From positions 462 to 64,461 of the forward strand of contig JBJKPQ010000069.1 of assembly GCA_046706305.1 (NCBI GenBank): a stretch of DNA of 64,000 bases. Direction: 5' to 3'. This document shows, in pieces, positions 1 to 64,000 of the stretch. The stretch comes from Bacteroidales bacterium. Its GTDB lineage: Bacteria; Bacteroidota; Bacteroidia; Bacteroidales; VadinHA17. Under the pieces are notes generated by a model, which had not been told where the DNA came from, ran no database searches, and saw only the letters and a program-made list of their open reading frames with translations. Each line of letters begins with the position of its first letter. The first letter of the stretch is position 1. A program made the translations under genes and the position numbers.

Positions 1-786
1 ATTTTCCAGGCTGAGGTGAACCTTGCAACTACGCGGTCAGATTATGAAAACAAACAGGTGGCCTTCGAAAATGCCAAGGACAATTTTAAAATACTTGTTG
101 GCATGGACCTGTATGATGATATCGTAGTAATACCAAACATTGCTGTTGATACGGTTAATGTAGATATAGCATTTGCCATTGACCACGGGCTACAGAACAG
201 GATGGAACTTCGTCAAAGCCAGATATCAATTGAGACATCACAGTTTGACCTTATACAGACAAAAGCACTGAATGAATTCAGAGGATCGCTTGGATTATCA
301 GTAGGGCTGTCCGGCGACAACCCCAAGCTGGGAAACATTTATGCCAAGCCGACTGATAACCAGAATGTATCATTATCACTGACAATCCCGCTCTGGGACT
401 GGGGAGAGAAAAAATCGAGGATAAAGGCCAGTGAAGCTGCCATAGAATCAAGCAAGGTCGACATGGAGTCGGAGCAGAATGATATAATCCTGGGAATAAG
501 ACAGAGTTACAGGAACCTGAACAACCTGAAGAACCAGATAGAGATAGCGCAACAGTCGGTGAAGAACGCACAGATGACGTATGATCTCAATCTCGAAAAA
601 TACAAAAACGGTGACCTTACCGGTATGGATCTTAATATTTACCAGAACCAGCTGTCAGAAAACAAACTGACTTATACCAATTCACTTATATCATATAAGC
701 TTGAACTACTAAACCTTAAAATACAGACTCTTTACGATTTTGAAAAAAAGCAACCCGTAATACCGGTAAAGACATTAAACCAGTAA
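1..786 (+). CDS. TolC-family outer membrane efflux protein, C-terminal part (5' end lies outside the window)
   Basis: Frame 1 is open from base 1, and the track ORF 16..786 starts at an internal GTG. The sequence is helical-repeat rich and ends in the Y/F-rich pattern typical of TolC/OprM C-terminal halves. MFP and RND genes follow immediately. Confidence 0.8.
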   Translation: MFQAEVNLATTRSDYENKQVAFENAKDNFKILVGMDLYDDIVVIPNIAVDTVNVDIAFAIDHGLQNRMELRQSQISIETSQFDLIQTKALNEFRGSLGLSVGLSGDNPKLGNIYAKPTDNQNVSLSLTIPLWDWGEKKSRIKASEAAIESSKVDMESEQNDIILGIRQSYRNLNNLKNQIEIAQQSVKNAQMTYDLNLEKYKNGDLTGMDLNIYQNQLSENKLTYTNSLISYKLELLNLKIQTLYDFEKKQPVIPVKTLNQ

Positions 787-798
787 AATCTATGACCT

Positions 799-1851
799 AT
801 GAGAAAAAATATATTATTATTCCTGGCAATCACCCTTGCAGTTATCGGCTGCAGGAACAGCACTCCTGACCTCAATGCTGATGTAGAGATTCCGGTATCG
901 GTTCAGGATGTGTCGCTAAAACCTATCGAAGAATATGTTAATACTTCCGGCACCGTATACCCTAAAGGAGATATTGAGCTGAAATCGGAGATCACTGCAC
1001 GCTACTTCCTTGAGAAGAACCCGGCAACAGGGAAACTCTGGCAACTGAACGACAGGGTCAGAACCGGCGATCTGATAGCAAGACTGGAAGACAGGGAATA
1101 CATCAACTCGATAAAGATGGAGACCACCCAGCTCAACCTCGATCTTACAGAAAGTGAGCTTAAAAAGCAACAATCACTCTTTGAAAAAGGAGGGGTTACA
1201 CAGAATGATCTGAAAACAGCCGAGATAAACTATGCCAATGCCAAAACAAACCTGGAAACGGCAAAGCTGCAAATGGAGAAAACCCGTATAGTGAGCCCTA
1301 TCGACGGAGTTATTGTTGACCTTCCTTATTACACCCAGGGTACACAAATACCTACCGGATCATCTGTTGTTAAGATCATGGATTTTAAAACCATGTATAT
1401 GGAGGTACAGTTGCCGGAAAAATATATATCACAGATCAAACCAGGTCAACCGGTAAAACTAACTAATTATACAATTCCCGATGATACAATCCCGGGCAGT
1501 GTCACCCAGCTGTCTCCTGCAATCGATCCTGATACCAGGACCTTTAAGGGATATATCTCGATTAACAATTCTGATTATCTTCTTCGTCCGGGAATGTTCG
1601 TTAAGGCAGATATTGTAACCAACCATAAAGATTCAGTTATAGTAATACCTAAAAATGTGATCCTCTCACGTCAAAGGGGTAAAACAGTTTTTGTTGTTGA
1701 CCGTGGTGTAGCCATGGAAAGAATTATTGAAACCGGCCTTGAGAACCTGACAGAAGTTGAAGTCACAAAAGGACTATCAAAGAACGATCGCCTTGTGACA
1801 AGCGGGTTTGAAACACTCAGCAACAGGTCGAAGGTAAAAATAGTTAAATAA
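799..1851 (+). CDS. Efflux RND transporter periplasmic adaptor (membrane fusion protein, HlyD/AcrA family), lipoprotein
   Basis: Lipoprotein signal LAVIGC. A coiled-coil hairpin segment (LNLDLTESELKKQQSLFEKGGVTQNDL...) is followed by beta-barrel motifs (IVSPIDGVI, PGMFV). The gene sits 12 nt after tolC and 5 nt before the RND permease. Confidence 0.9.
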   Translation: MRKNILLFLAITLAVIGCRNSTPDLNADVEIPVSVQDVSLKPIEEYVNTSGTVYPKGDIELKSEITARYFLEKNPATGKLWQLNDRVRTGDLIARLEDREYINSIKMETTQLNLDLTESELKKQQSLFEKGGVTQNDLKTAEINYANAKTNLETAKLQMEKTRIVSPIDGVIVDLPYYTQGTQIPTGSSVVKIMDFKTMYMEVQLPEKYISQIKPGQPVKLTNYTIPDDTIPGSVTQLSPAIDPDTRTFKGYISINNSDYLLRPGMFVKADIVTNHKDSVIVIPKNVILSRQRGKTVFVVDRGVAMERIIETGLENLTEVEVTKGLSKNDRLVTSGFETLSNRSKVKIVK

Positions 1852-1856
1852 CCGAT

Positions 1857-4800
1857 ATGAACAGGATAGCCCGTTTTGCCGTAAAATACCCGGTCACTGT
1901 CTTAATGTTCGTTCTTGGGATCATCCTTCTTGGATTTATTTCATTCGGAAAGCTGGGGACGGATTTATTTCCGGACCTTAATAATCCTAAGATATACATA
2001 GAGCTCAAAGCAGGAGAAAGGCCGCCGGAAGAAATAGAAAAGAACTATGTGGACCAGATAGAATCGCTTTCCATGCGTCAGAATGGCGTAGTACAGGTAT
2101 CATCAGTTTCGCAGGTAGGTGCTGCTACAATAACTGTTGAATACGATTGGAACAAGGATATGGACGAAGCCTTCCTCGACCTTCAGAAGGAACTTAATTC
2201 ATTCCGACAGAATTCTGACCTGGATGATCTGACACTTTCACAGTATGACCCTAATGCAGCACCTGTAATGATCCTTGGGTTAAGGAATAAAAACATTTCA
2301 AACCTCGACGAGGTCAGAAAAGTGGCCGAAAACTACATCAGGAACGAACTTGTTAGAATTGAGGGTATTGCCGATGTCAGGTTATCGGGGGTTGAAGAGA
2401 GCGAAGTTGTAATAGAGACCAATAAATACATCCTTGAATCATACGGGCTTTCAACCGACGCCATAGCTGCACAGATCAGCAACTATAACAGGAATGTTTC
2501 CGGGGGTTCAATAGTGGATATGGGACTTAAGTATGTAGTGAAAGGCGTCAGCGTTCTTAAAGACATCAACGACCTGCGTAACATAATAGTAGGCTTCAGG
2601 GAACCGGCCGCATTATCTTCTGCATCGGTCCAGAATGCTTCACAGTCGACCCAGGTGGCTGCCAGGGTCCCCGTCTATCTTAAGGATGTGGCAACGATAA
2701 AATATGAAAACAAGGACCCGGTCAATATAGTCACAATCAATGGAGAAAGGTGCATAGGTCTTTCTGTATATAAAGAACCCAAATTCAATACTGTTGATGC
2801 TGTAAAAAGTCTTGAAACGGAAGTGACCGCCCTCGAAAAAGCACTACCCGGTTATGAGTTCATTAAGGTGGAAGACCAGGGAAGCTATATTCACAAGGCA
2901 ATAAATGAGGTAACCAACACACTTATAATAGGAATAATACTGGCAGTCTTTGTAATATATCTTTTCCTGAGACGAATCGGAACCACCTTTGTTATCAGTG
3001 TAGCTATACCGGTATCCATAATAGCCACCTTCAACCTGATGTACTTCGATCATCTTACCCTTAATATAATGACACTGGGAGGTCTTGCCCTGGGAGCGGG
3101 CATGCTGGTTGACAATGCCATTGTGGTTCTCGAAAACATCACACGCAACCGGGAAGAAGGCATGAACCTGAAAGATGCTGTTATCAAGGGGACCGGTGAG
3201 GTGGGTGGGGCAATAACTGCCTCCACAATTACCACAATAGTGGTGTTCCTGCCGATAGTCTACCTTCACGGAGCCTCCGGAGAAATGTTCAGGGATCAGG
3301 CATGGACTGTTGCCTTTGCTCTTATCTCGTCTCTATTTGTGGCCATGCTTGTTATTCCAATGCTAGTGTCTACACTATTCGGGGATAAGAATAAAAAGAA
3401 AAAATATGACAATGCCATTCATTTCAACTGGTATACACCACTGCTTGAAAAGATTGTGGAACGGCGAAAGCTGGTTATCATTCTTTCAATATTGCTTATG
3501 GGAGGCACAGCTCTCCTTATACCCATGCTGGGAAGCGAATTTATGCCGAGGTCTGAATCGGCCGAATTTACAATCGACATAAAATTACCGGAAGGCACAA
3601 GTCTTGCCCGTACGGAGAGCACAGTAATTGAAGCGGAAAATGTTATAAGGTCGATGCTTGGCAAAAGAATAAAACTAGTCTATTGTCAGGCCGGTGCCGA
3701 TAATACAGCTGCTTCCGGTCAGTCTGGCGAGATAACAGGAGAAAACACTGCATCCATGAAAATCATTCTCTCTTCTGAATTTGCCTCAAAGACAGAAGAT
3801 GCCATTGCCGCGGTAAGTAATTACCTGAAAACAGTTCCCGACATGGAAGTCAGCTTTAAAAGGGAAGAAACAGCATTACAATCATCGCTGGGAACAGATG
3901 AATCGCCATTTACACTTGAGATTTCGGGGAAAGATTATTCAGAACTGGAGCAACTTGTTGACAAGTCGAGAGAGATCTTATTAAAGGATCCTGATCTGAC
4001 TAACATTACTACCTCCCTCGATGAGGGTACTCCTGAAGTTGACATTGATATTGACAGGTTCAAAACAAGCTATTATAATATAACTGTGGAGAGCATAATA
4101 AGCCAGGTAAGGAGCTATCTTGAAGGAGCTGATGCAGGTAACTTCGAAAGAGACGGAGAGATGACCGATATAACTATCAAGCTTGGTGACATCTCAATAA
4201 ACCAGCTTCGCGACCTGCTTATAACTGCAGGTACAGTAAAGGTTCCCCTCAGCGAACTGGCTGTTATAAAGACAGTGATGACACCGAGGGAGATTACAAG
4301 GAGAAACCAGGCCAGGACGTGCTACATATATGCCATGGTGAATAACAAAACACCTTTCGACAAGATTATCAGGAAAGCCAGGCAATTACTTAGTCCTGTT
4401 GTAATGCCTGTAGACTATAAGATGGAATTTACCGGGGAAGAACTGAAGAGGGAGGAATCGATGAAGAATCTTACTTTTGCATTAACCCTTTCTCTTATAC
4501 TTGTATTTATGGTACTGGCTGCACAATTCGAATCTCTTATACAGCCCTTTATCATTATGCTTACCATTCCCCTGGCAGGAGTGGGAACTGTCCTTACGTT
4601 CTTTATCCTTCACAAGTCCCTTAACATGATGGCATATATCGGGATTATAATGCTTGCCGGTATTGCTGTTAACAATGCCATAATATTAATAGACCGCATT
4701 AACCAGCTCAGGGAATCGGGGATGAACAGGAAAGAAGCCATTATATATGCAGGAAGCCAGAGGATAAGACCTATCCTCATGACCAGTCTGACTACCATAT

Positions 4801-4982
4801 TAGCATTGCTGCCCCTTACAATAGGCTTTGGCGACAGTGCCTCTCTGAGATCACCGATGGCCCTTGCAGTTATTGGAGGTATGATATCATCCACCCTGCT
4901 TACCCTGGTAGTGATACCATGTGTTTACTGGGTTTTTGACAGTTTCGGTAGCTGGCTTACAGGATCCGTTAAAACAAAATAG
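1857..4982 (+). CDS. Efflux RND transporter permease (AcrB/MdtB-like), 1041 aa
   Basis: Size and layout fit a 12-TM RND pump with two large periplasmic loops. Conserved TM4 region GLALGAGMLVDNAIVVLENI and TM10/11 region GIIMLAGIAVNNAIILID. Confidence 0.93.
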   Translation: MNRIARFAVKYPVTVLMFVLGIILLGFISFGKLGTDLFPDLNNPKIYIELKAGERPPEEIEKNYVDQIESLSMRQNGVVQVSSVSQVGAATITVEYDWNKDMDEAFLDLQKELNSFRQNSDLDDLTLSQYDPNAAPVMILGLRNKNISNLDEVRKVAENYIRNELVRIEGIADVRLSGVEESEVVIETNKYILESYGLSTDAIAAQISNYNRNVSGGSIVDMGLKYVVKGVSVLKDINDLRNIIVGFREPAALSSASVQNASQSTQVAARVPVYLKDVATIKYENKDPVNIVTINGERCIGLSVYKEPKFNTVDAVKSLETEVTALEKALPGYEFIKVEDQGSYIHKAINEVTNTLIIGIILAVFVIYLFLRRIGTTFVISVAIPVSIIATFNLMYFDHLTLNIMTLGGLALGAGMLVDNAIVVLENITRNREEGMNLKDAVIKGTGEVGGAITASTITTIVVFLPIVYLHGASGEMFRDQAWTVAFALISSLFVAMLVIPMLVSTLFGDKNKKKKYDNAIHFNWYTPLLEKIVERRKLVIILSILLMGGTALLIPMLGSEFMPRSESAEFTIDIKLPEGTSLARTESTVIEAENVIRSMLGKRIKLVYCQAGADNTAASGQSGEITGENTASMKIILSSEFASKTEDAIAAVSNYLKTVPDMEVSFKREETALQSSLGTDESPFTLEISGKDYSELEQLVDKSREILLKDPDLTNITTSLDEGTPEVDIDIDRFKTSYYNITVESIISQVRSYLEGADAGNFERDGEMTDITIKLGDISINQLRDLLITAGTVKVPLSELAVIKTVMTPREITRRNQARTCYIYAMVNNKTPFDKIIRKARQLLSPVVMPVDYKMEFTGEELKREESMKNLTFALTLSLILVFMVLAAQFESLIQPFIIMLTIPLAGVGTVLTFFILHKSLNMMAYIGIIMLAGIAVNNAIILIDRINQLRESGMNRKEAIIYAGSQRIRPILMTSLTTILALLPLTIGFGDSASLRSPMALAVIGGMISSTLLTLVVIPCVYWVFDSFGSWLTGSVKTK

Positions 4983-5010
4983 TTCTGACGAACTTCTTAC
5001 AAGACAGGAT

Positions 5011-8000
5011 ATGAATTTTATTTTAAAAAGAAGAATCTTAATAAGCATGCTCTTCCTGGGGCTGACAATGCTTGGCTATGTGTCGTATAAGAAGTTATCT
5101 GTCGCCCTTTTTCCGAATGCACAGCTGCCAACACTTATTGTGCAGGTTGGAACCCCGCTTGAAGTGGATCCGGCTTATATAGAGAACCAGGCAGTCATTC
5201 CGCTCGAAGGAGCCATAGGGACACTGGAAGGGATTGAAAAGATAGAATCAAATATCACTTCCCAGTACGGGATAATAATGATTTACTACAACCAGAATGC
5301 TGATCTGAAATATGCCAACCTTAAATTACAGGAAAAGATAGATGCTGTGAAGGGAACACTGCCTTCAGAATTCATGGTTAATGTCATAAAGATCGATCTC
5401 CAGCAACTTACCAACCAATTCATGGAACTGCAGGTCAGAGGGGAAGGAGGTGTTGACAGGATAAGAAATTTTGCCGACAGGGAAATAAAACCCGACCTTG
5501 AGAATATTGACGGAATCGCAGGAGTCCAGGTTTATGGCGGCCAGGAAAACTCTATTGAAATACGGCTTAACGAAAGAGCCTGCAAAGCCAATGGAATTAC
5601 AATGGGCCAGATAAGGACACTACTAAACAATAATAGTGCCGGTAAAGCATTCGTTGGGAAAGTTGTAGACGGGACAGAGAAATACTTCGTAAATGTTGTT
5701 TCCGACTATACCAATGTCAGGGATATAGGGAACATAGTTGTAAAACAAAAGGGACCTGTACTTCTTAAAGATGTCGCACAGATATTTTTCGGTGTAAAAC
5801 AACAGACATCATACAGCAGGGTCAACGGACTCGATGCCGTTACAATAAGCCTTGTCAATGATAACCAGGCGAACCTTATCGACCTGTCGCACAAAGCACT
5901 TGCTGAAGTTGCTGCTTTGAATAAAAAACTTGCTTCTGCGGGTGTAAGTATTGTTGTTCAGAACAACAATGCAGAGACGATGGAAAATAATATAAACCAG
6001 ATAATTAACCTGGCAATAACAGGAGGTCTCCTGGCTATACTTATATTATGGTTCTTCCTCAGGAATATACGTCTGGTAACAATAATAGCCATATCCATCC
6101 CGGTTTCAGTCTATACTGCATTCAATTTCTTCTATGCCTTCGATGTGTCAATTAACAGCCTCACACTGGTTGGCATGGCTCTGGCGGTAGGTATGCTCGT
6201 TGATAACTCCGTTGTTGTGCTGGAGAATATATACAGGCTTGCGGGCCAGGGGAATAAGCCTGATATTGCCGTTAAACAGGGTACAGGAGAAGTATGGAGA
6301 TCTATATTTGCCGCTACCCTTACCACAATAATTGTTTTCCTTCCGTTTATTTTCTCTTCCAATTTCATGGTCAGGATCATAGGCAAAAACATAGGTGTAT
6401 CAATTATATCAACTCTGCTTATCTCACTTACAGTAGCCTTATTACTTATCCCAATGGCTACCTATTTCCTGCTTGGAAATTCATCGTACAGCAATTCCGA
6501 AGTCTTTAAGAAGCTCTCAATACACGACAGGCTTATACAGGCATACCATCTGGTTCTAAAATCGAGTATGAGAAACCCGGCAGGAACAATTATAGGAACC
6601 CTTGTTGTTTTCTTTGCCGCACTGCTTATAAGCCTCACACTGAGTATCAGCTCCACACAGGAGGTACAGACCCCCAATTTCAGGCTTTCTGTTACCATGC
6701 CCGGAGGATCAACACTTGAGAAGACCGATGCTGTTGTTTCCGAAATAGAATCCCGACTCAAATCCATTCCCGAGAAACAGGATATAGTCAGCAGAGTTGA
6801 AGAAGACAAGGCTACGGTAACAATTAACCTTGCAAAAGACTGGGACAAAAAGAGCAAGAGAACACTCCCGGAAATAAAGAGCGACATATCTGAAAAAATA
6901 AAAAACATATCCTCAGCCGAGATAAGTATGGATGAACTCACCTCAAGCGGTGGCTTCGCAAGTGCCGGAGGCGGTGGTGACGATACAGATAATCCCGGAT
7001 CGGATTTCATGAATCTTCTTGGTATTGGTTCTCAGAGCGAAAGCATAATTATAAAAGGGCAGAACTTCACCCAGATGAAGAACCTTGCCGATGACATCAA
7101 ATCCTACCTCGATAACATGTCGTCTATAAGCAGTTCCAGTGTCAATGTACAGGACAATAAGCCGGAAGTTCAGCTCCAGTTTGATATGGATTACATAGGA
7201 AGAAATAATATGACCCTTGGCAACCTCGCATCATCGCTGGCAACATTCGGACGTGAATATTCCTCGGGGGTGACTTTCAGGCAGGGCAATGAGACATATG
7301 ATATAATGATAAAATATGCCGGAGATACGATTAACCCGGTAGATAACCAGGACAAGACAATAGACGACCTGAAACATCTGGAAGTAACAGGCAATAACGG
7401 CTCTGTTATGGAGATGCAGGAACTCTCCAAAATTGTTTTCTCATCAGGGATGGGTAACATCCACAGGGAGAACCAGGAAAAAAGAGTAACGGTAACCTAC
7501 AGGTTTAACAGCGATATAAATAATTCAAAGGATCTGCTTGCAGGTGCCAGGATGGAAGTTGAATCAGTCGTTGCCGGCCTGAATATTCCATCCGGTATAG
7601 CAGTAGAGGTTGTTCATGAAGAGGATAACCTCAAGGATTTCTATTACCTTATAGGTGTTGCCTTTCTTCTGATTTATATGATTCTGGCTGCGGTATTTGA
7701 ATCAATGGCCACACCGGTTGTGCTCATGTTCAGTATCCCTCTGGCAGCATTGGGATCACTGATTGCACTTATTCTTACCGGAAACTCCCTGCTTAATGCC
7801 AATACACTGACAGGTTTTCTTATTTTACTGGGGGTGGTAGTCAATAACGGGATTATTCTTATTGATTATACGAATATTTTGCGAAGGAGAGGGTACCGTA
7901 TGCACAGAGCACTTATGACTGCCGGCGTATCAAGGATAAGGCCGATATTGATAACTGCTGCAACAACAATAATAGCCATGGTTCCGCTGGCTATGGGCCA

Positions 8001-9801
8001 TACAGAATATGTTTCTGTAATAGGAGCTTCATTTGCAATTACGGTAATAGGAGGACTGGCGTTGAGCACACTCCTGACATTGATATTCATCCCCACTTTT
8101 TATACCGGACTGGAGACAGCTCTTAAGTGGTTTTACGATCTTAACTGGAGGACCAAGATAATACAGCTTATACTTTTCAGCGTACTTATTTTCGTGATCT
8201 ACACTTATATAGACAAATTCCTGTGGAAGCTTATAACCACAATATTGTCGGTTATCATAATTCCTGCTTCAACATGGTTTGTCATGAACAGCCTTAGAAA
8301 AGCCAGGGAAACAGTAATAGATAAGGACGAGCCCATCAATATTTATATACAGAGTCTTGTTAAGATATATGAAAGGGAGAGCCGGTGGAAAAGAGAATGG
8401 AAAGCAGGATCGCGTATCAGGGAAAGACTGGAAATAAAAAAGAAATATACATCGTGGCAGGATCTTGAGCAGTTTATGTGGCAGGTGCCGTTGCTCGGAT
8501 TCATGATCTTCTTCACTTATGTATACCTTAACAAAGGGTTCTGGATCTTCTTCTTCAGTCTGCTTACATGGTTTGCCATTTCTGGTATGTGGGGTATATT
8601 AAAGGAACTCATTAATAACATTTACGGAGACAAAAAGAGAAAATGGCCCCGTAGAATCACAGGAGCAGCAGACTCTTTAGTCTACTGGTTAATCCCGCTT
8701 TTTAATCTTATCTGGTACCAGATGAGATGGAACAACATAATCGTGGTCATCATGCTTGGCACATTGTGGTTTGCCGGGTTATTCATTTACAGGACAGGGC
8801 AAAAGCTTACAAAAGAGAATACAGATATTTACAGGCTGGAAGGGAGATTCAGGAAAATCAGGAAAGCAATCTTTAAATTTGTTGCGGCTGTTCCGCTTAT
8901 AGGAAGAAAAAAGAAACCATTCAAGGCTCTGAGCTGCGTTACCCTTAACATAGGAAATGGTATGTTTGGCCTGCTTGGGCCCAACGGTGCAGGCAAAACA
9001 ACGCTTATGCGTATTATCTGCGGGATTCTTGAACAAAGCTACGGGAAGGTATGGATTAACGGCCTTGACACTCAGAAAATGAGGGAAGAACTGCAGGGCC
9101 TTATCGGTTACCTCCCGCAGGAATTCGGAAGTTACGAGAATATGACAGCAAACGATTACCTGCATTACCAGGCAATGCTTAAAAATATCATCGACAGAAA
9201 GGTAAGAGAAGAAAGGGTGACCTACGTGTTAAAAGCAGTCCATATGGAGGAGAGAAGACACGAAAGGATCAGTTCCTTCTCGGGAGGCATGAAACAAAGG
9301 ATGGGTATCGCACAGATACTGCTGCACCTTCCAAGGATACTTGTCGTTGATGAACCTACCGCTGGGCTTGATCCCCGCGAAAGAATAAGGTTCAGGAACC
9401 TTCTTGTAGAGCTTAGCCGGGAAAGAGTAGTGATTTTTTCCACCCATATTATAGAGGACATTTCGAGTTCATGTAACCAGGTTGCAGTGCTGAATAAAGG
9501 GAAGCTGAGATATTTGGGAAAACCTATTGATATGACAAAGGAAGCGGAAGGACATGTATGGCAGTTTAATATCCCTGCCGACTCCTTTAACGATTTCGTG
9601 GAAAATAATCTTGTGGTGCACCATATGTCGGAAGGCAATAATGTAAGGGTAAGAGTTGTATCGGAGTTTTCACCATGGGAAGGGGCTGTTCAGGCCAGCC
9701 CCAACCTCGAAGATGCATACCTCTGGCTGCTAAGAAAACATAATAATTCAGGTACTGTAAATAACAATTCGGGAAATGATGAAGACAAACAGACTGATTA
9801 A
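5011..9801 (+). CDS. Second RND permease (about residues 1-1040) fused in frame to extra TM helices and a C-terminal ABC-type ATP-binding domain (1596 aa from the ATG at 5011)
   Basis: RND motifs GMALAVGMLVDNSVVVLENI and GVVVNNGIILIDY are present, and the RND body ends near 8130. Six further hydrophobic helices follow. Then come Walker A GPNGAGKTT (from 8977), signature SGGMKQR (from 9280) and Walker B ILVVDEPTAGLD (about 9337-9372). There is no stop codon anywhere in the frame. I place the start at ATG 5011 (MNFILKRR...) rather than the track GTG 4921, which overlaps the upstream gene by 62 nt. Confidence 0.85.
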   Translation: MNFILKRRILISMLFLGLTMLGYVSYKKLSVALFPNAQLPTLIVQVGTPLEVDPAYIENQAVIPLEGAIGTLEGIEKIESNITSQYGIIMIYYNQNADLKYANLKLQEKIDAVKGTLPSEFMVNVIKIDLQQLTNQFMELQVRGEGGVDRIRNFADREIKPDLENIDGIAGVQVYGGQENSIEIRLNERACKANGITMGQIRTLLNNNSAGKAFVGKVVDGTEKYFVNVVSDYTNVRDIGNIVVKQKGPVLLKDVAQIFFGVKQQTSYSRVNGLDAVTISLVNDNQANLIDLSHKALAEVAALNKKLASAGVSIVVQNNNAETMENNINQIINLAITGGLLAILILWFFLRNIRLVTIIAISIPVSVYTAFNFFYAFDVSINSLTLVGMALAVGMLVDNSVVVLENIYRLAGQGNKPDIAVKQGTGEVWRSIFAATLTTIIVFLPFIFSSNFMVRIIGKNIGVSIISTLLISLTVALLLIPMATYFLLGNSSYSNSEVFKKLSIHDRLIQAYHLVLKSSMRNPAGTIIGTLVVFFAALLISLTLSISSTQEVQTPNFRLSVTMPGGSTLEKTDAVVSEIESRLKSIPEKQDIVSRVEEDKATVTINLAKDWDKKSKRTLPEIKSDISEKIKNISSAEISMDELTSSGGFASAGGGGDDTDNPGSDFMNLLGIGSQSESIIIKGQNFTQMKNLADDIKSYLDNMSSISSSSVNVQDNKPEVQLQFDMDYIGRNNMTLGNLASSLATFGREYSSGVTFRQGNETYDIMIKYAGDTINPVDNQDKTIDDLKHLEVTGNNGSVMEMQELSKIVFSSGMGNIHRENQEKRVTVTYRFNSDINNSKDLLAGARMEVESVVAGLNIPSGIAVEVVHEEDNLKDFYYLIGVAFLLIYMILAAVFESMATPVVLMFSIPLAALGSLIALILTGNSLLNANTLTGFLILLGVVVNNGIILIDYTNILRRRGYRMHRALMTAGVSRIRPILITAATTIIAMVPLAMGHTEYVSVIGASFAITVIGGLALSTLLTLIFIPTFYTGLETALKWFYDLNWRTKIIQLILFSVLIFVIYTYIDKFLWKLITTILSVIIIPASTWFVMNSLRKARETVIDKDEPINIYIQSLVKIYERESRWKREWKAGSRIRERLEIKKKYTSWQDLEQFMWQVPLLGFMIFFTYVYLNKGFWIFFFSLLTWFAISGMWGILKELINNIYGDKKRKWPRRITGAADSLVYWLIPLFNLIWYQMRWNNIIVVIMLGTLWFAGLFIYRTGQKLTKENTDIYRLEGRFRKIRKAIFKFVAAVPLIGRKKKPFKALSCVTLNIGNGMFGLLGPNGAGKTTLMRIICGILEQSYGKVWINGLDTQKMREELQGLIGYLPQEFGSYENMTANDYLHYQAMLKNIIDRKVREERVTYVLKAVHMEERRHERISSFSGGMKQRMGIAQILLHLPRILVVDEPTAGLDPRERIRFRNLLVELSRERVVIFSTHIIEDISSSCNQVAVLNKGKLRYLGKPIDMTKEAEGHVWQFNIPADSFNDFVENNLVVHHMSEGNNVRVRVVSEFSPWEGAVQASPNLEDAYLWLLRKHNNSGTVNNNSGNDEDKQTD

Positions 9802-10495
9802 TATTATTAACCTGATCTACAGGATGATCACCTATAACCTGAAGATCATTTTTGCAAACCGTTTTATCTGGTTCCTGGCAGGTTCTGTAGCCTTTTACCT
9901 TGGATTGTCGGTTATTTATGTCTTCCAGGTTGCTGTGGCCCGTGTAAATGATCTTTACGGAGTCTTTTTATTCTCCGGGTTACTGCTTGTTTTTTATCCA
10001 TCCGTATTTGGCATACAGAATGACCAGGATGCCCGTACAATTGAGATTTTATTCGGCATTCCAAATTACAGGTACAAGGTTTGGCTGGTAAGGATCGTAC
10101 TCATCTTTTCAGTTTCTTTTCTGATAATGACAGGATTCACATTCCTTTCTTCGGTGCTTATCGTGAAATTCCCGTTTGTAAAAGTTGCGGCTCAGGTAAT
10201 GGTTCCTGTCATTTTCATCGGTATGATGGCCTTTATGCTTTCCACGGTAATCAGAAACGGCAACGGGACAGCTGTGGTGATGATAATATTCGGGCTGTTT
10301 TTCCTTATTCTTAGTGATTCTCTTCAGAAAAGCCAGTGGAATATTTTTCTGAATCCCTATGAACCACCTTACGATGTGAATGAGACAACCTGGGCAATAA
10401 TAACCCTTAAAAACAGGATCATACTTTTTTCGGGTTCAATAGTTTTCCTGCTTGCAGCACTCTTCAATCTTCAAAAAAGAGAAAAATTTATGTAG
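9776..10495 (+). CDS. Polytopic membrane protein, ABC-2-type permease-like (6 predicted TM helices)
   Basis: 239 aa with six hydrophobic segments and no soluble domain. It overlaps the stop of the upstream ATPase-containing ORF by 26 nt; an alternative ATG lies at 9824. Position and size fit the permease partner of an ABC-2 ATPase. Confidence 0.6.
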   Translation: MMKTNRLINIINLIYRMITYNLKIIFANRFIWFLAGSVAFYLGLSVIYVFQVAVARVNDLYGVFLFSGLLLVFYPSVFGIQNDQDARTIEILFGIPNYRYKVWLVRIVLIFSVSFLIMTGFTFLSSVLIVKFPFVKVAAQVMVPVIFIGMMAFMLSTVIRNGNGTAVVMIIFGLFFLILSDSLQKSQWNIFLNPYEPPYDVNETTWAIITLKNRIILFSGSIVFLLAALFNLQKREKFM

Positions 10496-10496
10496 T

Positions 10497-11681
10497 TCAG
10501 GATAAGGGTATTTTCATATCCACTCTTGCACCACGGTCGTTGTTATTTGAGAGAACGATGGTACCATTATGTGCTTCCATTATCATTTTGGCAAGAGGAA
10601 GACCGAGTCCCTGCGCGTTATCTTCTTTTTTATCACCAAATGAAAATATATTGAAGGCTTCCTTCATAATTTGATTATTGAAACCTTCTCCCTGGTCCCT
10701 TACTGAAATATTAATAAATTCATTCTCAGCCGTTGTTACAATTTCCACTTCACTGCCGGGAGGGGAAAATTTAACAGCATTATCAATGACATTTCTCAGA
10801 CATAGCTTCAAGAGTTCCCTCTCAGCTTTTATGTTATTACCGGTCCCTGTATAAACCCTGATCCGGATATCTTTCGACTGTATCTTTTCAATTCTGTCAG
10901 CCAGTACCCTGTCTATTATTTCATCCAGATGTACATCTTCCGGACAGATCTCTTTTGGCTTTGTCTTTAGACGGGTGATCAGCAAAGCATTTACTGAAAA
11001 CTGTTCAAGCCGCTGGACTGAAGCGTCGAGTATATTAACAAGAGCACTTATGTCTGCTGAACAATCCGATTCCTTTATGAGCTCTATGGGCCCCACCATA
11101 CCATTAAGCGGTGTCCTTATCTCATGGCTGATAAGATTCAAAAATTCCGATTTAGCTCTGTCGAGGTCGAGTAATTTTTCATTTAACATTTCCAGTTTCT
11201 CATTTGCCACTTTCAGTTGTGCGGTCCTTTCCTGAACCATGTCCTCAAGAGTGCAGTTTAAATCCTTAAGCTGTTCTATAGTAACCTTAAGTTTAAGGTG
11301 AGTTTTTACCCTCGACATAAGTTCCCTGCTGTCGAAGGGTTTTGTGACATAATCCTGTGCTCCTATTTCAAATCCCTTTAACATACTATCCCTCTCGGTA
11401 TTTGCAGAAAGAAAGATCACAGGCATATTATTATATTTGTTGTTCCCTCTTATCTCCCTGCAAACCTCAAACCCATTCATACCAGGCATATTAATGTCGA
11501 GCAATACCAGGTCAAAACTCTTTTTTTGAAGCCATTCCAGCGCTCCTTCACCACTTGTAGCAAACTCCACAGAAAACAGTTCTTCTTTTAGCAGGTTTCC
11601 TAATATCTGTAGGTTATAAGGATTATCATCAACAATAAGAATAACCGGACCAGTTGCTTCAGGGGGATTTATGTCGACCAT
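10497..11681 (-). CDS. Hybrid two-component protein: N-terminal receiver (REC) domain, coiled coil, HisKA and HATPase_c
   Basis: REC motifs ILIVDDNPYN, LVLLDINMPGMNG and KPF. H-box SHEIRTPLNG. G-boxes DQGEGF and GLGLPLAK. Confidence 0.9.
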   Translation of the reverse strand: MVDINPPEATGPVILIVDDNPYNLQILGNLLKEELFSVEFATSGEGALEWLQKKSFDLVLLDINMPGMNGFEVCREIRGNNKYNNMPVIFLSANTERDSMLKGFEIGAQDYVTKPFDSRELMSRVKTHLKLKVTIEQLKDLNCTLEDMVQERTAQLKVANEKLEMLNEKLLDLDRAKSEFLNLISHEIRTPLNGMVGPIELIKESDCSADISALVNILDASVQRLEQFSVNALLITRLKTKPKEICPEDVHLDEIIDRVLADRIEKIQSKDIRIRVYTGTGNNIKAERELLKLCLRNVIDNAVKFSPPGSEVEIVTTAENEFINISVRDQGEGFNNQIMKEAFNIFSFGDKKEDNAQGLGLPLAKMIMEAHNGTIVLSNNNDRGARVDMKIPLS

Positions 11682-11693
11682 GATTTAAAAAGT

Positions 11694-14600
11694 TTAATGT
11701 TTTTCAATACTATCAAGAAGGGATTTAAATTTTTCAATAAGTTTAAGCATCTCAGGGATATTGAATCTCTCGGCAGCATTCAGTACAGCTTTCCCGTAAG
11801 AAGTAATTATGGACGCATTATGATTTTCTCCCAGTTGTATCAGATCTTTGCCAAAATTTTTAATATCATCAAGAGGCTGGGTGGTGGAGAAAGAATTCCA
11901 TCTCACCAGGAAGTCTGATTCCAGAGATTTTATCAAACCCAGCAAATCAATAATCTCATTTAAGTTTTTCTCTTCATGGCTTTCAAAATCATGTTCAATC
12001 TCATTTTTAGTTCTGTAAGGCAGAATATTCATAAGAGTAAGGTACAGGTCGGTGATATTGACAGGCTTCATCAGAAGGCCAACAAAGTCACTTTTATAGA
12101 TCCTTTCTTTTTGTGTTTTAAGTACTGAAGCAGAGTACGCCAGTACAGGGACATCCTTTAGCCCGGGGTCTTCTTTCACCTTCTTTAGAAGTTGAAACCC
12201 ATCCATCCCGGGCATTCTGATATCAGCCACAATTAGATCGGGATGTATTTTACGTGCCAGTTTAAGACCGGGAATTCCTCCCGCAGCGGTATATACTTTT
12301 ATTCCGGTTTCTTTCAGTGCATCCTGCAGGTAATTCCTGTTATGCTCTATATCGTCAACTACAAGTATTGAAGCTTTGTTAAATACCACATCAGCCGGAT
12401 TAAGGGTTATCTCATTGTTCACAGTACTGTATTCGTTACGATAACTTATACCCGGAAGAAGAACAGTAAATTTGCTTCCCTTTCCCTTTTCGGATTCAAG
12501 TTTTATTGATCCGTCCATTAATGAAACAAGCCTTCTGCTAATTGCCAGTCCAAGACCGGTTCCGGTATGTTGTTTAAAATTATCACCCTGGATAAAAGGC
12601 TCAAAAACATTACGCTGTTGTTCTGTTGAAATACCTATACCGGTATCTTCAACTTCAATGATCAGATCAAGTACATTCTCCTTCCTGGCTTCTGAATATT
12701 CAACCAGGCGGGGATTTTGAGTTAATACCCTCAGGGTAATAACCCCTTTATTGGTAAACTTAACAGCATTACCCAGGAGGTTGAATACTATCTGACGCAG
12801 CCGTGCTTCATCAATATAGATACCGGAAGGTGTTCCTGAAGTGATATCCAGAAGAAACTGCAGGCCCTTTTCCGATATTTTATGAGAAAAGATTCTTTCA
12901 AATTCCGCGAAAAACAATTTTGATTCTACAAATCCGAATTCAAGCTCCAGCTTACCAGCTTCAATCTTCGACAGATCGAGAATATCGTTAATCAGTGTAA
13001 GAAGACTCTTGCCGCTTGTCTTAATCGAATTTACATAATTTTTAAGGTTCTCATCCGTGATTGAATGTGCAAGCAGGTCGGTATATCCCAGGACTGCATT
13101 CATAGGGGTCCGTATTTCATGACTCATATTGGCCAGGAACTCACTCTTTGCCCTGTTGGCTTCTTCAGCAGTTTTCCTTGCCTGTTTAAGAGCAATCTCC
13201 GACATTTTTCTTTCCGTGATATCAAAAAGTGTGGACCTGCTTTGCATATAGTTACCACTGCTATCATATACTGCTGTACCATTGAGGCTTATAAAGAAAG
13301 TTGAGCCATCCTTTCTTATAAGTTCAAATTCAAGGTTGTTGATATAGCCGGTCTTCTTGAATTTTGGAAAATTATCACGGAATGTCTCAACACTGCTTCC
13401 CGTTAATAGTTCTGTGAAGGTCTTTTTATTCACAAGTTCTTCCTTTGTATACCCCAACCAGTTTACCTCAGTGTTGTTGATTCTTATTATTCTCCCGTTA
13501 ACATCCAGAGAGTGGTAACCACATGGTGCATTTTCATAAAGGTCGCTTGTCTCTTCAATTGCCCTGTTAAGTTCTGCAGTCCTTGCTGCTATAAGTTCCT
13601 CAAGATGCAGACGATACTTATCAAGTTCCTCACGGTTCTTTTTTGTTTCGGAAATATCACGGCAACTGCCAAAGACCATACCTCCCGGAAGTATGACAGC
13701 ATTGAGATCGGCGTATACTGTTCTGCCATCTTTTGCCAGCAGACCTATCTCCGTTCTGAATTTCCCCCTTTCAAGGATTTTCCTGAAGATCATAAGATGA
13801 TCTTTCTCCATGCCGGGAGGTGAGAGATTTGCTATTGTCATGAAAAGCATCTCCTGCTGGCTGTAACCAAGAAGTGTTTCAGATGCTTTATTCACGAAGA
13901 TATACTTTCCGTTCTCGTCGGTTATAAATATTGCATCAGCAGAATTTTCAGTGATAGAACGGAATTTTTCTTCACTTTCCTTTAAGGAATTCTCAGCATT
14001 CCTTTTTTCTGTCATGTCCTGTGAAAAGATAACAAGTCCTTCAGGTACAGGCTGCATATTAAGTTCAAACCATCCTTTGGATCCGTCGGGATATGTGAAC
14101 TCATTAAGCATTAAATGTTGTTGTCTTTTCTCCATGGACCATTTGAGATTACGGAACATTTTAGTGTCTTCTATGCCCGGATATATCTCATTCATTGATT
14201 TACCCAACATGACCGAGGCAGTAGTTTTGGCCTGTTTTTCCACCTCCCTGTTAACATAAAGGTATTTATAGTCAAAGCTGATTATCTGGCACCCTTCGAG
14301 CATATTATCCAGGGTGGAACGAAAACGTTCCTCATTTCTTGATAATGATGCGGTGCGTTCTTTAACACGTGTCTCCAGCCTGTCATTAAGTATTTTTACC
14401 TCATCCAGTGCTTTCCTCCGCTGAACAATATTCCGTCGAATGAAAATAAATATAATGATGAGCAACAACAGCAGAACAGGAAGGTTGATATATGCTATCA
14501 TCTGTGCCTTATGGGAATGTTCTGCCTCAACAGCATTACGGGCAAGAAGTTTCCTGTTCTCTTCATATCGTAAGGTATCGATCAATGCTTTAATTCTTTC

Positions 14601-15698
14601 ATTTACCACTTTCTCACGGTTTGAAATAAAATAAGCAACGGCAGCATTTTTCCCGTTAGAATCGATTATTCTGACAATAGAATCAGCATGCTTAATCCTT
14701 TTAAAAATCAGCGATTGCAACTTCAAAAAATCATGCAACTGCGTTGTATCTTTCATAAAGTTATAATGCAGGCTATCAAGACTCAAACGGATGCCGGGCA
14801 GGGCTTTTTTCACGGGACCCAGATATTCCTTATCCCCGTTAATCAGGTAACTCCCAACTCCCGTTTCTACGCTGTTGATTTCTCCCAGTAATTCATTAAG
14901 TTCGTTCTTAATGACCTGTGTTGATTCAACACTGCTGCTAACTGTACGAATTGACATAAAACCTGATACAGATAAAAGAGTCAGAAAAATAGTGGCAATG
15001 CCGACAAGTACCAGGACTGAGAAAAGTTTTTGCTCAACCGATATCCTCAGCTTTCCCCTGTTAAATAATATTACGGCCTGAGCCACACTGGATAATATGA
15101 AGAGCACAGTTGCAAGAACAGCCATATCCCTGTACCCGGTTGCACCTGTGAACTCTGCCATACCCAGGATAAACCCCGTAAGGCCAAACAGGCTTACAGA
15201 AAAAGTAAAAACGAGCGAAAATATTGTGAAGTAGGTATACCTGAGTTCTTTGTCTGCCAGTAAAAACAATACCACACCGCTAAATACAAGGCTTATAGCA
15301 GCATTCAGAGCCATGCGTGTGGACCCCGTAAAATCTCCTGCAAGGTATGTCCCGCGAAACAGGATCTCATCGAAGCCATGACCAACACCCAGTATAAATT
15401 CAAAAACTGTTATTAATCCTATCGCAAATACAAGAACCGATAGGAATTTAGCAACAAGAAATATCTTCTTTCCCCGGAACCTGAGAAGAATTATATTTAA
15501 GCCGATTAAGAAAAAACCAGCTCCCAGATTGGCTTTCATTGCTACAGGACCAAAAAGAAAAGTCTGCAAATAAACTATATTCTTCTGCCAGCCAATAATG
15601 ACAAGAAGTCCTGATATTAGCACCACAATCCCGGCCAGCGTAACAGTGTTTTCTGCAAGACCGGCTTTACGGGCTTTATAGGAATCAGTAGATTTCAT
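11694..15698 (-). CDS. Large hybrid sensor histidine kinase: multi-TM N-terminal sensor, helical periplasmic module, several PAS domains, HisKA, HATPase_c, REC and a helical C-terminal tail
   Basis: About 8 N-terminal hydrophobic helices plus one further TM (INLPVLLLLLIIIFIFI). Repeated PAS-like blocks. H-box SHEIRTPMNAVLGYTDLL. DTGIGI and GTGLGLAISR boxes. REC motifs ILVVDDIEHN and IVADIRMPGMDG. Confidence 0.9.
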   Translation of the reverse strand: MKSTDSYKARKAGLAENTVTLAGIVVLISGLLVIIGWQKNIVYLQTFLFGPVAMKANLGAGFFLIGLNIILLRFRGKKIFLVAKFLSVLVFAIGLITVFEFILGVGHGFDEILFRGTYLAGDFTGSTRMALNAAISLVFSGVVLFLLADKELRYTYFTIFSLVFTFSVSLFGLTGFILGMAEFTGATGYRDMAVLATVLFILSSVAQAVILFNRGKLRISVEQKLFSVLVLVGIATIFLTLLSVSGFMSIRTVSSSVESTQVIKNELNELLGEINSVETGVGSYLINGDKEYLGPVKKALPGIRLSLDSLHYNFMKDTTQLHDFLKLQSLIFKRIKHADSIVRIIDSNGKNAAVAYFISNREKVVNERIKALIDTLRYEENRKLLARNAVEAEHSHKAQMIAYINLPVLLLLLIIIFIFIRRNIVQRRKALDEVKILNDRLETRVKERTASLSRNEERFRSTLDNMLEGCQIISFDYKYLYVNREVEKQAKTTASVMLGKSMNEIYPGIEDTKMFRNLKWSMEKRQQHLMLNEFTYPDGSKGWFELNMQPVPEGLVIFSQDMTEKRNAENSLKESEEKFRSITENSADAIFITDENGKYIFVNKASETLLGYSQQEMLFMTIANLSPPGMEKDHLMIFRKILERGKFRTEIGLLAKDGRTVYADLNAVILPGGMVFGSCRDISETKKNREELDKYRLHLEELIAARTAELNRAIEETSDLYENAPCGYHSLDVNGRIIRINNTEVNWLGYTKEELVNKKTFTELLTGSSVETFRDNFPKFKKTGYINNLEFELIRKDGSTFFISLNGTAVYDSSGNYMQSRSTLFDITERKMSEIALKQARKTAEEANRAKSEFLANMSHEIRTPMNAVLGYTDLLAHSITDENLKNYVNSIKTSGKSLLTLINDILDLSKIEAGKLELEFGFVESKLFFAEFERIFSHKISEKGLQFLLDITSGTPSGIYIDEARLRQIVFNLLGNAVKFTNKGVITLRVLTQNPRLVEYSEARKENVLDLIIEVEDTGIGISTEQQRNVFEPFIQGDNFKQHTGTGLGLAISRRLVSLMDGSIKLESEKGKGSKFTVLLPGISYRNEYSTVNNEITLNPADVVFNKASILVVDDIEHNRNYLQDALKETGIKVYTAAGGIPGLKLARKIHPDLIVADIRMPGMDGFQLLKKVKEDPGLKDVPVLAYSASVLKTQKERIYKSDFVGLLMKPVNITDLYLTLMNILPYRTKNEIEHDFESHEEKNLNEIIDLLGLIKSLESDFLVRWNSFSTTQPLDDIKNFGKDLIQLGENHNASIITSYGKAVLNAAERFNIPEMLKLIEKFKSLLDSIEKH

Positions 15699-16075
15699 CC
15701 CTTAAGAATTGAAAATTAATGACCTGGTTAACAATACCAGTACCAACTTAATTCCACCTCACCAAGGAAGGAATACCATCAATATATTACAGTGTGCTTA
15801 GTCAAATCAGATTCAGCAGTCCTAACAATAAATCAAAGTTACAAAAAAATGTTTATATCAAACATTCTGCTTGAACAAAACATCTTCAGAGAGTGATCCT
15901 TAGTAAATTAGACCACATTTTGTTATTAAACGGTCGTGTTGTTTAATAAGATTACCTGAAAAAACAGGTTTAACCTTAATGCAACACAGGTTGTCCGCCG
16001 GTCCGATCAAATTTTTTCACCAGTGAACACCTGTAATATGTTAAGGATTAATACTGCAAACAATGCTGCAAGCCA

Positions 16076-17425
16076 TTACTTTAACCTCTGAAGGAAAATG
16101 CCCAACATACCTGAATTACGTATTAGTTCGAGTTTTTTCAGATAGAGGTTTGTTTTTATTGTTTCAACCTCCGTAACAGCCTCCTGAAAATCTGTTTCCG
16201 AGTTAAGCATATCATAATTTCTTATCAGACCTTTGGAAAGCCTGTCTCTGTAAAGGATAAGGTTTCTTTTAAGAAGGTCTTCATTCTGTTCAGCGAGTCT
16301 AGCCTGTTTTTCAAGCGATTCAATATCGCGGACCAGCTTCAGGTTCTTATTTTCTATATCAGCTTCCCTGTCTTTCAGCCTGTATTCCATGCTTTCCTTC
16401 TGCAACCGGAGCTGTTTTATCTTACCCGCAGTTCCGCTGCCTGATATTATGGGCAATTTAAGAGACAAGCCCACATAACTGCTCCCATACCAGCCGGCAC
16501 TGCCTGCCGGTTTAAACTGCTGCGTATACTGGTTTGTCCCGAGAAATCCCTGAATACCGGCTTTTGGCAAATGGGATGCTCTCTCCGATTTTATTGTGTT
16601 CCCTGTAAGTTCACTGTTAAGACTAATCTCTTTCAGCGATGGAATAGAATCGAAATACGGTCCGGACGGCACAGAGAAAAGACCGTCTCTTTCAAAGGGT
16701 TTAAAGTCATACTGAGCTGTCAGTAAAACATCAAGCTGAATTCCTGTAAGAAAGCTCATGTAAATCTTCTCTTTAACAAGTTCAGAATACGACTGTCTGA
16801 ATAATGACAATGCTTTATTATGATTGATCATGGCACTATTGAGGTCGGTTTCATAAACCTTACCTTCATCATAACCAGCCCTGACAAGCTGCAATGTTGC
16901 GAATGTACCTGCAGTATCCAGTTCAGAAGCGGCTAACTGTTGTTGCTTAAGCCAGATTAGAAGGTAACTGTTTATTACCTCATATTTAAGATCCTGTTCA
17001 GCCGAAACAAGGTTATTATTCTCAATTTTCTCATTAATGCGGCTTCCGGCGAGTCTTGTCTTTATTGTTCTGTCTATTAGTGGCTGGTATAAACTCAGGC
17101 CAAGGCTTTGCTGCCACTTTGTACCGAATTTGATTGCCTGTGTGGCATCCGTTGGCACTGGATAAAAAAGCCCTACCGGAATGATCTGGGCAGGAATAGC
17201 AATGTTATACCTGAAATCGTACCCTGCCGAAACTTGCGGAAGATACCCGGCCAGTACGGATTTCGTCTGAAAGCCTGCAGCTATTCTGTCAGTTCTGGCG
17301 GCTTTTATATCATTCTTATTATTCAGCGCCGACTGAATGCACTGTGGCAATGTTATTGAATCAGGCTGAGCATTTAATATGAAAGAGAAAATAACAAAAA
17401 ATATGGAGATGAAAAGTTTTCTCAT
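16076..17425 (-). CDS. TolC-family outer membrane efflux protein
   Basis: Signal peptide followed by two tandem TolC-like repeats. Last gene of the ABC exporter operon on the minus strand. Confidence 0.85.
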   Translation of the reverse strand: MRKLFISIFFVIFSFILNAQPDSITLPQCIQSALNNKNDIKAARTDRIAAGFQTKSVLAGYLPQVSAGYDFRYNIAIPAQIIPVGLFYPVPTDATQAIKFGTKWQQSLGLSLYQPLIDRTIKTRLAGSRINEKIENNNLVSAEQDLKYEVINSYLLIWLKQQQLAASELDTAGTFATLQLVRAGYDEGKVYETDLNSAMINHNKALSLFRQSYSELVKEKIYMSFLTGIQLDVLLTAQYDFKPFERDGLFSVPSGPYFDSIPSLKEISLNSELTGNTIKSERASHLPKAGIQGFLGTNQYTQQFKPAGSAGWYGSSYVGLSLKLPIISGSGTAGKIKQLRLQKESMEYRLKDREADIENKNLKLVRDIESLEKQARLAEQNEDLLKRNLILYRDRLSKGLIRNYDMLNSETDFQEAVTEVETIKTNLYLKKLELIRNSGMLGIFLQRLK

Positions 17426-17442
17426 TTGATAATATTTTTATT

Positions 17443-18585
17443 TTAAATTCTGAATACCGAAGCCGGTTCCACCTTCCTGATTGTCCTTATGGAAAAGAAG
17501 AGAGAGCTGCCTACTGAAATAAATATTGTTACCATGAAAAGAATAAAATACTGTAATAAGGAATAGCTTATTACAAGTCCTGCCTTGGAGACTCCAAGCT
17601 TAAAACCCGCAAGCAGGATAAGAGCAAGAAGAAAGCCTGTTACTGCAAAAAGGAAAGACTGGGTAAGGATCAGCTTTGTAATATACCAGTTAGTGGCACC
17701 AATAGCCTTCAGCGTACCATAATCCCTTACCCTGTCAATAGCAGATGAGTACAAGGTGAGGCCTATTATAAAAAACCCGCTAATTATTGCAAAAATGACA
17801 AGAGATCCTATGCTTGTGCCAATATTAGAAGAGATGGTGATGTAAGATACGGTCGCTTTTTTAAGTTTTTCAGCGTTCCATGCCCTTATTCCGTATATTG
17901 AAGAATTAATATTTTTAACTACATCATCGGTGTTAAAGCCCTTTGCCACCTGTACAGCGACAGCATTGACCTTTGTATCGGGCATTGACGCGAAATAACG
18001 TGCCCTTGAGAGCGATGTATATATAAAGGACCCGCCAAATCCCCTGGCATTTTTTGTCTGTAATCTCACTAAGGCACTTTTGCCGTTTATCTCAACCCTG
18101 GTACCTTTTTCAACTGGATAATCATATACGGGTCTGTCAAAATAGTCAGTTGATATTGCCTCATCCTCACTTAGATCCAAAAGACTGCCATCGACAATTT
18201 TATTTGGACGAGGGCCTGCTACAAAGAGAGGCGGATCGCTGCCAATGAGTATTACGGGCGAAATCTTACCATTTGGAAACTTAACAGACGCACCTGCCAC
18301 AACTATCGGATATGTGTTTTTTACACCACTGATACTCCTCAGTTCAGTAACAATACCTTTATCAATCTTCCCTAACTCATTAGCATTGCGAGTTATATTG
18401 TCAACAACCCAAATTTTGGCAATGTCGTCGCGTGAATTTGAAATTAAACCTCCCATAAGACCTGTAAGAAACTGGAATATTCCAACCTGCTGACCAATCA
18501 GAAAAATACTGACAACAATCCCTATAATAACTCCAATACTTTTTACCCTGTCGTATTTAATGAACCTGAATGCGGTTTTTATCAT
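17443..18585 (-). CDS. ABC transporter permease, FtsX/MacB-DevC type
   Basis: One N-terminal TM, a periplasmic domain of about 220 aa, then three C-terminal TMs with the FtsX-like segment (RDYGTLKAIGATNWYI). Confidence 0.88.
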   Translation of the reverse strand: MIKTAFRFIKYDRVKSIGVIIGIVVSIFLIGQQVGIFQFLTGLMGGLISNSRDDIAKIWVVDNITRNANELGKIDKGIVTELRSISGVKNTYPIVVAGASVKFPNGKISPVILIGSDPPLFVAGPRPNKIVDGSLLDLSEDEAISTDYFDRPVYDYPVEKGTRVEINGKSALVRLQTKNARGFGGSFIYTSLSRARYFASMPDTKVNAVAVQVAKGFNTDDVVKNINSSIYGIRAWNAEKLKKATVSYITISSNIGTSIGSLVIFAIISGFFIIGLTLYSSAIDRVRDYGTLKAIGATNWYITKLILTQSFLFAVTGFLLALILLAGFKLGVSKAGLVISYSLLQYFILFMVTIFISVGSSLFFSIRTIRKVEPASVFRI

Positions 18586-18593
18586 GACACAGA

Positions 18594-19538
18594 CTATTTA
18601 ACCTTTATTACACATTCGACCTTGGAATTAAGAATTATATCTGAAGTTGCGGGCAATGAGATCTTTACCTGTCTCACCCGCCTGTCCTCCTGTTCTCCTG
18701 CTTTGCCTGAGAACAAGGATTTCCTGGTCAGATAAGGAGAAACGAATATCAATTTCCCCGATGCAATAGATGAATCACTCCCTATAAAGCGTATCTCGGC
18801 ATCCTGCCCTTTCAATAGACGATCTGCAAACAGTTCGTCTATCTCCGCCCTTACAATTTCAGGACCCGATGGGGCAAGTTCAGCATATTTACCTAAAGCG
18901 GAAACTGAAGATCCTTCTTTTGCATTCAGGCTAAGCAATATACCGTCGCAGGGTGATCTTAATACCTTTTTACCTGCATTTACGGTGGCTATGCGAAGAT
19001 TGTCCCTGAAACCATTAAGCCTGTTTTCCTCAATTCCGAGTGTGGCAGCAGCTTTAAGAGTATCAAGAATCAATGACCTAACCTCTGTTTCAAGATCATC
19101 CAGGTTACTGGATGTCTCGGCCCCCTTACTCAATAATTCGCGGTTCGATTCTAGCAAGCTGTTTTTCCTTGCCAGCTTCACCTTTGCATCACGCATGTTA
19201 AGTACAGCCAGTTCCACCTGTCCTTCCTGCAAAAGCACCTGAGACCTCAGCTGCTTTATATTCAGCCTGTCTGTTTCGTCATCAAGCCTGATAACAGGCT
19301 CATTTGATTTAACATAATCACCCTCCTTTTTGACAACTTCCGTGACTATTCCTCCGGTAGCAGCTGCCAGGTCGATGATGCCATCGGCGGGTTCGACAAC
19401 CCCTGTTCCAACAACCTGCTTAACATTAACTTCTTCACTGTTGACAGCAGCTGCGCTGAGAGAATCACCGGCCGGGTTCTTTTTTCCACATCCCGCCAGA
19501 AAAACTGTTACTATAATTAAAAAGATTGTCCTCTTCAT
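18594..19538 (-). CDS. HlyD-family periplasmic adaptor lipoprotein (MacA/DevB-like)
   Basis: Lipobox FLAGCG. Barrel-sandwich motifs and a central coiled coil. The start ATG shares one base with the upstream stop (TAATG overlap at 19536-19540). Confidence 0.85.
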   Translation of the reverse strand: MKRTIFLIIVTVFLAGCGKKNPAGDSLSAAAVNSEEVNVKQVVGTGVVEPADGIIDLAAATGGIVTEVVKKEGDYVKSNEPVIRLDDETDRLNIKQLRSQVLLQEGQVELAVLNMRDAKVKLARKNSLLESNRELLSKGAETSSNLDDLETEVRSLILDTLKAAATLGIEENRLNGFRDNLRIATVNAGKKVLRSPCDGILLSLNAKEGSSVSALGKYAELAPSGPEIVRAEIDELFADRLLKGQDAEIRFIGSDSSIASGKLIFVSPYLTRKSLFSGKAGEQEDRRVRQVKISLPATSDIILNSKVECVIKVK

Positions 19539-19969
19539 TACAATATGTATTTTATTTTAATATCAATTGTTTTATTATCTCTGCCAATGGTGAACTTCGA
19601 ATCATCAAAACTTGGTGGCCCCATTGTCTTTGGATTGTTGGAAGAACCCAGGCCTTCTTTAGGGATTCCAATAAAATTGGTGTCGGTCTTTCCATTATCA
19701 TTGGCATCATGTACTACTGCAACCGAATATATCCCTGGTTCAAGGTCGTTAAACACAGCCTGTGATTTCTTATTGATTATATCAGCTACCACCTTTCTGA
19801 AAGCTTTCTCAGGGGCTGTAGGAAAACCATCTTTTTTATTATAAAGGTATACATCACATTTACCCTTATCATTCCTGAAACCCGTAACTTCAACAGTTAA
19901 TCTCGTTGTCTGTCCGTATGCCGGGAAAATTAAGGACATTAAGAGCATGAAAAATATGGCGTACTTCAT
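19538..19969 (-). CDS. DUF2141-family secreted protein
   Basis: Signal peptide MKYAIFFMLLMSLIFPAYGQ and the characteristic block VHDANDNGKTDTNFIGIPKEGLGSSNNPK..GPPSFDDSKF. I place the start at ATG 19969; the longer track ORF reaching 20038 would overlap the upstream ATPase gene. Confidence 0.8.
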   Translation of the reverse strand: MKYAIFFMLLMSLIFPAYGQTTRLTVEVTGFRNDKGKCDVYLYNKKDGFPTAPEKAFRKVVADIINKKSQAVFNDLEPGIYSVAVVHDANDNGKTDTNFIGIPKEGLGSSNNPKTMGPPSFDDSKFTIGRDNKTIDIKIKYIL

Positions 19970-19979
19970 CACAATTTTT

Positions 19980-20681
19980 TTAAAGATTAAATATATCCTC
20001 ATCAAAAGGGGTGTCTGATACAAATCCGTTATTAACATAAATTATCCTGTCAGCAAAAGGCTTAAGCCTTAAATCGTGAGTAACAACAACAACAGATTTA
20101 CCAGAAGAAGAAAGCAGTTTCAACTCTTCCATTACTGTCTTTACACTCCTTATATCGAGTGCGGCGGTTGGTTCATCGCATAGCATTAAATCGGGGTCGG
20201 TAACAAGAGCACGGGCAATAGCCACTCTCTGCTGCTGTCCCCCGCTAAGGTTTTTTGGCAGTTCCTTCATACGTTCTTCCATACTCACTTTTCTGAGTGC
20301 CTTAAGTGCTCTCTCCCTGACCTCTTCTCTTCCAAGCCCCATGAGTACAAGAGGCTGCATGACATTTTCAAATGCAGTGAGAGGAGATATAAGGTTGAAG
20401 TTCTGGAAAACAAATCCTATGTTTCTCAGTCTTATCCCGGCAAGCTCCTTCTCACTCACGCCGTTTATAAGTTTCTCATTTATGTATACCTCGCCACCTG
20501 TTGGAAATATAACACATCCCAGCAAAGAGAGCAGAGTTGTTTTTCCGGAACCGGACGGACCAATGACAAGAGTAAGCTCATTACTTTTAAAATCGAATGA
20601 TGAAGGTTGTAATGCTTTTATTACAGTATCTCCGGTTTTATAATTCTTGCTTGCGTCTTTTATCCTTGCTACTACATCCAT
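19980..20681 (-). CDS. ABC transporter ATP-binding protein (MacB/LolD/DevA-like)
   Basis: Walker A GPSGSGKTT, Q-loop, signature LSGGQQQRVAIARAL and Walker B LMLCDEPTAALD. Confidence 0.93.
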   Translation of the reverse strand: MDVVARIKDASKNYKTGDTVIKALQPSSFDFKSNELTLVIGPSGSGKTTLLSLLGCVIFPTGGEVYINEKLINGVSEKELAGIRLRNIGFVFQNFNLISPLTAFENVMQPLVLMGLGREEVRERALKALRKVSMEERMKELPKNLSGGQQQRVAIARALVTDPDLMLCDEPTAALDIRSVKTVMEELKLLSSSGKSVVVVTHDLRLKPFADRIIYVNNGFVSDTPFDEDIFNL

Positions 20682-20916
20682 AAGCTATTAATGTTTTCGT
20701 ATCTGCTAAACAAATACAATACGAAATTGTTTAAATAAATGTGTTTTAATACGATTTTGTACTAAAATAACAATAATTCGAATATTTTTGAAACGGTATA
20801 TTAAAACACAAGAAACGACAAGAATTTGCTTTGAGTTTAATTATCAGGTGGATAATTAGAACTCTAATTAAAGAAAGATGCATGAAGGATGTTTCAAATA
20901 ATAACAAATTAATGTG

Positions 20917-21585
20917 ATGAAAAAGGAAGAAATTCTTAAGATGCTTATTGATAATCTTTTTGAATTTGACAGAAGCAGTAAAGGCACCGATGATTATTCA
21001 ATGGATGAGTTCATCGGATATCTTAATGCCCGTCATGTTTATGGTGATATTTCAATGAGAAAAATATCGGGAAAGGAGTTTGATTTCAGATCGGGGGGAT
21101 ACAGCAGTACCCTCAGCGATATTTCCGTACTTCTTGCGTTAATGTACCGTTATGCGAAAAGTTATATCAAAAAAGCTCTTAAAGAAAGTCCTTTCCGGAC
21201 AGCTGATGAATTCTCGTACCTTATTACTCTTATGACCTACAGCAGCATGACCAAAACTGAGCTCATTAACAAGCAGGTTATGGAAAAAACCTCGGGTACA
21301 GAAGTTATCAGGCGGCTTATTTCGCGTGGTTTTATAATTGAGTTTGACGACAACGGAGACAAAAGAAGCAAAAGGATTAAAATTACAGAGCAGGGGAAAA
21401 AAGCCATATTTGATATTCTGCCTGCAATGAATACTGTTTCAGGTATAATTACAGGAAACCTTACCGGTGATGAGATAAACACTCTTGCATATATCCTTAA
21501 AAAACTTGACTATTTCCATAATGACATATACACTCACAGGCAGAAAGAAACAAATGACGAGATTTACAGGGACATAAACAGGTGA
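20917..21585 (+). CDS. MarR-family winged-helix transcriptional regulator
   Basis: The central segment (FSYLITLMTYSSMTKTELINKQVMEKTSGTEVIRRLISRGFIIEFDD..DKRSKRIKITEQG) matches the MarR wHTH layout. Divergent from the ABC exporter operon. The ATG at 20917 is preferred over the GTG at 20914. Confidence 0.75.
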   Translation: MKKEEILKMLIDNLFEFDRSSKGTDDYSMDEFIGYLNARHVYGDISMRKISGKEFDFRSGGYSSTLSDISVLLALMYRYAKSYIKKALKESPFRTADEFSYLITLMTYSSMTKTELINKQVMEKTSGTEVIRRLISRGFIIEFDDNGDKRSKRIKITEQGKKAIFDILPAMNTVSGIITGNLTGDEINTLAYILKKLDYFHNDIYTHRQKETNDEIYRDINR

Positions 21586-21591
21586 AAAAGT

Positions 21592-22554
21592 TTACCCTTT
21601 TTTGTTTTGCTCAAACGGGTGGTCATTACTGAAATCGGGCCTGTAGTTCAGGTAACTATCCAGTTCCTGTGTCCATCCATTCCTGAATCCAAGCTCTTCC
21701 ATAATATCCAAAACAGATTCATATTCTGCCCTGTAAAGAGATCGTCCAAGTCCGGCATAATTTACAACATCCGGAACAGGGTGATATTGTGACATAAGTG
21801 ATATTGTTACTCCTGTTGATAATTCATCAGCAATGGTATGCAGTATCCTCTTGCTCTCATCAGCATGCCCCGGAAGGACGAGATGCCGTATAATAAGACC
21901 GTTTTCAGCGTTCCCATTTTCATCAGTTCTGAGAGATGATCCTTTCTGAAAATACATCTCCTTCAATGCCTTAATGGCAATGCCCGGATAGTCGGATGCA
22001 TCCGAATATTTAAATGCAAGTTGAGGATCAGCATATTTAAAATCGGGAAGATATACATCAATTAGTCCATCGAGGCTTTTTATGGTTTCCACTTTATCGT
22101 ATCCGTTTGTGTTATAGACAAAAACAGGATTATATCCCAGTCCTTTCAGATATTCAATAATAACTTTAACCTGTGTGACTACATGTGAAGGACTTACAAA
22201 ACCTACGGCATTTACACCCTGATCGAGTATTTCAGTTATTTGTTTTATTACCGGATGCAGGTCTTTTTCTCCTGTTGCATCCTCCGGAGACCTGCTGATC
22301 TCATGGTTCTGGCAATAAATGCATCGAAGGTTACAGCCCCGGAAAAAAATATTGCAAATCCCGTTGTTACCGCTAATAACAGGTTCTTCACCACGGTGGA
22401 TACATATGGAGGCAATATTAAATCCTGCACCGATACCACAATAGCCGGCCCCGCCACTGAACCTGTCTGCTCCGCATTCTCTTGGACAAAGGGTGCAATT
22501 TTCAAGCAGTATATGATCGCTATTACTGTATATATTATTATTCATTTCGCTCAT
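21592..22554 (-). CDS. Radical SAM protein, PflX-like (homolog of pyruvate formate-lyase activating enzymes)
   Basis: Radical SAM cluster motif CNLRCIYCQN plus an N-terminal extra Cys motif CTLCPRECGADR. Confidence 0.8.
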   Translation of the reverse strand: MSEMNNNIYSNSDHILLENCTLCPRECGADRFSGGAGYCGIGAGFNIASICIHRGEEPVISGNNGICNIFFRGCNLRCIYCQNHEISRSPEDATGEKDLHPVIKQITEILDQGVNAVGFVSPSHVVTQVKVIIEYLKGLGYNPVFVYNTNGYDKVETIKSLDGLIDVYLPDFKYADPQLAFKYSDASDYPGIAIKALKEMYFQKGSSLRTDENGNAENGLIIRHLVLPGHADESKRILHTIADELSTGVTISLMSQYHPVPDVVNYAGLGRSLYRAEYESVLDIMEELGFRNGWTQELDSYLNYRPDFSNDHPFEQNKKG

Positions 22555-22671
22555 TAAAAATCATGTAAATATGACTCATATGGAATTGCCTGCAAATATC
22601 CGAATCTTTATACAAAAAACCTCTACATCTTTGAACCACAAGCCTGAAAAAGGAATATTACATTTAATAAT

Positions 22672-22702
22672 TTTGGCTTTTAAATAATAATAATTAACTT
22701 TG
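22672..22702 (+). promoter_or_regulatory. Bacteroidota sigma-A type promoter for rimP-nusA-infB
   Basis: TTTG (22672-22675), a 19 nt spacer, then TAACTTTG (22695-22702). This matches the TTTG/TAnnTTTG consensus and lies about 70 nt upstream of the rimP ATG. Confidence 0.6.
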
Positions 22703-22730
22703 CGACAGAATTGAGGGGTGTTTGATACCT

Positions 22731-22758
22731 AGGGGACCGTAGTCCCCTATTTTATTAT
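22731..22758 (+). terminator. Terminator-like hairpin in the rimP-nusA-infB leader (candidate attenuator)
   Basis: Perfect 7-bp stem AGGGGAC/GTCCCCT with loop CGTA (22731-22748), followed by ATTTTATTAT. It lies between the predicted promoter and the rimP start codon (22772). Confidence 0.45.
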
Positions 22759-22771
22759 AGGTTTTCATATT

Positions 22772-23224
22772 ATGGCAGGGCAGAAAGAGACAGAAGAACT
22801 TGTAAAGGGGTTGACGGCAGGGACCGGCCTGTTTGTTGTATCTGTTAAAGTAAGCAGTTCCAACCGCATTACTGTTCTTGTTGACAGTAATGAAGGCATT
22901 ACAATTGAAGAGTGTGCTGGTTTGCACCGCCAGATAGAGTCCGCTCTCGATCGCGACAAGGAAGATTTTGAACTTCAGGTATCTTCTCCGGGTCTTGATT
23001 CTCCTTTTTTGGTTATTGAGCAATATTTAAAGAACGAAGGCAAAAAAGTGGAAGTTATTGACCATGAGGGTAATAAGTTCAGTGGTATTTTAAAAAATGT
23101 AACAAACGGAGGATTTGAGCTTTTAACAGAAATCAAAGCAAAAGGCAGACAGAAAGAAATAAAGGATATTTCTTTTAATTTTGAGGATGTTAAATCGACC
23201 AGGATAGTTTTAATAATTAAATAA
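22772..23224 (+). CDS. rimP: Ribosome maturation factor RimP
   Basis: About 150 aa with the typical RimP N-terminal pattern (...VLVDSNEGITIEECAGLHRQIESALD...LQVSSPGLDSPF). Conserved position upstream of nusA. Confidence 0.9.
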   Translation: MAGQKETEELVKGLTAGTGLFVVSVKVSSSNRITVLVDSNEGITIEECAGLHRQIESALDRDKEDFELQVSSPGLDSPFLVIEQYLKNEGKKVEVIDHEGNKFSGILKNVTNGGFELLTEIKAKGRQKEIKDISFNFEDVKSTRIVLIIK

Positions 23225-23243
23225 CAAAAGAGGTTTACACCAG

Positions 23244-24482
23244 ATGGAAAATGTTAATTTGATCGACACTTTTTCGGAGTTTAAAGAGCTGAAGAATATA
23301 GACAGGCCTACTATGATGAGTGTTCTGGAAGACGTATTCAGAAGCATGCTTGCAAAGAAGTACGGATCGGCTGACAATTTTGACATTATAGTCAATATTG
23401 ACAAAGGGGACTTCGAGATATGGAGAAACAGGGTTGTGGTGGATGATGCTGATTATGATGATCCTGTTATACAGATACCTCTTTCAAAAGCCAAAGAGAT
23501 TGATGAAGACTATGAAGTCGGGGAAGAAGTTTCCGATGAGGTTAAGTTCCTTGATTTCGGGAGGAGAGCAATTCTGTCGCTCAGACAGAATCTTACAGCA
23601 AGGATACTCGATCTTGAGAAGAATAATATATATATAAAATACAAGGACAGGATAGGCGAGATCGTAACAGGTGAGGTTTACCAGGTTTGGAAGAGAGAGA
23701 TTCTTGTGCTCGATGACGATGGTAATGAACTAATTTTACCAAAGGGAGAACAGATACCTTCCGATCATTTCCGCAAAGGCGATTCTGTAAGAGCTGTTGT
23801 AATCAAGGTAGAGATGCGCAACAACACACCTTTTATCATTTTAAGCCGTACATCACCTGTCTTTCTTGAAAGACTCTTCGAACTGGAAGTTCCGGAGATC
23901 TTCGACGGTCTTATAACAATAAAGAAGATTGTAAGGGTACCCGGCGAAAGAGCTAAGGTTGCTGTAGAGTCTTATGATGAAAGGATCGACCCTGTGGGAG
24001 CATGTGTAGGAATGAAAGGATCGAGGATACATGGTATTGTCAGGGAACTGAGAAACGAGAATATTGATGTTATCAATTACACATCGAACAATCAGCTGTT
24101 TATTCAGAGAGCCTTAAGTCCGGCGAAGATAACTTCCATCAAGCTCGATGATGAAGAGATGAGGGCTGAAATTTATCTTAAACCCAATGAAGTATCCCTT
24201 GCCATTGGTAAGGGGGGCCTTAACATTAAGCTGGCCAGCCAGCTTACAGGTTATGAAATTGATGTTTACAGGGAGCCGGGCGGTGAAGATGAAGAAGATG
24301 TTAACCTCGAGGAATTCGGTGACGAAATTGACGGATGGATCATTGATGAACTGAAAGCTATTGGTTGTGATACGGCCAGAAGCGTTCTTAATCTCTCCAT
24401 AAGTGATCTGGTAAAAAGAACCGATCTTGAAGAGGAAACAGTCAGAGAAGTGGTAAACATCCTCAGAGCTGAATTTGAATAG
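23244..24482 (+). CDS. nusA: Transcription termination/antitermination factor NusA
   Basis: S1 domain (GEIVTGEVYQV...), two KH domains (DPVGACVGMKGSRI, AIGKGGLNIKLASQLTG) and rimP-nusA-infB synteny. Confidence 0.95.
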   Translation: MENVNLIDTFSEFKELKNIDRPTMMSVLEDVFRSMLAKKYGSADNFDIIVNIDKGDFEIWRNRVVVDDADYDDPVIQIPLSKAKEIDEDYEVGEEVSDEVKFLDFGRRAILSLRQNLTARILDLEKNNIYIKYKDRIGEIVTGEVYQVWKREILVLDDDGNELILPKGEQIPSDHFRKGDSVRAVVIKVEMRNNTPFIILSRTSPVFLERLFELEVPEIFDGLITIKKIVRVPGERAKVAVESYDERIDPVGACVGMKGSRIHGIVRELRNENIDVINYTSNNQLFIQRALSPAKITSIKLDDEEMRAEIYLKPNEVSLAIGKGGLNIKLASQLTGYEIDVYREPGGEDEEDVNLEEFGDEIDGWIIDELKAIGCDTARSVLNLSISDLVKRTDLEEETVREVVNILRAEFE

Positions 24483-24546
24483 AACTGATGAAATAACCCA
24501 AACCCGGGACCAGGATTTAGAATTTTAATAAAGGGAAGGCATATTT

Positions 24547-27500
24547 ATGACAGAGGATATTAAGGTTACAAGATTAAGTAAAGCAGCCCGCGAGTTTAAT
24601 GTGGGAATATCCACTATTGTGGACTTTCTTCATAAGAAAGGCTTCGATCTTGATCCAAACCCAAATACCAAGCTTCCTCCTGAAGCTTACAATCTTCTTG
24701 TGAAAGAATATAGCACAGATATCAGTGTCAAAAAAGAATCTGAAAAACTTATTCTTAAGGATCTTCACAGGAAAAAGGAAACTGTTTCCATTGAAGATAT
24801 CCCGGAGAAGGATGAAGCAGAAGAGACTGAAAAGGAAGAGAATGTCCTGGTTAAAGACACTACCGGGTTTTCCAATACTGTTGATATCAAAACAGAGATA
24901 ACAAAACCCGACATCAAACTTGTTGGCAAGATCGATCTTGAGAAGACAAGGAAGAAGAGTCCGGAAAAACCTGCCCAGGTTACTGAAGAACCTGAAAAGA
25001 ATAAACCGGTTCAGCCAAAGGAAGCTGAGAAAAAAGAAGAGAAAAAACCAGTCAGTGAGAAAAAACCTGATCAGGAAGCAGTTGCAACCGAGGAAGAAAA
25101 ATCAAAGAAAGGAATAGATCTTCATATTGTCGGAAAGATTGACCTCGACTCAGTTAAAAAAGAGTCTCATCCAGTAAAAGAGAAAAAGGAAGAGCCGAAG
25201 AAAGAAAAAGCTCCGCAGGCAGAAGAAGAAAAGCCGGCTGAAAAAGAGACTCCTGTAAGCGAAAAACCTGTTGAAAGCACCAAGGAAGTCAAGCCTGCTG
25301 AAAGCGATTCGGTTAAAAAGGAAGAAGTAAAAGCAGGCACTGCAAAAGAAGCCGGAAAGGAAGAAGGCAAAAAAGATGAGCCGGAAGCTGTTTCTGTTTA
25401 TAAGACTGACTTTAAAAAACTTACCGGACCAAGGGTAGTTGGAAAGATAGATCTTCCGACCGAAGAGAAAAAGAAATCACAGTCGAATCAGCCTGTCCGG
25501 GTAAATGGTGATCAGGAATTCAAAAGGAAAAAGAAAAGGAAAAGGATTCCCAGGGAACACGATGATAATCAACAGGCTAAACAGGTACAGACGGAGAAGA
25601 AAGATAAGGCAGGGGGAAGAAAGGTTTCAAGGAAAAGACCTCTCAGAGCTGAAGTGGATGAAGAGGAAGTACAGAAGCAGATTAAAGAAACACTGGCAAG
25701 GCTTACTACAAAGGGTAAATCAAAGGGCTCAAGGTACAGAAGAGAGAAGAGGGAAGCCATCAGTCTTAAAAACCAGGAGGAAGCCGACAGGCTTGAACAG
25801 GATAAGAATATCCTCAAGGTTACCGAGTTTGTTTCTGTAAATGAACTTGCAACAATGATGAACATCCCTGTAACAGAAATAATTTCGACATGTATGAGCC
25901 TCGGCTTATTCGTGTCAATTAACCAGCGTCTTGATGCAGAAACAATGTCACTCCTGGCAGATGAATTCGGGTACAGGATGGAGTTTGTAAGTGCCGAACT
26001 GCAGGAAGCTGTAAGGGAAGAAGAAGACCTGGAGGAGGATCTCGCCCCGAGACCTCCAATCGTAACTGTAATGGGACATGTTGACCATGGCAAGACAAAA
26101 CTTCTTGATTACGTAAGAAATACTAATGTCATCGCTGGTGAAGCCGGAGGTATCACCCAGCATATTGGCGCTTATGCAGTTGTACTTCCCGACGGTCGTA
26201 AAATAACATTCCTCGACACACCAGGTCATGAAGCATTTACAGCTATGCGTGCCCGTGGAGCCCAGATAACGGATATTGCAATTATTGTCGTGGCTGCCGA
26301 TGACGGAGTAATGCCCCAGACGAGAGAGGCTATAAATCATGCTTCGGCTGCAGGTGTACCCATCATATTTGCCATTAATAAGATTGACAAACCGACTGCC
26401 AACCCCGACAAAATCAAGGAAGCTCTTGCATCCATGAATTATCTTGTTGAAGACTGGGGTGGTAAATACCAGTCACAGGAGATATCGGCAAAAACAGGCC
26501 TTAACGTGGACCTGCTTCTCGACAAGATCCTTCTCGAGGCAGAAATGCTTGAGCTGAAAGCCAATCCGGATAAACCGGCAATAGGTACTGTAATAGAATC
26601 ATCGCTCGACAAAGGAAGAGGATTCACCGCAACAGTACTGGTTAAGGCCGGAACACTTAAGGTAGGCGATATAATGCTTGCCGGAAGTTGTTATGGCCAT
26701 GTAAAAGCAATGTACAATGAAAGGGGTAACAGGGTGGATAAAACAGGTCCTGCCACACCGGCACTGATACTGGGCCTTAATGGTGCACCACAGGCTGGCG
26801 ACAAATTCAATGTGATGGAAAGTGACAGGGAAGCCAAGGACATCGCAACAAAAAGGGCACAACTGCAACGTGAACAGGGACTGCGTACCCAGAAACACAT
26901 AACTCTTGATGAGATAGGCAGAAGAATTGCAATAGGCAACTTCCAGGAACTCAATATTATAGTTAAAGGTGATGTCGACGGCTCGGTTGAAGCACTCAGC
27001 GATTCCCTGATCAAACTTTCAACACCGGAGATACAGCTTAATATAATACATAAGGCAGTGGGACAGATCTCCGAATCTGATATCCTTCTTGCTGCTGCGT
27101 CGAATGCCATAATAGTGGGATTCCAGGTAAGGCCTTCTCTTGGTGCACGCAGGCTTGCTGAAAAAGAGGAAATAGATATCAGGCTCTACTCGATCATTTA
27201 TAATGCTATAGAAGAGATAAAATCAGCCATGGAAGGAATGCTTTCTCCTGAGGTTAAAGAGGAGATAGTAGCCACTCTTGAGATTCGTGATATATTCAAG
27301 GTCACCAAAGTCGGTACTGTGGCAGGATGCTATGTAAAGGAAGGCAAGATCAACAGGAATACCAAGGTGAGAATAATCCGCGACGGTATTGTCATCTACA
27401 CGGGTGAACTGGGTTCCCTTAAGCGTTTCAAGGATGATGTCAAAGAAGTCACCTCAGGCTACGAATGCGGCCTTAACATCCACAATTTCAACGACATCAA

Positions 27501-27555
27501 AATTGGTGACGTGATTGAAGGATACCAGGAAATAGAAGTCAAGAAGACTCTTTGA
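24547..27555 (+). CDS. infB: Translation initiation factor IF-2
   Basis: K/E/P-rich N-terminal region. GTPase motifs [20 protein letters not shown] and NKID. C-terminal IF-2 domains. Confidence 0.97.
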
Positions 27556-27583
27556 GATCCGATAAAAAAACAGCTGAGGACTA

Positions 27584-27958
27584 TTAAAGCAATGTCTTAT
27601 AAGAGTCGGGAGTAAGCAGCTCTTTTACTTCATCGGGATTGGATAGTTTAATTTTCACCATCCAGCCTTTGCCATAAGGGTCCTTATTAACTACATCGGG
27701 TGTATCGGCAAGTGCTGGGTTTACTTCAACTATCTCACCACTTACCGGCATAAACATATCGGAAACTGTCTTAACGGCCTCTATTGTGCCGAATACTTCT
27801 TCCTTACCGAGTGCCTCGCCCTCTGTTTCAATTTCAATAAAAACTATGTCTCCAAGTTCACCCTGGGCAAAGTCTGTAACACCTACATAGCCCATGTCGC
27901 CTTCAACGCGCAGCCATTCATGGTCTTTTGTATAAAATAAATCTGCAGGAACGTTCAT
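27584..27958 (-). CDS. gcvH: Glycine cleavage system protein H
   Basis: 124 aa. YTKDHEWL motif and lipoyl-lysine motif IEAVKTVSD. Confidence 0.95.
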   Translation of the reverse strand: MNVPADLFYTKDHEWLRVEGDMGYVGVTDFAQGELGDIVFIEIETEGEALGKEEVFGTIEAVKTVSDMFMPVSGEIVEVNPALADTPDVVNKDPYGKGWMVKIKLSNPDEVKELLTPDSYKTLL

Positions 27959-28097
27959 TCTGTAGTTGGTTTAAATGTTAATCAGTTAATATTCATTCGG
28001 TAACTAATAAGTCAAAAATAAGCCTTTTTTTGGTCTTCAATAATGATAAAAGACATAATTAATCAACAACCGGCAACGGATCATGAAGGAAGTCCTG

Positions 28098-30017
28098 TCA
28101 ATATTTACCCGTTCTTTTCAATATCGCGGCAGTATAGGGTGCCAGAGTAATACGTATTGAGTCGCCATCATTCTGTGAATAATTATTTTCTCCCGGTAAT
28201 ATTCCTGTATAAGAATAGTGACCCGGATTTTCAATGCTCATTTTTCTCTTTCCCCCGGAGCAATTAAAAAACACGATTATCTCATCATTATCATCATACC
28301 TTTTATAAGCCAGCAACATTTTCTTATCATCAGCCACAAGAAACGACAAATTTCCTCCGGACAGCACGGGATTGTCACTCCTCAGCCTGCACAATGTCCT
28401 GTAGATGTCAAGCAAGGCTGTATCTACTTTTACTTTATCAGCCGGAATTCTTGCCGACAGATCAAAATTAGTCTTTTCGTCTTCATACTTAATATCGTCC
28501 CATACTACCGGCTTACGGCAATCCGGATCATCAGCACCCCACATCCCGGCCTCCTCACCGTTCCATATCTGGGGTGCCCCGATATAGGTGAACTGGTTCA
28601 CAAGTAACAGTAACTGTTGTTTTCTTGTTATGGTATCAGGCCTGTTAATCTTGTATTGCGGGTTTTCACCCGGCTTTGCACCTACTTTATACAATGTCTT
28701 ATTGTACAGAGAAGTAGACAGCCGGGGTGAATCGTGAGTTGAAGCCACATTCATCATAGCTTCCAGGTTATCTGTATTGATATCATGGTTTATCCTGTTT
28801 ATTGCACTGACAAATTCGGTAGGTTTCAGAACCGGATCTGCCTGGGCAAATAATCCCCTGGCAATACGATACCATCTGTAATTCATTACTGCATCAAACT
28901 GGTCTCTCTGCAGGTATACTGAAGGATCCATAAGCTTATCCGGCCAGGCCAGCCACCATATCTCTCCCACCAGGTATGCCTCAGGATTTACTGATCTGAC
29001 CACCTTCCGGTATTCACGCCAGAAACCCATGGGTATCTCACCTGCCACATCAAGCCTGAATCCATCAATGCCATCAGATGGATCACCGTCACCGTCAGGA
29101 TCCAGCCATCGCTTTGTGACATCAAAAATATGTTTCTTCAATGATCCTGAGTGCAGGTTCCCTTCAAAGGGCATTACCTTGTCATCAGGGGGTATTATAT
29201 CTTTCCTGAACACAGGCATCCACGGGTTATTCCCTCCCCAGCCTTCATACTGCATCTCATCCTGTGGCGTATCAGGATCGTCGAACCTGATTATGTTATA
29301 CCAGTCAACAAATTCCGATTTCTTCCCGTTCTTACGTATATCATCAAGAGCCCAGAATACCCTTCCCGTATGGTTCCACGAGTAATCCAATATTACCTTT
29401 ATCCCTCTGCTGTGAAATTCCTTAACGAGGTTAAGAAAAAGGCTGTCGGCGGATGTCCATTTCCAGGTTGACGGATCGTTATGTACCTCCTGTTTCATTA
29501 TCAGTTCATCACCTTTGGGATCCGGTCCGAAATTTCTGTCTATATGGGTATAAGTGCGTGCATCATATTTATGCAATGACGGAGAATCGTTCAGAGGGTT
29601 GAAGTAAACAGCATTTATTCCCAGCGAGGCGATATAATCAATCTTGTCAAGCACCCCCTGGAGATCACCTCCGTAGCGTCTTGCCTGTATCCTTGAAGAA
29701 AAACCGCTGGCAGCCACATTATCGAGCCATTGCTCATGAGCATACCAGTCGTGTCCCCAGGGAGTTATTTCCCAGTCTGCAGGTAACTTTTCAGGGTATG
29801 AGCCATACATATCAGCCGGAGTCGGATCGTTATTATGATCCCCGTTTCTGAACCGCTCAACAAAAATCTGGTACCAGATTGCTTTTTTAGCCCACCCGGG
29901 CACTGAAGCAAGAGTACTGTCGACAGGCAGAGTCCCATTATGCTTCTGACCCTGTCCGTCCATGGAAGAGCCTGATAAAAACAATAACAGAAAGAAAATT
30001 ACCGGTCTGCAAAACAT
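28098..30017 (-). CDS. GH13 alpha-amylase-family glycoside hydrolase (neopullulanase/cyclomaltodextrinase-like), secreted
   Basis: Signal peptide. GH13 conserved regions DYSWNHTG, GFRLDVAGE, VGEIWW and STHDSPR. Confidence 0.88.
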   Translation of the reverse strand: MFCRPVIFFLLLFLSGSSMDGQGQKHNGTLPVDSTLASVPGWAKKAIWYQIFVERFRNGDHNNDPTPADMYGSYPEKLPADWEITPWGHDWYAHEQWLDNVAASGFSSRIQARRYGGDLQGVLDKIDYIASLGINAVYFNPLNDSPSLHKYDARTYTHIDRNFGPDPKGDELIMKQEVHNDPSTWKWTSADSLFLNLVKEFHSRGIKVILDYSWNHTGRVFWALDDIRKNGKKSEFVDWYNIIRFDDPDTPQDEMQYEGWGGNNPWMPVFRKDIIPPDDKVMPFEGNLHSGSLKKHIFDVTKRWLDPDGDGDPSDGIDGFRLDVAGEIPMGFWREYRKVVRSVNPEAYLVGEIWWLAWPDKLMDPSVYLQRDQFDAVMNYRWYRIARGLFAQADPVLKPTEFVSAINRINHDINTDNLEAMMNVASTHDSPRLSTSLYNKTLYKVGAKPGENPQYKINRPDTITRKQQLLLLVNQFTYIGAPQIWNGEEAGMWGADDPDCRKPVVWDDIKYEDEKTNFDLSARIPADKVKVDTALLDIYRTLCRLRSDNPVLSGGNLSFLVADDKKMLLAYKRYDDNDEIIVFFNCSGGKRKMSIENPGHYSYTGILPGENNYSQNDGDSIRITLAPYTAAILKRTGKY

Positions 30018-30065
30018 GTTTTTGAACCTTTTAACTTTCCCATTTTATCTTTTGTCGTTAATCTT

Positions 30066-31445
30066 TTATCTTACAAATACCTTATATCCCCATGGACCAA
30101 TCTTCAGACTATCCGACAGAGGCACAGAAACCCTTTCGCCGCTGAAGTAATCGGTATAATCTCCGCGTAGTTTCTTCATCCTGGGTTTAACAGATACCGG
30201 TTTGTTGCTAAGATTCAGAAAAACAACAATACGGTTATTGTCTTTGTCCCTGTAATATGCAAAGACCCTCCTGTCCCTGGATGTAGGTATGGAATCCATA
30301 GCACCACCGAAATCACCATTCCAGAGAGCCATATCATTTTCTTTTAAGGCAATAAGCTTTGTATAGAATGATGTAAGTTTACAGGTGTCCCACCTTATAG
30401 TATCCTTTTCAAAAAACTTAAGGCTTTTATCAAGACAATCCTCCTGACCATTGTAAAGCAATGGGACACCCCTGGTTGTGAACATAAATACTGCAAAGGC
30501 CTCCTGTGCATCTCCAAGCCTTGAGTTGATAGTACCGTTCCACGAGTTTTCATCATGATTGTCAAGAAAGACCATCCTGTAAACATTCGAAGGATATGTA
30601 GCTTTCTCTTTCCTGTAGTATTTCCTTAGACTGCTGACACTGTCTTTCCCCTGGGCAATACTGTTCATCAGGTGATGAAGCTCCCATGAGTAGTTCATAT
30701 CAAAGCCTTTCTCAAGGAACTCAGGTTTGTCTTCATTCTCGGCAAGCATAAATACCGGTTTTATCTTTGACAGTTCTGTTCTGACCCTTTCCCAGAAGGC
30801 CACAGGCGTATTTCCGGGAAAATCGACCCTGAAACCATCCACTCCCAGTTCCACCCAGAACTTAAGGGCATTAAGCATATAATCCTGCAGGTCCTTATTT
30901 GACCAGTCAAACTGGATCACATCGGTCCAGTCGGTTCCGACAGGCGGTTTAAAATGCCCTGATGAATCCCTTTCATACCAGTCGGGATGTTCTACAGTCA
31001 GGTTATTATCCCATGAGGAGTGGTTCGGCACCCAGTCGATAATAACATGAAAACCCATATCATGTGCTTCGGAAACAACTTTTTTAAAGTCATCAAGTGT
31101 CCCGAATTCAGGGTTAACATTCATATAATCCTTCACTGAATAATAACTTCCGAGCGGTTCTTTCCTGTTCTTTACACCAATGGGAGTTATAGGCATAAAC
31201 CATAAAACATTTACCCCCAGCTTATTAAGTCTTGGAAGATGTTTTGCGAAAGCATCAAAGGTCCCTTCAGGAGTAAACTGTCTTACGTTGACTTCATATA
31301 GAACTGCATTCTTTGACCAATCGGGGTGAACCACTTCTGATAAAAAGGGCTGAATTTCCTTTTTCCCTCCGGAGACTGTACATCCGGCTATAGCAAATAC
31401 AACTGCGAGCAGAACCAAAAGCAGGGTGAGATGAATTTTGTCCAT
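30066..31445 (-). CDS. GH13 alpha-amylase, lipoprotein
   Basis: Lipobox IAGCT. GH13 regions DWVPNHSS, GFRVDFPG, MLAENE and FLDNHDE. Confidence 0.9.
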   Translation of the reverse strand: MDKIHLTLLLVLLAVVFAIAGCTVSGGKKEIQPFLSEVVHPDWSKNAVLYEVNVRQFTPEGTFDAFAKHLPRLNKLGVNVLWFMPITPIGVKNRKEPLGSYYSVKDYMNVNPEFGTLDDFKKVVSEAHDMGFHVIIDWVPNHSSWDNNLTVEHPDWYERDSSGHFKPPVGTDWTDVIQFDWSNKDLQDYMLNALKFWVELGVDGFRVDFPGNTPVAFWERVRTELSKIKPVFMLAENEDKPEFLEKGFDMNYSWELHHLMNSIAQGKDSVSSLRKYYRKEKATYPSNVYRMVFLDNHDENSWNGTINSRLGDAQEAFAVFMFTTRGVPLLYNGQEDCLDKSLKFFEKDTIRWDTCKLTSFYTKLIALKENDMALWNGDFGGAMDSIPTSRDRRVFAYYRDKDNNRIVVFLNLSNKPVSVKPRMKKLRGDYTDYFSGERVSVPLSDSLKIGPWGYKVFVR

Positions 31446-31505
31446 ATCTGAAATTATTAAATAAATGATTTTGAATTGGTTTCGGTTATTAATAGGTAAA
31501 CAAAT

Positions 31506-33824
31506 TTACTTTGTTTTAGTTTTAACTTCAAGTTTTTTATTGCCTCCTACTATATAGCCATCATCAAAAATGATGATTCCCAGCTCATTGTCTGACAAAT
31601 TATTAATGACAACATCGTTTTGTGTAACCCTGACCTTTATCTTTCTTCCCCTGAAGCGCACCTTAAAGGAATATGATTTCCACTCAGCCGGTATCTGCGG
31701 GTTAAGCTTAATAATATCTCCGGCTATCCTCAGTCCGCCAAAACCTTCTACGACAGCCAGCCATGTGCCTGCCATGCTTGTAATATGAAGCCCGTCCGAC
31801 ACTTCATTATTATAATCATCAAGATCGAGCCTGGCTGTCCGGAGATATAATTCATAGGCTTTATCAATCTGGCCGATACGTGAAGCCATAATGGAATGTA
31901 TACATGCCGACAGGGAAGATTCATGAACGCACATAGGCTCATAGAAATTAAAATTACGCTCAATAGTCTCAGTATCAAACCTTTCTTCAAGAACATATAA
32001 GCCCTGTATAACATCTGCCTGTTTGATAAAACACGACCGGAGTATCCTGTCCCAGGACCAGTGCTGGTTAATAGGTCTTTCAACTGCGGGGATTTCGCCA
32101 GCCGGCATAAGTTCCTTATCAAGGAATCCATCCTGTTGCAGGAAAACATTCTTTTCATCATCATAGGGGAAATGCATTTCTCTTATAATATTCTTCCACC
32201 TTCCTGCCTCATCAGTATAGTCAAAGCCTGTTTTATCATATATTTCTTTTAACCTGGCAGGGTTCTCATCAGTGAGCCTGTCAATGTTCTCAAGTGTATA
32301 CGAAAGAGTCCAGACTGCCATGGTATTGGTGTACCAGTTGTTGTTAACATTATTTTCGTATTCATTGGGCCCGGTCACACCCAGGATCATGTATTTGCCT
32401 TTATTGCCGGAGAATGATGTCCGCTGGCTCCAGAATCTTGAAAGCCCTATAAGAACCTCGAGGCCGTAGTCTGCCATATAACTGTCATCGCCGGTATGTC
32501 TTATATAATTATAAATAGCGAATGCTATGGCGCCGTTCCTGTGTATTTCCTCGAAAGTTATCTCCCACTCATTGTGGCATTCCTCACCATTCATTGTCAC
32601 CATAGGATACAAGGCGGCTCCGCCATGAAAACCAAGTTTGACGGCATTCTCTATGCTTTTCTGAAGGTGCCTGTACCTGTATATTAAAAGGTTTTTTCCA
32701 ACTTTTTGTTCCGCTGTTTTCAGGAAAAAGGGCAGAACAAAGGCTTCAGTATCCCAGTAAGTGCTCCCACCATATTTTTCTCCCGTGAATCCTTTAGGAC
32801 CAATATTGAGCCTTTCATCTTTACCGGTATAAGTCTGGTTCAGATGGAAGATATTGAACCTTATTGCCTGCTGTGCTGCAATATCTCCTTCAATTACCAC
32901 ATCTGAGTTATCCCATATCCTCTCCCATTCATTTTTATGCTCCTCGAAGAGCCTTTCATATCCCTTTTCTACTGCCCTATCGAGGTGGTCTTTGACATCA
33001 GTGTGCAGGTTTTCCACAGCGTTGTTTAATGAGGAAAGAACAGATACATACTTATACAGGCATAACTCATCCCCGGGTTTAACCCTGACATCGAATATTG
33101 CGCCGGAATACTCTTTCCTGTCAATAAAATCAGATCCTGGTACTTTTTCGGCACCATTTTTTAACAGGTTGTTTTTCATTCCGTTTGATACATGAAAGCC
33201 TGTTTTCAGTGTCTTAGAAGTAACAATACCGTAATCTGCTGTTGTCTCTCTTGACACTTCTTCCCAGAACTTCTCCCCGTAATTTGTATCTTCATTTCTT
33301 ACATCAGCATCGATGAATGAATCTATCCGTACAGGACCTTCAAAATCCACCGAACTTATACAGTACCTTATCAGACCAAGATCGGGTTCAGCCATACTCA
33401 CAAAACGACGGGATAATATTTCGAGTGTTTTTTCGTCTTCCGTTTTTACCGAAAAAACTCTTTCAAGATATCCCTCATGCATATTGAGTATTCTCCTGAA
33501 TGAGACTATCTGCGAAACAGCCAGGTCAATTTCTTTTCCGTCAGCAGTTACTCTTATACCTGTCCATGAAGGTGCGTTAAGTACCTTTGCAAAATACTCC
33601 GGGTAACCGTTCTTCCACCAGCCTACCCTGGTCTTATCCGGGTAATATACTCCGGCAACATATGTGCCACGGAGACTATCTCCGGAATACTTCTCCTCGA
33701 AATTGGCCCTCTGGCCCATATAACCGTTACCAATAGAAAAAATACTTTCCGATTCACGGTTCATGTCCGGGTGAAAACCCTCTTCAACGACAAGCCATCC
33801 ATCCTTTTCATAAAGACTATTCAT
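31506..33824 (-). CDS. GH65 family glycoside phosphorylase (maltose/kojibiose phosphorylase type)
   Basis: 772 aa with GH65 three-domain size. Adjacent to, and overlapping by 4 nt, a beta-phosphoglucomutase gene, which is the canonical pairing. Confidence 0.88.
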   Translation of the reverse strand: MNSLYEKDGWLVVEEGFHPDMNRESESIFSIGNGYMGQRANFEEKYSGDSLRGTYVAGVYYPDKTRVGWWKNGYPEYFAKVLNAPSWTGIRVTADGKEIDLAVSQIVSFRRILNMHEGYLERVFSVKTEDEKTLEILSRRFVSMAEPDLGLIRYCISSVDFEGPVRIDSFIDADVRNEDTNYGEKFWEEVSRETTADYGIVTSKTLKTGFHVSNGMKNNLLKNGAEKVPGSDFIDRKEYSGAIFDVRVKPGDELCLYKYVSVLSSLNNAVENLHTDVKDHLDRAVEKGYERLFEEHKNEWERIWDNSDVVIEGDIAAQQAIRFNIFHLNQTYTGKDERLNIGPKGFTGEKYGGSTYWDTEAFVLPFFLKTAEQKVGKNLLIYRYRHLQKSIENAVKLGFHGGAALYPMVTMNGEECHNEWEITFEEIHRNGAIAFAIYNYIRHTGDDSYMADYGLEVLIGLSRFWSQRTSFSGNKGKYMILGVTGPNEYENNVNNNWYTNTMAVWTLSYTLENIDRLTDENPARLKEIYDKTGFDYTDEAGRWKNIIREMHFPYDDEKNVFLQQDGFLDKELMPAGEIPAVERPINQHWSWDRILRSCFIKQADVIQGLYVLEERFDTETIERNFNFYEPMCVHESSLSACIHSIMASRIGQIDKAYELYLRTARLDLDDYNNEVSDGLHITSMAGTWLAVVEGFGGLRIAGDIIKLNPQIPAEWKSYSFKVRFRGRKIKVRVTQNDVVINNLSDNELGIIIFDDGYIVGGNKKLEVKTKTK

Positions 33825-34486
33825 AAACTTATCCTTTCCTCCAGCTTTTTCAATTTTTCCAGACTCATCTCATATAATCCTCCAACGACAAGGTCAGCTT
33901 CACCCAATACATGCGGAGAACCTATACCAATGCACATCATCCCGGCATTCCTGGCTGCCTGTATTCCGGCAACTGCATCCTCAAACACAACACAGTTTCC
34001 GGGAGGAGTGTTCATCATCTCAGCTGCTTTTAAAAATACTTCCGGATCGGGTTTTGCCTTCTTAACCACATTACCATCGGCTACCGCGTCAAAAAGGTTT
34101 TTTATACCTACCCGTTCAAGTATCAAAGGAGTGTTCTTACTGGCCGAGCCAATTGCAACAGGCAGGCCTGCGGCTTTCACTTTCTTAATAAAATCGAGAG
34201 ACCCGGGTAATAATTCACCCGGTTCCATTTTGTTTATATATTCTTTATACCAGCCGTTTTTAAGGGTTGCAAATGATTCCTTTTCACTCCTGCTTAATTC
34301 GACACCCCCCAGTTCAAGAATGATCTCAAGTGATGCCATACGACTGACACCCTTCAGCCTTTCATTATGTTCTTCGGTGAAATCTATTCCCAGTTGGCCT
34401 GCCAGTCTTTTCCATGCCAGAAAATGATATTTTGCGGTATCAACTATTACCCCGTCCAGGTCAAAGATGCATGCTTCTGTCTTCAT
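33821..34486 (-). CDS. pgmB: Beta-phosphoglucomutase (HAD superfamily)
   Basis: HAD motif I FDLDGVIVDT, motif with GSASKN, and FEDAVAGIQAARNAGM. Coupled to the GH65 gene. Confidence 0.9.
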   Translation of the reverse strand: MKTEACIFDLDGVIVDTAKYHFLAWKRLAGQLGIDFTEEHNERLKGVSRMASLEIILELGGVELSRSEKESFATLKNGWYKEYINKMEPGELLPGSLDFIKKVKAAGLPVAIGSASKNTPLILERVGIKNLFDAVADGNVVKKAKPDPEVFLKAAEMMNTPPGNCVVFEDAVAGIQAARNAGMMCIGIGSPHVLGEADLVVGGLYEMSLEKLKKLEERISL

Positions 34487-36009
34487 TCAGTCTTTATACT
34501 TCTTTTATCATCAATATCATTCACAAAAAGAATCAGGACCGAGGCCACGAAAAGTGAAATGCCCCCGGCTACAATAGCATAAATACTCTCGCCATGGAAC
34601 AGATCCCGCACCATGAAACCAAGGATACTGGCAGCCAGAATCTGGGGAATTACGATAAAGAAATTAAAAATTCCCATATAGGTTCCCATTTTCCTGGCAG
34701 GAAGTGACCCTGTAAGAATTGCATAAGGCATTGCAAGGATACTGGCCCAGGCCACTCCTATACCAAGCATGGAAAAAACAAGCATTCCGGGGGTATGGAA
34801 CAGGTTGATAGATATAAGGCCGAGGCCACCTATTATAAGACTTATTGAATGAGTGATCCTCCTGTTGGTCCACCTTGCAATGACAGGCAGAAGAAATGCC
34901 ACAAGGGCAGCAAATCCGTTATATATACCAAACAAGTCTCCGACCCAGTTTGCACCTCTGTTATATAACTCGCTTGTAGTATCTGTGGTATGATAAATAT
35001 GTGTAGTTACGGCTGATGTGGTATAGATCCACATTGAGAACAGGGCAAACCATGAAAAAAACTGTACTATTGCAAGCTGTCCCATTGTTTTGGGCATTGA
35101 GAAGAGATCCCTCATAACAACAACAAGTCCGCTTTTGGTACTGCCTTTAGAAATAAACAGGCCTGCAATGATTTGGATAAGTCCGAATGTTCCTGCTCCT
35201 ACGGTAAGGATATACATCTCCTTTTCAAGATGAGTGTAGTATATAGCAATGCTTGTTATTATACCTGCGGCTAACCAGTAAAAGCCCCTGCGGTAAAAGG
35301 TATTGCTTCCTATTGCATTTTCCTCGTCGGGTTCACTTTCTGAACTTTCTTTTTCATCCTCCGTATATTCCTTTAACTGCTCGGGAGAATACTCTTTTGT
35401 TGTTATTACCGTTACCAGTACGGCGGCAATAAATACCGCTCCCCCGATATAAAAGGAGAGTCTCACCGATTGGGGTATCTGTCCTGCCGGGGCAGTGTTT
35501 TCAACGTTAAACCAGTTTGTCATCACCCAGGGCAGGAACGAGGCTATAACAGCACCCGTACCAATAAAAAAGCTCTGCGTTGCAAATCCCTTTGTCCTCT
35601 GGTCAGAGGGTAGCATATCACCTACAAATGCTCTGAAGGGCTCCATTGAGATGTTAATAGATGCATCCATAATCCACAGCATACCGGCAGCAAACCACAA
35701 TATTGGTGAATTGGGCATAATAATTATGGCTAATGATGCAAGAATGGCACCTGTAAGGAAATACGGACGCCGTCGGCCCAGCCTGTTCCAGGTATTATCA
35801 CTCATATGACCGATAATGGGTTGAATTATCAGTCCTGTTACAGGTGCTGCAATCCATAGGATAGGTATACTATCCACTTTGGCGCCCAGTGTCTCAAAGA
35901 TCCTGCTTACATTGGCATTTTGCAAAGCGAATCCAAACTGTATGCCGAAGAAGCCGAAACTCATATTCCATATCTGCCAGAAAGATAACCTGGGTTTTGA
36001 TTTTTTCAT
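34483..36009 (-). CDS. MFS/GPH-type sugar (maltose/maltodextrin) transporter
   Basis: 12 TM helices. N-terminus LSFWQIWNMSFGFFGIQFG and motif MSDNTWNRLGRRRPY, typical of SLC45/GPH-like sugar transporters. I prefer the ATG at 36009, because a CAAAAATA (TATTTTTG on the minus strand) -7 box at 36058-36065 overlaps the longer track start at 36060. Confidence 0.85.
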   Translation of the reverse strand: MKKSKPRLSFWQIWNMSFGFFGIQFGFALQNANVSRIFETLGAKVDSIPILWIAAPVTGLIIQPIIGHMSDNTWNRLGRRRPYFLTGAILASLAIIIMPNSPILWFAAGMLWIMDASINISMEPFRAFVGDMLPSDQRTKGFATQSFFIGTGAVIASFLPWVMTNWFNVENTAPAGQIPQSVRLSFYIGGAVFIAAVLVTVITTKEYSPEQLKEYTEDEKESSESEPDEENAIGSNTFYRRGFYWLAAGIITSIAIYYTHLEKEMYILTVGAGTFGLIQIIAGLFISKGSTKSGLVVVMRDLFSMPKTMGQLAIVQFFSWFALFSMWIYTTSAVTTHIYHTTDTTSELYNRGANWVGDLFGIYNGFAALVAFLLPVIARWTNRRITHSISLIIGGLGLISINLFHTPGMLVFSMLGIGVAWASILAMPYAILTGSLPARKMGTYMGIFNFFIVIPQILAASILGFMVRDLFHGESIYAIVAGGISLFVASVLILFVNDIDDKRSIKTE

Positions 36010-36298
36010 GAGATTTGTTTTTACCGGGATAAATGAATTTAGATTACGGGATTTACTCAAAAATATGGAAAATGAATATAATTCTGTTCATTCCTTTTAA
36101 GTTATTTTAACATTGCAATATACGGATGTATTAAAAGTTCTGGTTTATACCCCCTGCACACTAAAGAGTGTTATGTAAACATCTGATAATCAATAGACAC
36201 CTTCAGGGGATTTGATGGTAAATAAAAAGAGACTTATTTTACAGATATACCCAAAAATAATTTCCTGAATGTTAAAAAAGGCAAATCACCAGGTGCTT

Positions 36299-39200
36299 TT
36301 ATTGTATCAGGGTAAACTTAAGGCTGAAGCCGAAGTTGGTATTTGATGTTGGGAAAGTACTTGCAACAAATGGATTATTCATGGTACGGTCGGCAAATAT
36401 CTGCAGGTTAAACCTGTCACTCAGAACATAGTCTGCCGTGAGCCCTGCAGTAAATACTCTTTGTCCTACTACAGGCTGGTTTACATCTTCAACCAGTTTT
36501 CTTGCTATTGTCTTATTATCGCGTATGGAAAGGTCGAACCTCAGGTTCAGGTCACTCTTCAGTGCTCTCTGGCCGTTTCGCGATTTCAGAATAATCTGAA
36601 CATCATCGAACCTGTAACCCGCCCCTACTATCAGTTCATTTATTCTTGCATCTGCCACCTGGTTGCTTGTAAGGTTGAGCGATACGGTTCGCGACTTCCT
36701 CCATTCGAAGCGTGTTGTCAGGCTGTTTCTCCAGTTCATATCCACATTTATCAAAGGACTGAACTGCTCGCTAATAGTCACAACATCGATAGAATATTGA
36801 GGAACATAGTTGTTCTGAAGGTCTCTGATCCGGCTTATCCCCGCCTCATCAGGTGAGAAATTAAGGTTAGTTGTATATGATCCGACCTGGTAGGTACTCC
36901 TGTATTGATGCGACAGGTTTATTGAAGTAAAAATCTTCTGTACAAATTCAAATTTTGATAACCCGTCAAAGGTAATTCTCCAGTTTGGCATCATTTTCAT
37001 TGCCGAGGGAAAAGGATCGAGGGTAACCCGTGACGGATTTGTCTTTGTATATGCTGCAAGGAAAGCAGGTATTAGTACTTCACGTGAGGTCTTTCCATAG
37101 CCGCTCTTATATGGTCCGGTAATGGCTTCTCCTGTTTCAGGATCAATATCCGGATCATATGCAGGATCCGTTTTTTGTCGTTCAGCGGCCCTGCGTTCTG
37201 AAATTACGACAGTATTGTTTTTAAAGGCTTCAAAAGTAGGCGACACATAATCATTTGATTTTGAAATCTTTTCAAATGCAGTACCCCATGAGATAACAGA
37301 AATAGAGAAATTGCCCGATAAAATCCTGTTTCTTGTACTGTCAGGGAAATTCCCGTTATAATCGGCAATATAGTATGAGCTTACCTGTTGCAGGTGGCGC
37401 CGGTCAGCATTAAGGTCTATGCGCAGACCCGGGAAAGGTTCAATAAGGCTTCTCAGTGAGATACTCATGTTTTTATTAAAAGAAGCGGGGGTATTCAGCA
37501 GGGTATCTCTTGTAATCCAGCCATAGCTCATGGCGTTATTAAAGAAGTTCTCATTGCTGTAGCCCAGTATGAAGGGCCACCCCGGGGCCATTACATTATT
37601 ATAATCAGACATACCCAGGTATTTTGTACCCGGCAGGTAGCCCGGCAGATATTCACCCTGAGAAGAAGTATATGTTAAACTGACTGATCGTATTCCCATC
37701 AGTGCCCTTACAACATATTCTCCGGCCAGTATCAATGGATTCCTGTTCTTCTGCACCTGTCCTTCCACAGTAACGGTGGCACCGTCGACTTTTTTATCAG
37801 CAGTAAAATTAATCCTGTTATCACTGACAATCTCCATCTTCCCCTTAACTTCCTTCCCATCGCCGTCAACAACCTTTACCTTGATATCTTTTGTTTTGAG
37901 GTTGTGATAAATTGCCCTTTTGGTGCCCGGTCGCAGGTTAATGTTGCCCCTTGTATAAGTAACTGTCTTATATTCCGGTTTCATCCTCTGACGTGCATCT
38001 GGTCTGGTATCGTTTTCGATGCGTTTCATAAACCTCGATTTAGTATATAGAGATGCCAGGTTTGCCATAGTGGTAAGGGTCATCTCGCTGTGATTCTTAA
38101 CCGAATTACCAAGGTTTATATGCAGGCTGTCGGGGTACAGCGGGCCTGCCAGCCAGGTATAATCGCCGGAATAGCGGGCATTCGCATTGACCCATGAAAG
38201 AAGGGGAAGCTTATTGACCGGAATGGTATAGGTAACATTAAAGAAATGGTTGTAATCTGTTGTACGTCCGAAATTCTTTAGGTTGGTCATTACAGAATCG
38301 CGCCAGGCGTCATAGGTACTTGCATATCTTCGTTTATCCACTCCGCCGTCTGGTTCATCTATCCTTGCCAGGTTAGTTGCGGTGAAATCAAATTTAAGCT
38401 GACGGGTAATATCGTATTTAAAATCATAGATCCTGGTCCATTCAAAATCTTTTCTGAAAGAAGGTTCTATAAGAAGGTAAGGATTATCTATGTTCCTTGT
38501 TTTTATCTCGTTATAATCGCGGCTCAGGTCTGTCCTGAAAGAAAGGCTCTTTGGAAATAAATAGAAGTTAAAATCCTTAATGATCTTGAGGGCAGGAGAA
38601 TTCAGGAATTGTACTTTTTTAAAGGGCATCACATTCGCGGGTTGTGCCTGGAAGTCATAATTTATGCCACCCCTGTAATTTTTCTCAAGGTCAATTTCAG
38701 TGTTTATATTACTCCTGTATGTTTCATTATATGTATAATTTACGCTAAAGTTCGCAAGGTCCCATGCATGTGGTCTTTCTCCCCTCTTTGATATACCGGC
38801 ATTACTTACTGTAATTGTTTTCCTTCTTGCATAATCGTCTGAGATAGCTTTAATAGAGTCCCTTGCAGCCTTACTGCCTGCAGCATCGAGGGCATCTTTA
38901 AGTGGTATATCCGGATCGAGCGGGTTAAACTGCGGGCGTATCCTGCTTTCGGAATAACCTACATAGACAGGGAGCCGGACTCCAATTTTTTCAGGGAAAA
39001 ACTTACCCAGTTCTATATTGGAAGAAATATCATACTTAACTGCTTCTTCCTTGCTCCTGTCGTTCACACTTTTATCTATGCTTCCCCAACCCGGTGTACT
39101 GGTCTGTCCGACCATATCTACAGTACCAAGGTCAGCAAGATGAGCCTGCAGATGTGCATTGGCTGCCCAGCCTCCGTTTTCAATAAAATCATTCAGACGT

Positions 39201-42200
39201 AACTCGTTCACCCATACCTCTCCATATTTTGGAGCTCCGTCGTCGTTACTCCTGTCTCTCGTTCTGATAGGATTCCTTACTCCTACCATAATGACCCTCA
39301 CATTACTCATATTAGGGTTTCCCGATATTGATATCCTGGCATCACCTTTAGTATATACGAATACATCGGATATGCTCAGCGAGGAACCGGGTTTGAGCAT
39401 TTCGCTGTTACGTGCTTTTTTTGCTTCCTGCAAAAGAGAAAGATCAATATCGAAGCTGTTTGCTGCAGGCCAGACCCGTTCCCTGTCAGCATCCGAATTA
39501 TTATCATAATGCCCTGGCGGTGTAAGCTTCAGGGGCAGTTCATACTCATAGAAATTACCCTGGTAATCAGAACCCAGCCTGATGAAAGCAGTCAGTTCAT
39601 CGTCTCTCAGCGGATGACCTATTAATGCTTCAGCATGCACTTCCATACGCAGCTTACGGTATTGCCTCATATCAAGATTAACGGTCCTGAAAGCCGCCCT
39701 TGCATCACCGTCAGCCAGGTCTTCAACTTTCAGTACCATCGACTGTTCATTAAGCTGTCTTAGTTGAGGATTCTGAGGATCAGTCACCCTGGTAAAACCG
39801 GGAGGCAGTACATAATTAACGGGTTCTTTGCCGGAGTTCTCTTCAATACTCACGGAACTTATTTCAAAACTGCCGTCAGAAGGCTCAGGTATCGTTACCC
39901 TCTCACCCCCCTCCATAAATGAGAGATTGTATTTTCTCCATTCTGCCCTCACCAGGTTCAGTTCAGCAAAACGAAGGATAACCGGCTGGCTGAAATCCTT
40001 CAGGAACATTCGCATGAAGCGTATCGACTTAAAATCTTTTATAGGTCCTACCACTTTCTGATAATCGGTAATAGGTATCCTGAACTGATACCATTTTACT
40101 TTCGATTTCTTTCCATTGGCGAATGTTGCATCATATTGTATCTCATCCACTACATAGTCAGATCCCACCTTTATATCAGACGGGCGAAGGCTTACCTTAT
40201 ACTGGTAATAGCTTTCCGTCTCGCTTAGGGTATTATCACGGTTAATATCCTCCATATCGGGGAGTGTCGATCCCGAGGTGGGGTAAGATTCTTTCGACAT
40301 AGCGGCAGTGGGGGAATTGCCCTCTTCGCCGTTATAGTTTTTATACCTGTCGAGTATACCCAGTTGTTCCGAATCATAATCGGATCCCCTGAAATAATGG
40401 AAGTCATCTCCTGACGGATCTTTCTGAATTTTTGTATAAGCTTCGGGAGTTGTTATCATCATAGATTTCTGAAGATAATCTTTAAAGAATGTATCTTCAT
40501 CGGGGTCTCTAAGGCCGTCCAGCCCCACATCCTGATACAGGCGCGACTCAGGGGCATTATCGAAAGCATTTACAACAGCCTGTACAGTAGGAACCCTTCC
40601 CCATGCTGTTGTGTCGACATTTTTCACATCAGGTGAACCGGGAAGCCCGTTCTCAAAACTCTTCCTTGAATCTCGCAGGATATCCTCAGAAATATTACCA
40701 AGATCGAAGTAGAGGTCCCCTCCTTCTGCATCAGGATTGTCGACAAAAGGATCCATGAGCCAGAACTCAACATACTGGATATTGGCGCTTTCGAAATCGC
40801 TTGTAAGCACCTCCCTCATTATTCCGCCCCATCTCGATTTAGGATCATTAAGCTGACCGTCCTGGTTCATACCTGCCGAATACTGACCCGGATCGGTATC
40901 ATAGTTATAAGGGCCTTTCTCTCCCGGATAATATGCCAGGTTAAGTACCGCTATTGCTGTTGGTATGCCACTTGCGCTTTCTTTATATGGAAATATCTCA
41001 TTTTCATATATTTCCCTGACAAAATGGCTAGACTGGTAATCCGGATTATTCCTTATATAAGACGGTGTCGAAGATCCGTTCCTCAGGAACAGGGGGTCGA
41101 TTACATACCATGCCAGCTTAGCCCTGTTATAACCGCTTACCGGGTCATTATTAAACCTGGCCTCCGGGAAGAGTTTGTCCTGACCCTGCGGTACACTTGA
41201 TATGGACCAGGCATTAAAAGCTTTCAGGTCGAGGGGTATTTCGCTCGACTCAAAATCGTCTATGTAGGAATTACCTGCTCCCGAAATAGCTTTTGAATGA
41301 CCCGGGATCAGGTTTGCAAATTCACCAAAAAATGAAATAGTGGAAGGCGTTTTTGTATGAAGAAAGGGCAGCTTGTCAATAATATTTGTAAGAACCTGCG
41401 ATTGTGACTTATAAGAAGTATTCAGGCCCCATATAGTATTGGATATCGGCTCTTCTCCATAGTTAACCTTTTGTGTATAAGGCCTTTCGTTGAGGTGAAG
41501 TATTGTTGCTCCAATATCAAAATTATCTGAGAACTTATAATCGAGATGGGTTCCCACAAGGGTCTTGGTCTGGAAACCGAAAAACTGGTTGTTTTCGAGT
41601 GACACCTGTATTGGAGTCTGCGATTCTATAAGGGCGCTGTTAATAATCCTTACAGTCCCCATATTATAGTCGACCGTATAATCAAGATTCTCTGTAAGAG
41701 GGACTCCTCCCGCAGTGACCTTTACAGACCCCTGCGGGATGTTTGTGGCATTCAGCCTTATCTCCGAACCCGACTCGGAAGAATATTGTCCTGCAAGCCT
41801 GAACTTGTTTTTCTCTGCCATCTGTCTTGCAACAGTCTGAGTTGAGTCGTAGAGTTCCTGGAAGACATATTTGGCTGCCAGAGCGGGATCACCTATCTTT
41901 TCACGAAGATGATTACCGAAAGGCTCTATTTCGGGAAAGATTATTTTCCCCCGGTCCACCATCACGGTCACACCGTCAATAAAGTCGAAGAAACCATCGG
42001 GCTGCCTGTCGAGCTGAGAATTAAGGTTGTCGAGTCCCATGACCTGAAGAAGTATTTGCTTGGATAACTTGCCTTCAGGGAGGTAATTTATGGAGTTACC
42101 TGTTTTATCATCCATATAGAGGACATTCAGGACAAAGTCTTTTGCATCAAGTTTTCCTGAACCAAGGGAATAAATATTTTTCATCATTAGCTTCCATGTC

Positions 42201-43738
42201 GGCAAGCGTGGACTCAGGGTGGTGCCTTTAAGAAGTTTTAATATCAGTGTCTGTGGAGCTGTAATACCATCGGTTGAAAACTCACCCACTTTGTATACCT
42301 GTCCATTATAAGTATACTCGTATGCAACAGCAAGAACCTCATCGGTGTTTAAGGCTGTATTAAGCGATATGTATCCCAACTGTGTATTTACCGTGTATTC
42401 CCTTTCATCGAGCTTTCGTGCATTTTCTATTTTTTCGAAGTCGCGTCCAATCTGAAAATCGGGATAAAGCGGGGAAAAGGTATTTGTAACCTGGTTGACA
42501 TCACGTATCATCCCGTAGGAAGTTGTTAGTGCCTGGTACATACGGTTTGCATTATTATCGGGATATATAAGTGCCCCCGGATCAGCCTGGAATGAGGGTA
42601 TCTTATTATATATATGATTGTTGTTTTCACCCAGATCCATAAAAGCCACTATATTCCTGTTACTGCCTTCCTCGAAACGATTTGTCTTGTTGGTAACCCA
42701 CACCTCTATGCGCTGTATATTAATCCCGGAGCTTACAACGGGGAGGTTTTTTAGTGAAGCATCGTAGTTATCGCGGAAGAATTGAGAGAGGAAGAAATGC
42801 CTGTTAGCCTCGTAATCATCAGCATCTATTTCAAAATCTGTCAGCTGCGCTCCTCCTTTGACATCAATAACCGACGACTGACCCTTCTGCTGGGAGAGAA
42901 CGGATGTAACAGTAAGCTTACCGAACTGCATTTCTGTCTTTAGTCCGAACAGGCTGTAGCTTCCTGTAATAAGGGTACCTGTCAGGGGCAGGGTAACATC
43001 CCCGGCCTCAACCTTTTTAAGTATTTCGTCTTCCTTCCCTGAATATTCCAGCTTTGTGCGGTTCTCAAAATCGAACATAGCATCGGTATTATAGTTGACT
43101 CCCAGCTGCATCTTATCACCTATTGTACCGGTTACATTCATCTGTATCTTTTCCTTGAAATCAAAGGTGGGGATGGTACGAAGTTTCTCGGACAGCGTGG
43201 GGTTCTCGGTATGCGATATATTGATCCCGAAGATAAGCTCCGCTGATCCCTGAGGGATAATGTTTATTGTATTACTGCCGAAGATCTTGTCGAAAGCTTC
43301 GCCCCCAACTTCAATTTGCGGTATCAGTGTTGACCTGAATCCAGATTCTTTACCGGCTATGCGCGAATCCCAGTATTCCCTCATAGCTTTCTCGTATTCA
43401 TATTTACGAAACTCTTCGGGTGTCATATGTACGGGTGTACGGTAGTCGAAGCTTCCTACTTTCTCATAAATAACATATTCATTTTTTTCAGGATCGTAAA
43501 TAACTGACGATTTGATATTGGATGGCTTGTTCAGGAAAAGCGGAGATTGTTTTCTTTGTTCCCAGGGGATTCCGGTATCATCCTTAAGCCGGAGAATGGA
43601 TTTGGATGTAGTATCGGCGACACTGTTTCTTTGTAACGCAACCTGGCTGTTTGCTTCATTGGAAATTAAGGCAAATGAAACCAACAGCATTAGATACGAA
43701 ACCACCAGAAGATTTTTATATGATATCCCTGATCCCAA
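36299..43738 (-). CDS. sprA: SprA, giant outer-membrane beta-barrel translocon of the type IX secretion system (cell surface protein SprA)
   Basis: 2479 codons with a signal peptide, beta-strand-rich throughout, and a size and terminal pattern typical of Bacteroidota SprA. The track start 43738 is a TTG; an ATG alternative lies at 43690. Confidence 0.9.
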   Translation of the reverse strand: MGSGISYKNLLVVSYLMLLVSFALISNEANSQVALQRNSVADTTSKSILRLKDDTGIPWEQRKQSPLFLNKPSNIKSSVIYDPEKNEYVIYEKVGSFDYRTPVHMTPEEFRKYEYEKAMREYWDSRIAGKESGFRSTLIPQIEVGGEAFDKIFGSNTINIIPQGSAELIFGINISHTENPTLSEKLRTIPTFDFKEKIQMNVTGTIGDKMQLGVNYNTDAMFDFENRTKLEYSGKEDEILKKVEAGDVTLPLTGTLITGSYSLFGLKTEMQFGKLTVTSVLSQQKGQSSVIDVKGGAQLTDFEIDADDYEANRHFFLSQFFRDNYDASLKNLPVVSSGINIQRIEVWVTNKTNRFEEGSNRNIVAFMDLGENNNHIYNKIPSFQADPGALIYPDNNANRMYQALTTSYGMIRDVNQVTNTFSPLYPDFQIGRDFEKIENARKLDEREYTVNTQLGYISLNTALNTDEVLAVAYEYTYNGQVYKVGEFSTDGITAPQTLILKLLKGTTLSPRLPTWKLMMKNIYSLGSGKLDAKDFVLNVLYMDDKTGNSINYLPEGKLSKQILLQVMGLDNLNSQLDRQPDGFFDFIDGVTVMVDRGKIIFPEIEPFGNHLREKIGDPALAAKYVFQELYDSTQTVARQMAEKNKFRLAGQYSSESGSEIRLNATNIPQGSVKVTAGGVPLTENLDYTVDYNMGTVRIINSALIESQTPIQVSLENNQFFGFQTKTLVGTHLDYKFSDNFDIGATILHLNERPYTQKVNYGEEPISNTIWGLNTSYKSQSQVLTNIIDKLPFLHTKTPSTISFFGEFANLIPGHSKAISGAGNSYIDDFESSEIPLDLKAFNAWSISSVPQGQDKLFPEARFNNDPVSGYNRAKLAWYVIDPLFLRNGSSTPSYIRNNPDYQSSHFVREIYENEIFPYKESASGIPTAIAVLNLAYYPGEKGPYNYDTDPGQYSAGMNQDGQLNDPKSRWGGIMREVLTSDFESANIQYVEFWLMDPFVDNPDAEGGDLYFDLGNISEDILRDSRKSFENGLPGSPDVKNVDTTAWGRVPTVQAVVNAFDNAPESRLYQDVGLDGLRDPDEDTFFKDYLQKSMMITTPEAYTKIQKDPSGDDFHYFRGSDYDSEQLGILDRYKNYNGEEGNSPTAAMSKESYPTSGSTLPDMEDINRDNTLSETESYYQYKVSLRPSDIKVGSDYVVDEIQYDATFANGKKSKVKWYQFRIPITDYQKVVGPIKDFKSIRFMRMFLKDFSQPVILRFAELNLVRAEWRKYNLSFMEGGERVTIPEPSDGSFEISSVSIEENSGKEPVNYVLPPGFTRVTDPQNPQLRQLNEQSMVLKVEDLADGDARAAFRTVNLDMRQYRKLRMEVHAEALIGHPLRDDELTAFIRLGSDYQGNFYEYELPLKLTPPGHYDNNSDADRERVWPAANSFDIDLSLLQEAKKARNSEMLKPGSSLSISDVFVYTKGDARISISGNPNMSNVRVIMVGVRNPIRTRDRSNDDGAPKYGEVWVNELRLNDFIENGGWAANAHLQAHLADLGTVDMVGQTSTPGWGSIDKSVNDRSKEEAVKYDISSNIELGKFFPEKIGVRLPVYVGYSESRIRPQFNPLDPDIPLKDALDAAGSKAARDSIKAISDDYARRKTITVSNAGISKRGERPHAWDLANFSVNYTYNETYRSNINTEIDLEKNYRGGINYDFQAQPANVMPFKKVQFLNSPALKIIKDFNFYLFPKSLSFRTDLSRDYNEIKTRNIDNPYLLIEPSFRKDFEWTRIYDFKYDITRQLKFDFTATNLARIDEPDGGVDKRRYASTYDAWRDSVMTNLKNFGRTTDYNHFFNVTYTIPVNKLPLLSWVNANARYSGDYTWLAGPLYPDSLHINLGNSVKNHSEMTLTTMANLASLYTKSRFMKRIENDTRPDARQRMKPEYKTVTYTRGNINLRPGTKRAIYHNLKTKDIKVKVVDGDGKEVKGKMEIVSDNRINFTADKKVDGATVTVEGQVQKNRNPLILAGEYVVRALMGIRSVSLTYTSSQGEYLPGYLPGTKYLGMSDYNNVMAPGWPFILGYSNENFFNNAMSYGWITRDTLLNTPASFNKNMSISLRSLIEPFPGLRIDLNADRRHLQQVSSYYIADYNGNFPDSTRNRILSGNFSISVISWGTAFEKISKSNDYVSPTFEAFKNNTVVISERRAAERQKTDPAYDPDIDPETGEAITGPYKSGYGKTSREVLIPAFLAAYTKTNPSRVTLDPFPSAMKMMPNWRITFDGLSKFEFVQKIFTSINLSHQYRSTYQVGSYTTNLNFSPDEAGISRIRDLQNNYVPQYSIDVVTISEQFSPLINVDMNWRNSLTTRFEWRKSRTVSLNLTSNQVADARINELIVGAGYRFDDVQIILKSRNGQRALKSDLNLRFDLSIRDNKTIARKLVEDVNQPVVGQRVFTAGLTADYVLSDRFNLQIFADRTMNNPFVASTFPTSNTNFGFSLKFTLIQ

Positions 43739-43756
43739 TACGGCTTCTCTTCAGAA

Positions 43757-44338
43757 TTACAAGTTTTTAAGCGCCTTCTTTATTAAATCCTCTACTGTCA
43801 GATTTTTCTCTTCACGTATAATCTTATCAAGGACTTTTACGACTGCGCTTTTGGCAAATCCAAGCATTACTAAAGCTGATAACGCTTCTTCACGAATAGT
43901 ATTGTCTGTAAAGGTAAATATTTCATCGTCTCCTGCATGCCTGCCTATCTTGTCTTTAAGGTCAACTATTATCCTTTGAGCTGTTTTCAGTCCTATACCT
44001 TTAATGCCTTTCAGGACATTCACCTCCGATAATGAAATTGCCCTTTCTGTCTCAGCCGGGGAAAGAGATGAGAGCATCATTCTTGCAGTGTTTGCTCCAA
44101 CACCGTTAACCGATATAAGCAATTTAAAGATCTCTCTTTCTTCATGCCCTGCAAAACCGAAAAGTTGATGGGTATCTTCCCTGATCACTTCATGTATCAG
44201 TATTTTATAATCGCGTTCCTTTTCAAGCTGTGAATAAGTTGTAAGAGAAATATGAACCAGATAGCCCACTCCTCCTGTTTCAACAATAAGGTATGTAGGG
44301 GTTATGAGTGTAATAGCTCCTTTTATGTAATCAATCAT
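43757..44338 (-). CDS. ruvA: Holliday junction branch migration protein RuvA
   Basis: MIDYIKG...VETGGVGY N-terminus, HhH motifs (VNGVGANTARMMLS, IKGIGLKTAQRI) and a C-terminal domain III. Confidence 0.95.
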   Translation of the reverse strand: MIDYIKGAITLITPTYLIVETGGVGYLVHISLTTYSQLEKERDYKILIHEVIREDTHQLFGFAGHEEREIFKLLISVNGVGANTARMMLSSLSPAETERAISLSEVNVLKGIKGIGLKTAQRIIVDLKDKIGRHAGDDEIFTFTDNTIREEALSALVMLGFAKSAVVKVLDKIIREEKNLTVEDLIKKALKNL

Positions 44339-44343
44339 AATTG

Positions 44344-45441
44344 CTACTCGGCATTAAAAATCTCCGGGGGCAGTTCATCCACCCGGTCATTATGGATTTC
44401 TATATCCTGGTGTCTGAGAGGGTTTGTTGTAATATCTGAATACATGTTTCGGTTCCTGAAGATGTCGCAGGCAAGGTATATTGCATGCCGGAAGGAATTT
44501 TCCGAAGCTTCTCCCTTTCCTGCAATTGAAAAAGCTGTACCATGCACGGGGGAAGTCCTGATAAAGGGCAGACCGGCAGTGAAGTTAACACCCGAATCAA
44601 ATGACAGTGCCTTAAAGGGGATAAGACCCTGGTCGTGGTACATGGCGAGAATACCATCGTACCTGGTAAATGATCCGGCACCAAAGAAACCATCGGAAGG
44701 GAAGGGTCCGAATGCCAGGATACCTTCCTTTTGAGCCTGTTCCACTGCAGGAATAATCATCTCTGCTTCCTCGCTTCCAATAAGCGAATTATCGCCGGCA
44801 TGCGGATTGAGCCCAAGAACAGCAATACGTGGTTTCCTTATACCAAAGTCATATACAAGCGATTTGTTCATCAACCTTATCTTAGTCATAAGAGTCTCAA
44901 CACTTATGAGCTCGGATACTTTTTTTAAGGGAACATGATCTGTAGCAATACCAATACGCAGGGAATCGCTAACCATGAACATTAATGCCTCCTCTGCCTC
45001 AGCAACCGATTTCAGGTAATCTGTATGTCCTTTGAAATGAAATTTTTCAGATTGTATATTATGCTTATCAATAGGTGCTGTAATAAGAACGTCAATTTTA
45101 CCTTCCTTAAGATCGCTAAGTGCCCTTTCTATTGAAATAAGAGCAGCCTCCCCGCCATGTTGTGTCGATTTTCCCAGCTCAACCCTTACATTATCGTCGA
45201 GACAGTTAATCATATTTGCCTTTTTCGGATGGGCCTCTTCGGGATTCCTGATATTGTTAAAGCTGAAATTATTAATATTCAATGCTTTACGATGGTAAGC
45301 CGCTACCTTTGGTGAACCATATACAATTGGAGTACATATCTCATTAATCATCGGATCACTTAGTGTCTTAAGTATCACCTCGTAACCGATCCCGTTTATA
45401 TCTCCATGAGAAATACCGGCTAATATTGTTTTCTTTTCCAT
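44344..45441 (-). CDS. pdxA: 4-hydroxythreonine-4-phosphate dehydrogenase PdxA
   Basis: GDINGIGYEV, FKGHTDYL, LGLNPHAGD and IRTSPVHGTAF motifs. Confidence 0.92.
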   Translation of the reverse strand: MEKKTILAGISHGDINGIGYEVILKTLSDPMINEICTPIVYGSPKVAAYHRKALNINNFSFNNIRNPEEAHPKKANMINCLDDNVRVELGKSTQHGGEAALISIERALSDLKEGKIDVLITAPIDKHNIQSEKFHFKGHTDYLKSVAEAEEALMFMVSDSLRIGIATDHVPLKKVSELISVETLMTKIRLMNKSLVYDFGIRKPRIAVLGLNPHAGDNSLIGSEEAEMIIPAVEQAQKEGILAFGPFPSDGFFGAGSFTRYDGILAMYHDQGLIPFKALSFDSGVNFTAGLPFIRTSPVHGTAFSIAGKGEASENSFRHAIYLACDIFRNRNMYSDITTNPLRHQDIEIHNDRVDELPPEIFNAE

Positions 45442-45447
45442 AAATAA

Positions 45448-46902
45448 CTATTTGAATTCACTATAATCCTCAGCAATCCTCTTCAGGAAAGTCGACAGCA
45501 ATCTTAATCCTGAAGCCGGCACATTTTTAATCCTGTAAAAATCATCATTTTTTATTAATTCAGTACCTGCAATATCGAGATGAATCAAAGGATATTCAGC
45601 AAAACGCTCCAGAAATTTACCTGCCGTAATGGCGCCCGCCTCACGTCCGCCAATATTCCTGATATCGGCAAGATCTGATTTTAATAGTTCCCCATACTCA
45701 TCCCAGAACGGTAGTTCAGCAATCCTTTCATAAGTATCGTTGCCACATTCTTCCAGGAGCCTGATATATTTCCTTTCCGCATTTGACATCACTGCAATTG
45801 CCTGGTTACCGAATGTCATTGCAGCCGATCCTGTTAATGTGGCAATATCTATAATTATCTCAGGGGAAAATTTGGACGCGTAACTGATAGCATCGGCAAG
45901 TATAAGCCTGCCTTCGGCATCAGTATTGCCAATTTCGACCGTCATTTTATTATGCATGGTTATTATATCTCCCTGTGCATAGGCATTACCCCCTGGCCGG
46001 TTATCTGTTGCTGGTACCAGTCCGATAACATGAACCGGGAGTCCTGCTTTTGCAACGCTGTAAAGTACCCCGGCAACCATTGCAGCACCTGCCATATCTC
46101 CCTTCATCCCTGCCATGAAATCACCTGTCTTTATGTTAAGGCCCCCGGTATCATATACCACACCTTTGCCCACCAATACAATTGGTTTGCTGTTAACACA
46201 TTTAGAGGGTTTCCATTCAAGAATGCAGAAGACAGGGGGATCAACAGACCCTCTGTTGACAGCCAGGAGTCCGCCCATTTTCAGTGCTTCTATTTTCCCT
46301 TTGTTGAGAACTTCAACACTGAAACCCGATTTATCGCCAAGTTTCTTTATTTCCTTCGCCAGTCCTGAAGCATTGAGATGGTTAACAGGTTCATTTATAA
46401 GGTCGCGGGTAAAATATATGGCATCTGTGATATCAGAAAGCCATCTGATAGCAGCTTCTTCAACATCATCGTACAGCATCAGGGATGAAGGATAATTCCT
46501 GTTTTTTTCACCATTTCCGGTTTTATACCTGTCGAATGCGTAGATGCTTAAAACAAGTCCCTCGGTAAAATCCTCCACAGCACCTTTATATGCTTCATAT
46601 GATGAAATAACAAGCTCCTGGTGGTTATTTTCCTTAATAACCTTTTTCAGATTATACGCTGTTCTGCGTAACTCCTCCCTGATCCTGTTATGCGGAAGGT
46701 CTTCCTTTAGCCTGATAATATATGTGCATTTGTAATAGGAGTTTATAACTATGTATTCGTCCTTTTCGGTTATACGCCTTTTTACATATTCCGCCTCCGA
46801 TTTTGTAAAGGAAATATAATCAGGAACATTGTCACTGCCCAGAATTAATACAATGGATTTATCAGGAGTTAGTTGCTGCAGCTTTTGTATTACAGGTTTC
46901 AT
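45448..46902 (-). CDS. pepA: Leucyl aminopeptidase (M17 family)
   Basis: M17 catalytic motifs VGKGVVYDTGGLNIK, MKGDMAGAA and NTDAEGRLILAD. Confidence 0.92.
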   Translation of the reverse strand: MKPVIQKLQQLTPDKSIVLILGSDNVPDYISFTKSEAEYVKRRITEKDEYIVINSYYKCTYIIRLKEDLPHNRIREELRRTAYNLKKVIKENNHQELVISSYEAYKGAVEDFTEGLVLSIYAFDRYKTGNGEKNRNYPSSLMLYDDVEEAAIRWLSDITDAIYFTRDLINEPVNHLNASGLAKEIKKLGDKSGFSVEVLNKGKIEALKMGGLLAVNRGSVDPPVFCILEWKPSKCVNSKPIVLVGKGVVYDTGGLNIKTGDFMAGMKGDMAGAAMVAGVLYSVAKAGLPVHVIGLVPATDNRPGGNAYAQGDIITMHNKMTVEIGNTDAEGRLILADAISYASKFSPEIIIDIATLTGSAAMTFGNQAIAVMSNAERKYIRLLEECGNDTYERIAELPFWDEYGELLKSDLADIRNIGGREAGAITAGKFLERFAEYPLIHLDIAGTELIKNDDFYRIKNVPASGLRLLSTFLKRIAEDYSEFK

Positions 46903-46944
46903 TTCACGAGCTCTGTTTTTTGAAGATGTAAAGTTAATGAAAAA

Positions 46945-46977
46945 ATTGAATGTTTAGTTTCCAAAGCATTACCTTTG
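46945..46977 (+). promoter_or_regulatory. Candidate Bacteroidota promoter for the futalosine radical SAM gene
   Basis: ATTG (46945-46948), a 21 nt spacer, then TACCTTTG (46970-46977). The -7 element is good and the -33 element is imperfect. Confidence 0.4.
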
Positions 46978-47046
46978 CTGCTTTAACCGCGCTTGCAGGC
47001 CTGTAGTAAAATTCACAAATGCAAAGCATGTATATATCTGAAATTT

Positions 47047-48132
47047 ATGGTATTAAAAGAAATATATAACAAAGCCTACGCTCTTGAGCCTCTGAGTTTG
47101 GAAGAAGGGCTGGCATTGTATACAGGGGCTCCCCTTGAAGAGCTGATATTTGTGGCCAACGGTGTAAGGCAGCTTCATAATAACGGGAATACTGTCGGAT
47201 GGATAATTGACAGGAATGTCAATATCACCAATATATGCTTCTCACAATGTTCATTCTGTAACTTCTGCAGGAAAAAGGGATCGGCAGATGCTTATGTAAC
47301 GACTCTTGAAGAATACAAAGAGAAGATAGATGAACTGTTGACCCTTGGGGGAGACCAGCTGCTGCTGCAGGGTGGAATGAATCCTGCCCTGGGTTTGGAT
47401 TTTTATACGGATCTTTTCAGGAACCTGAAAAATATGTACCCATCATTAAAGCTTCATTCACTTGGCCCACCGGAAGTAGCATACCTTGCAAAAAAGGAAA
47501 ATCTCACTTACTCAGTTATACTTGGGAGACTGATGGATGCGGGTCTCGACAGTCTGCCGGGGGCAGGTGCTGAAATACTGTCAGATCGTGTAAGAAAAAT
47601 TGTCTCTCCTGCCAAGGCAACAACGAAAGAATGGCTTGGAGTGATGGAAGAAGCACATAAACTGAACCTGCCCACTTCCGCCACAATGATGTACGGGCAT
47701 GTCGAAAAACCGGAAGAGAGGATTAAACATCTAATCCTGTTGAGAGAACTGCAGGCTAAAAAACCCGAAGGTCATTACGGGTTTATAACATTCATTCCAT
47801 GGCCGTTCCAGGATAAGGACACAGAGCTAAGACTGAAATATGGAATAAAGAGCAGCTATAACGGTGCGGATTATATAAAGATGATTGCTGTAAGCAGGAT
47901 TATGTTGAACAACATCAGGCATTTGCAGGCTTCAATCCTCACGGTGGGTAAAGATATAGGCATGTTGTCGCTGCATGCCGGAGCTGATGATCTTGGGTCG
48001 GTAATGATTGAGGAGAATGTGGTAAGTGCGGCAGGCTCATCCAACAGGTTCAATGCGGCGGAGATGCAGGAGATAATCAGGGAGGCAGGCTTTATAGCCA
48101 GGAGAAGAAATCAGAAATATGAACCCTGGTAA
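47047..48132 (+). CDS. Menaquinone (futalosine pathway) radical SAM enzyme, MqnC/MqnE (CofH-like) family
   Basis: Radical SAM motif CFSQCSFCNFC within NVNITNIC..., plus the LLLQGGMNP and ATMMYGHVE blocks typical of MqnC/MqnE/CofH. I cannot separate MqnC from MqnE by eye. The ATG at 47047 is preferred over the track start at 46993. Confidence 0.8.
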   Translation: MVLKEIYNKAYALEPLSLEEGLALYTGAPLEELIFVANGVRQLHNNGNTVGWIIDRNVNITNICFSQCSFCNFCRKKGSADAYVTTLEEYKEKIDELLTLGGDQLLLQGGMNPALGLDFYTDLFRNLKNMYPSLKLHSLGPPEVAYLAKKENLTYSVILGRLMDAGLDSLPGAGAEILSDRVRKIVSPAKATTKEWLGVMEEAHKLNLPTSATMMYGHVEKPEERIKHLILLRELQAKKPEGHYGFITFIPWPFQDKDTELRLKYGIKSSYNGADYIKMIAVSRIMLNNIRHLQASILTVGKDIGMLSLHAGADDLGSVMIEENVVSAAGSSNRFNAAEMQEIIREAGFIARRRNQKYEPW

Positions 48133-48140
48133 CGGGCCGA

Positions 48141-48170
48141 ATAAAAAAGGGTGCCTTCTTAAGACACCCT
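48141..48170 (-). terminator. Rho-independent terminator between the convergent mqn and tatA genes
   Basis: Hairpin AGGGTG-c-CTT ctt AAG-a-CACCCT (48148-48170). On the minus strand it is followed by TTTTTTAT (48141-48148). Confidence 0.65.
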
Positions 48171-48197
48171 CTTAAAGTTAATATCAATAAATCTGAA

Positions 48198-48374
48198 CTA
48201 GTCTTTTTTGGCTTCTTCCTTTGAATCATCCTCATGTTCAACCTTTGAGGCTTTTTTGAACTCCTTCATTCCTTGTCCGATGCCCTTCATCAATTCGGGA
48301 ATCTTACGCCCGCCAAAAAGAAGCACTAATACAAGCAATATCAGTATTATCTCAGTTAATCCCAGTTTTCCCAT
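48198..48374 (-). CDS. tatA: Twin-arginine translocase subunit TatA/TatE (58 aa; absent from the ORF track because it is under 60 aa)
   Basis: My manual translation gives [58 protein letters not shown]. This has one TM helix, the hinge FGG.K.PEL and an amphipathic helix, which is the canonical TatA pattern. ATG at 48374 and TAG at 48198-48200. Confidence 0.88.
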
Positions 48375-48443
48375 CGTAGTATGAATTAATTTCAGACAAA
48401 GTTAAAAATACTTTAACAAATAACAAGTCAATAATCAGAAAAA

Positions 48444-49775
48444 CTACTTCTTAAGAAGACGCAGAATATCATTACCATTAGCCAGTATGAGCAACGACAA
48501 TAATATTACCATTCCTACAATCTGTGCGTACTCCAGGAACTTGTCACTTGGCTTTCTTCCGGTCACAACTTCATAGAGAAGGAACATAACATGTCCGCCG
48601 TCAAGTGCCGGGATAGGAAGAATGTTCATTACGGCAAGTATTATTGAAAGAAAGGCAGTAAGGTTCCAGAATGCCTGCCAGTCCCAGACACCCGGGAAAA
48701 TTTTCCCGATTGTTATGAAACCGCCTAATGATTTATATGCTTTTGTATGTTTTGAAAAGAGCAGCTTAAACTGTTTGAGATAATCACTTATGGTCCTGAT
48801 ACCTTTATCAATTCCTGCCGGGAATGATTGAAGGAACCCATATTTGATTGTCTTCAGCTTGAAGATCCTGTCAAGTGAAACTGTCCTGCTGACACCTAGA
48901 TATCCTTCTTTAGAAGGCTGCACGTCCACATTTACAGTGTCCCCTTTGCGCAGAAGGGTTAACAGCACCGGGTGGTCCTTGTTTTTAGCCAGGTAATCCT
49001 GGAACTGATCGTAGTACTCAAACTTATGATGATCAAGCTCAATAAGCTGGTCTCCTGTCTTCACCCCAGCATTTTTACCCGGAGAATCCTTGGTAAATGA
49101 AGATATGACAAAGGGGCCGAAAGGTAACCTGTAATCAATAAATCCTTCCCCTTTTAACAAACCGGCAATATATTCCGGTGGAATATTGATGTTAACTACC
49201 TTTCCGTCACGTTCTACCTGAATTGTCTTCCTGCTGTTTAGGGCAATATCGGAAGTGATATGCATAAAATCCTCAACAGGATGATTGTCGAGTGATAAGA
49301 TCTTATCACCGTTACGAAGTCCGATCTGATATCCGAGAGAATCAGTTACTATCCCGTATTTCACATTAGATGTGGGAAGATAAGTATCCCCCCAGGCAAA
49401 AAGGACAAATACGTATATAAGGATTGCAGAAATAAAATTAAAGACAACTCCTCCGGTCATAATAAGCAGGCGCTGCCACGATTTCTTTGATCTGAATTCA
49501 TAGGGTTGTGGAGGTTGTTTCATCTGTTCCCTGTCCATCGACTCGTCAATCATGCCGGATATTTTAACATATCCGCCAAGAGGAAGCCACCCAACACCAT
49601 ATTCAGTCTCACCTTTTCTAAACTTGATAAGAGAAAACCATGGATCGAAAAAGAGGTAGAATTTCTCAACCCTTGTCTTGAACAGTTTTGCAAATACAAA
49701 ATGTCCGAACTCATGTATTATTACGAGTATCGACAAGCTAAGTACAAACTGCAGTATCTTGATAAGTATTGTCAT
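48444..49775 (-). CDS. rseP: RIP (site-2) zinc metalloprotease RseP
   Basis: HEFGHF zinc motif in TM1, PDZ domains, and a C-terminal NILPIPALDGGH motif. Confidence 0.93.
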   Translation of the reverse strand: MTILIKILQFVLSLSILVIIHEFGHFVFAKLFKTRVEKFYLFFDPWFSLIKFRKGETEYGVGWLPLGGYVKISGMIDESMDREQMKQPPQPYEFRSKKSWQRLLIMTGGVVFNFISAILIYVFVLFAWGDTYLPTSNVKYGIVTDSLGYQIGLRNGDKILSLDNHPVEDFMHITSDIALNSRKTIQVERDGKVVNINIPPEYIAGLLKGEGFIDYRLPFGPFVISSFTKDSPGKNAGVKTGDQLIELDHHKFEYYDQFQDYLAKNKDHPVLLTLLRKGDTVNVDVQPSKEGYLGVSRTVSLDRIFKLKTIKYGFLQSFPAGIDKGIRTISDYLKQFKLLFSKHTKAYKSLGGFITIGKIFPGVWDWQAFWNLTAFLSIILAVMNILPIPALDGGHVMFLLYEVVTGRKPSDKFLEYAQIVGMVILLSLLILANGNDILRLLKK

Positions 49776-50950
49776 TTTTGTTTAACACGTTTATTAATAA
49801 AATTTTGGGCTATCTTCCTTGCTTCTTCATCACTCTGTTCAAGAGAATCCAGATCGGGGTGCTGTATAAATGAACAAGACTCCATTGTATGTTCAACAAT
49901 ATCGGGCATTTCCATAAACCCTGTTTCTTCCTTAAGGAAAGAGCCAACTGCAACTTCATTGGCTGCATTCAGTATGCAGGGCATATTTCCTCCTGCTGAC
50001 AGTGCATTGAAGGCAAGTTGAAGGTTCCTGAACCTTTTGAGATCGGGCTCATCAAAAGTTAACGACTTATAATCAAAGAGGTTAAGACGCGGTAAATCTG
50101 ATTTCAACCTTTCAGGGTACGATAATGCATAAAGTATGGGCACCCGCATATCGGGGACACCAAGCTGGGCTTTTACTGATCCATCTGCAAAATGAACAAA
50201 TGAATGGATAACCGACTGGGGATGGACAATTACAGATATCTGCCCCGGATCCATGTCGAACAACCACTTAGCCTCTATAACCTCCAGTCCTTTGTTCATC
50301 AGTGATGCCGAGTCTATTGTCACCTTGCAGCCCATATCCCAGTTAGGATGCCTTAGTGCATCTCCGGGTTTAGCCTTCCTTAGCTCTTCTGCCGACCAGT
50401 TGAGGAAAGGACCTCCTGATGCAGTAAGAGTTATCTTATCGACAGGATTATCTGTTTCGCCTGCCATACACTGAAATATTGCCGAATGCTCAGAATCAAC
50501 CGGTATGATTTTGCTGCCTTTTTCCTTTGCCAGCTTCCCTATTATCTCCCCGGCCACAACCATAGTCTCCTTATTTGCAAGAGCAATCTTTTTACCGGCC
50601 CTCACGGCAGCCACCGTCGGTTTTAAACCTGAATAGCCAACAATTGCCGCTATAACCACATCAACACTGTCAGAACTTATCTCATTTTCAATCGCCTCAT
50701 CGCCAGAGAAAACATCAACGCCCATACCATTCAGACTATTTCTGAGGGTTGAAAGATGAGCTGCATTCCCGATTACGACCGATCGTGGTTTGAATTTTTT
50801 TGCCTGACTTATAAGTAAATCGACATTGTTACCGGCAACAAGCACATCCACAACAAACCTTTCAGGAAATCTTGATACGATATCAAGTGCCTGGGTTCCG
50901 ATTGACCCTGTTGATCCCAACAATGCTATTCTCTCTTGTTTATATGGCAT
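49772..50950 (-). CDS. dxr: 1-deoxy-D-xylulose 5-phosphate reductoisomerase
   Basis: LGSTGSIGTQALDI NADPH-binding motif, LANKE and PVDSEHSAIFQC motifs. Overlaps rseP by 4 nt. Confidence 0.96.
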   Translation of the reverse strand: MPYKQERIALLGSTGSIGTQALDIVSRFPERFVVDVLVAGNNVDLLISQAKKFKPRSVVIGNAAHLSTLRNSLNGMGVDVFSGDEAIENEISSDSVDVVIAAIVGYSGLKPTVAAVRAGKKIALANKETMVVAGEIIGKLAKEKGSKIIPVDSEHSAIFQCMAGETDNPVDKITLTASGGPFLNWSAEELRKAKPGDALRHPNWDMGCKVTIDSASLMNKGLEVIEAKWLFDMDPGQISVIVHPQSVIHSFVHFADGSVKAQLGVPDMRVPILYALSYPERLKSDLPRLNLFDYKSLTFDEPDLKRFRNLQLAFNALSAGGNMPCILNAANEVAVGSFLKEETGFMEMPDIVEHTMESCSFIQHPDLDSLEQSDEEARKIAQNFINKRVKQK

Positions 50951-50958
50951 TCCTGAAA

Positions 50959-51822
50959 TTAAAATAAAATATGTTTTTCCGGATCCAGGGGGGTGCCTTT
51001 ATACCATAATTCAAAATGCAGGTGTGGACCCGAGGTGTATCTTTCTCCTGAATCGCCCACTATTGAAATTGCCTCACCTGCCCTCACAAGGTCACCCGTT
51101 TCTTTCAGGAGACTCTCATTATGTTTATAAATTGACACAATATTATTCTGATGCTGTATCTCAATGACATAGCCTGTCTCCATTGTCCAGCCGGTAAAGA
51201 TTACAGTACCGTCGAGGACTGCCGAGACCACCGCTTTTGGTTTTGTAACAATATCTGTTCCAAAATGCTTAGTACTTAGATCGTATTTCCCGGAGACTAT
51301 TCCTTTCACCGGCGCGAAAAAATGCATATCGGCAAGGCTTGATACCGCTTCTGTGGAAGAAGGACTGAGATTAAGGTTATAGCGCTGCTCCTTTTCAACA
51401 TTTACCCTGAGTGCCGAGTCCTCCGGAGGATTGGAGAATTCTATATCCTTATAGTTTTTTGTTGAATCCTGTTCCTGATAAATCTCGGGGGGTCTTTTCC
51501 CCGATACTATAGCGTTTATATCTGCAAAATACTTGTCTCTTAACCTGAGTTCCATATCCAGGGAGTCGAGTCTTATTGCATTCATGAGAATATTTCTTCT
51601 CATGGCAACATCGGGATAACCCGGGATGAATTCTCTAAGGTTTGTAAAAGAAATTAATGAGGCTGTAATGGCAATAATAGACACGATTACAAGTGTAATG
51701 ACAAGGAAAGCATTATATCTGGTCATCACAACTCTCCATACCTCCTCAAAGGTATGATCATTCCTGATAGTAAACCTGTATTTATCGCGCCAGGTACTCT
51801 TTTTCTTCTCGTTCTTAGCCAT
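50959..51822 (-). CDS. M23 family metallopeptidase (membrane-anchored)
   Basis: N-terminal TM anchor and a C-terminal LytM/M23 domain with HFGTD and GPHLHFE motifs. Confidence 0.88.
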   Translation of the reverse strand: MAKNEKKKSTWRDKYRFTIRNDHTFEEVWRVVMTRYNAFLVITLVIVSIIAITASLISFTNLREFIPGYPDVAMRRNILMNAIRLDSLDMELRLRDKYFADINAIVSGKRPPEIYQEQDSTKNYKDIEFSNPPEDSALRVNVEKEQRYNLNLSPSSTEAVSSLADMHFFAPVKGIVSGKYDLSTKHFGTDIVTKPKAVVSAVLDGTVIFTGWTMETGYVIEIQHQNNIVSIYKHNESLLKETGDLVRAGEAISIVGDSGERYTSGPHLHFELWYKGTPLDPEKHILF

Positions 51823-51862
51823 GTTAAATCAAATAACGGGCATGCAAAGATAATAATAATAT

Positions 51863-51897
51863 CCGGTCACAGGTAACCGGTAACCGGTAACCGGTTA
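51863..51897. repeat. Heptanucleotide tandem repeat (GGTAACC x3 plus partial copies)
   Basis: ccggtcaca GGTAACC GGTAACC GGTAACC GGTTA. The three perfect copies span 51872-51892. The repeat abuts the stop codon of the SOR-like gene (51895-51897) and contains the palindrome TAACCGGTTA and a possible TAACCG/CGGTTA hairpin. Confidence 0.8.
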
Positions 51898-52278
51898 TAC
51901 AACTTTGACTGCCTTGTCTTCACTTTGCCATAGACCATGTTTGGTACATACAGCCATAGCAGACAGGTTCATCGACACTTCTGGTGCAACAATATAAAAA
52001 TCGACTTCAAAATGAGTTGGTTTACTCCCGTTAACCCCTGCTGTATACCGGGCTTCAGCAAGGAGAGTCTCCCTGTTCCACAGCTGTATTACACTTATAA
52101 AATGATCGTGATCGTCGGGATGTGGATATTCGTCACCAAGCCGTACCTTGACCTCAAACTTTTCACCTCTTTTTACTGTATCCGGACAAAATACATGAGG
52201 CATATGCCTGTCCAGATAATCACGTTTTACTTCTTTCTCCTCTTTCTCTACTTCTGTAGCTTTAAATACCCTTGGCAT
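51895..52278 (-). CDS. Superoxide reductase-like (desulfoferrodoxin/neelaredoxin iron-binding domain) protein
   Basis: 127 aa with spaced His ligands (HMPHV, HPDDHDHFI) and the C-terminal CTKHGLW motif typical of the SOR centre II. Confidence 0.75.
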   Translation of the reverse strand: MPRVFKATEVEKEEKEVKRDYLDRHMPHVFCPDTVKRGEKFEVKVRLGDEYPHPDDHDHFISVIQLWNRETLLAEARYTAGVNGSKPTHFEVDFYIVAPEVSMNLSAMAVCTKHGLWQSEDKAVKVV

Positions 52279-52432
52279 AATATATCATTTTAAATTTATA
52301 AAATATATTCAACAACCTGATAGTAAAAAAATGATTCTCAGATGCAAACTTAATAATTTTAACATCAGCATACTTTAAAAAAACAAAGATAAACCTTTGA
52401 AGCCAATATCCGCCTTATTGCCTTTCCCTTTG

Positions 52433-52861
52433 TTATTTCCCCTCATTAAGAGGCAGTTCCTTTACAGGTTCAACAGGGTCAAAATATTTTCCGGTTGACA
52501 TATCCAGAGGCATATTTTTCTTTGGGACCGGATTACAGCGTGTCAGTCTGTCGAGTGCATTCAGGTAACCCTTTACAACTCCCTCCTGCTTTATGCTTTC
52601 AATCGCATAGACTGAACATGAAGGAGTAAATACACATGCATCAATATCCTGGGAGGAAAGGACTTCCTTGTAAATAACAAAAGCCGTCGAAAAGATGAAG
52701 GTAAGTTCATTCCTGCTATCCTTTAATTCGTCGGTCCATTTATGATTTTCAGTCTTAACAGTAAAAAGATTATCAAACGACTTTAAATCTTTACTTGTCT
52801 GAGCTTTGCATACTACGGGCACAGTAAGAAAAAATACGATAATTAAAGACTTCATCTTCAT
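52433..52861 (-). CDS. Secreted YidD-like (haemolytic/DUF37) domain protein
   Basis: Signal peptide MKMKSLIIVFFLTVPVVCKAQ, then the YidD-type Cys motif CVFTPSCSVYAIESIKQEGVVKGYLNALDRLTRCNP. At 142 aa it is about twice the length of canonical YidD. Confidence 0.6.
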   Translation of the reverse strand: MKMKSLIIVFFLTVPVVCKAQTSKDLKSFDNLFTVKTENHKWTDELKDSRNELTFIFSTAFVIYKEVLSSQDIDACVFTPSCSVYAIESIKQEGVVKGYLNALDRLTRCNPVPKKNMPLDMSTGKYFDPVEPVKELPLNEGK

Positions 52862-52862
52862 T

Positions 52863-53840
52863 CTATTTTTTTAATCCTCGTTTTGTTATCTTCAATATTT
52901 GTGAAACAAAATGTTCTTTCTGGTCATTATTCAGCCTGACCTCATGAATTACACCCTCCTTTATCTTCTCACTCAAAATAGCGGCTTCATCGTATTGTTT
53001 CGTTTTTATCAAAAGCTTTAATTCTTCCAAAGAATAAACAGGGTTACCAGGATGAAGGTTTGAAATGACCTTTGCATAATCAAGTGCTTTTGAATAATCC
53101 TTTTCAGCTTCCGCATAAATCTTCATCAGAAAATAATCAGCTTCTGTCCGGATGATGTCATCCGCAGATCCTGAACAACTGATCAGGTAACTGAGCCCTT
53201 TTTCCCTGTCTCCTTCAGGAAAAGAAAACAAAAATGTATCCAGTAAAAAATACTTATGCTGAATATAGCTTATAAAATAGTAATACATACCAAGTACCAG
53301 GGTAAATTTCTCATCTGCAATATTTTTTCCCCGGCATTTCTCGATATAGGCAGAAGATTTGTAGAAATTAATGAAAGCACTTAGTGAGTTACCTTTATAA
53401 TTCTCCAGACGGACCTTCAGGGAATATGAATAAATTATATTGAAGAGTGCATTAATGTCAGGTGGTTGTGCGATGTGCTGGTTGGTTTTTATTGACTCAT
53501 CGATACAATCACCACATATTTTCAAATTGGTTTCCGGATCATCACCGCTCAGAAGCCTCCACCAGGCCAGGTCGGCCCTGGCAATCAGCAAAGTTGACCT
53601 GTCGGCATTCTTGTTTTCCATTTCGGTAACTATTGAATCGGCTTTCTGAAGAGAAAAATCATAAAGGTTCCTGAAGAATGCTCTCAAGAGATTATTCTCA
53701 ACTGATCTGTCTGGTGTTACACCCGACGCTGATACTGATGCAATTAATAGAACAAGAAAAGAGGCAGATAAGAGTCCAACCCTAAAGTGAATGGCTTTTA
53801 ACAGATATGTATTCAATATCAGGACTTTCCTACATCTCAT
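52863..53840 (-). CDS. Hypothetical all-helical (TPR-like) envelope protein
   Basis: N-terminal hydrophobic segment. The helical-repeat composition includes TPR-like Y/A/L periodicity (DYSKALDYAKVISNLHPGNPVYS). Lies within the five-gene minus-strand operon. Confidence 0.5.
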   Translation of the reverse strand: MRCRKVLILNTYLLKAIHFRVGLLSASFLVLLIASVSASGVTPDRSVENNLLRAFFRNLYDFSLQKADSIVTEMENKNADRSTLLIARADLAWWRLLSGDDPETNLKICGDCIDESIKTNQHIAQPPDINALFNIIYSYSLKVRLENYKGNSLSAFINFYKSSAYIEKCRGKNIADEKFTLVLGMYYYFISYIQHKYFLLDTFLFSFPEGDREKGLSYLISCSGSADDIIRTEADYFLMKIYAEAEKDYSKALDYAKVISNLHPGNPVYSLEELKLLIKTKQYDEAAILSEKIKEGVIHEVRLNNDQKEHFVSQILKITKRGLKK

Positions 53841-54684
53841 TATTTTTACCTATAAGGACCAGTATATCCTGGTAAATTTCGCCTCTGTGTTTTGCAAGTT
53901 TTTTCTCAGCTATCCCCTCTGCTTTGCCATAGCCTCCGGTATAATACCTCTGATACCAGGGCAAAACGGCAATTAAAGCGTCCATCGGACTATAGAGAAC
54001 ACTTATCCTTACACCAAGGACAACAATCCCTGAAGTGAGAAGGATGGAATTAAGCCCCGATTTAATATCGCCTGAATATGTCTGTCCGAGACCGGGAAGT
54101 ATCATACTCAATATCCTGGCCTTTCTGGGTGAAGGTGAATACAGTTTCTTACTGTTGAAAAGCTCCGAAAGTGACTGTTTATCAGTATCTCTTACGCAAT
54201 AACTAAAGTAAACCTGAGCTTTTTTAAAATCCTGTAAGCCGTAATAGCATGTTGCGAGGTAAAAATAAAGGCGTTTTTGAGTTGTCTTACCCGTATCGGT
54301 CAATGCAAAAAGGTCAATTAGAGCCATCTGGAAATTTCCTTCCAGTATCCGGCTCGAAGCTTTATTAAAAAGAAATTCCGTTTTCAGACTGTCATCATCA
54401 GTCATGTTATAAGCAAGTCCGTAATATTGCTGGGCTGTTTCATAATCCTTCTCATAATATGAAATATCAGCGATCCTGCTTATTATATAAAGATTTTCCC
54501 TGTCACCACTAAAGAACAGAGCTCTCCTGTAGGTTTTTGAAGCCTCATTAAAATTGCCTGCCCTGAATTGATTATCGGCAAATTTTAAAGTGGCGTCAAA
54601 ATCCTGCGCACCGGCATATTCAACCGGCAGCAGGCTAGTAACTGTCAGAATTGACAAAAACAAACACCTGCTTATTAATCTCAT
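53830..54684 (-). CDS. TPR-repeat protein with a C-terminal TM2/DUF5683-like membrane module
   Basis: Signal peptide. TPR repeats (FRAGNFNEASKTYRRALFF..., YETAQQYYGLAY...). C-terminal hydrophobic module with motif LPGLGQTYSGD. Confidence 0.55.
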   Translation of the reverse strand: MRLISRCLFLSILTVTSLLPVEYAGAQDFDATLKFADNQFRAGNFNEASKTYRRALFFSGDRENLYIISRIADISYYEKDYETAQQYYGLAYNMTDDDSLKTEFLFNKASSRILEGNFQMALIDLFALTDTGKTTQKRLYFYLATCYYGLQDFKKAQVYFSYCVRDTDKQSLSELFNSKKLYSPSPRKARILSMILPGLGQTYSGDIKSGLNSILLTSGIVVLGVRISVLYSPMDALIAVLPWYQRYYTGGYGKAEGIAEKKLAKHRGEIYQDILVLIGKNNEM

Positions 54685-55513
54685 CTCTCCTTGTTTTATT
54701 ATACCTCCTGGCTGCTTTTACCGATCCGTAGATATTTCCTAAATAAAAGCTTGCCGAGACTGTTGCGAAAGTCCAGCCATATGCGCTGCCTGATCCATGT
54801 TTTTTAAAACCCCTGTAAGCCTGCCAGGCGCTTCCGGCAACAAATATCATTGAGAACACTCCATCGGCCCAGTCCTTTGTATAGAACTTACCTGTTCCTG
54901 GAACTACAGTGGAAAAGACACCCGCTACAAAAGGACTCTTAAATTTTACTTTGTCTGCCTCATTAGCCAGGTCGACAATACCTTTCGGGAAGCCTTGAAA
55001 TTTTCCAACAGCATCGCCGGCAATCTCCCTTGCTTCCTCATAGTTACCAATGAGCAGTAGCCTAATACATTTGTAGCTTACCCTTTCCCTCTCCGGCAGA
55101 GTGCTGTTAAGCATTGTAAACCTGTCAACTACAGAAAGAGAATCGGTAAGAATCTCAAGTTTCAAAAACTCAGTGGCTATAGAAGAAGGCATATTACTTC
55201 CACTTGAGCCATACAAAGAATAAACACGATTTATTGCCTTACTAAAATCGCCTGATAACCTGTAACTTTTAACCAGGTCATATTTAAAGGTTGCATTACT
55301 GCTATCGAGAAAAACCAACCTTTCATACTCCTCAGCTGCAAGCCTGTACTGGTGGCTTGAAGTCAGGTATTCAGCATATTGTTTGCTGTGACTGAGATCA
55401 TACAGATCCTGTGAGCTTGCACAAAAAACGTTTAGAAAAAAGAGCAGGACAACAGTAAAAATCCCCGGACAGAATTTGTCAGTTACCAGGGATCTGATAG
55501 TTATAATTTTCAC
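54635..55513 (-). CDS. TPR-like protein with a C-terminal TM2/DUF5683-like membrane module (paralog of 53830..54684)
   Basis: N-terminal hydrophobic segment and helical repeats. C-terminal VVPGTGKFYTKDW motif plus two further hydrophobic helices. The start is a GTG and overlaps the upstream gene by 35 nt, so the exact start is uncertain. Confidence 0.5.
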   Translation of the reverse strand: MKIITIRSLVTDKFCPGIFTVVLLFFLNVFCASSQDLYDLSHSKQYAEYLTSSHQYRLAAEEYERLVFLDSSNATFKYDLVKSYRLSGDFSKAINRVYSLYGSSGSNMPSSIATEFLKLEILTDSLSVVDRFTMLNSTLPERERVSYKCIRLLLIGNYEEAREIAGDAVGKFQGFPKGIVDLANEADKVKFKSPFVAGVFSTVVPGTGKFYTKDWADGVFSMIFVAGSAWQAYRGFKKHGSGSAYGWTFATVSASFYLGNIYGSVKAARRYNKTRRDEINKQVFVFVNSDSY

Positions 55514-56153
55514 GTGACACGTCGTTAATTTTAATATTGGAATATGTAGTCAGTTCATATACTTTCTGGCCATTGACTATGTTTTCTTTTATTATTTCCT
55601 GTGGGAAAGATAATCCTTTCACCTTAATATAATTCCTGAAGAACTGTCTTGCTATCACCTGTCCGCTGTTATCCTTGAAAACAATACCATTAAGCAACTG
55701 GTTACTATTGGATATCAGTATATCGCCAAGGTATTTCCTCAGCTGTGAAGGAGGGCTCCAGGTAGAAATGACATTATTACCCTCTTTCTCTACATTTTTA
55801 ATAGTAAATTTCATCTTCTTTAAACCATAATCTGAAAGATCACCGTTCAGGACAAGATTATAAATAGATAATTCAGTACCGGCAGGAATAGTTTGTCTGC
55901 TTACAACTTTTGAATCAACAATTTTATAAAGGGAAGTGTCTTTTTGTATCCATGTTTCCTTCTCGGGAAATTGTATATTATAAACTATTTGTTTTATGTT
56001 TTTATCATAGAACAACTCCCCAATTGTCAGTTGTTGTGCTCCGCCAGGTGATTTAGCTTTAATTACAAAATCGGTACTTATCCTGAAAAACAGACTAGGA
56101 TCTACCTGGTGATAAGAGGCCAGTAAGCATAATGTTAGAAAAAATTTTACCAA
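55479..56153 (-). CDS. Hypothetical secreted beta-rich protein (possibly LolA-like fold)
   Basis: TTG start with a hydrophobic N-terminus, then alternating beta-strand-like sequence. First gene of the operon. The fold assignment is a guess. Confidence 0.4.
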   Translation of the reverse strand: MVKFFLTLCLLASYHQVDPSLFFRISTDFVIKAKSPGGAQQLTIGELFYDKNIKQIVYNIQFPEKETWIQKDTSLYKIVDSKVVSRQTIPAGTELSIYNLVLNGDLSDYGLKKMKFTIKNVEKEGNNVISTWSPPSQLRKYLGDILISNSNQLLNGIVFKDNSGQVIARQFFRNYIKVKGLSFPQEIIKENIVNGQKVYELTTYSNIKINDVSRENYNYQIPGN

Positions 56154-56225
56154 TTTAAAAATGTTAATGGGGATAAAACAATCTTCCCCTGAAAGTATTT
56201 ATTTCTGTTTTTCCGGTCAATTATA

Positions 56226-56268
56226 AGCAAAAGAAAAGAGTATACCAAAAGGAATTTTGATATACTCT
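56226..56268 (-). terminator. Rho-independent terminator after the 56287..56730 gene
   Basis: Stem AGAGTATA/TATACTCT (56237-56244 with 56261-56268) extended by an inner CAAAA/TTTTG pairing. On the minus strand it is followed by TTTCTTTTG. Confidence 0.6.
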
Positions 56269-56286
56269 CAGTAATTTTCTGCTAAG

Positions 56287-56730
56287 TTACAAACCGCTGG
56301 TTCCCCAGAGAGCACCCCACCAGACCACATCAACCACAACAACAACTGCAGTCCATGTCAGACAGCCCCACAGGGTTTTCTTAGTCTCAGCCTTGTCTTC
56401 GTCACTCACGATATAAACGACGAGAATACCTACAATACCAAGTCCGCATCCCCATAAGAATGAAGGAATACCAAGGACCGGGTTCTTTGTATCTGAAGGA
56501 AGTGAACTTTCAGATACAAGATTCATTGATTCAATAAGGTTCCCGTGTTCAAGTTTAAGTGCGCTGTAGGTCATGTCAGAATTTGACTTAACCATATCAG
56601 CAAGTTGATTCAGCTGTGAGAACTCCGCTTCAACAGCATTGTAATCAAGTTTGAACAGATCGGCATCATTTGCAAGCAATGTAAAACCTGCAAAAAACAC
56701 CAACAGCAATGAAAGTAAAGTTTTTTTCAT
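56287..56730 (-). CDS. Hypothetical small membrane protein (signal peptide plus two C-terminal TM helices)
   Basis: MKKTLLSLLLVFFAGFTLLA signal, then two hydrophobic helices (GIPSFLWGCGLGIVGILVVYIV and GCLTWTAVVVVVDVVWWGALWG). It has its own terminator. Confidence 0.55.
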   Translation of the reverse strand: MKKTLLSLLLVFFAGFTLLANDADLFKLDYNAVEAEFSQLNQLADMVKSNSDMTYSALKLEHGNLIESMNLVSESSLPSDTKNPVLGIPSFLWGCGLGIVGILVVYIVSDEDKAETKKTLWGCLTWTAVVVVVDVVWWGALWGTSGL

Positions 56731-57095
56731 AGGCTTATTTAGTTGTTAGTATTAAGAAAATTGCAAAAATCAATCAAGTCTGAATCAAGTAATTACCTCT
56801 CATCACAGGAAACATAAAAAACGCTGTTTCACACCAACCTTCCAAAATCCCGGTTTCATAAAAGTATTAATTAGCATTGAAAAAACCTAATACTGTTAAT
56901 TTTTTTTTCCAATAAGTCCCAATCAATAAGATTGTTGTATTTAGTTAAATATGTAAAAACCTGAATATCTAATACTTATTTAAAATACAAGGTAATGTGT
57001 TCAATAAACTACTAATTTAAGATACACGAGAAGGCCGCAGGGCGGAGATATCAGATGCTTCAACACTAAAAGGAATTTATTAAGTTGACGAAAAT

Positions 57096-57126
57096 TTTGG
57101 TAATTGTCCATATTATATTAAATTTG
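57096..57126 (+). promoter_or_regulatory. Bacteroidota sigma-A type promoter for the initiator tRNA
   Basis: TTTG (57096-57099), a 19 nt spacer, then TAAATTTG (57119-57126). The -7 box ends 11 nt upstream of the mature tRNA 5' end. Confidence 0.65.
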
Positions 57127-57137
57127 CACCTCGAAAC

Positions 57138-57209
<72 letters not shown>

Positions 57210-57219
57210 CAAAGAAAAA

Positions 57220-57248
57220 GCCTTGATGCGAAGCATCAGGGCTTTTTT
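57220..57248 (+). terminator. Rho-independent (bidirectional) terminator after tRNA-fMet
   Basis: Stem GCCTTGATGC/GCATCAGGGC with loop GAA, followed by TTTTTT and preceded by AAAGAAAAA. Confidence 0.8.
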
Positions 57249-57291
57249 GTTTATAGCCCGACAACAGCTTGCTGTTGAGAGGGATGGAAAC

Positions 57292-57537
57292 AAAAAAGCC
57301 CTGAGCAGCGCCTCAGCGCTGCAAGGCTTTTTCTTTGTTAAGCACCTCCAAGAGGATCGCAAGGAGCTTTGCGACGAGCAATCCTCCTGATATTGGGCTA
57401 AAGCCCATAATCAAAATCAAACCCATTGAGGGTGCCTTTTGAGACACCCTCTTTTCCTTGTTAATCACTCCTGGAGGATCATGGGCTCTGCCAGTCATCG
57501 CCTGGGGCTAAATGCCGGCGAGGTTAACAATCCTCCA
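57292..57537 (+). repeat. Two tandem copies of a composite structured element: a terminator-like hairpin, a conserved box of about 26 nt, and a long-range GGAGGAT/ATCCTCC stem
   Basis: Copy A has hairpin 57298-57327 plus a T-tract, box CTTTGTTAAGCACCTCCAAGAGGATC (57333-57358) and a closing ATCCTC at 57381-57386. Copy B has hairpin GAGGGTG..CACCCTC (57430-57453) plus TTTT, box CCTTGTTAATCACTCCTGGAGGATC (57456-57480) and a closing ATCCTCC at 57530-57536. The boxes are identical at 21 of 26 aligned positions by my manual alignment. Confidence 0.6.
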
Positions 57538-57577
57538 TTTATTGATTTAAGCCCTTTGTCAGATCGTATAATCCCTG

Positions 57578-58408
57578 CTATTGTTTCACCAGTTCCACTC
57601 TCCTGTTAAGAGCCCTGCCTTCATCACTGTCGTTGCTGGCAACAGGAGCCAGCGACGCCACTCCATAGGCTTTAAGCCGGTCAGGTCCAATTCCATATTT
57701 TGACACCAGGGAGTTCACAACTGCATCTGCCCTTGCCTTTGAAAGCTGCATGTTACCTTCTACTGATCCGACATTATCAGTATGTCCCACAACAAAAAGC
57801 TTAAGGTTCATGTCCTTCTTTAGCAAAAGAGAGATCTGGACAATGGCTGTATCTGATTCAGCTTTCAGGTCTGCTTTCCCGAAGTCGAAATAGATCCCGT
57901 ATAAAGCAACATGGCCGGAAGTTCTTATCCCATCTCCCATAGCATCGGCATTTGCAACTATTTCCTGCTTCATTGCGGCTCTTTCTACAATATTAAGCCG
58001 ATACATGGGATTGTATGACCTTACTTCTATCCATGTCTCTTTACCATCTTTTTGAACAACTATTGTAGATGCTTTATTAAAATTGTCATCAAAAACCACC
58101 TTCCCACCAATTTTCCTTAAAGCATCCTGCACATTTCTGCGTAACTTAAGCTCCCCAGGCTCCTGTAATCCAGGCTTGAGCTTGTATTCTATATAATATT
58201 TATGACCCTCAACCGAAAGCGGTTTCTTATCTGCACCAATGAATCTGTAACTATCGAACTCAGCTTCCTTATATCCTGATAAATAGAAACCCGGCATCCT
58301 TGTAAGCAAAGGGTGATCCTTCCCGCCGGGAATATCCTGCTGGGCATTCAAAGTGATTGCAAACGGTGCTGCAAAGAATAAGCAAAGAAGAATAAAAGTC
58401 CTTTTCAT
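57578..58408 (-). CDS. OmpA-family protein (N-terminal DUF4892-like domain plus C-terminal OmpA peptidoglycan-binding domain)
   Basis: Signal peptide. N-terminal KDHPLLTRMPGFYLSGY...FDSYRF block. C-terminal OmpA-like motifs VVGHTDNVGS...NMQLSKARADAV and GRALNRRVELV. Confidence 0.85.
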   Translation of the reverse strand: MKRTFILLCLFFAAPFAITLNAQQDIPGGKDHPLLTRMPGFYLSGYKEAEFDSYRFIGADKKPLSVEGHKYYIEYKLKPGLQEPGELKLRRNVQDALRKIGGKVVFDDNFNKASTIVVQKDGKETWIEVRSYNPMYRLNIVERAAMKQEIVANADAMGDGIRTSGHVALYGIYFDFGKADLKAESDTAIVQISLLLKKDMNLKLFVVGHTDNVGSVEGNMQLSKARADAVVNSLVSKYGIGPDRLKAYGVASLAPVASNDSDEGRALNRRVELVKQ

Positions 58409-58737
58409 TTTTAGAAAATTTAGAGTTAAATACTATATGCTTAAAAACAACAAATGAAACACAAATAAGCACCAGTGTCATTAGTATATGTTTGACCCTG
58501 CCTGGCATAATTTATCAAATATACTTTAAGAATTTGATAATCAAGTAAAATTTTCTGCCAGAGTTGACCATCAAAATCATGTTTCCCAAAATACCTCAAA
58601 TCATATTCAGGTTCCAAGTTTGATCTCCTTCCACTGCAAGGATTAAGCCAGAATAACATAAGCATGGATTCCTCTGATTTTTAACACATAATCATACTGG
58701 AAAAGGCAGCTGCTCCATGTGTTCTACAAACAAATAT

Positions 58738-58774
58738 GTAAGGTTTTGTAAGGATCTCGCAAGGTTTTGTAAGG
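58738..58774 (+). promoter_or_regulatory. Four helically phased GYAAGG hexamers (candidate regulator binding array)
   Basis: GTAAGG 58738, GTAAGG 58748, GCAAGG 58759 and GTAAGG 58769, spaced 10, 11 and 10 bp, each followed by a T-run. They lie in the 552-bp AT-rich intergenic region, about 190-220 bp upstream of the adhesin start. Confidence 0.45.
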
Positions 58775-58960
58775 TTTTTCTTAAACAGATTACAAATTGG
58801 GTCAGCTTACTTTAACTAAGCAATTTTATGCTCTTAATGAATATGAGGCTATATGACTCTTTTTCAATTATTTAATTAAGAATCATTGAATTTATCAAAC
58901 TTTAACTTAACTAACTTCCGATCTTATTGAATAAAATTTTACTCCAAAAAACACAATACA

Positions 58961-61900
58961 GTGAAACATTCATTCTTTACTTTGTTAATGATTTTGCTTT
59001 CTTTCAGCTCAATCATAAAAGCCGCCGATTATGTAGTTAGCGGCGCTGGTTCTTCCTATATCGACGGCACTTATATTTTAGGTGACAAGACCTTTAACGG
59101 ATACCCTTGTTATGTCAGGACAGAAGACATTGGATATCCCTATCCGCGATGGATATGCTTTCAAACTATGTCAAAATCCTCAGGTCAATGGGCAATAGCA
59201 CAAATGGAAGATGATGGATCAGGTAACTTCTCAGTTTATACTATATATTACCTGACCGACGGCCAGGGTTCTGTTCCTCCTGCCACCGGCTGGACAAAAA
59301 CAAATATTACTGCCAGTCCGGGACCTATTGTTCAGCCCGAACTGGACGCAATCACCTACAGCAGCACTGTTTTCAGGGAATCACCATCGGATGATGGTAC
59401 AATATCAAACTCCGTTACAATTACATGCAACAATGTTTCAGGAGAGACATTTACAGGGTACGACGGGGAAGATTTTGTACTATCAGGCAAGGTAGCAGTA
59501 AGCAATCTACCTGCGGGGCTTACTGCAAGGATAATAAGGAAGGACAATCTCACCCTTCTGGCCACTCTCACGGGTGTTGCAACTTCAAACAAGAATGAAA
59601 ATGATATTACCAATCTTAAATTTATTTTTGGCAATTCCGCTTTCAGCCTTAACAGTGCTTCGAATATTGCAAACGCCTGTAAATATAATATTTCAATCGA
59701 TTTCATGCAGGTCTATAATGTCGGCTCATCGGGTGACTTTACAAAAATTGCCGATGCCCTTGCTGCCTGTGATGATGGTGATGTTATAAACCTGGCTGCA
59801 CAGACTTTCACAGAGTCAGGGCTGGAAGTATCAAAAAACATTACCATCCAGGGACAGGGTGCTAAATCGACAATTGTACAGGCAGCCAACATGCCATCAA
59901 ATGCCACAGACAGAGTATTTTACACTGATTATTACACAAAAGTCAAAATAACCGGTGTTACAATCAGAAATGGCAATTCCGATATAGGTGGAGGGATTTG
60001 GGGCAGCGGTGAGAGCCTTGTCCTTCAGAATGTGAGCATTGAAGACAATAAGGGAGGAGGAATTCACCTGAGCAAAGGATCCTTATCCATAACAAACAGT
60101 ACAATTTGTCGTAATATAGAGGGGTCATATAGTACAGGGGGCCTGTATCTTGGTTTAAGTACAACCACTTCTATTGTAAATTCAACTATAGCCTATAATT
60201 ACGGAACAGGGGCAGGCGGTGTCTATTGCTATGCTGGTAAAATTGATATAGAAAACAGCACTGTATCAAATAACCAGGGTATCGGAATAACTGCCGTAGA
60301 CGAGACAATAACAGTTTCGAACTCAATATTCGGTCCAAATTACTCCTATGATTATAATGTTACCAATTCTGTTACTTTGAACGACAATGGTTACAATATC
60401 GTAAAAAATCAGCATACAACCAATAGTACCGGGGACTGGCGTTTTTCACAACCGACTGATATTCTGTACAATTATACTGCTTCGGGAAATGCAAGCAATC
60501 AATGGACCAGGAACAATGCCCCTCTGCCCAACCAAAATGAGAACCTTAATAATATTCTCGCTGACAATGGTACATTGAACGGGACCCAGACACTTTCTCT
60601 TTTAGCCGGAAGCTTTGCTATAGATGCGGGAGTGACATCTTTATTTGCTATGACTGATCAGAGAGGTTTTGTGAGAAACAGCACCATTGACATCGGAGCT
60701 TATGAATATGGAGGGACTACCGCCTCTAAACCGACAGTTACAACTACAGCAATCACGGCATACACAAGTTCATCTGCCACCCTGGGCGGAAATGTTACAT
60801 CAGATGGAGGAACTGCTGTAACCGAACGGGGTATAGTATATAATATGACAGGCAATCCTTCTGTTTCAGATACTAAAATTGCGGTGGGAATGGGTTCCGG
60901 CACATTTTCAAAGCTGGTCCCGGGTTTAAATTTTGGAACCAAGTATTATGTCAGGGCCTATGCAATCAATGCCATTGGAGTCAGCTATGGCAGCGAACTG
61001 AGCTTTACAACCTCTCTGATCCCGCCATCTTTTACCACAACGCCTTCTACAACTGCACCATACGGGAAAAGATATAGTTACAGTCCGGGTACAACCACCC
61101 CTGGCGGGCAGGCTGCCACTCTGACTGCACCGACATTGCCGGCATGGCTCACTCTAAGTACGTCTCTTCCATCAACGGCCGAATCTTTTGGAAATATTTC
61201 TTCAGGTGTTAATATCTCAGCCACTGCAGGTGATGATGATGGAAACACATATGCGATCACGCATGATGGTACTACTATTTACAAGATTACGGCTGATGGA
61301 ACAACAACAACCTGGAAGTCAGGCCTTAGAAGCGGTATGGTATCCGGCCTGTTATATGCTGACGGATATCTTTATATTCCGAGATATCATGACACATTTC
61401 ATTGCATAACACGTGTTTCACTGACTGATGTAACTGCTCCCGAGAAAGAAATATTCGGATTTACCGATAACCTTGGTTCAATAGCCTATAAAAATGGATA
61501 TATCTACGCCTCCGATATTTCAATCGGTACAATCTATAAACTGGATGTATCAACAAGAGTGGGGAGTGTTTTTCTCAGCCCGTCGGATGGGTTACCTGTT
61601 ACCGGTCTATCCGGATTTACTTTTGGGAGCGATGGGAATATGTATATCGCATCATCTGTAAATAATTCAATCCTGATGTATAATGGGACTGTTGTCAGTA
61701 CAATAGTGACAGGTTTGCCGGATATTCCGACAAGCATACAACAGGACCTGTATGGGAATTTTTATATTTCACTTAGTAATAACGGCGTCAGAAAATACGA
61801 CAGAAATTTTATTTCATACCAGGTAGTGTCGGCAGGTTCTGCTGATTACGTTGCAAGCTTATCAATCAATACAGCCGGAGAACTCTCTTATTCAATTTTT

Positions 61901-64000
61901 AATACAAATTCCGTATATCGTCTTCAAACCTGTCCTGTATTAAAAGGTACGCCTGCGAAATCGGATATTGGCAATCACACAGTAGTAATCAGGGCATCCA
62001 ATGCTGCAGGAAATACTGATCAGACTTTTACAATAAATGTAGTGGATAAAACACCACCTGTTATAACAGGACTATCACCTGCTGATAATGCAGTTAATGT
62101 AGCAGCTAAACCCTCAATTTCAATAACTTTTAACGAAGCAGTAAGTCTTGGTTCGACCGGATTCTTTAAGCTGTACACCGGAACAACCCTCATTAAAACG
62201 TTTAATTTATCAAATTCTTCTGATCTGAGTGCCTTTACCCTGTCTGCCGACAAACTTACTTTAAGTGTGGCTCTGACAGATAATATTGGCTATGGTATAC
62301 AGGTATCAGTAGATATATCACCAGGTTTTGTAAAAGATATTTACGGTAATAATTTTGCTGGTTTCTCACACACATCAGGTATTTGGGATTTTACGACCAT
62401 CAGAGATACCCAGGCAATCAATTTCCCGGCCATTACATCAAAAACATACGGAGATGCTTCATTCACCCTTGGAGATGCTGCTACCGATAAAGGTCTGACT
62501 GTTACATACACCGCAGCAGATCCGTCAGTTGTGAGCATATCAGGGAACCAGGCAACCGTGCTGAAAGCCGGAACCACTGCTATAACCGCATCACAGGCAG
62601 GTAACAGCACTTATTCAGCTGCAACAAATGTTATACAAACTCTTGTTGTCAATAAGAAAACTCTTACAGTCAAAGCCGATTCGAAAACAAAAGTTTATGG
62701 TGATGCCAATCCTTCGCTGACAATTTCTTACAGCGGATGGATAAACAGTGACAACGAGACGGTACTTGATACCAAACCCACAGCAACTACAGCAATAAAC
62801 CAATCAACAGCAGCTGGAAGCTATAAAAACCAGATCACTGTTTCAGGAGGCTCTGATAATAACTATTCCTTCATATATCAGTCAGCCGATTTTGAAATCA
62901 GCAAGGCGGTGCTGACGGTAACTGCCGATGCTAAGAACAAAGCATATGGCGATGACAATCCAACGTTTACATATATATGTACAGGCTGGAAAAACTCCGA
63001 TACCGAATCATCTCTGACTTCAAAGCCAACAGGAAGTACAACAGTTACTAAAACCTCACCTGCAGGATCTTACCCGGGAGCAATAACACTTTCGGGCGGA
63101 GCTGCCACAAGCTACTCTTTTAATTATAAAGCAGCTGATTTTACAGTAAATAAAGCTGCCCTGAATGTAATTGCAGACACCAAGACCAAATTCTATGGAG
63201 ACGATAATCCAGCCCTGACATTTAGCTATTCAGGTTTTAAAAACTCTGAATCAGAGTCAGTTCTCACTGCAAAACCAACAATAAGCACAACTGTAACAGC
63301 AACTTCATGGTCAGGTACATATAAAGGTGCAATTACAGTAAAAGACGGCACGGCTGCAAACTATTCCTTTACTTACACCCCCGGTGATTTTAATGTTGAA
63401 AAGGCTGTGCTAACAATAACAGCTGATACAAAGACAAAAGTTTACGGAGATGACAATCCTGCATTGACCTTTAAGTACTCAGGGTGGAAAAACAATGATA
63501 ACGAATCAATTATCTATAGTCAACCTGTTATAAGCACCACAGTATCAAATTGGTCAGGAGCAGGGACTTACACAGGAGCAATAACAGTTTCCGGTGGTGC
63601 TGCAGGCAATCCCAACTATACCTTCAAATATGTTGCAGCCGACTTTATTATTACCAAGGCAGTTCTGACAGTAACTGCTTATCCCAAGACAATAAGCTAC
63701 GGCAACCCTGACCCGATGCTTACCTGCGAATATTCCGGATGGAAGAACAATGAGTGGAGTACATCGCTGACAACAGTACCGACGGGAACAACTTCTACCA
63801 CTGCTTCTTCACCTGTCGGAACCTACCAGAACGCTATTATATTCTCGGGTGGACAGGCAGTAAATTATTCCTTTAATTACGTTGCGGCTGATCTTACAAT
63901 TACCAAGGCGAATCTAACCATTGCAGCTGATTACAAGACAAAAATATACGGTGATCCCAATCCTGAACTGACAATCCACTACTTTGGCTTCAAAAATTCC
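58961..64000 (+). CDS. Giant mosaic cell-surface protein (adhesin-like), N-terminal 1680 codons; 3' end lies outside the window
   Basis: The frame is open from GTG 58961 to the window end; it is missing from the ORF track because it has no stop. Signal peptide (M)KHSFFTLLMILLSFSSIIKA. Right-handed beta-helix repeats (about 59700-60660) end in DQRGFVRNSTIDIGAYEYGG. There is an FN3/Ig-like module (TAYTSSSATLGGNVTSDGGTAVTERGIVY...YYVRAYAINAIGVSYG). Cadherin/Ig-like modules and an NHL/beta-propeller-like segment (GYLYIP, GYIYASD, GNMYIAS, GNFYIS) follow. From about 62654 come tandem MBG (YGD..NP) domains. Confidence 0.85.
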   Translation, partial: MKHSFFTLLMILLSFSSIIKAADYVVSGAGSSYIDGTYILGDKTFNGYPCYVRTEDIGYPYPRWICFQTMSKSSGQWAIAQMEDDGSGNFSVYTIYYLTDGQGSVPPATGWTKTNITASPGPIVQPELDAITYSSTVFRESPSDDGTISNSVTITCNNVSGETFTGYDGEDFVLSGKVAVSNLPAGLTARIIRKDNLTLLATLTGVATSNKNENDITNLKFIFGNSAFSLNSASNIANACKYNISIDFMQVYNVGSSGDFTKIADALAACDDGDVINLAAQTFTESGLEVSKNITIQGQGAKSTIVQAANMPSNATDRVFYTDYYTKVKITGVTIRNGNSDIGGGIWGSGESLVLQNVSIEDNKGGGIHLSKGSLSITNSTICRNIEGSYSTGGLYLGLSTTTSIVNSTIAYNYGTGAGGVYCYAGKIDIENSTVSNNQGIGITAVDETITVSNSIFGPNYSYDYNVTNSVTLNDNGYNIVKNQHTTNSTGDWRFSQPTDILYNYTASGNASNQWTRNNAPLPNQNENLNNILADNGTLNGTQTLSLLAGSFAIDAGVTSLFAMTDQRGFVRNSTIDIGAYEYGGTTASKPTVTTTAITAYTSSSATLGGNVTSDGGTAVTERGIVYNMTGNPSVSDTKIAVGMGSGTFSKLVPGLNFGTKYYVRAYAINAIGVSYGSELSFTTSLIPPSFTTTPSTTAPYGKRYSYSPGTTTPGGQAATLTAPTLPAWLTLSTSLPSTAESFGNISSGVNISATAGDDDGNTYAITHDGTTIYKITADGTTTTWKSGLRSGMVSGLLYADGYLYIPRYHDTFHCITRVSLTDVTAPEKEIFGFTDNLGSIAYKNGYIYASDISIGTIYKLDVSTRVGSVFLSPSDGLPVTGLSGFTFGSDGNMYIASSVNNSILMYNGTVVSTIVTGLPDIPTSIQQDLYGNFYISLSNNGVRKYDRNFISYQVVSAGSADYVASLSINTAGELSYSIFNTNSVYRLQTCPVLKGTPAKSDIGNHTVVIRASNAAGNTDQTFTINVVDKTPPVITGLSPADNAVNVAAKPSISITFNEAVSLGSTGFFKLYTGTTLIKTFNLSNSSDLSAFTLSADKLTLSVALTDNIGYGIQVSVDISPGFVKDIYGNNFAGFSHTSGIWDFTTIRDTQAINFPAITSKTYGDASFTLGDAATDKGLTVTYTAADPSVVSISGNQATVLKAGTTAITASQAGNSTYSAATNVIQTLVVNKKTLTVKADSKTKVYGDANPSLTISYSGWINSDNETVLDTKPTATTAINQSTAAGSYKNQITVSGGSDNNYSFIYQSADFEISKAVLTVTADAKNKAYGDDNPTFTYICTGWKNSDTESSLTSKPTGSTTVTKTSPAGSYPGAITLSGGAATSYSFNYKAADFTVNKAALNVIADTKTKFYGDDNPALTFSYSGFKNSESESVLTAKPTISTTVTATSWSGTYKGAITVKDGTAANYSFTYTPGDFNVEKAVLTITADTKTKVYGDDNPALTFKYSGWKNNDNESIIYSQPVISTTVSNWSGAGTYTGAITVSGGAAGNPNYTFKYVAADFIITKAVLTVTAYPKTISYGNPDPMLTCEYSGWKNNEWSTSLTTVPTGTTSTTASSPVGTYQNAIIFSGGQAVNYSFNYVAADLTITKANLTIAADYKTKIYGDPNPELTIHYFGFKNS
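62654..64000 (+). repeat. Tandem in-frame repeats of about 249 bp (83 aa) encoding MBG-type domains, at least 5.4 copies, continuing past the window end
   Basis: Repeat-initial Lys codons lie at 62654, 62903, 63152, 63401, 63656 and 63905, giving periods of 249, 249, 249, 255 and 249 bp. Each unit carries K.YGD(D/A)NP..T..Y.G(W/F)KN.(D/E)..S and NYSF..Y..ADF.I.KA.LT. Confidence 0.9.

What the first reader, a model, noticed from the sequence alone, without database searches (positions are those of the whole stretch)
5011..9801. Single 1596-codon ORF covalently fusing a complete RND permease to an ABC ATPase
The frame runs from the RND N-terminus (MNFILKRRILISMLFLGL) through both RND signature regions and then through six extra hydrophobic helices. 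It continues into a full nucleotide-binding domain (GPNGAGKTT, SGGMKQR, ILVVDEPTAGLD, THIIED) without a stop. The added helices come as 2 plus 4. That is topologically consistent with the RND C-terminus and the NBD both being cytoplasmic, which argues for a real fusion rather than an accidental read-through. A secondary-active RND pump carrying its own ATPase would be mechanistically novel. Possible roles are ATP gating of the pump or an RND scaffold for an ABC-2 exporter.
Basis: seen in the sequence. Interest (0 to 1): 0.8.

Follow-up and report, generated by a model that had tools for sequence, protein, structure and literature searches.

The report
RND efflux pump fused to ABC ATPase
One 1596-residue protein really does join a complete proton-driven RND efflux pump subunit to a complete ATP-driven ABC motor; this fusion sits in a conserved five-gene operon in at least about 600 bacterial species, including gut Bacteroides and Tannerella forsythia, and I found no paper describing it.

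Summary
ORF 5011-9801 encodes a full RND permease (Pfam ACR_tran, E 2e-160) followed by six membrane helices and a complete ABC ATPase domain (NBD).

Full-length fused homologues fill the top 120 database clusters. A scan of species genomes found 593 loci, a lower bound. Of the best 80, 63 carry an intact fused ORF, 11 are cut by contig ends, and 6 are interrupted but keep all parts.

- **Split ATPase.** Its first strand and adenine-stacking tyrosine (aa 1107-1121) lie before the last four helices. Removing aa 1122-1298 in silico restores a gap-free alignment to ABCA1 and ABCA3 ATPase domains.
- **Partner permease.** The 239-aa gene downstream is present in 80 of 80 loci and folds like a type V (ABC-2) permease.
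- **Conserved operon.** The order is always outer-membrane channel, adaptor, unfused RND paralogue, fused RND-ABC, permease.

All ATPase catalytic residues and the RND intramembrane charged residues are invariant or nearly so in 78 proteins.

Most likely this is a composite envelope-spanning exporter that couples an ATP-driven type V ABC stage to an RND stage. Mechanism and substrate are inferred, not shown. Seven literature searches found no description.

The parts
16..786 (+). C-terminal half of an outer-membrane factor (TolC-like channel); its start is cut off by the window edge
   Evidence: Pfam OEP E 1e-28 and TIGR01844. Found in the same position in all 64 loci long enough to show it.
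799..1851 (+). Periplasmic adaptor (membrane fusion protein), 350 aa
   Evidence: TIGR01730 RND_mfp at 194.5 bits, above its cut-off of 94.9; also HlyD_D23. Syntenic in 64 loci.
1857..4982 (+). RND1: an unfused RND permease paralogue, 1041 aa, 30% identical to the RND part of the fusion
   Evidence: ACR_tran E 5e-223. Pairwise alignment. Present directly upstream of the fusion in 75 of 80 loci; the other 5 are cut by contig ends.
5011..9801 (+). The fused gene: RND2, two helices, split ABC ATPase with a four-helix insertion, and a C-terminal regulatory-type domain (1596 aa)
5011..8115 (+). RND2 permease module (aa 1-1035; 12 membrane helices and two large periplasmic loops)
   Evidence: ACR_tran aa 2-1032. 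Nearest solved structures are MdtB and ZneA. TM4 D398, TM4 E405 and TM10 D952 are invariant in 78 of 78 proteins; TM11 R977 in 77 of 78.
8146..8289 (+). Helical hairpin TMa-TMb (aa 1046-1093), which returns the chain to the cytoplasm
   Evidence: Hydropathy. Conserved hydrophobic pattern and a conserved proline across distant homologues. The basic stretch NSLRKAR follows it.
8329..8373 (+). First beta strand and A-loop of the ATPase domain (aa 1107-1121, PINIYIQSLVKIYER), separated from the rest of the domain
   Evidence: I1111 and K1118 occur in 78 of 78 proteins and Y1120 in 77 of 78. AlphaFold2 predicts a strand at aa 1109-1117, at low confidence. With the insert excised in silico, this segment aligns gap-free to strand 1 of the ABCA1 and ABCA3 ATPase domains and to positions 4-15 of the GldA profile.
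8374..8904 (+). Insertion of about 177 residues inside the ATPase domain (aa 1122-1298): basic loop, four membrane helices (aa 1155-1263, nt 8473-8799), then an amphipathic basic helix
   Evidence: Hydropathy. AlphaFold2 helices over aa 1149-1269 with block pLDDT 69-86, and a helix at 1281-1293. The linker is found only inside fused proteins of 1550-1585 aa or their fragments.
8905..9555 (+). Remainder of the ATPase core (aa 1299-1515): Walker A, Q-loop, signature, Walker B, D-loop, H-loop
   Evidence: ABC_tran E 2e-27. Nearest solved structures are the ABCA3, ABCA4, ABCA1 and ABCA7 ATPase domains, then TM_0544 (1vpl), TM_1403 (4yer) and NosF. All catalytic residues occur in 78 of 78 proteins. 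It is the most conserved region, at 93%.
9556..9735 (+). C-terminal domain (aa 1516-1575), comparable to the regulatory domains that follow the ATPase core in NosF, TM_1403 and ABCA proteins
   Evidence: 80% conserved among close homologues. Foldseek alignments to 4yer and NosF span about 280-290 columns, which is the ATPase core plus this domain. The model is only moderately confident.
9776..10495 (+). 239-aa six-helix membrane protein: the putative type V (ABC-2) permease partner of the fused ATPase. Its start overlaps the end of the fusion by 26 nt
   Evidence: Present directly downstream in 80 of 80 loci. There is no Pfam or PDB sequence hit. AlphaFold2 gives pLDDT 78 and pTM 0.77. The top 15 Foldseek PDB hits are NosY, PmtCD, ABCG25, ABCG5/8 and the CcmABCD complex, with KpsM and ABCA4 further down; among those top 15, probability is 0.95-1.00 and query TM-score 0.42-0.62.

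Best explanation
**What it is.** This is a genuine, old and conserved gene fusion at the centre of a five-gene envelope-spanning export machine. The genes are an outer-membrane channel, a periplasmic adaptor, an unfused RND permease (RND1), an RND permease covalently joined to an ABC ATPase (RND2::NBD), and a small type V (ABC-2) permease.

**Shown here:**
- The fused protein keeps a full RND module with its buried acidic and basic residues.
- Two helices bring the chain back to the cytoplasm.
- The chain then makes strand 1 and the A-loop tyrosine of an ABCA/DrrA-class ATPase domain.
- It leaves for a four-helix membrane bundle and returns to complete a catalytically intact ATPase with a C-terminal regulatory-type domain.

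**Inferred mechanism:**
- The ATPase pairs with the downstream permease to form a type V ABC unit that is anchored to the RND complex by the 2 + 4 helices.
- The ABC unit uses ATP to extract or flip an amphiphilic substrate from the cytoplasm or inner leaflet to the outer leaflet or periplasm.
- The RND unit, still driven by the proton gradient, captures the substrate there and expels it through the adaptor and the outer-membrane channel. This would make a two-stage, dual-energy conveyor.
- The invariable presence of one unfused RND paralogue suggests a heterotrimer of one RND1 and two RND2. That would supply exactly the two ATPase domains an ABC motor needs, by analogy with the MdtB2C heterotrimer.

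**Unknown.** The substrate.
For: **Real and conserved**
- The top 120 protein clusters are 77-91% identical, 1566-1606 aa long, and all carry ACR_tran plus ABC_tran.
Of the best 80, 63 have an intact fused ORF of at least 1500 aa and 11 are cut by contig ends. The other 6 are interrupted but still hold every part in order.

**One origin**
- The linker occurs only in fused proteins or their fragments, down to 23-27% identity.

**Operon**
- The same five genes occur in the same order wherever the contig allows. Nothing downstream is conserved.

**Both energy modules under selection**
- The Walker A lysine, Q-loop Q, signature SGG, Walker B D, catalytic E, D-loop D and H-loop H are each present in 78 of 78 proteins.
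- In the RND module, TM4 D398, TM4 E405 and TM10 D952 occur in 78 of 78 and TM11 R977 in 77 of 78.
- The ATPase is the most conserved part, at 93% against 80% for the RND module.

**Split ATPase**
- Excising aa 1122-1298 in silico gives gap-free alignments to the ABCA1 and ABCA3 ATPase domains starting at strand 1.
- This raises total scores from 178.6 to 194.3 bits (ABCA3) and from 167.1 to 192.5 bits (ABCA1).
- The GldA profile alignment extends from profile position 16 to position 4. Scrambled and other-segment controls show no extension.

**ABC class and partner**
- The ATPase is nearest to ABCA-family proteins and NosF.
- The downstream protein folds like NosY, PmtCD and the ABCG membrane domains.

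**Topology**
- The even helix count and positive-inside loops place the ATPase in the cytoplasm.
Against: - There is no experimental evidence of any kind, and the substrate is unknown.
- Pairing of the ATPase with the downstream permease rests on gene adjacency and on a fold match with modest Foldseek E-values (0.016-0.2) and no sequence-level hit.
- The AlphaFold2 model of the C-terminal module is weak (pLDDT 68.6, pTM 0.41), so no domain packing can be read from it.
- Both RND1 and RND2 have Asn at the positions of AcrB D408 and K940. Proton coupling of the AcrB type is therefore not demonstrated.
- The 1:2 heterotrimer idea is pure inference.
- The closest structural relative of the ABC part, NosDFY, is a mechanotransducer rather than a transporter. 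That favours the rival explanation.
Confidence: 0.55

Rival explanations
1. ATP-driven mechanotransmission or gating. The ABC unit (ATPase, four-helix insert and 239-aa protein) transports nothing itself. Instead it uses ATP binding and hydrolysis to push conformational changes into the attached RND permease or the adaptor. ATP would then power, prime or gate the pump, as in NosDFY, MacB, LolCDE or FtsEX.
For: - The best structural matches for both the permease-like protein (NosY) and the bacterial ATPase (NosF) come from NosDFY. From my own knowledge, NosDFY is regarded as a mechanotransducer.
- The ATPase is wired into the membrane by an unusual four-helix insertion and is covalently tied to RND2. 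That suits force transmission.
- Both RND paralogues lack the AcrB-type D408 and K940 residues.
Against: - The RND intramembrane D398, E405, D952 and R977 are invariant or nearly so. That argues for a retained ion-coupled cycle.
- RND1 carries the same relay residues and has no ATPase.
- A complete six-helix type V permease is conserved, which is more than a mere anchor would need.
Confidence: 0.27
2. Co-localisation only. Two independent transporters, an RND tripartite pump and a type V ABC exporter, are tethered for co-expression, co-assembly or a shared substrate pool. There is no mechanical or sequential coupling between them.
For: - Gene fusions often mark merely functionally related partners. 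This is general knowledge rather than a result obtained here.
- Each module looks complete on its own.
Against: - The fusion, its specific linker and the gene order are maintained from Bacteroides to distant GC-rich lineages.
- No unfused version of this ATPase subfamily or of the linker was seen among 80 loci and 96 representative clusters. One possible exception is a 526-aa protein that may be a truncated gene call.
- A loose association would be expected to break up repeatedly.
Confidence: 0.12
3. Artefact. The long ORF results from a sequencing or assembly error, or a one-off read-through that joins two neighbouring genes.
For: None found. Six of 69 complete loci have interrupted ORFs, which shows such errors or pseudogenes occur in the opposite direction.
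Against: - Hundreds of independent assemblies carry the same uninterrupted frame. They include isolate genomes of Bacteroides faecis, B. faecichinchillae, Tannerella forsythia, Parabacteroides massiliensis, Prolixibacter, Mariniphaga and Maribellus.
- The junction region is conserved as protein.
Confidence: 0.01

Closest known systems
MdtABC-TolC of E. coli (heteromultimeric RND pump; MdtB structure 9lyq)
   Same: - One adaptor gene is followed by two tandem RND paralogue genes.
- MdtB is the best solved-structure hit for the RND module.
- It works in a tripartite context with an outer-membrane channel.
   Different: - No ATPase, no extra helices and no ABC-2 permease.
- MdtB keeps the Asp-Asp and Lys relay, whereas this protein has Asp-Asn and Asn.
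- NCBIfam equivalog scores are far below cut-off: 262.6 and 369.4 bits against 1584.
MacAB-TolC and other ABC-powered tripartite pumps
   Same: An ATP-binding cassette is associated with an adaptor and an outer-membrane channel in one operon.
   Different: - MacB has an N-terminal ATPase, four helices and a periplasmic domain of the FtsX type.
- This protein has no FtsX domain. The periplasmic machinery is an RND permease and the ABC part is of the type V (ABCA/DrrA) class.
NosDFY (NosF ATPase with NosY permease; PDB 7o0y, 7znq)
   Same: - Among bacterial proteins it is one of the three nearest solved relatives of the ATPase, after TM_0544 (1vpl) and TM_1403 (4yer).
- It gives the best fold match for the 239-aa protein.
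- Its ATPase also carries a C-terminal regulatory domain.
   Different: - NosF is a separate soluble subunit with an uninterrupted ATPase domain.
- Its partner is the periplasmic NosD, not an RND pump.
Eukaryotic ABCA lipid exporters (ABCA1, ABCA3, ABCA4, ABCA7)
   Same: - Highest sequence similarity to the ATPase, including strand 1. For example, 'IQSLVKIYERKKKPF' here aligns with ABCA1 'IKELTKIYRRKRKPA'.
- Type V membrane-domain fold.
- A regulatory domain follows the ATPase.
   Different: - ABCA proteins are full transporters with huge extracellular domains.
- They have no RND module and no membrane insertion inside the ATPase.
GldA/GldF (Bacteroidota gliding ABC transporter) and DrrAB
   Same: - Best NCBIfam hits for the ATPase.
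- A separate permease of about 240 aa with six helices, like GldF (own knowledge).
   Different: - Scores are well below the equivalog and subfamily cut-offs: 170 against 402.6 for GldA, and 159.2 against 312.45 for DrrA.
- The operon has no GldG-like gene. The ATPase is fused to an RND permease.

Membership tests
RND superfamily permease (Pfam ACR_tran) | Full-length match to the 12-helix permease with two large periplasmic loops | tested here: met
   ACR_tran E 2e-160, covering profile positions 3-1018 of 1021 at aa 2-1032. Hydropathy shows the expected helix clusters.
AcrB-type (HAE-1) multidrug RND pumps | Proton relay of TM4 Asp-Asp (D407, D408), TM10 Lys (K940) and TM11 Arg (R971) | tested here: not met
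   The D407 and R971 equivalents are conserved (D398 in 78 of 78, R977 in 77 of 78). The D408 position is Asn in 77 of 78 and the K940 position is Asn in 78 of 78. All NCBIfam RND models score below their cut-offs; the best is 464 bits against 1250.
Tripartite RND efflux system | Operon with a periplasmic adaptor and an outer-membrane factor | tested here: met
   OEP and RND_mfp genes lie upstream in the window and in all 64 loci long enough to show them.
Heteromultimeric RND pumps (MdtBC or MuxBC type) | Two tandem RND paralogues that assemble into one heterotrimer | not testable with these tools
   The tandem paralogues are present (30% identity; 75 of 80 loci). Assembly and stoichiometry cannot be tested. 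MdtB and MdtC equivalog cut-offs are not reached.
ABC ATPase (Pfam ABC_tran) | Walker A, Q-loop, LSGGQ-type signature, Walker B with catalytic Glu, D-loop, H-loop | tested here: met
   ABC_tran E 2e-27. Every one of these residues is present in 78 of 78 proteins.
ABC ATPase (Pfam ABC_tran) | Contiguous domain with the A-loop aromatic residue about 25 residues before Walker A | tested here: not met
   The A-loop tyrosine (Y1120) lies 203 residues before the start of Walker A (aa 1323), separated from it by four membrane helices. Contiguity is restored only by excising aa 1122-1298 in silico. The ATPase domain is therefore split.
Type V (ABC-2) exporters | ATPase of the DrrA/ABCA class | tested here: met
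   The best profile hits are GldA and DrrA. The best solved relatives are ABCA3, ABCA4, ABCA1 and ABCA7, then TM_0544 (1vpl), TM_1403 (4yer) and NosF.
Type V (ABC-2) exporters | Six-helix permease with an N-terminal amphipathic helix and the ABC-2 fold | tested here: inconclusive
   At the fold level, the top 15 Foldseek hits for the 239-aa protein are all type V transporter chains (NosY, PmtCD, ABCG25, ABCG5/8, CcmABCD), with probability 0.95-1.00 and query TM-score 0.42-0.62. E-values are only 0.016-0.2. At the sequence level there is no Pfam or PDB hit beyond faint ABC2_membrane matches at E 0.1-0.5.
GldA equivalog (TIGR03522) | Score above the curated cut-off of 402.6 bits | tested here: not met
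   170 bits.
MacB/FtsX-type ABC tripartite pump | FtsX-type four-helix permease with a periplasmic domain, fused to or paired with the ATPase | tested here: not met
   No FtsX domain is found in the fusion or in the 239-aa protein. An unrelated FtsX-type system lies elsewhere in the window.

The most novel reading that the evidence does not exclude
A single machine uses two energy sources in series. An ATP-driven type V ABC stage takes an amphiphilic substrate, possibly a lipid or other envelope component, from the cytoplasmic side. It hands the substrate directly to a proton-driven RND stage that expels it across the outer membrane. The clash between threefold RND symmetry and twofold ABC symmetry would be resolved by a heterotrimer of one RND1 and two RND2::NBD. 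The ATPase would communicate with the membrane through a four-helix bundle inserted into its own fold. That would be the first known transporter to couple primary and secondary active transport covalently, and a one-pass route from cytoplasm to exterior.
Probability: 0.3. Interest if true: 0.9.

Novelty: new variant of a known kind. Interest (0 to 1): 0.75.

Why it matters
Tripartite efflux pumps are textbook cases of being powered either by the proton gradient (RND, MFS) or by ATP (MacB, HlyB types).

**What is new here.** A conserved protein hard-wires both engines together. Its ATPase is itself threaded into the membrane. This challenges the either/or picture.

**An open question it could address.** How do substrates made in, or entering, the cytoplasm reach RND pumps, which load from the periplasm or outer leaflet?

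**Why it is tractable.** The family is abundant: 593 species genomes confirmed as a lower bound, and thousands of 90%-identity clusters of the partner permease. It occurs in cultured bacteria, including gut Bacteroides and Parabacteroides and the periodontal pathogen Tannerella forsythia. Genetics, biochemistry and cryo-EM are therefore feasible.

**Practical point.** RefSeq names these proteins 'efflux RND transporter permease subunit', which hides the ATPase. Resistome and transporter surveys will misclassify them.

Tried and rejected
- **Degenerate proton relay in the fused RND only.** Rejected. RND1 and RND2 share the same Asp-Asn and Asn-Asn pattern.
- **Linker helices as a duplicated or degenerate copy of the downstream permease.** Rejected. 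hhalign probability is 0.2%.
- **A stand-alone 'linker plus ATPase' family as ancestor.** Not found. Every full-length representative with the linker is a fused protein of 1550-1585 aa, and the rest look like fragments. One 526-aa protein (P0149) that starts at TMa remains ambiguous.
- **Genome scan with the linker alignment.** It failed because no stretch was conserved enough. I replaced it with two family-specific ATPase-tail motifs, ERIRFRN and FSTHI[IV]ED.
- **Sequence-level identification of the 239-aa protein.** Pfam, NCBIfam and a PDB profile search gave nothing significant. Only the predicted fold was informative.
- **AlphaFold2 model of aa 1036-1596.** It was too uncertain (pTM 0.41) to show whether strand 1 packs on the ATPase sheet. 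The in-silico excision test replaced it.
- **Profile search with the linker for more diverse sequences.** It returned only fragments.
- **Conserved neighbours beyond the five genes.** None. The best downstream gene cluster appears in 11 of 80 loci and consists of housekeeping genes. The two hybrid histidine kinases next to the operon in the window are not conserved.
- **Literature.** Seven full-text searches and two targeted readings found no description of an RND-ABC fusion. Subscription-only papers and TCDB could not be checked.
- **One cluster look-up was wasted.** A coordinate slip dropped the last codon. It was repeated correctly.
Full report
**1. The observation**

The window has an uninterrupted ORF from ATG 5011 to the stop at 9799-9801, 1596 codons long. 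An in-frame GTG at 4921 lies upstream. Homologues begin at the equivalent of MNFI..., so 5011 is the likely start.

Pfam places ACR_tran on aa 2-1032, covering almost the whole 1021-position profile (E 2e-160). It places ABC_tran on aa 1318-1451 (E 2e-27).

Hydropathy finds the 12 RND helices and then six more hydrophobic segments in a 2 + 4 pattern. These lie at about aa 1046-1066 and 1070-1093, then 1155-1174, 1175-1198, 1216-1234 and 1238-1263. The Lys/Arg-rich loops fall on the predicted cytoplasmic side. An even helix count after the cytoplasmic RND C-terminus puts the ATPase in the cytoplasm.

**2. Is the fusion real?**

Yes.
- A search of about 5.8 billion proteins with the whole protein returned fused proteins only in its best 120 clusters. 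These are 1566-1606 aa long, 77-91% identical and cover 98-100% of the query. Each carries both Pfam domains.
- A search of 1.84 billion representatives with the linker alone (aa 1036-1305) found 96 clusters. Every full-length one is 1550-1585 aa with the linker at about residues 1030-1295. The rest have fragment-like lengths. The linker therefore has no independent existence and the fusion has one origin.
- I scanned one genome per species (185,579 species) with two motifs specific to this ATPase tail, ERIRFRN and FSTHI[IV]ED.
- Of the 80 best loci, 63 have an intact fused ORF of at least 1500 aa and 11 are cut by contig ends. The other 6 have an interrupted frame but keep RND, linker and ATPase in order, so they are sequencing errors or pseudogenes.
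- Carriers include isolates of Bacteroides faecis, B. faecichinchillae, Bacteroides sp. 224, Tannerella forsythia, Parabacteroides massiliensis, Prolixibacter bellariivorans, Mariniphaga sediminis and Maribellus maritimus.
- They also include many Bacteroidales metagenome-assembled genomes, plus bins labelled Saprospiraceae, Chlorobiota and KSB1.
- The window itself is closest to Rikenellaceae and Bacteroidales bins. The short ATPase-tail query is 97-98% identical in loci L001 to L005. L004, an uncultured Bacteroidales bin, is the closest over all modules.
- RefSeq calls these proteins 'efflux RND transporter permease subunit'. The B. faecis cluster at 90% identity has 2426 members.

**3.

*(a) The ATPase domain is split.*
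- In the cytoplasmic loop between extra helices 2 and 3 lies PINIYIQSLVKIYER (aa 1107-1121).
- Across 78 fused proteins, I1111 and K1118 are invariant and Y1120 occurs in 77 of 78. Those proteins are the query, 63 genome loci and 14 distant representatives.
- The pattern I-x-I-x-x-L-x-K-x-Y is that of strand 1 of ABC ATPases, ending in the A-loop aromatic residue that stacks on adenine (own knowledge).
- In the native sequence the GldA profile alignment starts only at profile position 16.
- Joining aa 1104-1121 to aa 1297 onward extends it to position 4. Scrambled and other-segment controls do not.
- The clearest test joins aa 1104-1121 to aa 1299 onward. This gives gap-free phmmer alignments to both ATPase domains of ABCA1 and ABCA3, starting at strand 1.
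- For example, 'IQSLVKIYERKKKPFKAL' aligns with ABCA1 'IKELTKIYRRKRKPAVD' and 'IQNLVKVYRDGMK'.
- Total scores rise from 178.6 to 194.3 bits (ABCA3) and from 167.1 to 192.5 bits (ABCA1).
- So about 177 residues (aa 1122-1298) are an insertion between the A-loop and strand 2. They hold a basic loop, four membrane helices and an amphipathic basic helix.
- AlphaFold2 predicts a strand at aa 1109-1117 and four helices over aa 1149-1269 with block pLDDT 69-86. The model as a whole is weak (pLDDT 68.6, pTM 0.41), so I draw no packing conclusions from it.

*(b) The ATPase class.*
- Its nearest solved relatives are the ABCA3, ABCA4, ABCA1 and ABCA7 ATPase domains (E 1e-51 to 4e-46). Next come TM_0544 (1vpl), TM_1403 (4yer) and NosF.
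- By fold, the nearest are TM_1403, NosF and the ABCA proteins, with alignments that include the C-terminal domain.
- The best profiles are GldA and DrrA, both far below their cut-offs.
- This is the type V (ABC-2) class of ABC transporters.

*(c) The partner permease.*
- The next gene (9776-10495) overlaps the end of the fusion by 26 nt. It encodes a 239-aa six-helix protein with no Pfam, NCBIfam or PDB sequence match.
- It is present directly downstream in 80 of 80 loci. Its family has at least 5871 clusters at 90% identity.
- Its AlphaFold2 model (pLDDT 78, pTM 0.77) matches type V transporter structures. These are NosY, PmtCD, ABCG25, ABCG5/8 and the CcmABCD complex in ranks 1-15, then KpsM and ABCA4 further down.
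- For the top 15, probability is 0.95-1.00 and query TM-score 0.42-0.62. Foldseek E-values are only 0.016-0.2.
- I read it as the membrane domain that the fused ATPase drives. This is inferred from fold and invariable adjacency.
- It is not homologous to the linker helices.

*(d) The operon.*
- The gene order is outer-membrane factor (16-786, cut by the window edge), adaptor (799-1851), RND1 (1857-4982), the fusion, and the permease.
- This order is conserved wherever the contig is long enough: RND1 in 75 loci, adaptor and outer-membrane factor in 64.
- RND1 is 30% identical to the RND part of the fusion.
- Nothing downstream is conserved. The best gene cluster appears in 11 of 80 loci and is housekeeping. 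The neighbouring hybrid histidine kinases are not part of the unit.

**4. Are both engines functional?**

- In 78 proteins every canonical ATPase residue is invariant. These are the Walker A Lys, Q-loop Gln, signature Ser-Gly-Gly, Walker B Asp, catalytic Glu, D-loop Asp and H-loop His.
- The ATPase is the most conserved part of the protein, at 93% identity among close homologues. The RND module is at 80% and the linker at 56-72%.
- The RND module keeps its buried charged residues: TM4 D398 and E405 and TM10 D952 in 78 of 78, and TM11 R977 in 77 of 78.
- At the positions of AcrB D408 and K940 both RND2 and RND1 have Asn.
- The RND part is therefore not an AcrB-type equivalog. The difference is a feature of the clade, not a decay linked to the fusion.
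- Both modules are under strong purifying selection. That argues against a vestigial ATPase or a vestigial proton path.

**5. How it most likely works**

*Shown:* a covalent RND-ABC protein with a membrane-inserted split ATPase; a conserved five-gene unit; intact catalytic residues in both modules.

*Inferred:*
- The ATPase and the 239-aa permease form a type V ABC unit held against the RND complex by the 2 + 4 helices.
- ABC motors work as ATPase dimers, whereas RND pumps are trimers (established knowledge).
- The constant presence of one unfused paralogue suggests a heterotrimer with two fused subunits and one RND1. That would supply exactly two ATPase domains. E. coli MdtB2C is the precedent (own knowledge).
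- RND pumps load from the periplasm or outer leaflet. Type V ABC exporters such as ABCA, ABCG, Wzm and PmtCD move amphiphiles out of the inner leaflet or cytoplasm (own knowledge).
- The most economical model is therefore a two-stage conveyor. ATP-driven extraction or flipping comes first, followed by proton-driven expulsion through the adaptor and outer-membrane channel.
- I give the overall statement 0.55. The structural and evolutionary parts alone deserve about 0.9, and the specific relay mechanism about 0.3-0.4.

*Main rival (0.27):* the ABC unit transports nothing and instead transmits ATP-driven force to the RND or adaptor, as NosDFY, MacB and LolCDE do. Independent co-localised transporters (0.12) and an artefact (0.01) are less likely.

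**6. Comparison with known systems**

- It works like a tripartite RND pump of the MdtABC kind and, in part, like a NosFY-type or ABCA-type ABC system.
- It is a member of the RND superfamily and of the ABC ATPase superfamily by their defining features.
- It fails the tests for AcrB-type relay, for GldA, MdtB and MdtC equivalogs, and for MacB/FtsX architecture.
- Its ATPase violates the usual contiguity of the domain.
- I found no description of an RND-ABC fusion in seven full-text searches. Targeted readings of a Bacteroides transportome paper (PMC6281302) and of the large 2021 review of tripartite systems (PMC8277102) also found nothing.
- Subscription literature and TCDB were not searchable, so prior mention cannot be excluded.
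- The sequences themselves are public and automatically annotated.

**7. Verdict**

I class it as a new variant of a known kind: a hybrid-energised tripartite exporter with a split, membrane-inserted ATPase. It is widespread, occurs in cultured organisms and is undescribed in the literature I could search. Interest 0.75.

Noticed in passing
window 16076-20681, minus strand: A second, unrelated tripartite-looking export operon: an outer-membrane factor (OEP, 449 aa), an FtsX-type permease (380 aa), a HlyD-type adaptor (314 aa) and two small ORFs that I did not scan (19538-20038, 19980-20681). It resembles a MacAB-type system and lies 6 kb from the RND-ABC operon.
   Followed up: partly
window 10497-15698, minus strand: Two hybrid sensor kinases lie convergent to the operon. 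One is a 394-aa receiver-HisKA-HATPase protein. The other is a 1334-aa CHASE3-PAS-HisKA-HATPase-receiver protein. They are not conserved next to the operon in other genomes (weak hits in 2 of 80 loci), so they are probably not its regulators.
   Followed up: partly
window about 6920-7010 (aa ~637-667 of the fusion): The second periplasmic loop region of RND2 carries a glycine-rich, low-complexity insertion (SSGGFASAGGGGDDTDNPGSDF...LLGIG). Distant homologues also have a Gly-rich stretch followed by a conserved LxGIG there. RND1 has a different insertion at that place.
   Followed up: no
fusion aa 941-953 (window about 7831-7869) and RND1 TM10: TM10 of RND2 ends in an invariant Asp followed by Tyr (IDY; D952 in 78 of 78, Y953 in 70 of 78). 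The AcrB Lys940 position is Asn. This recalls the Asp-Tyr pairs of MmpL3-type RND proteins (own knowledge) and may point to a different proton path.
   Followed up: no
protein P0149 (representative library, 526 aa): One protein starts with a methionine at helix TMa and contains only the linker and ATPase. It is either a gene call truncated at a contig end or a rare natural split of the fusion. The contig could not be inspected.
   Followed up: no
locus L012 (JBLNAO010000361.1): A contig binned as Chloroflexota carries an operon whose modules are 62-88% identical at protein level to the Bacteroidales/Rikenellaceae-type window. This is probably a binning error rather than a Chloroflexota occurrence.
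   Followed up: no
window 36299-43738, minus strand: A 2479-aa SprA homologue (type IX secretion translocon; SprA_N E 6e-212) confirms a Bacteroidota origin. NusA and IF-2 (23244-27555) and a GH65 plus alpha-amylase pair (28098-33824) lie between it and the operon.
   Followed up: partly
loci L008, L011, L021, L035, L037, L069: Six genomes, several of them from long-read assemblies, have the fused gene interrupted by frameshifts or stops while keeping all modules. I did not determine whether these are sequencing errors or real pseudogenes.
   Followed up: partly
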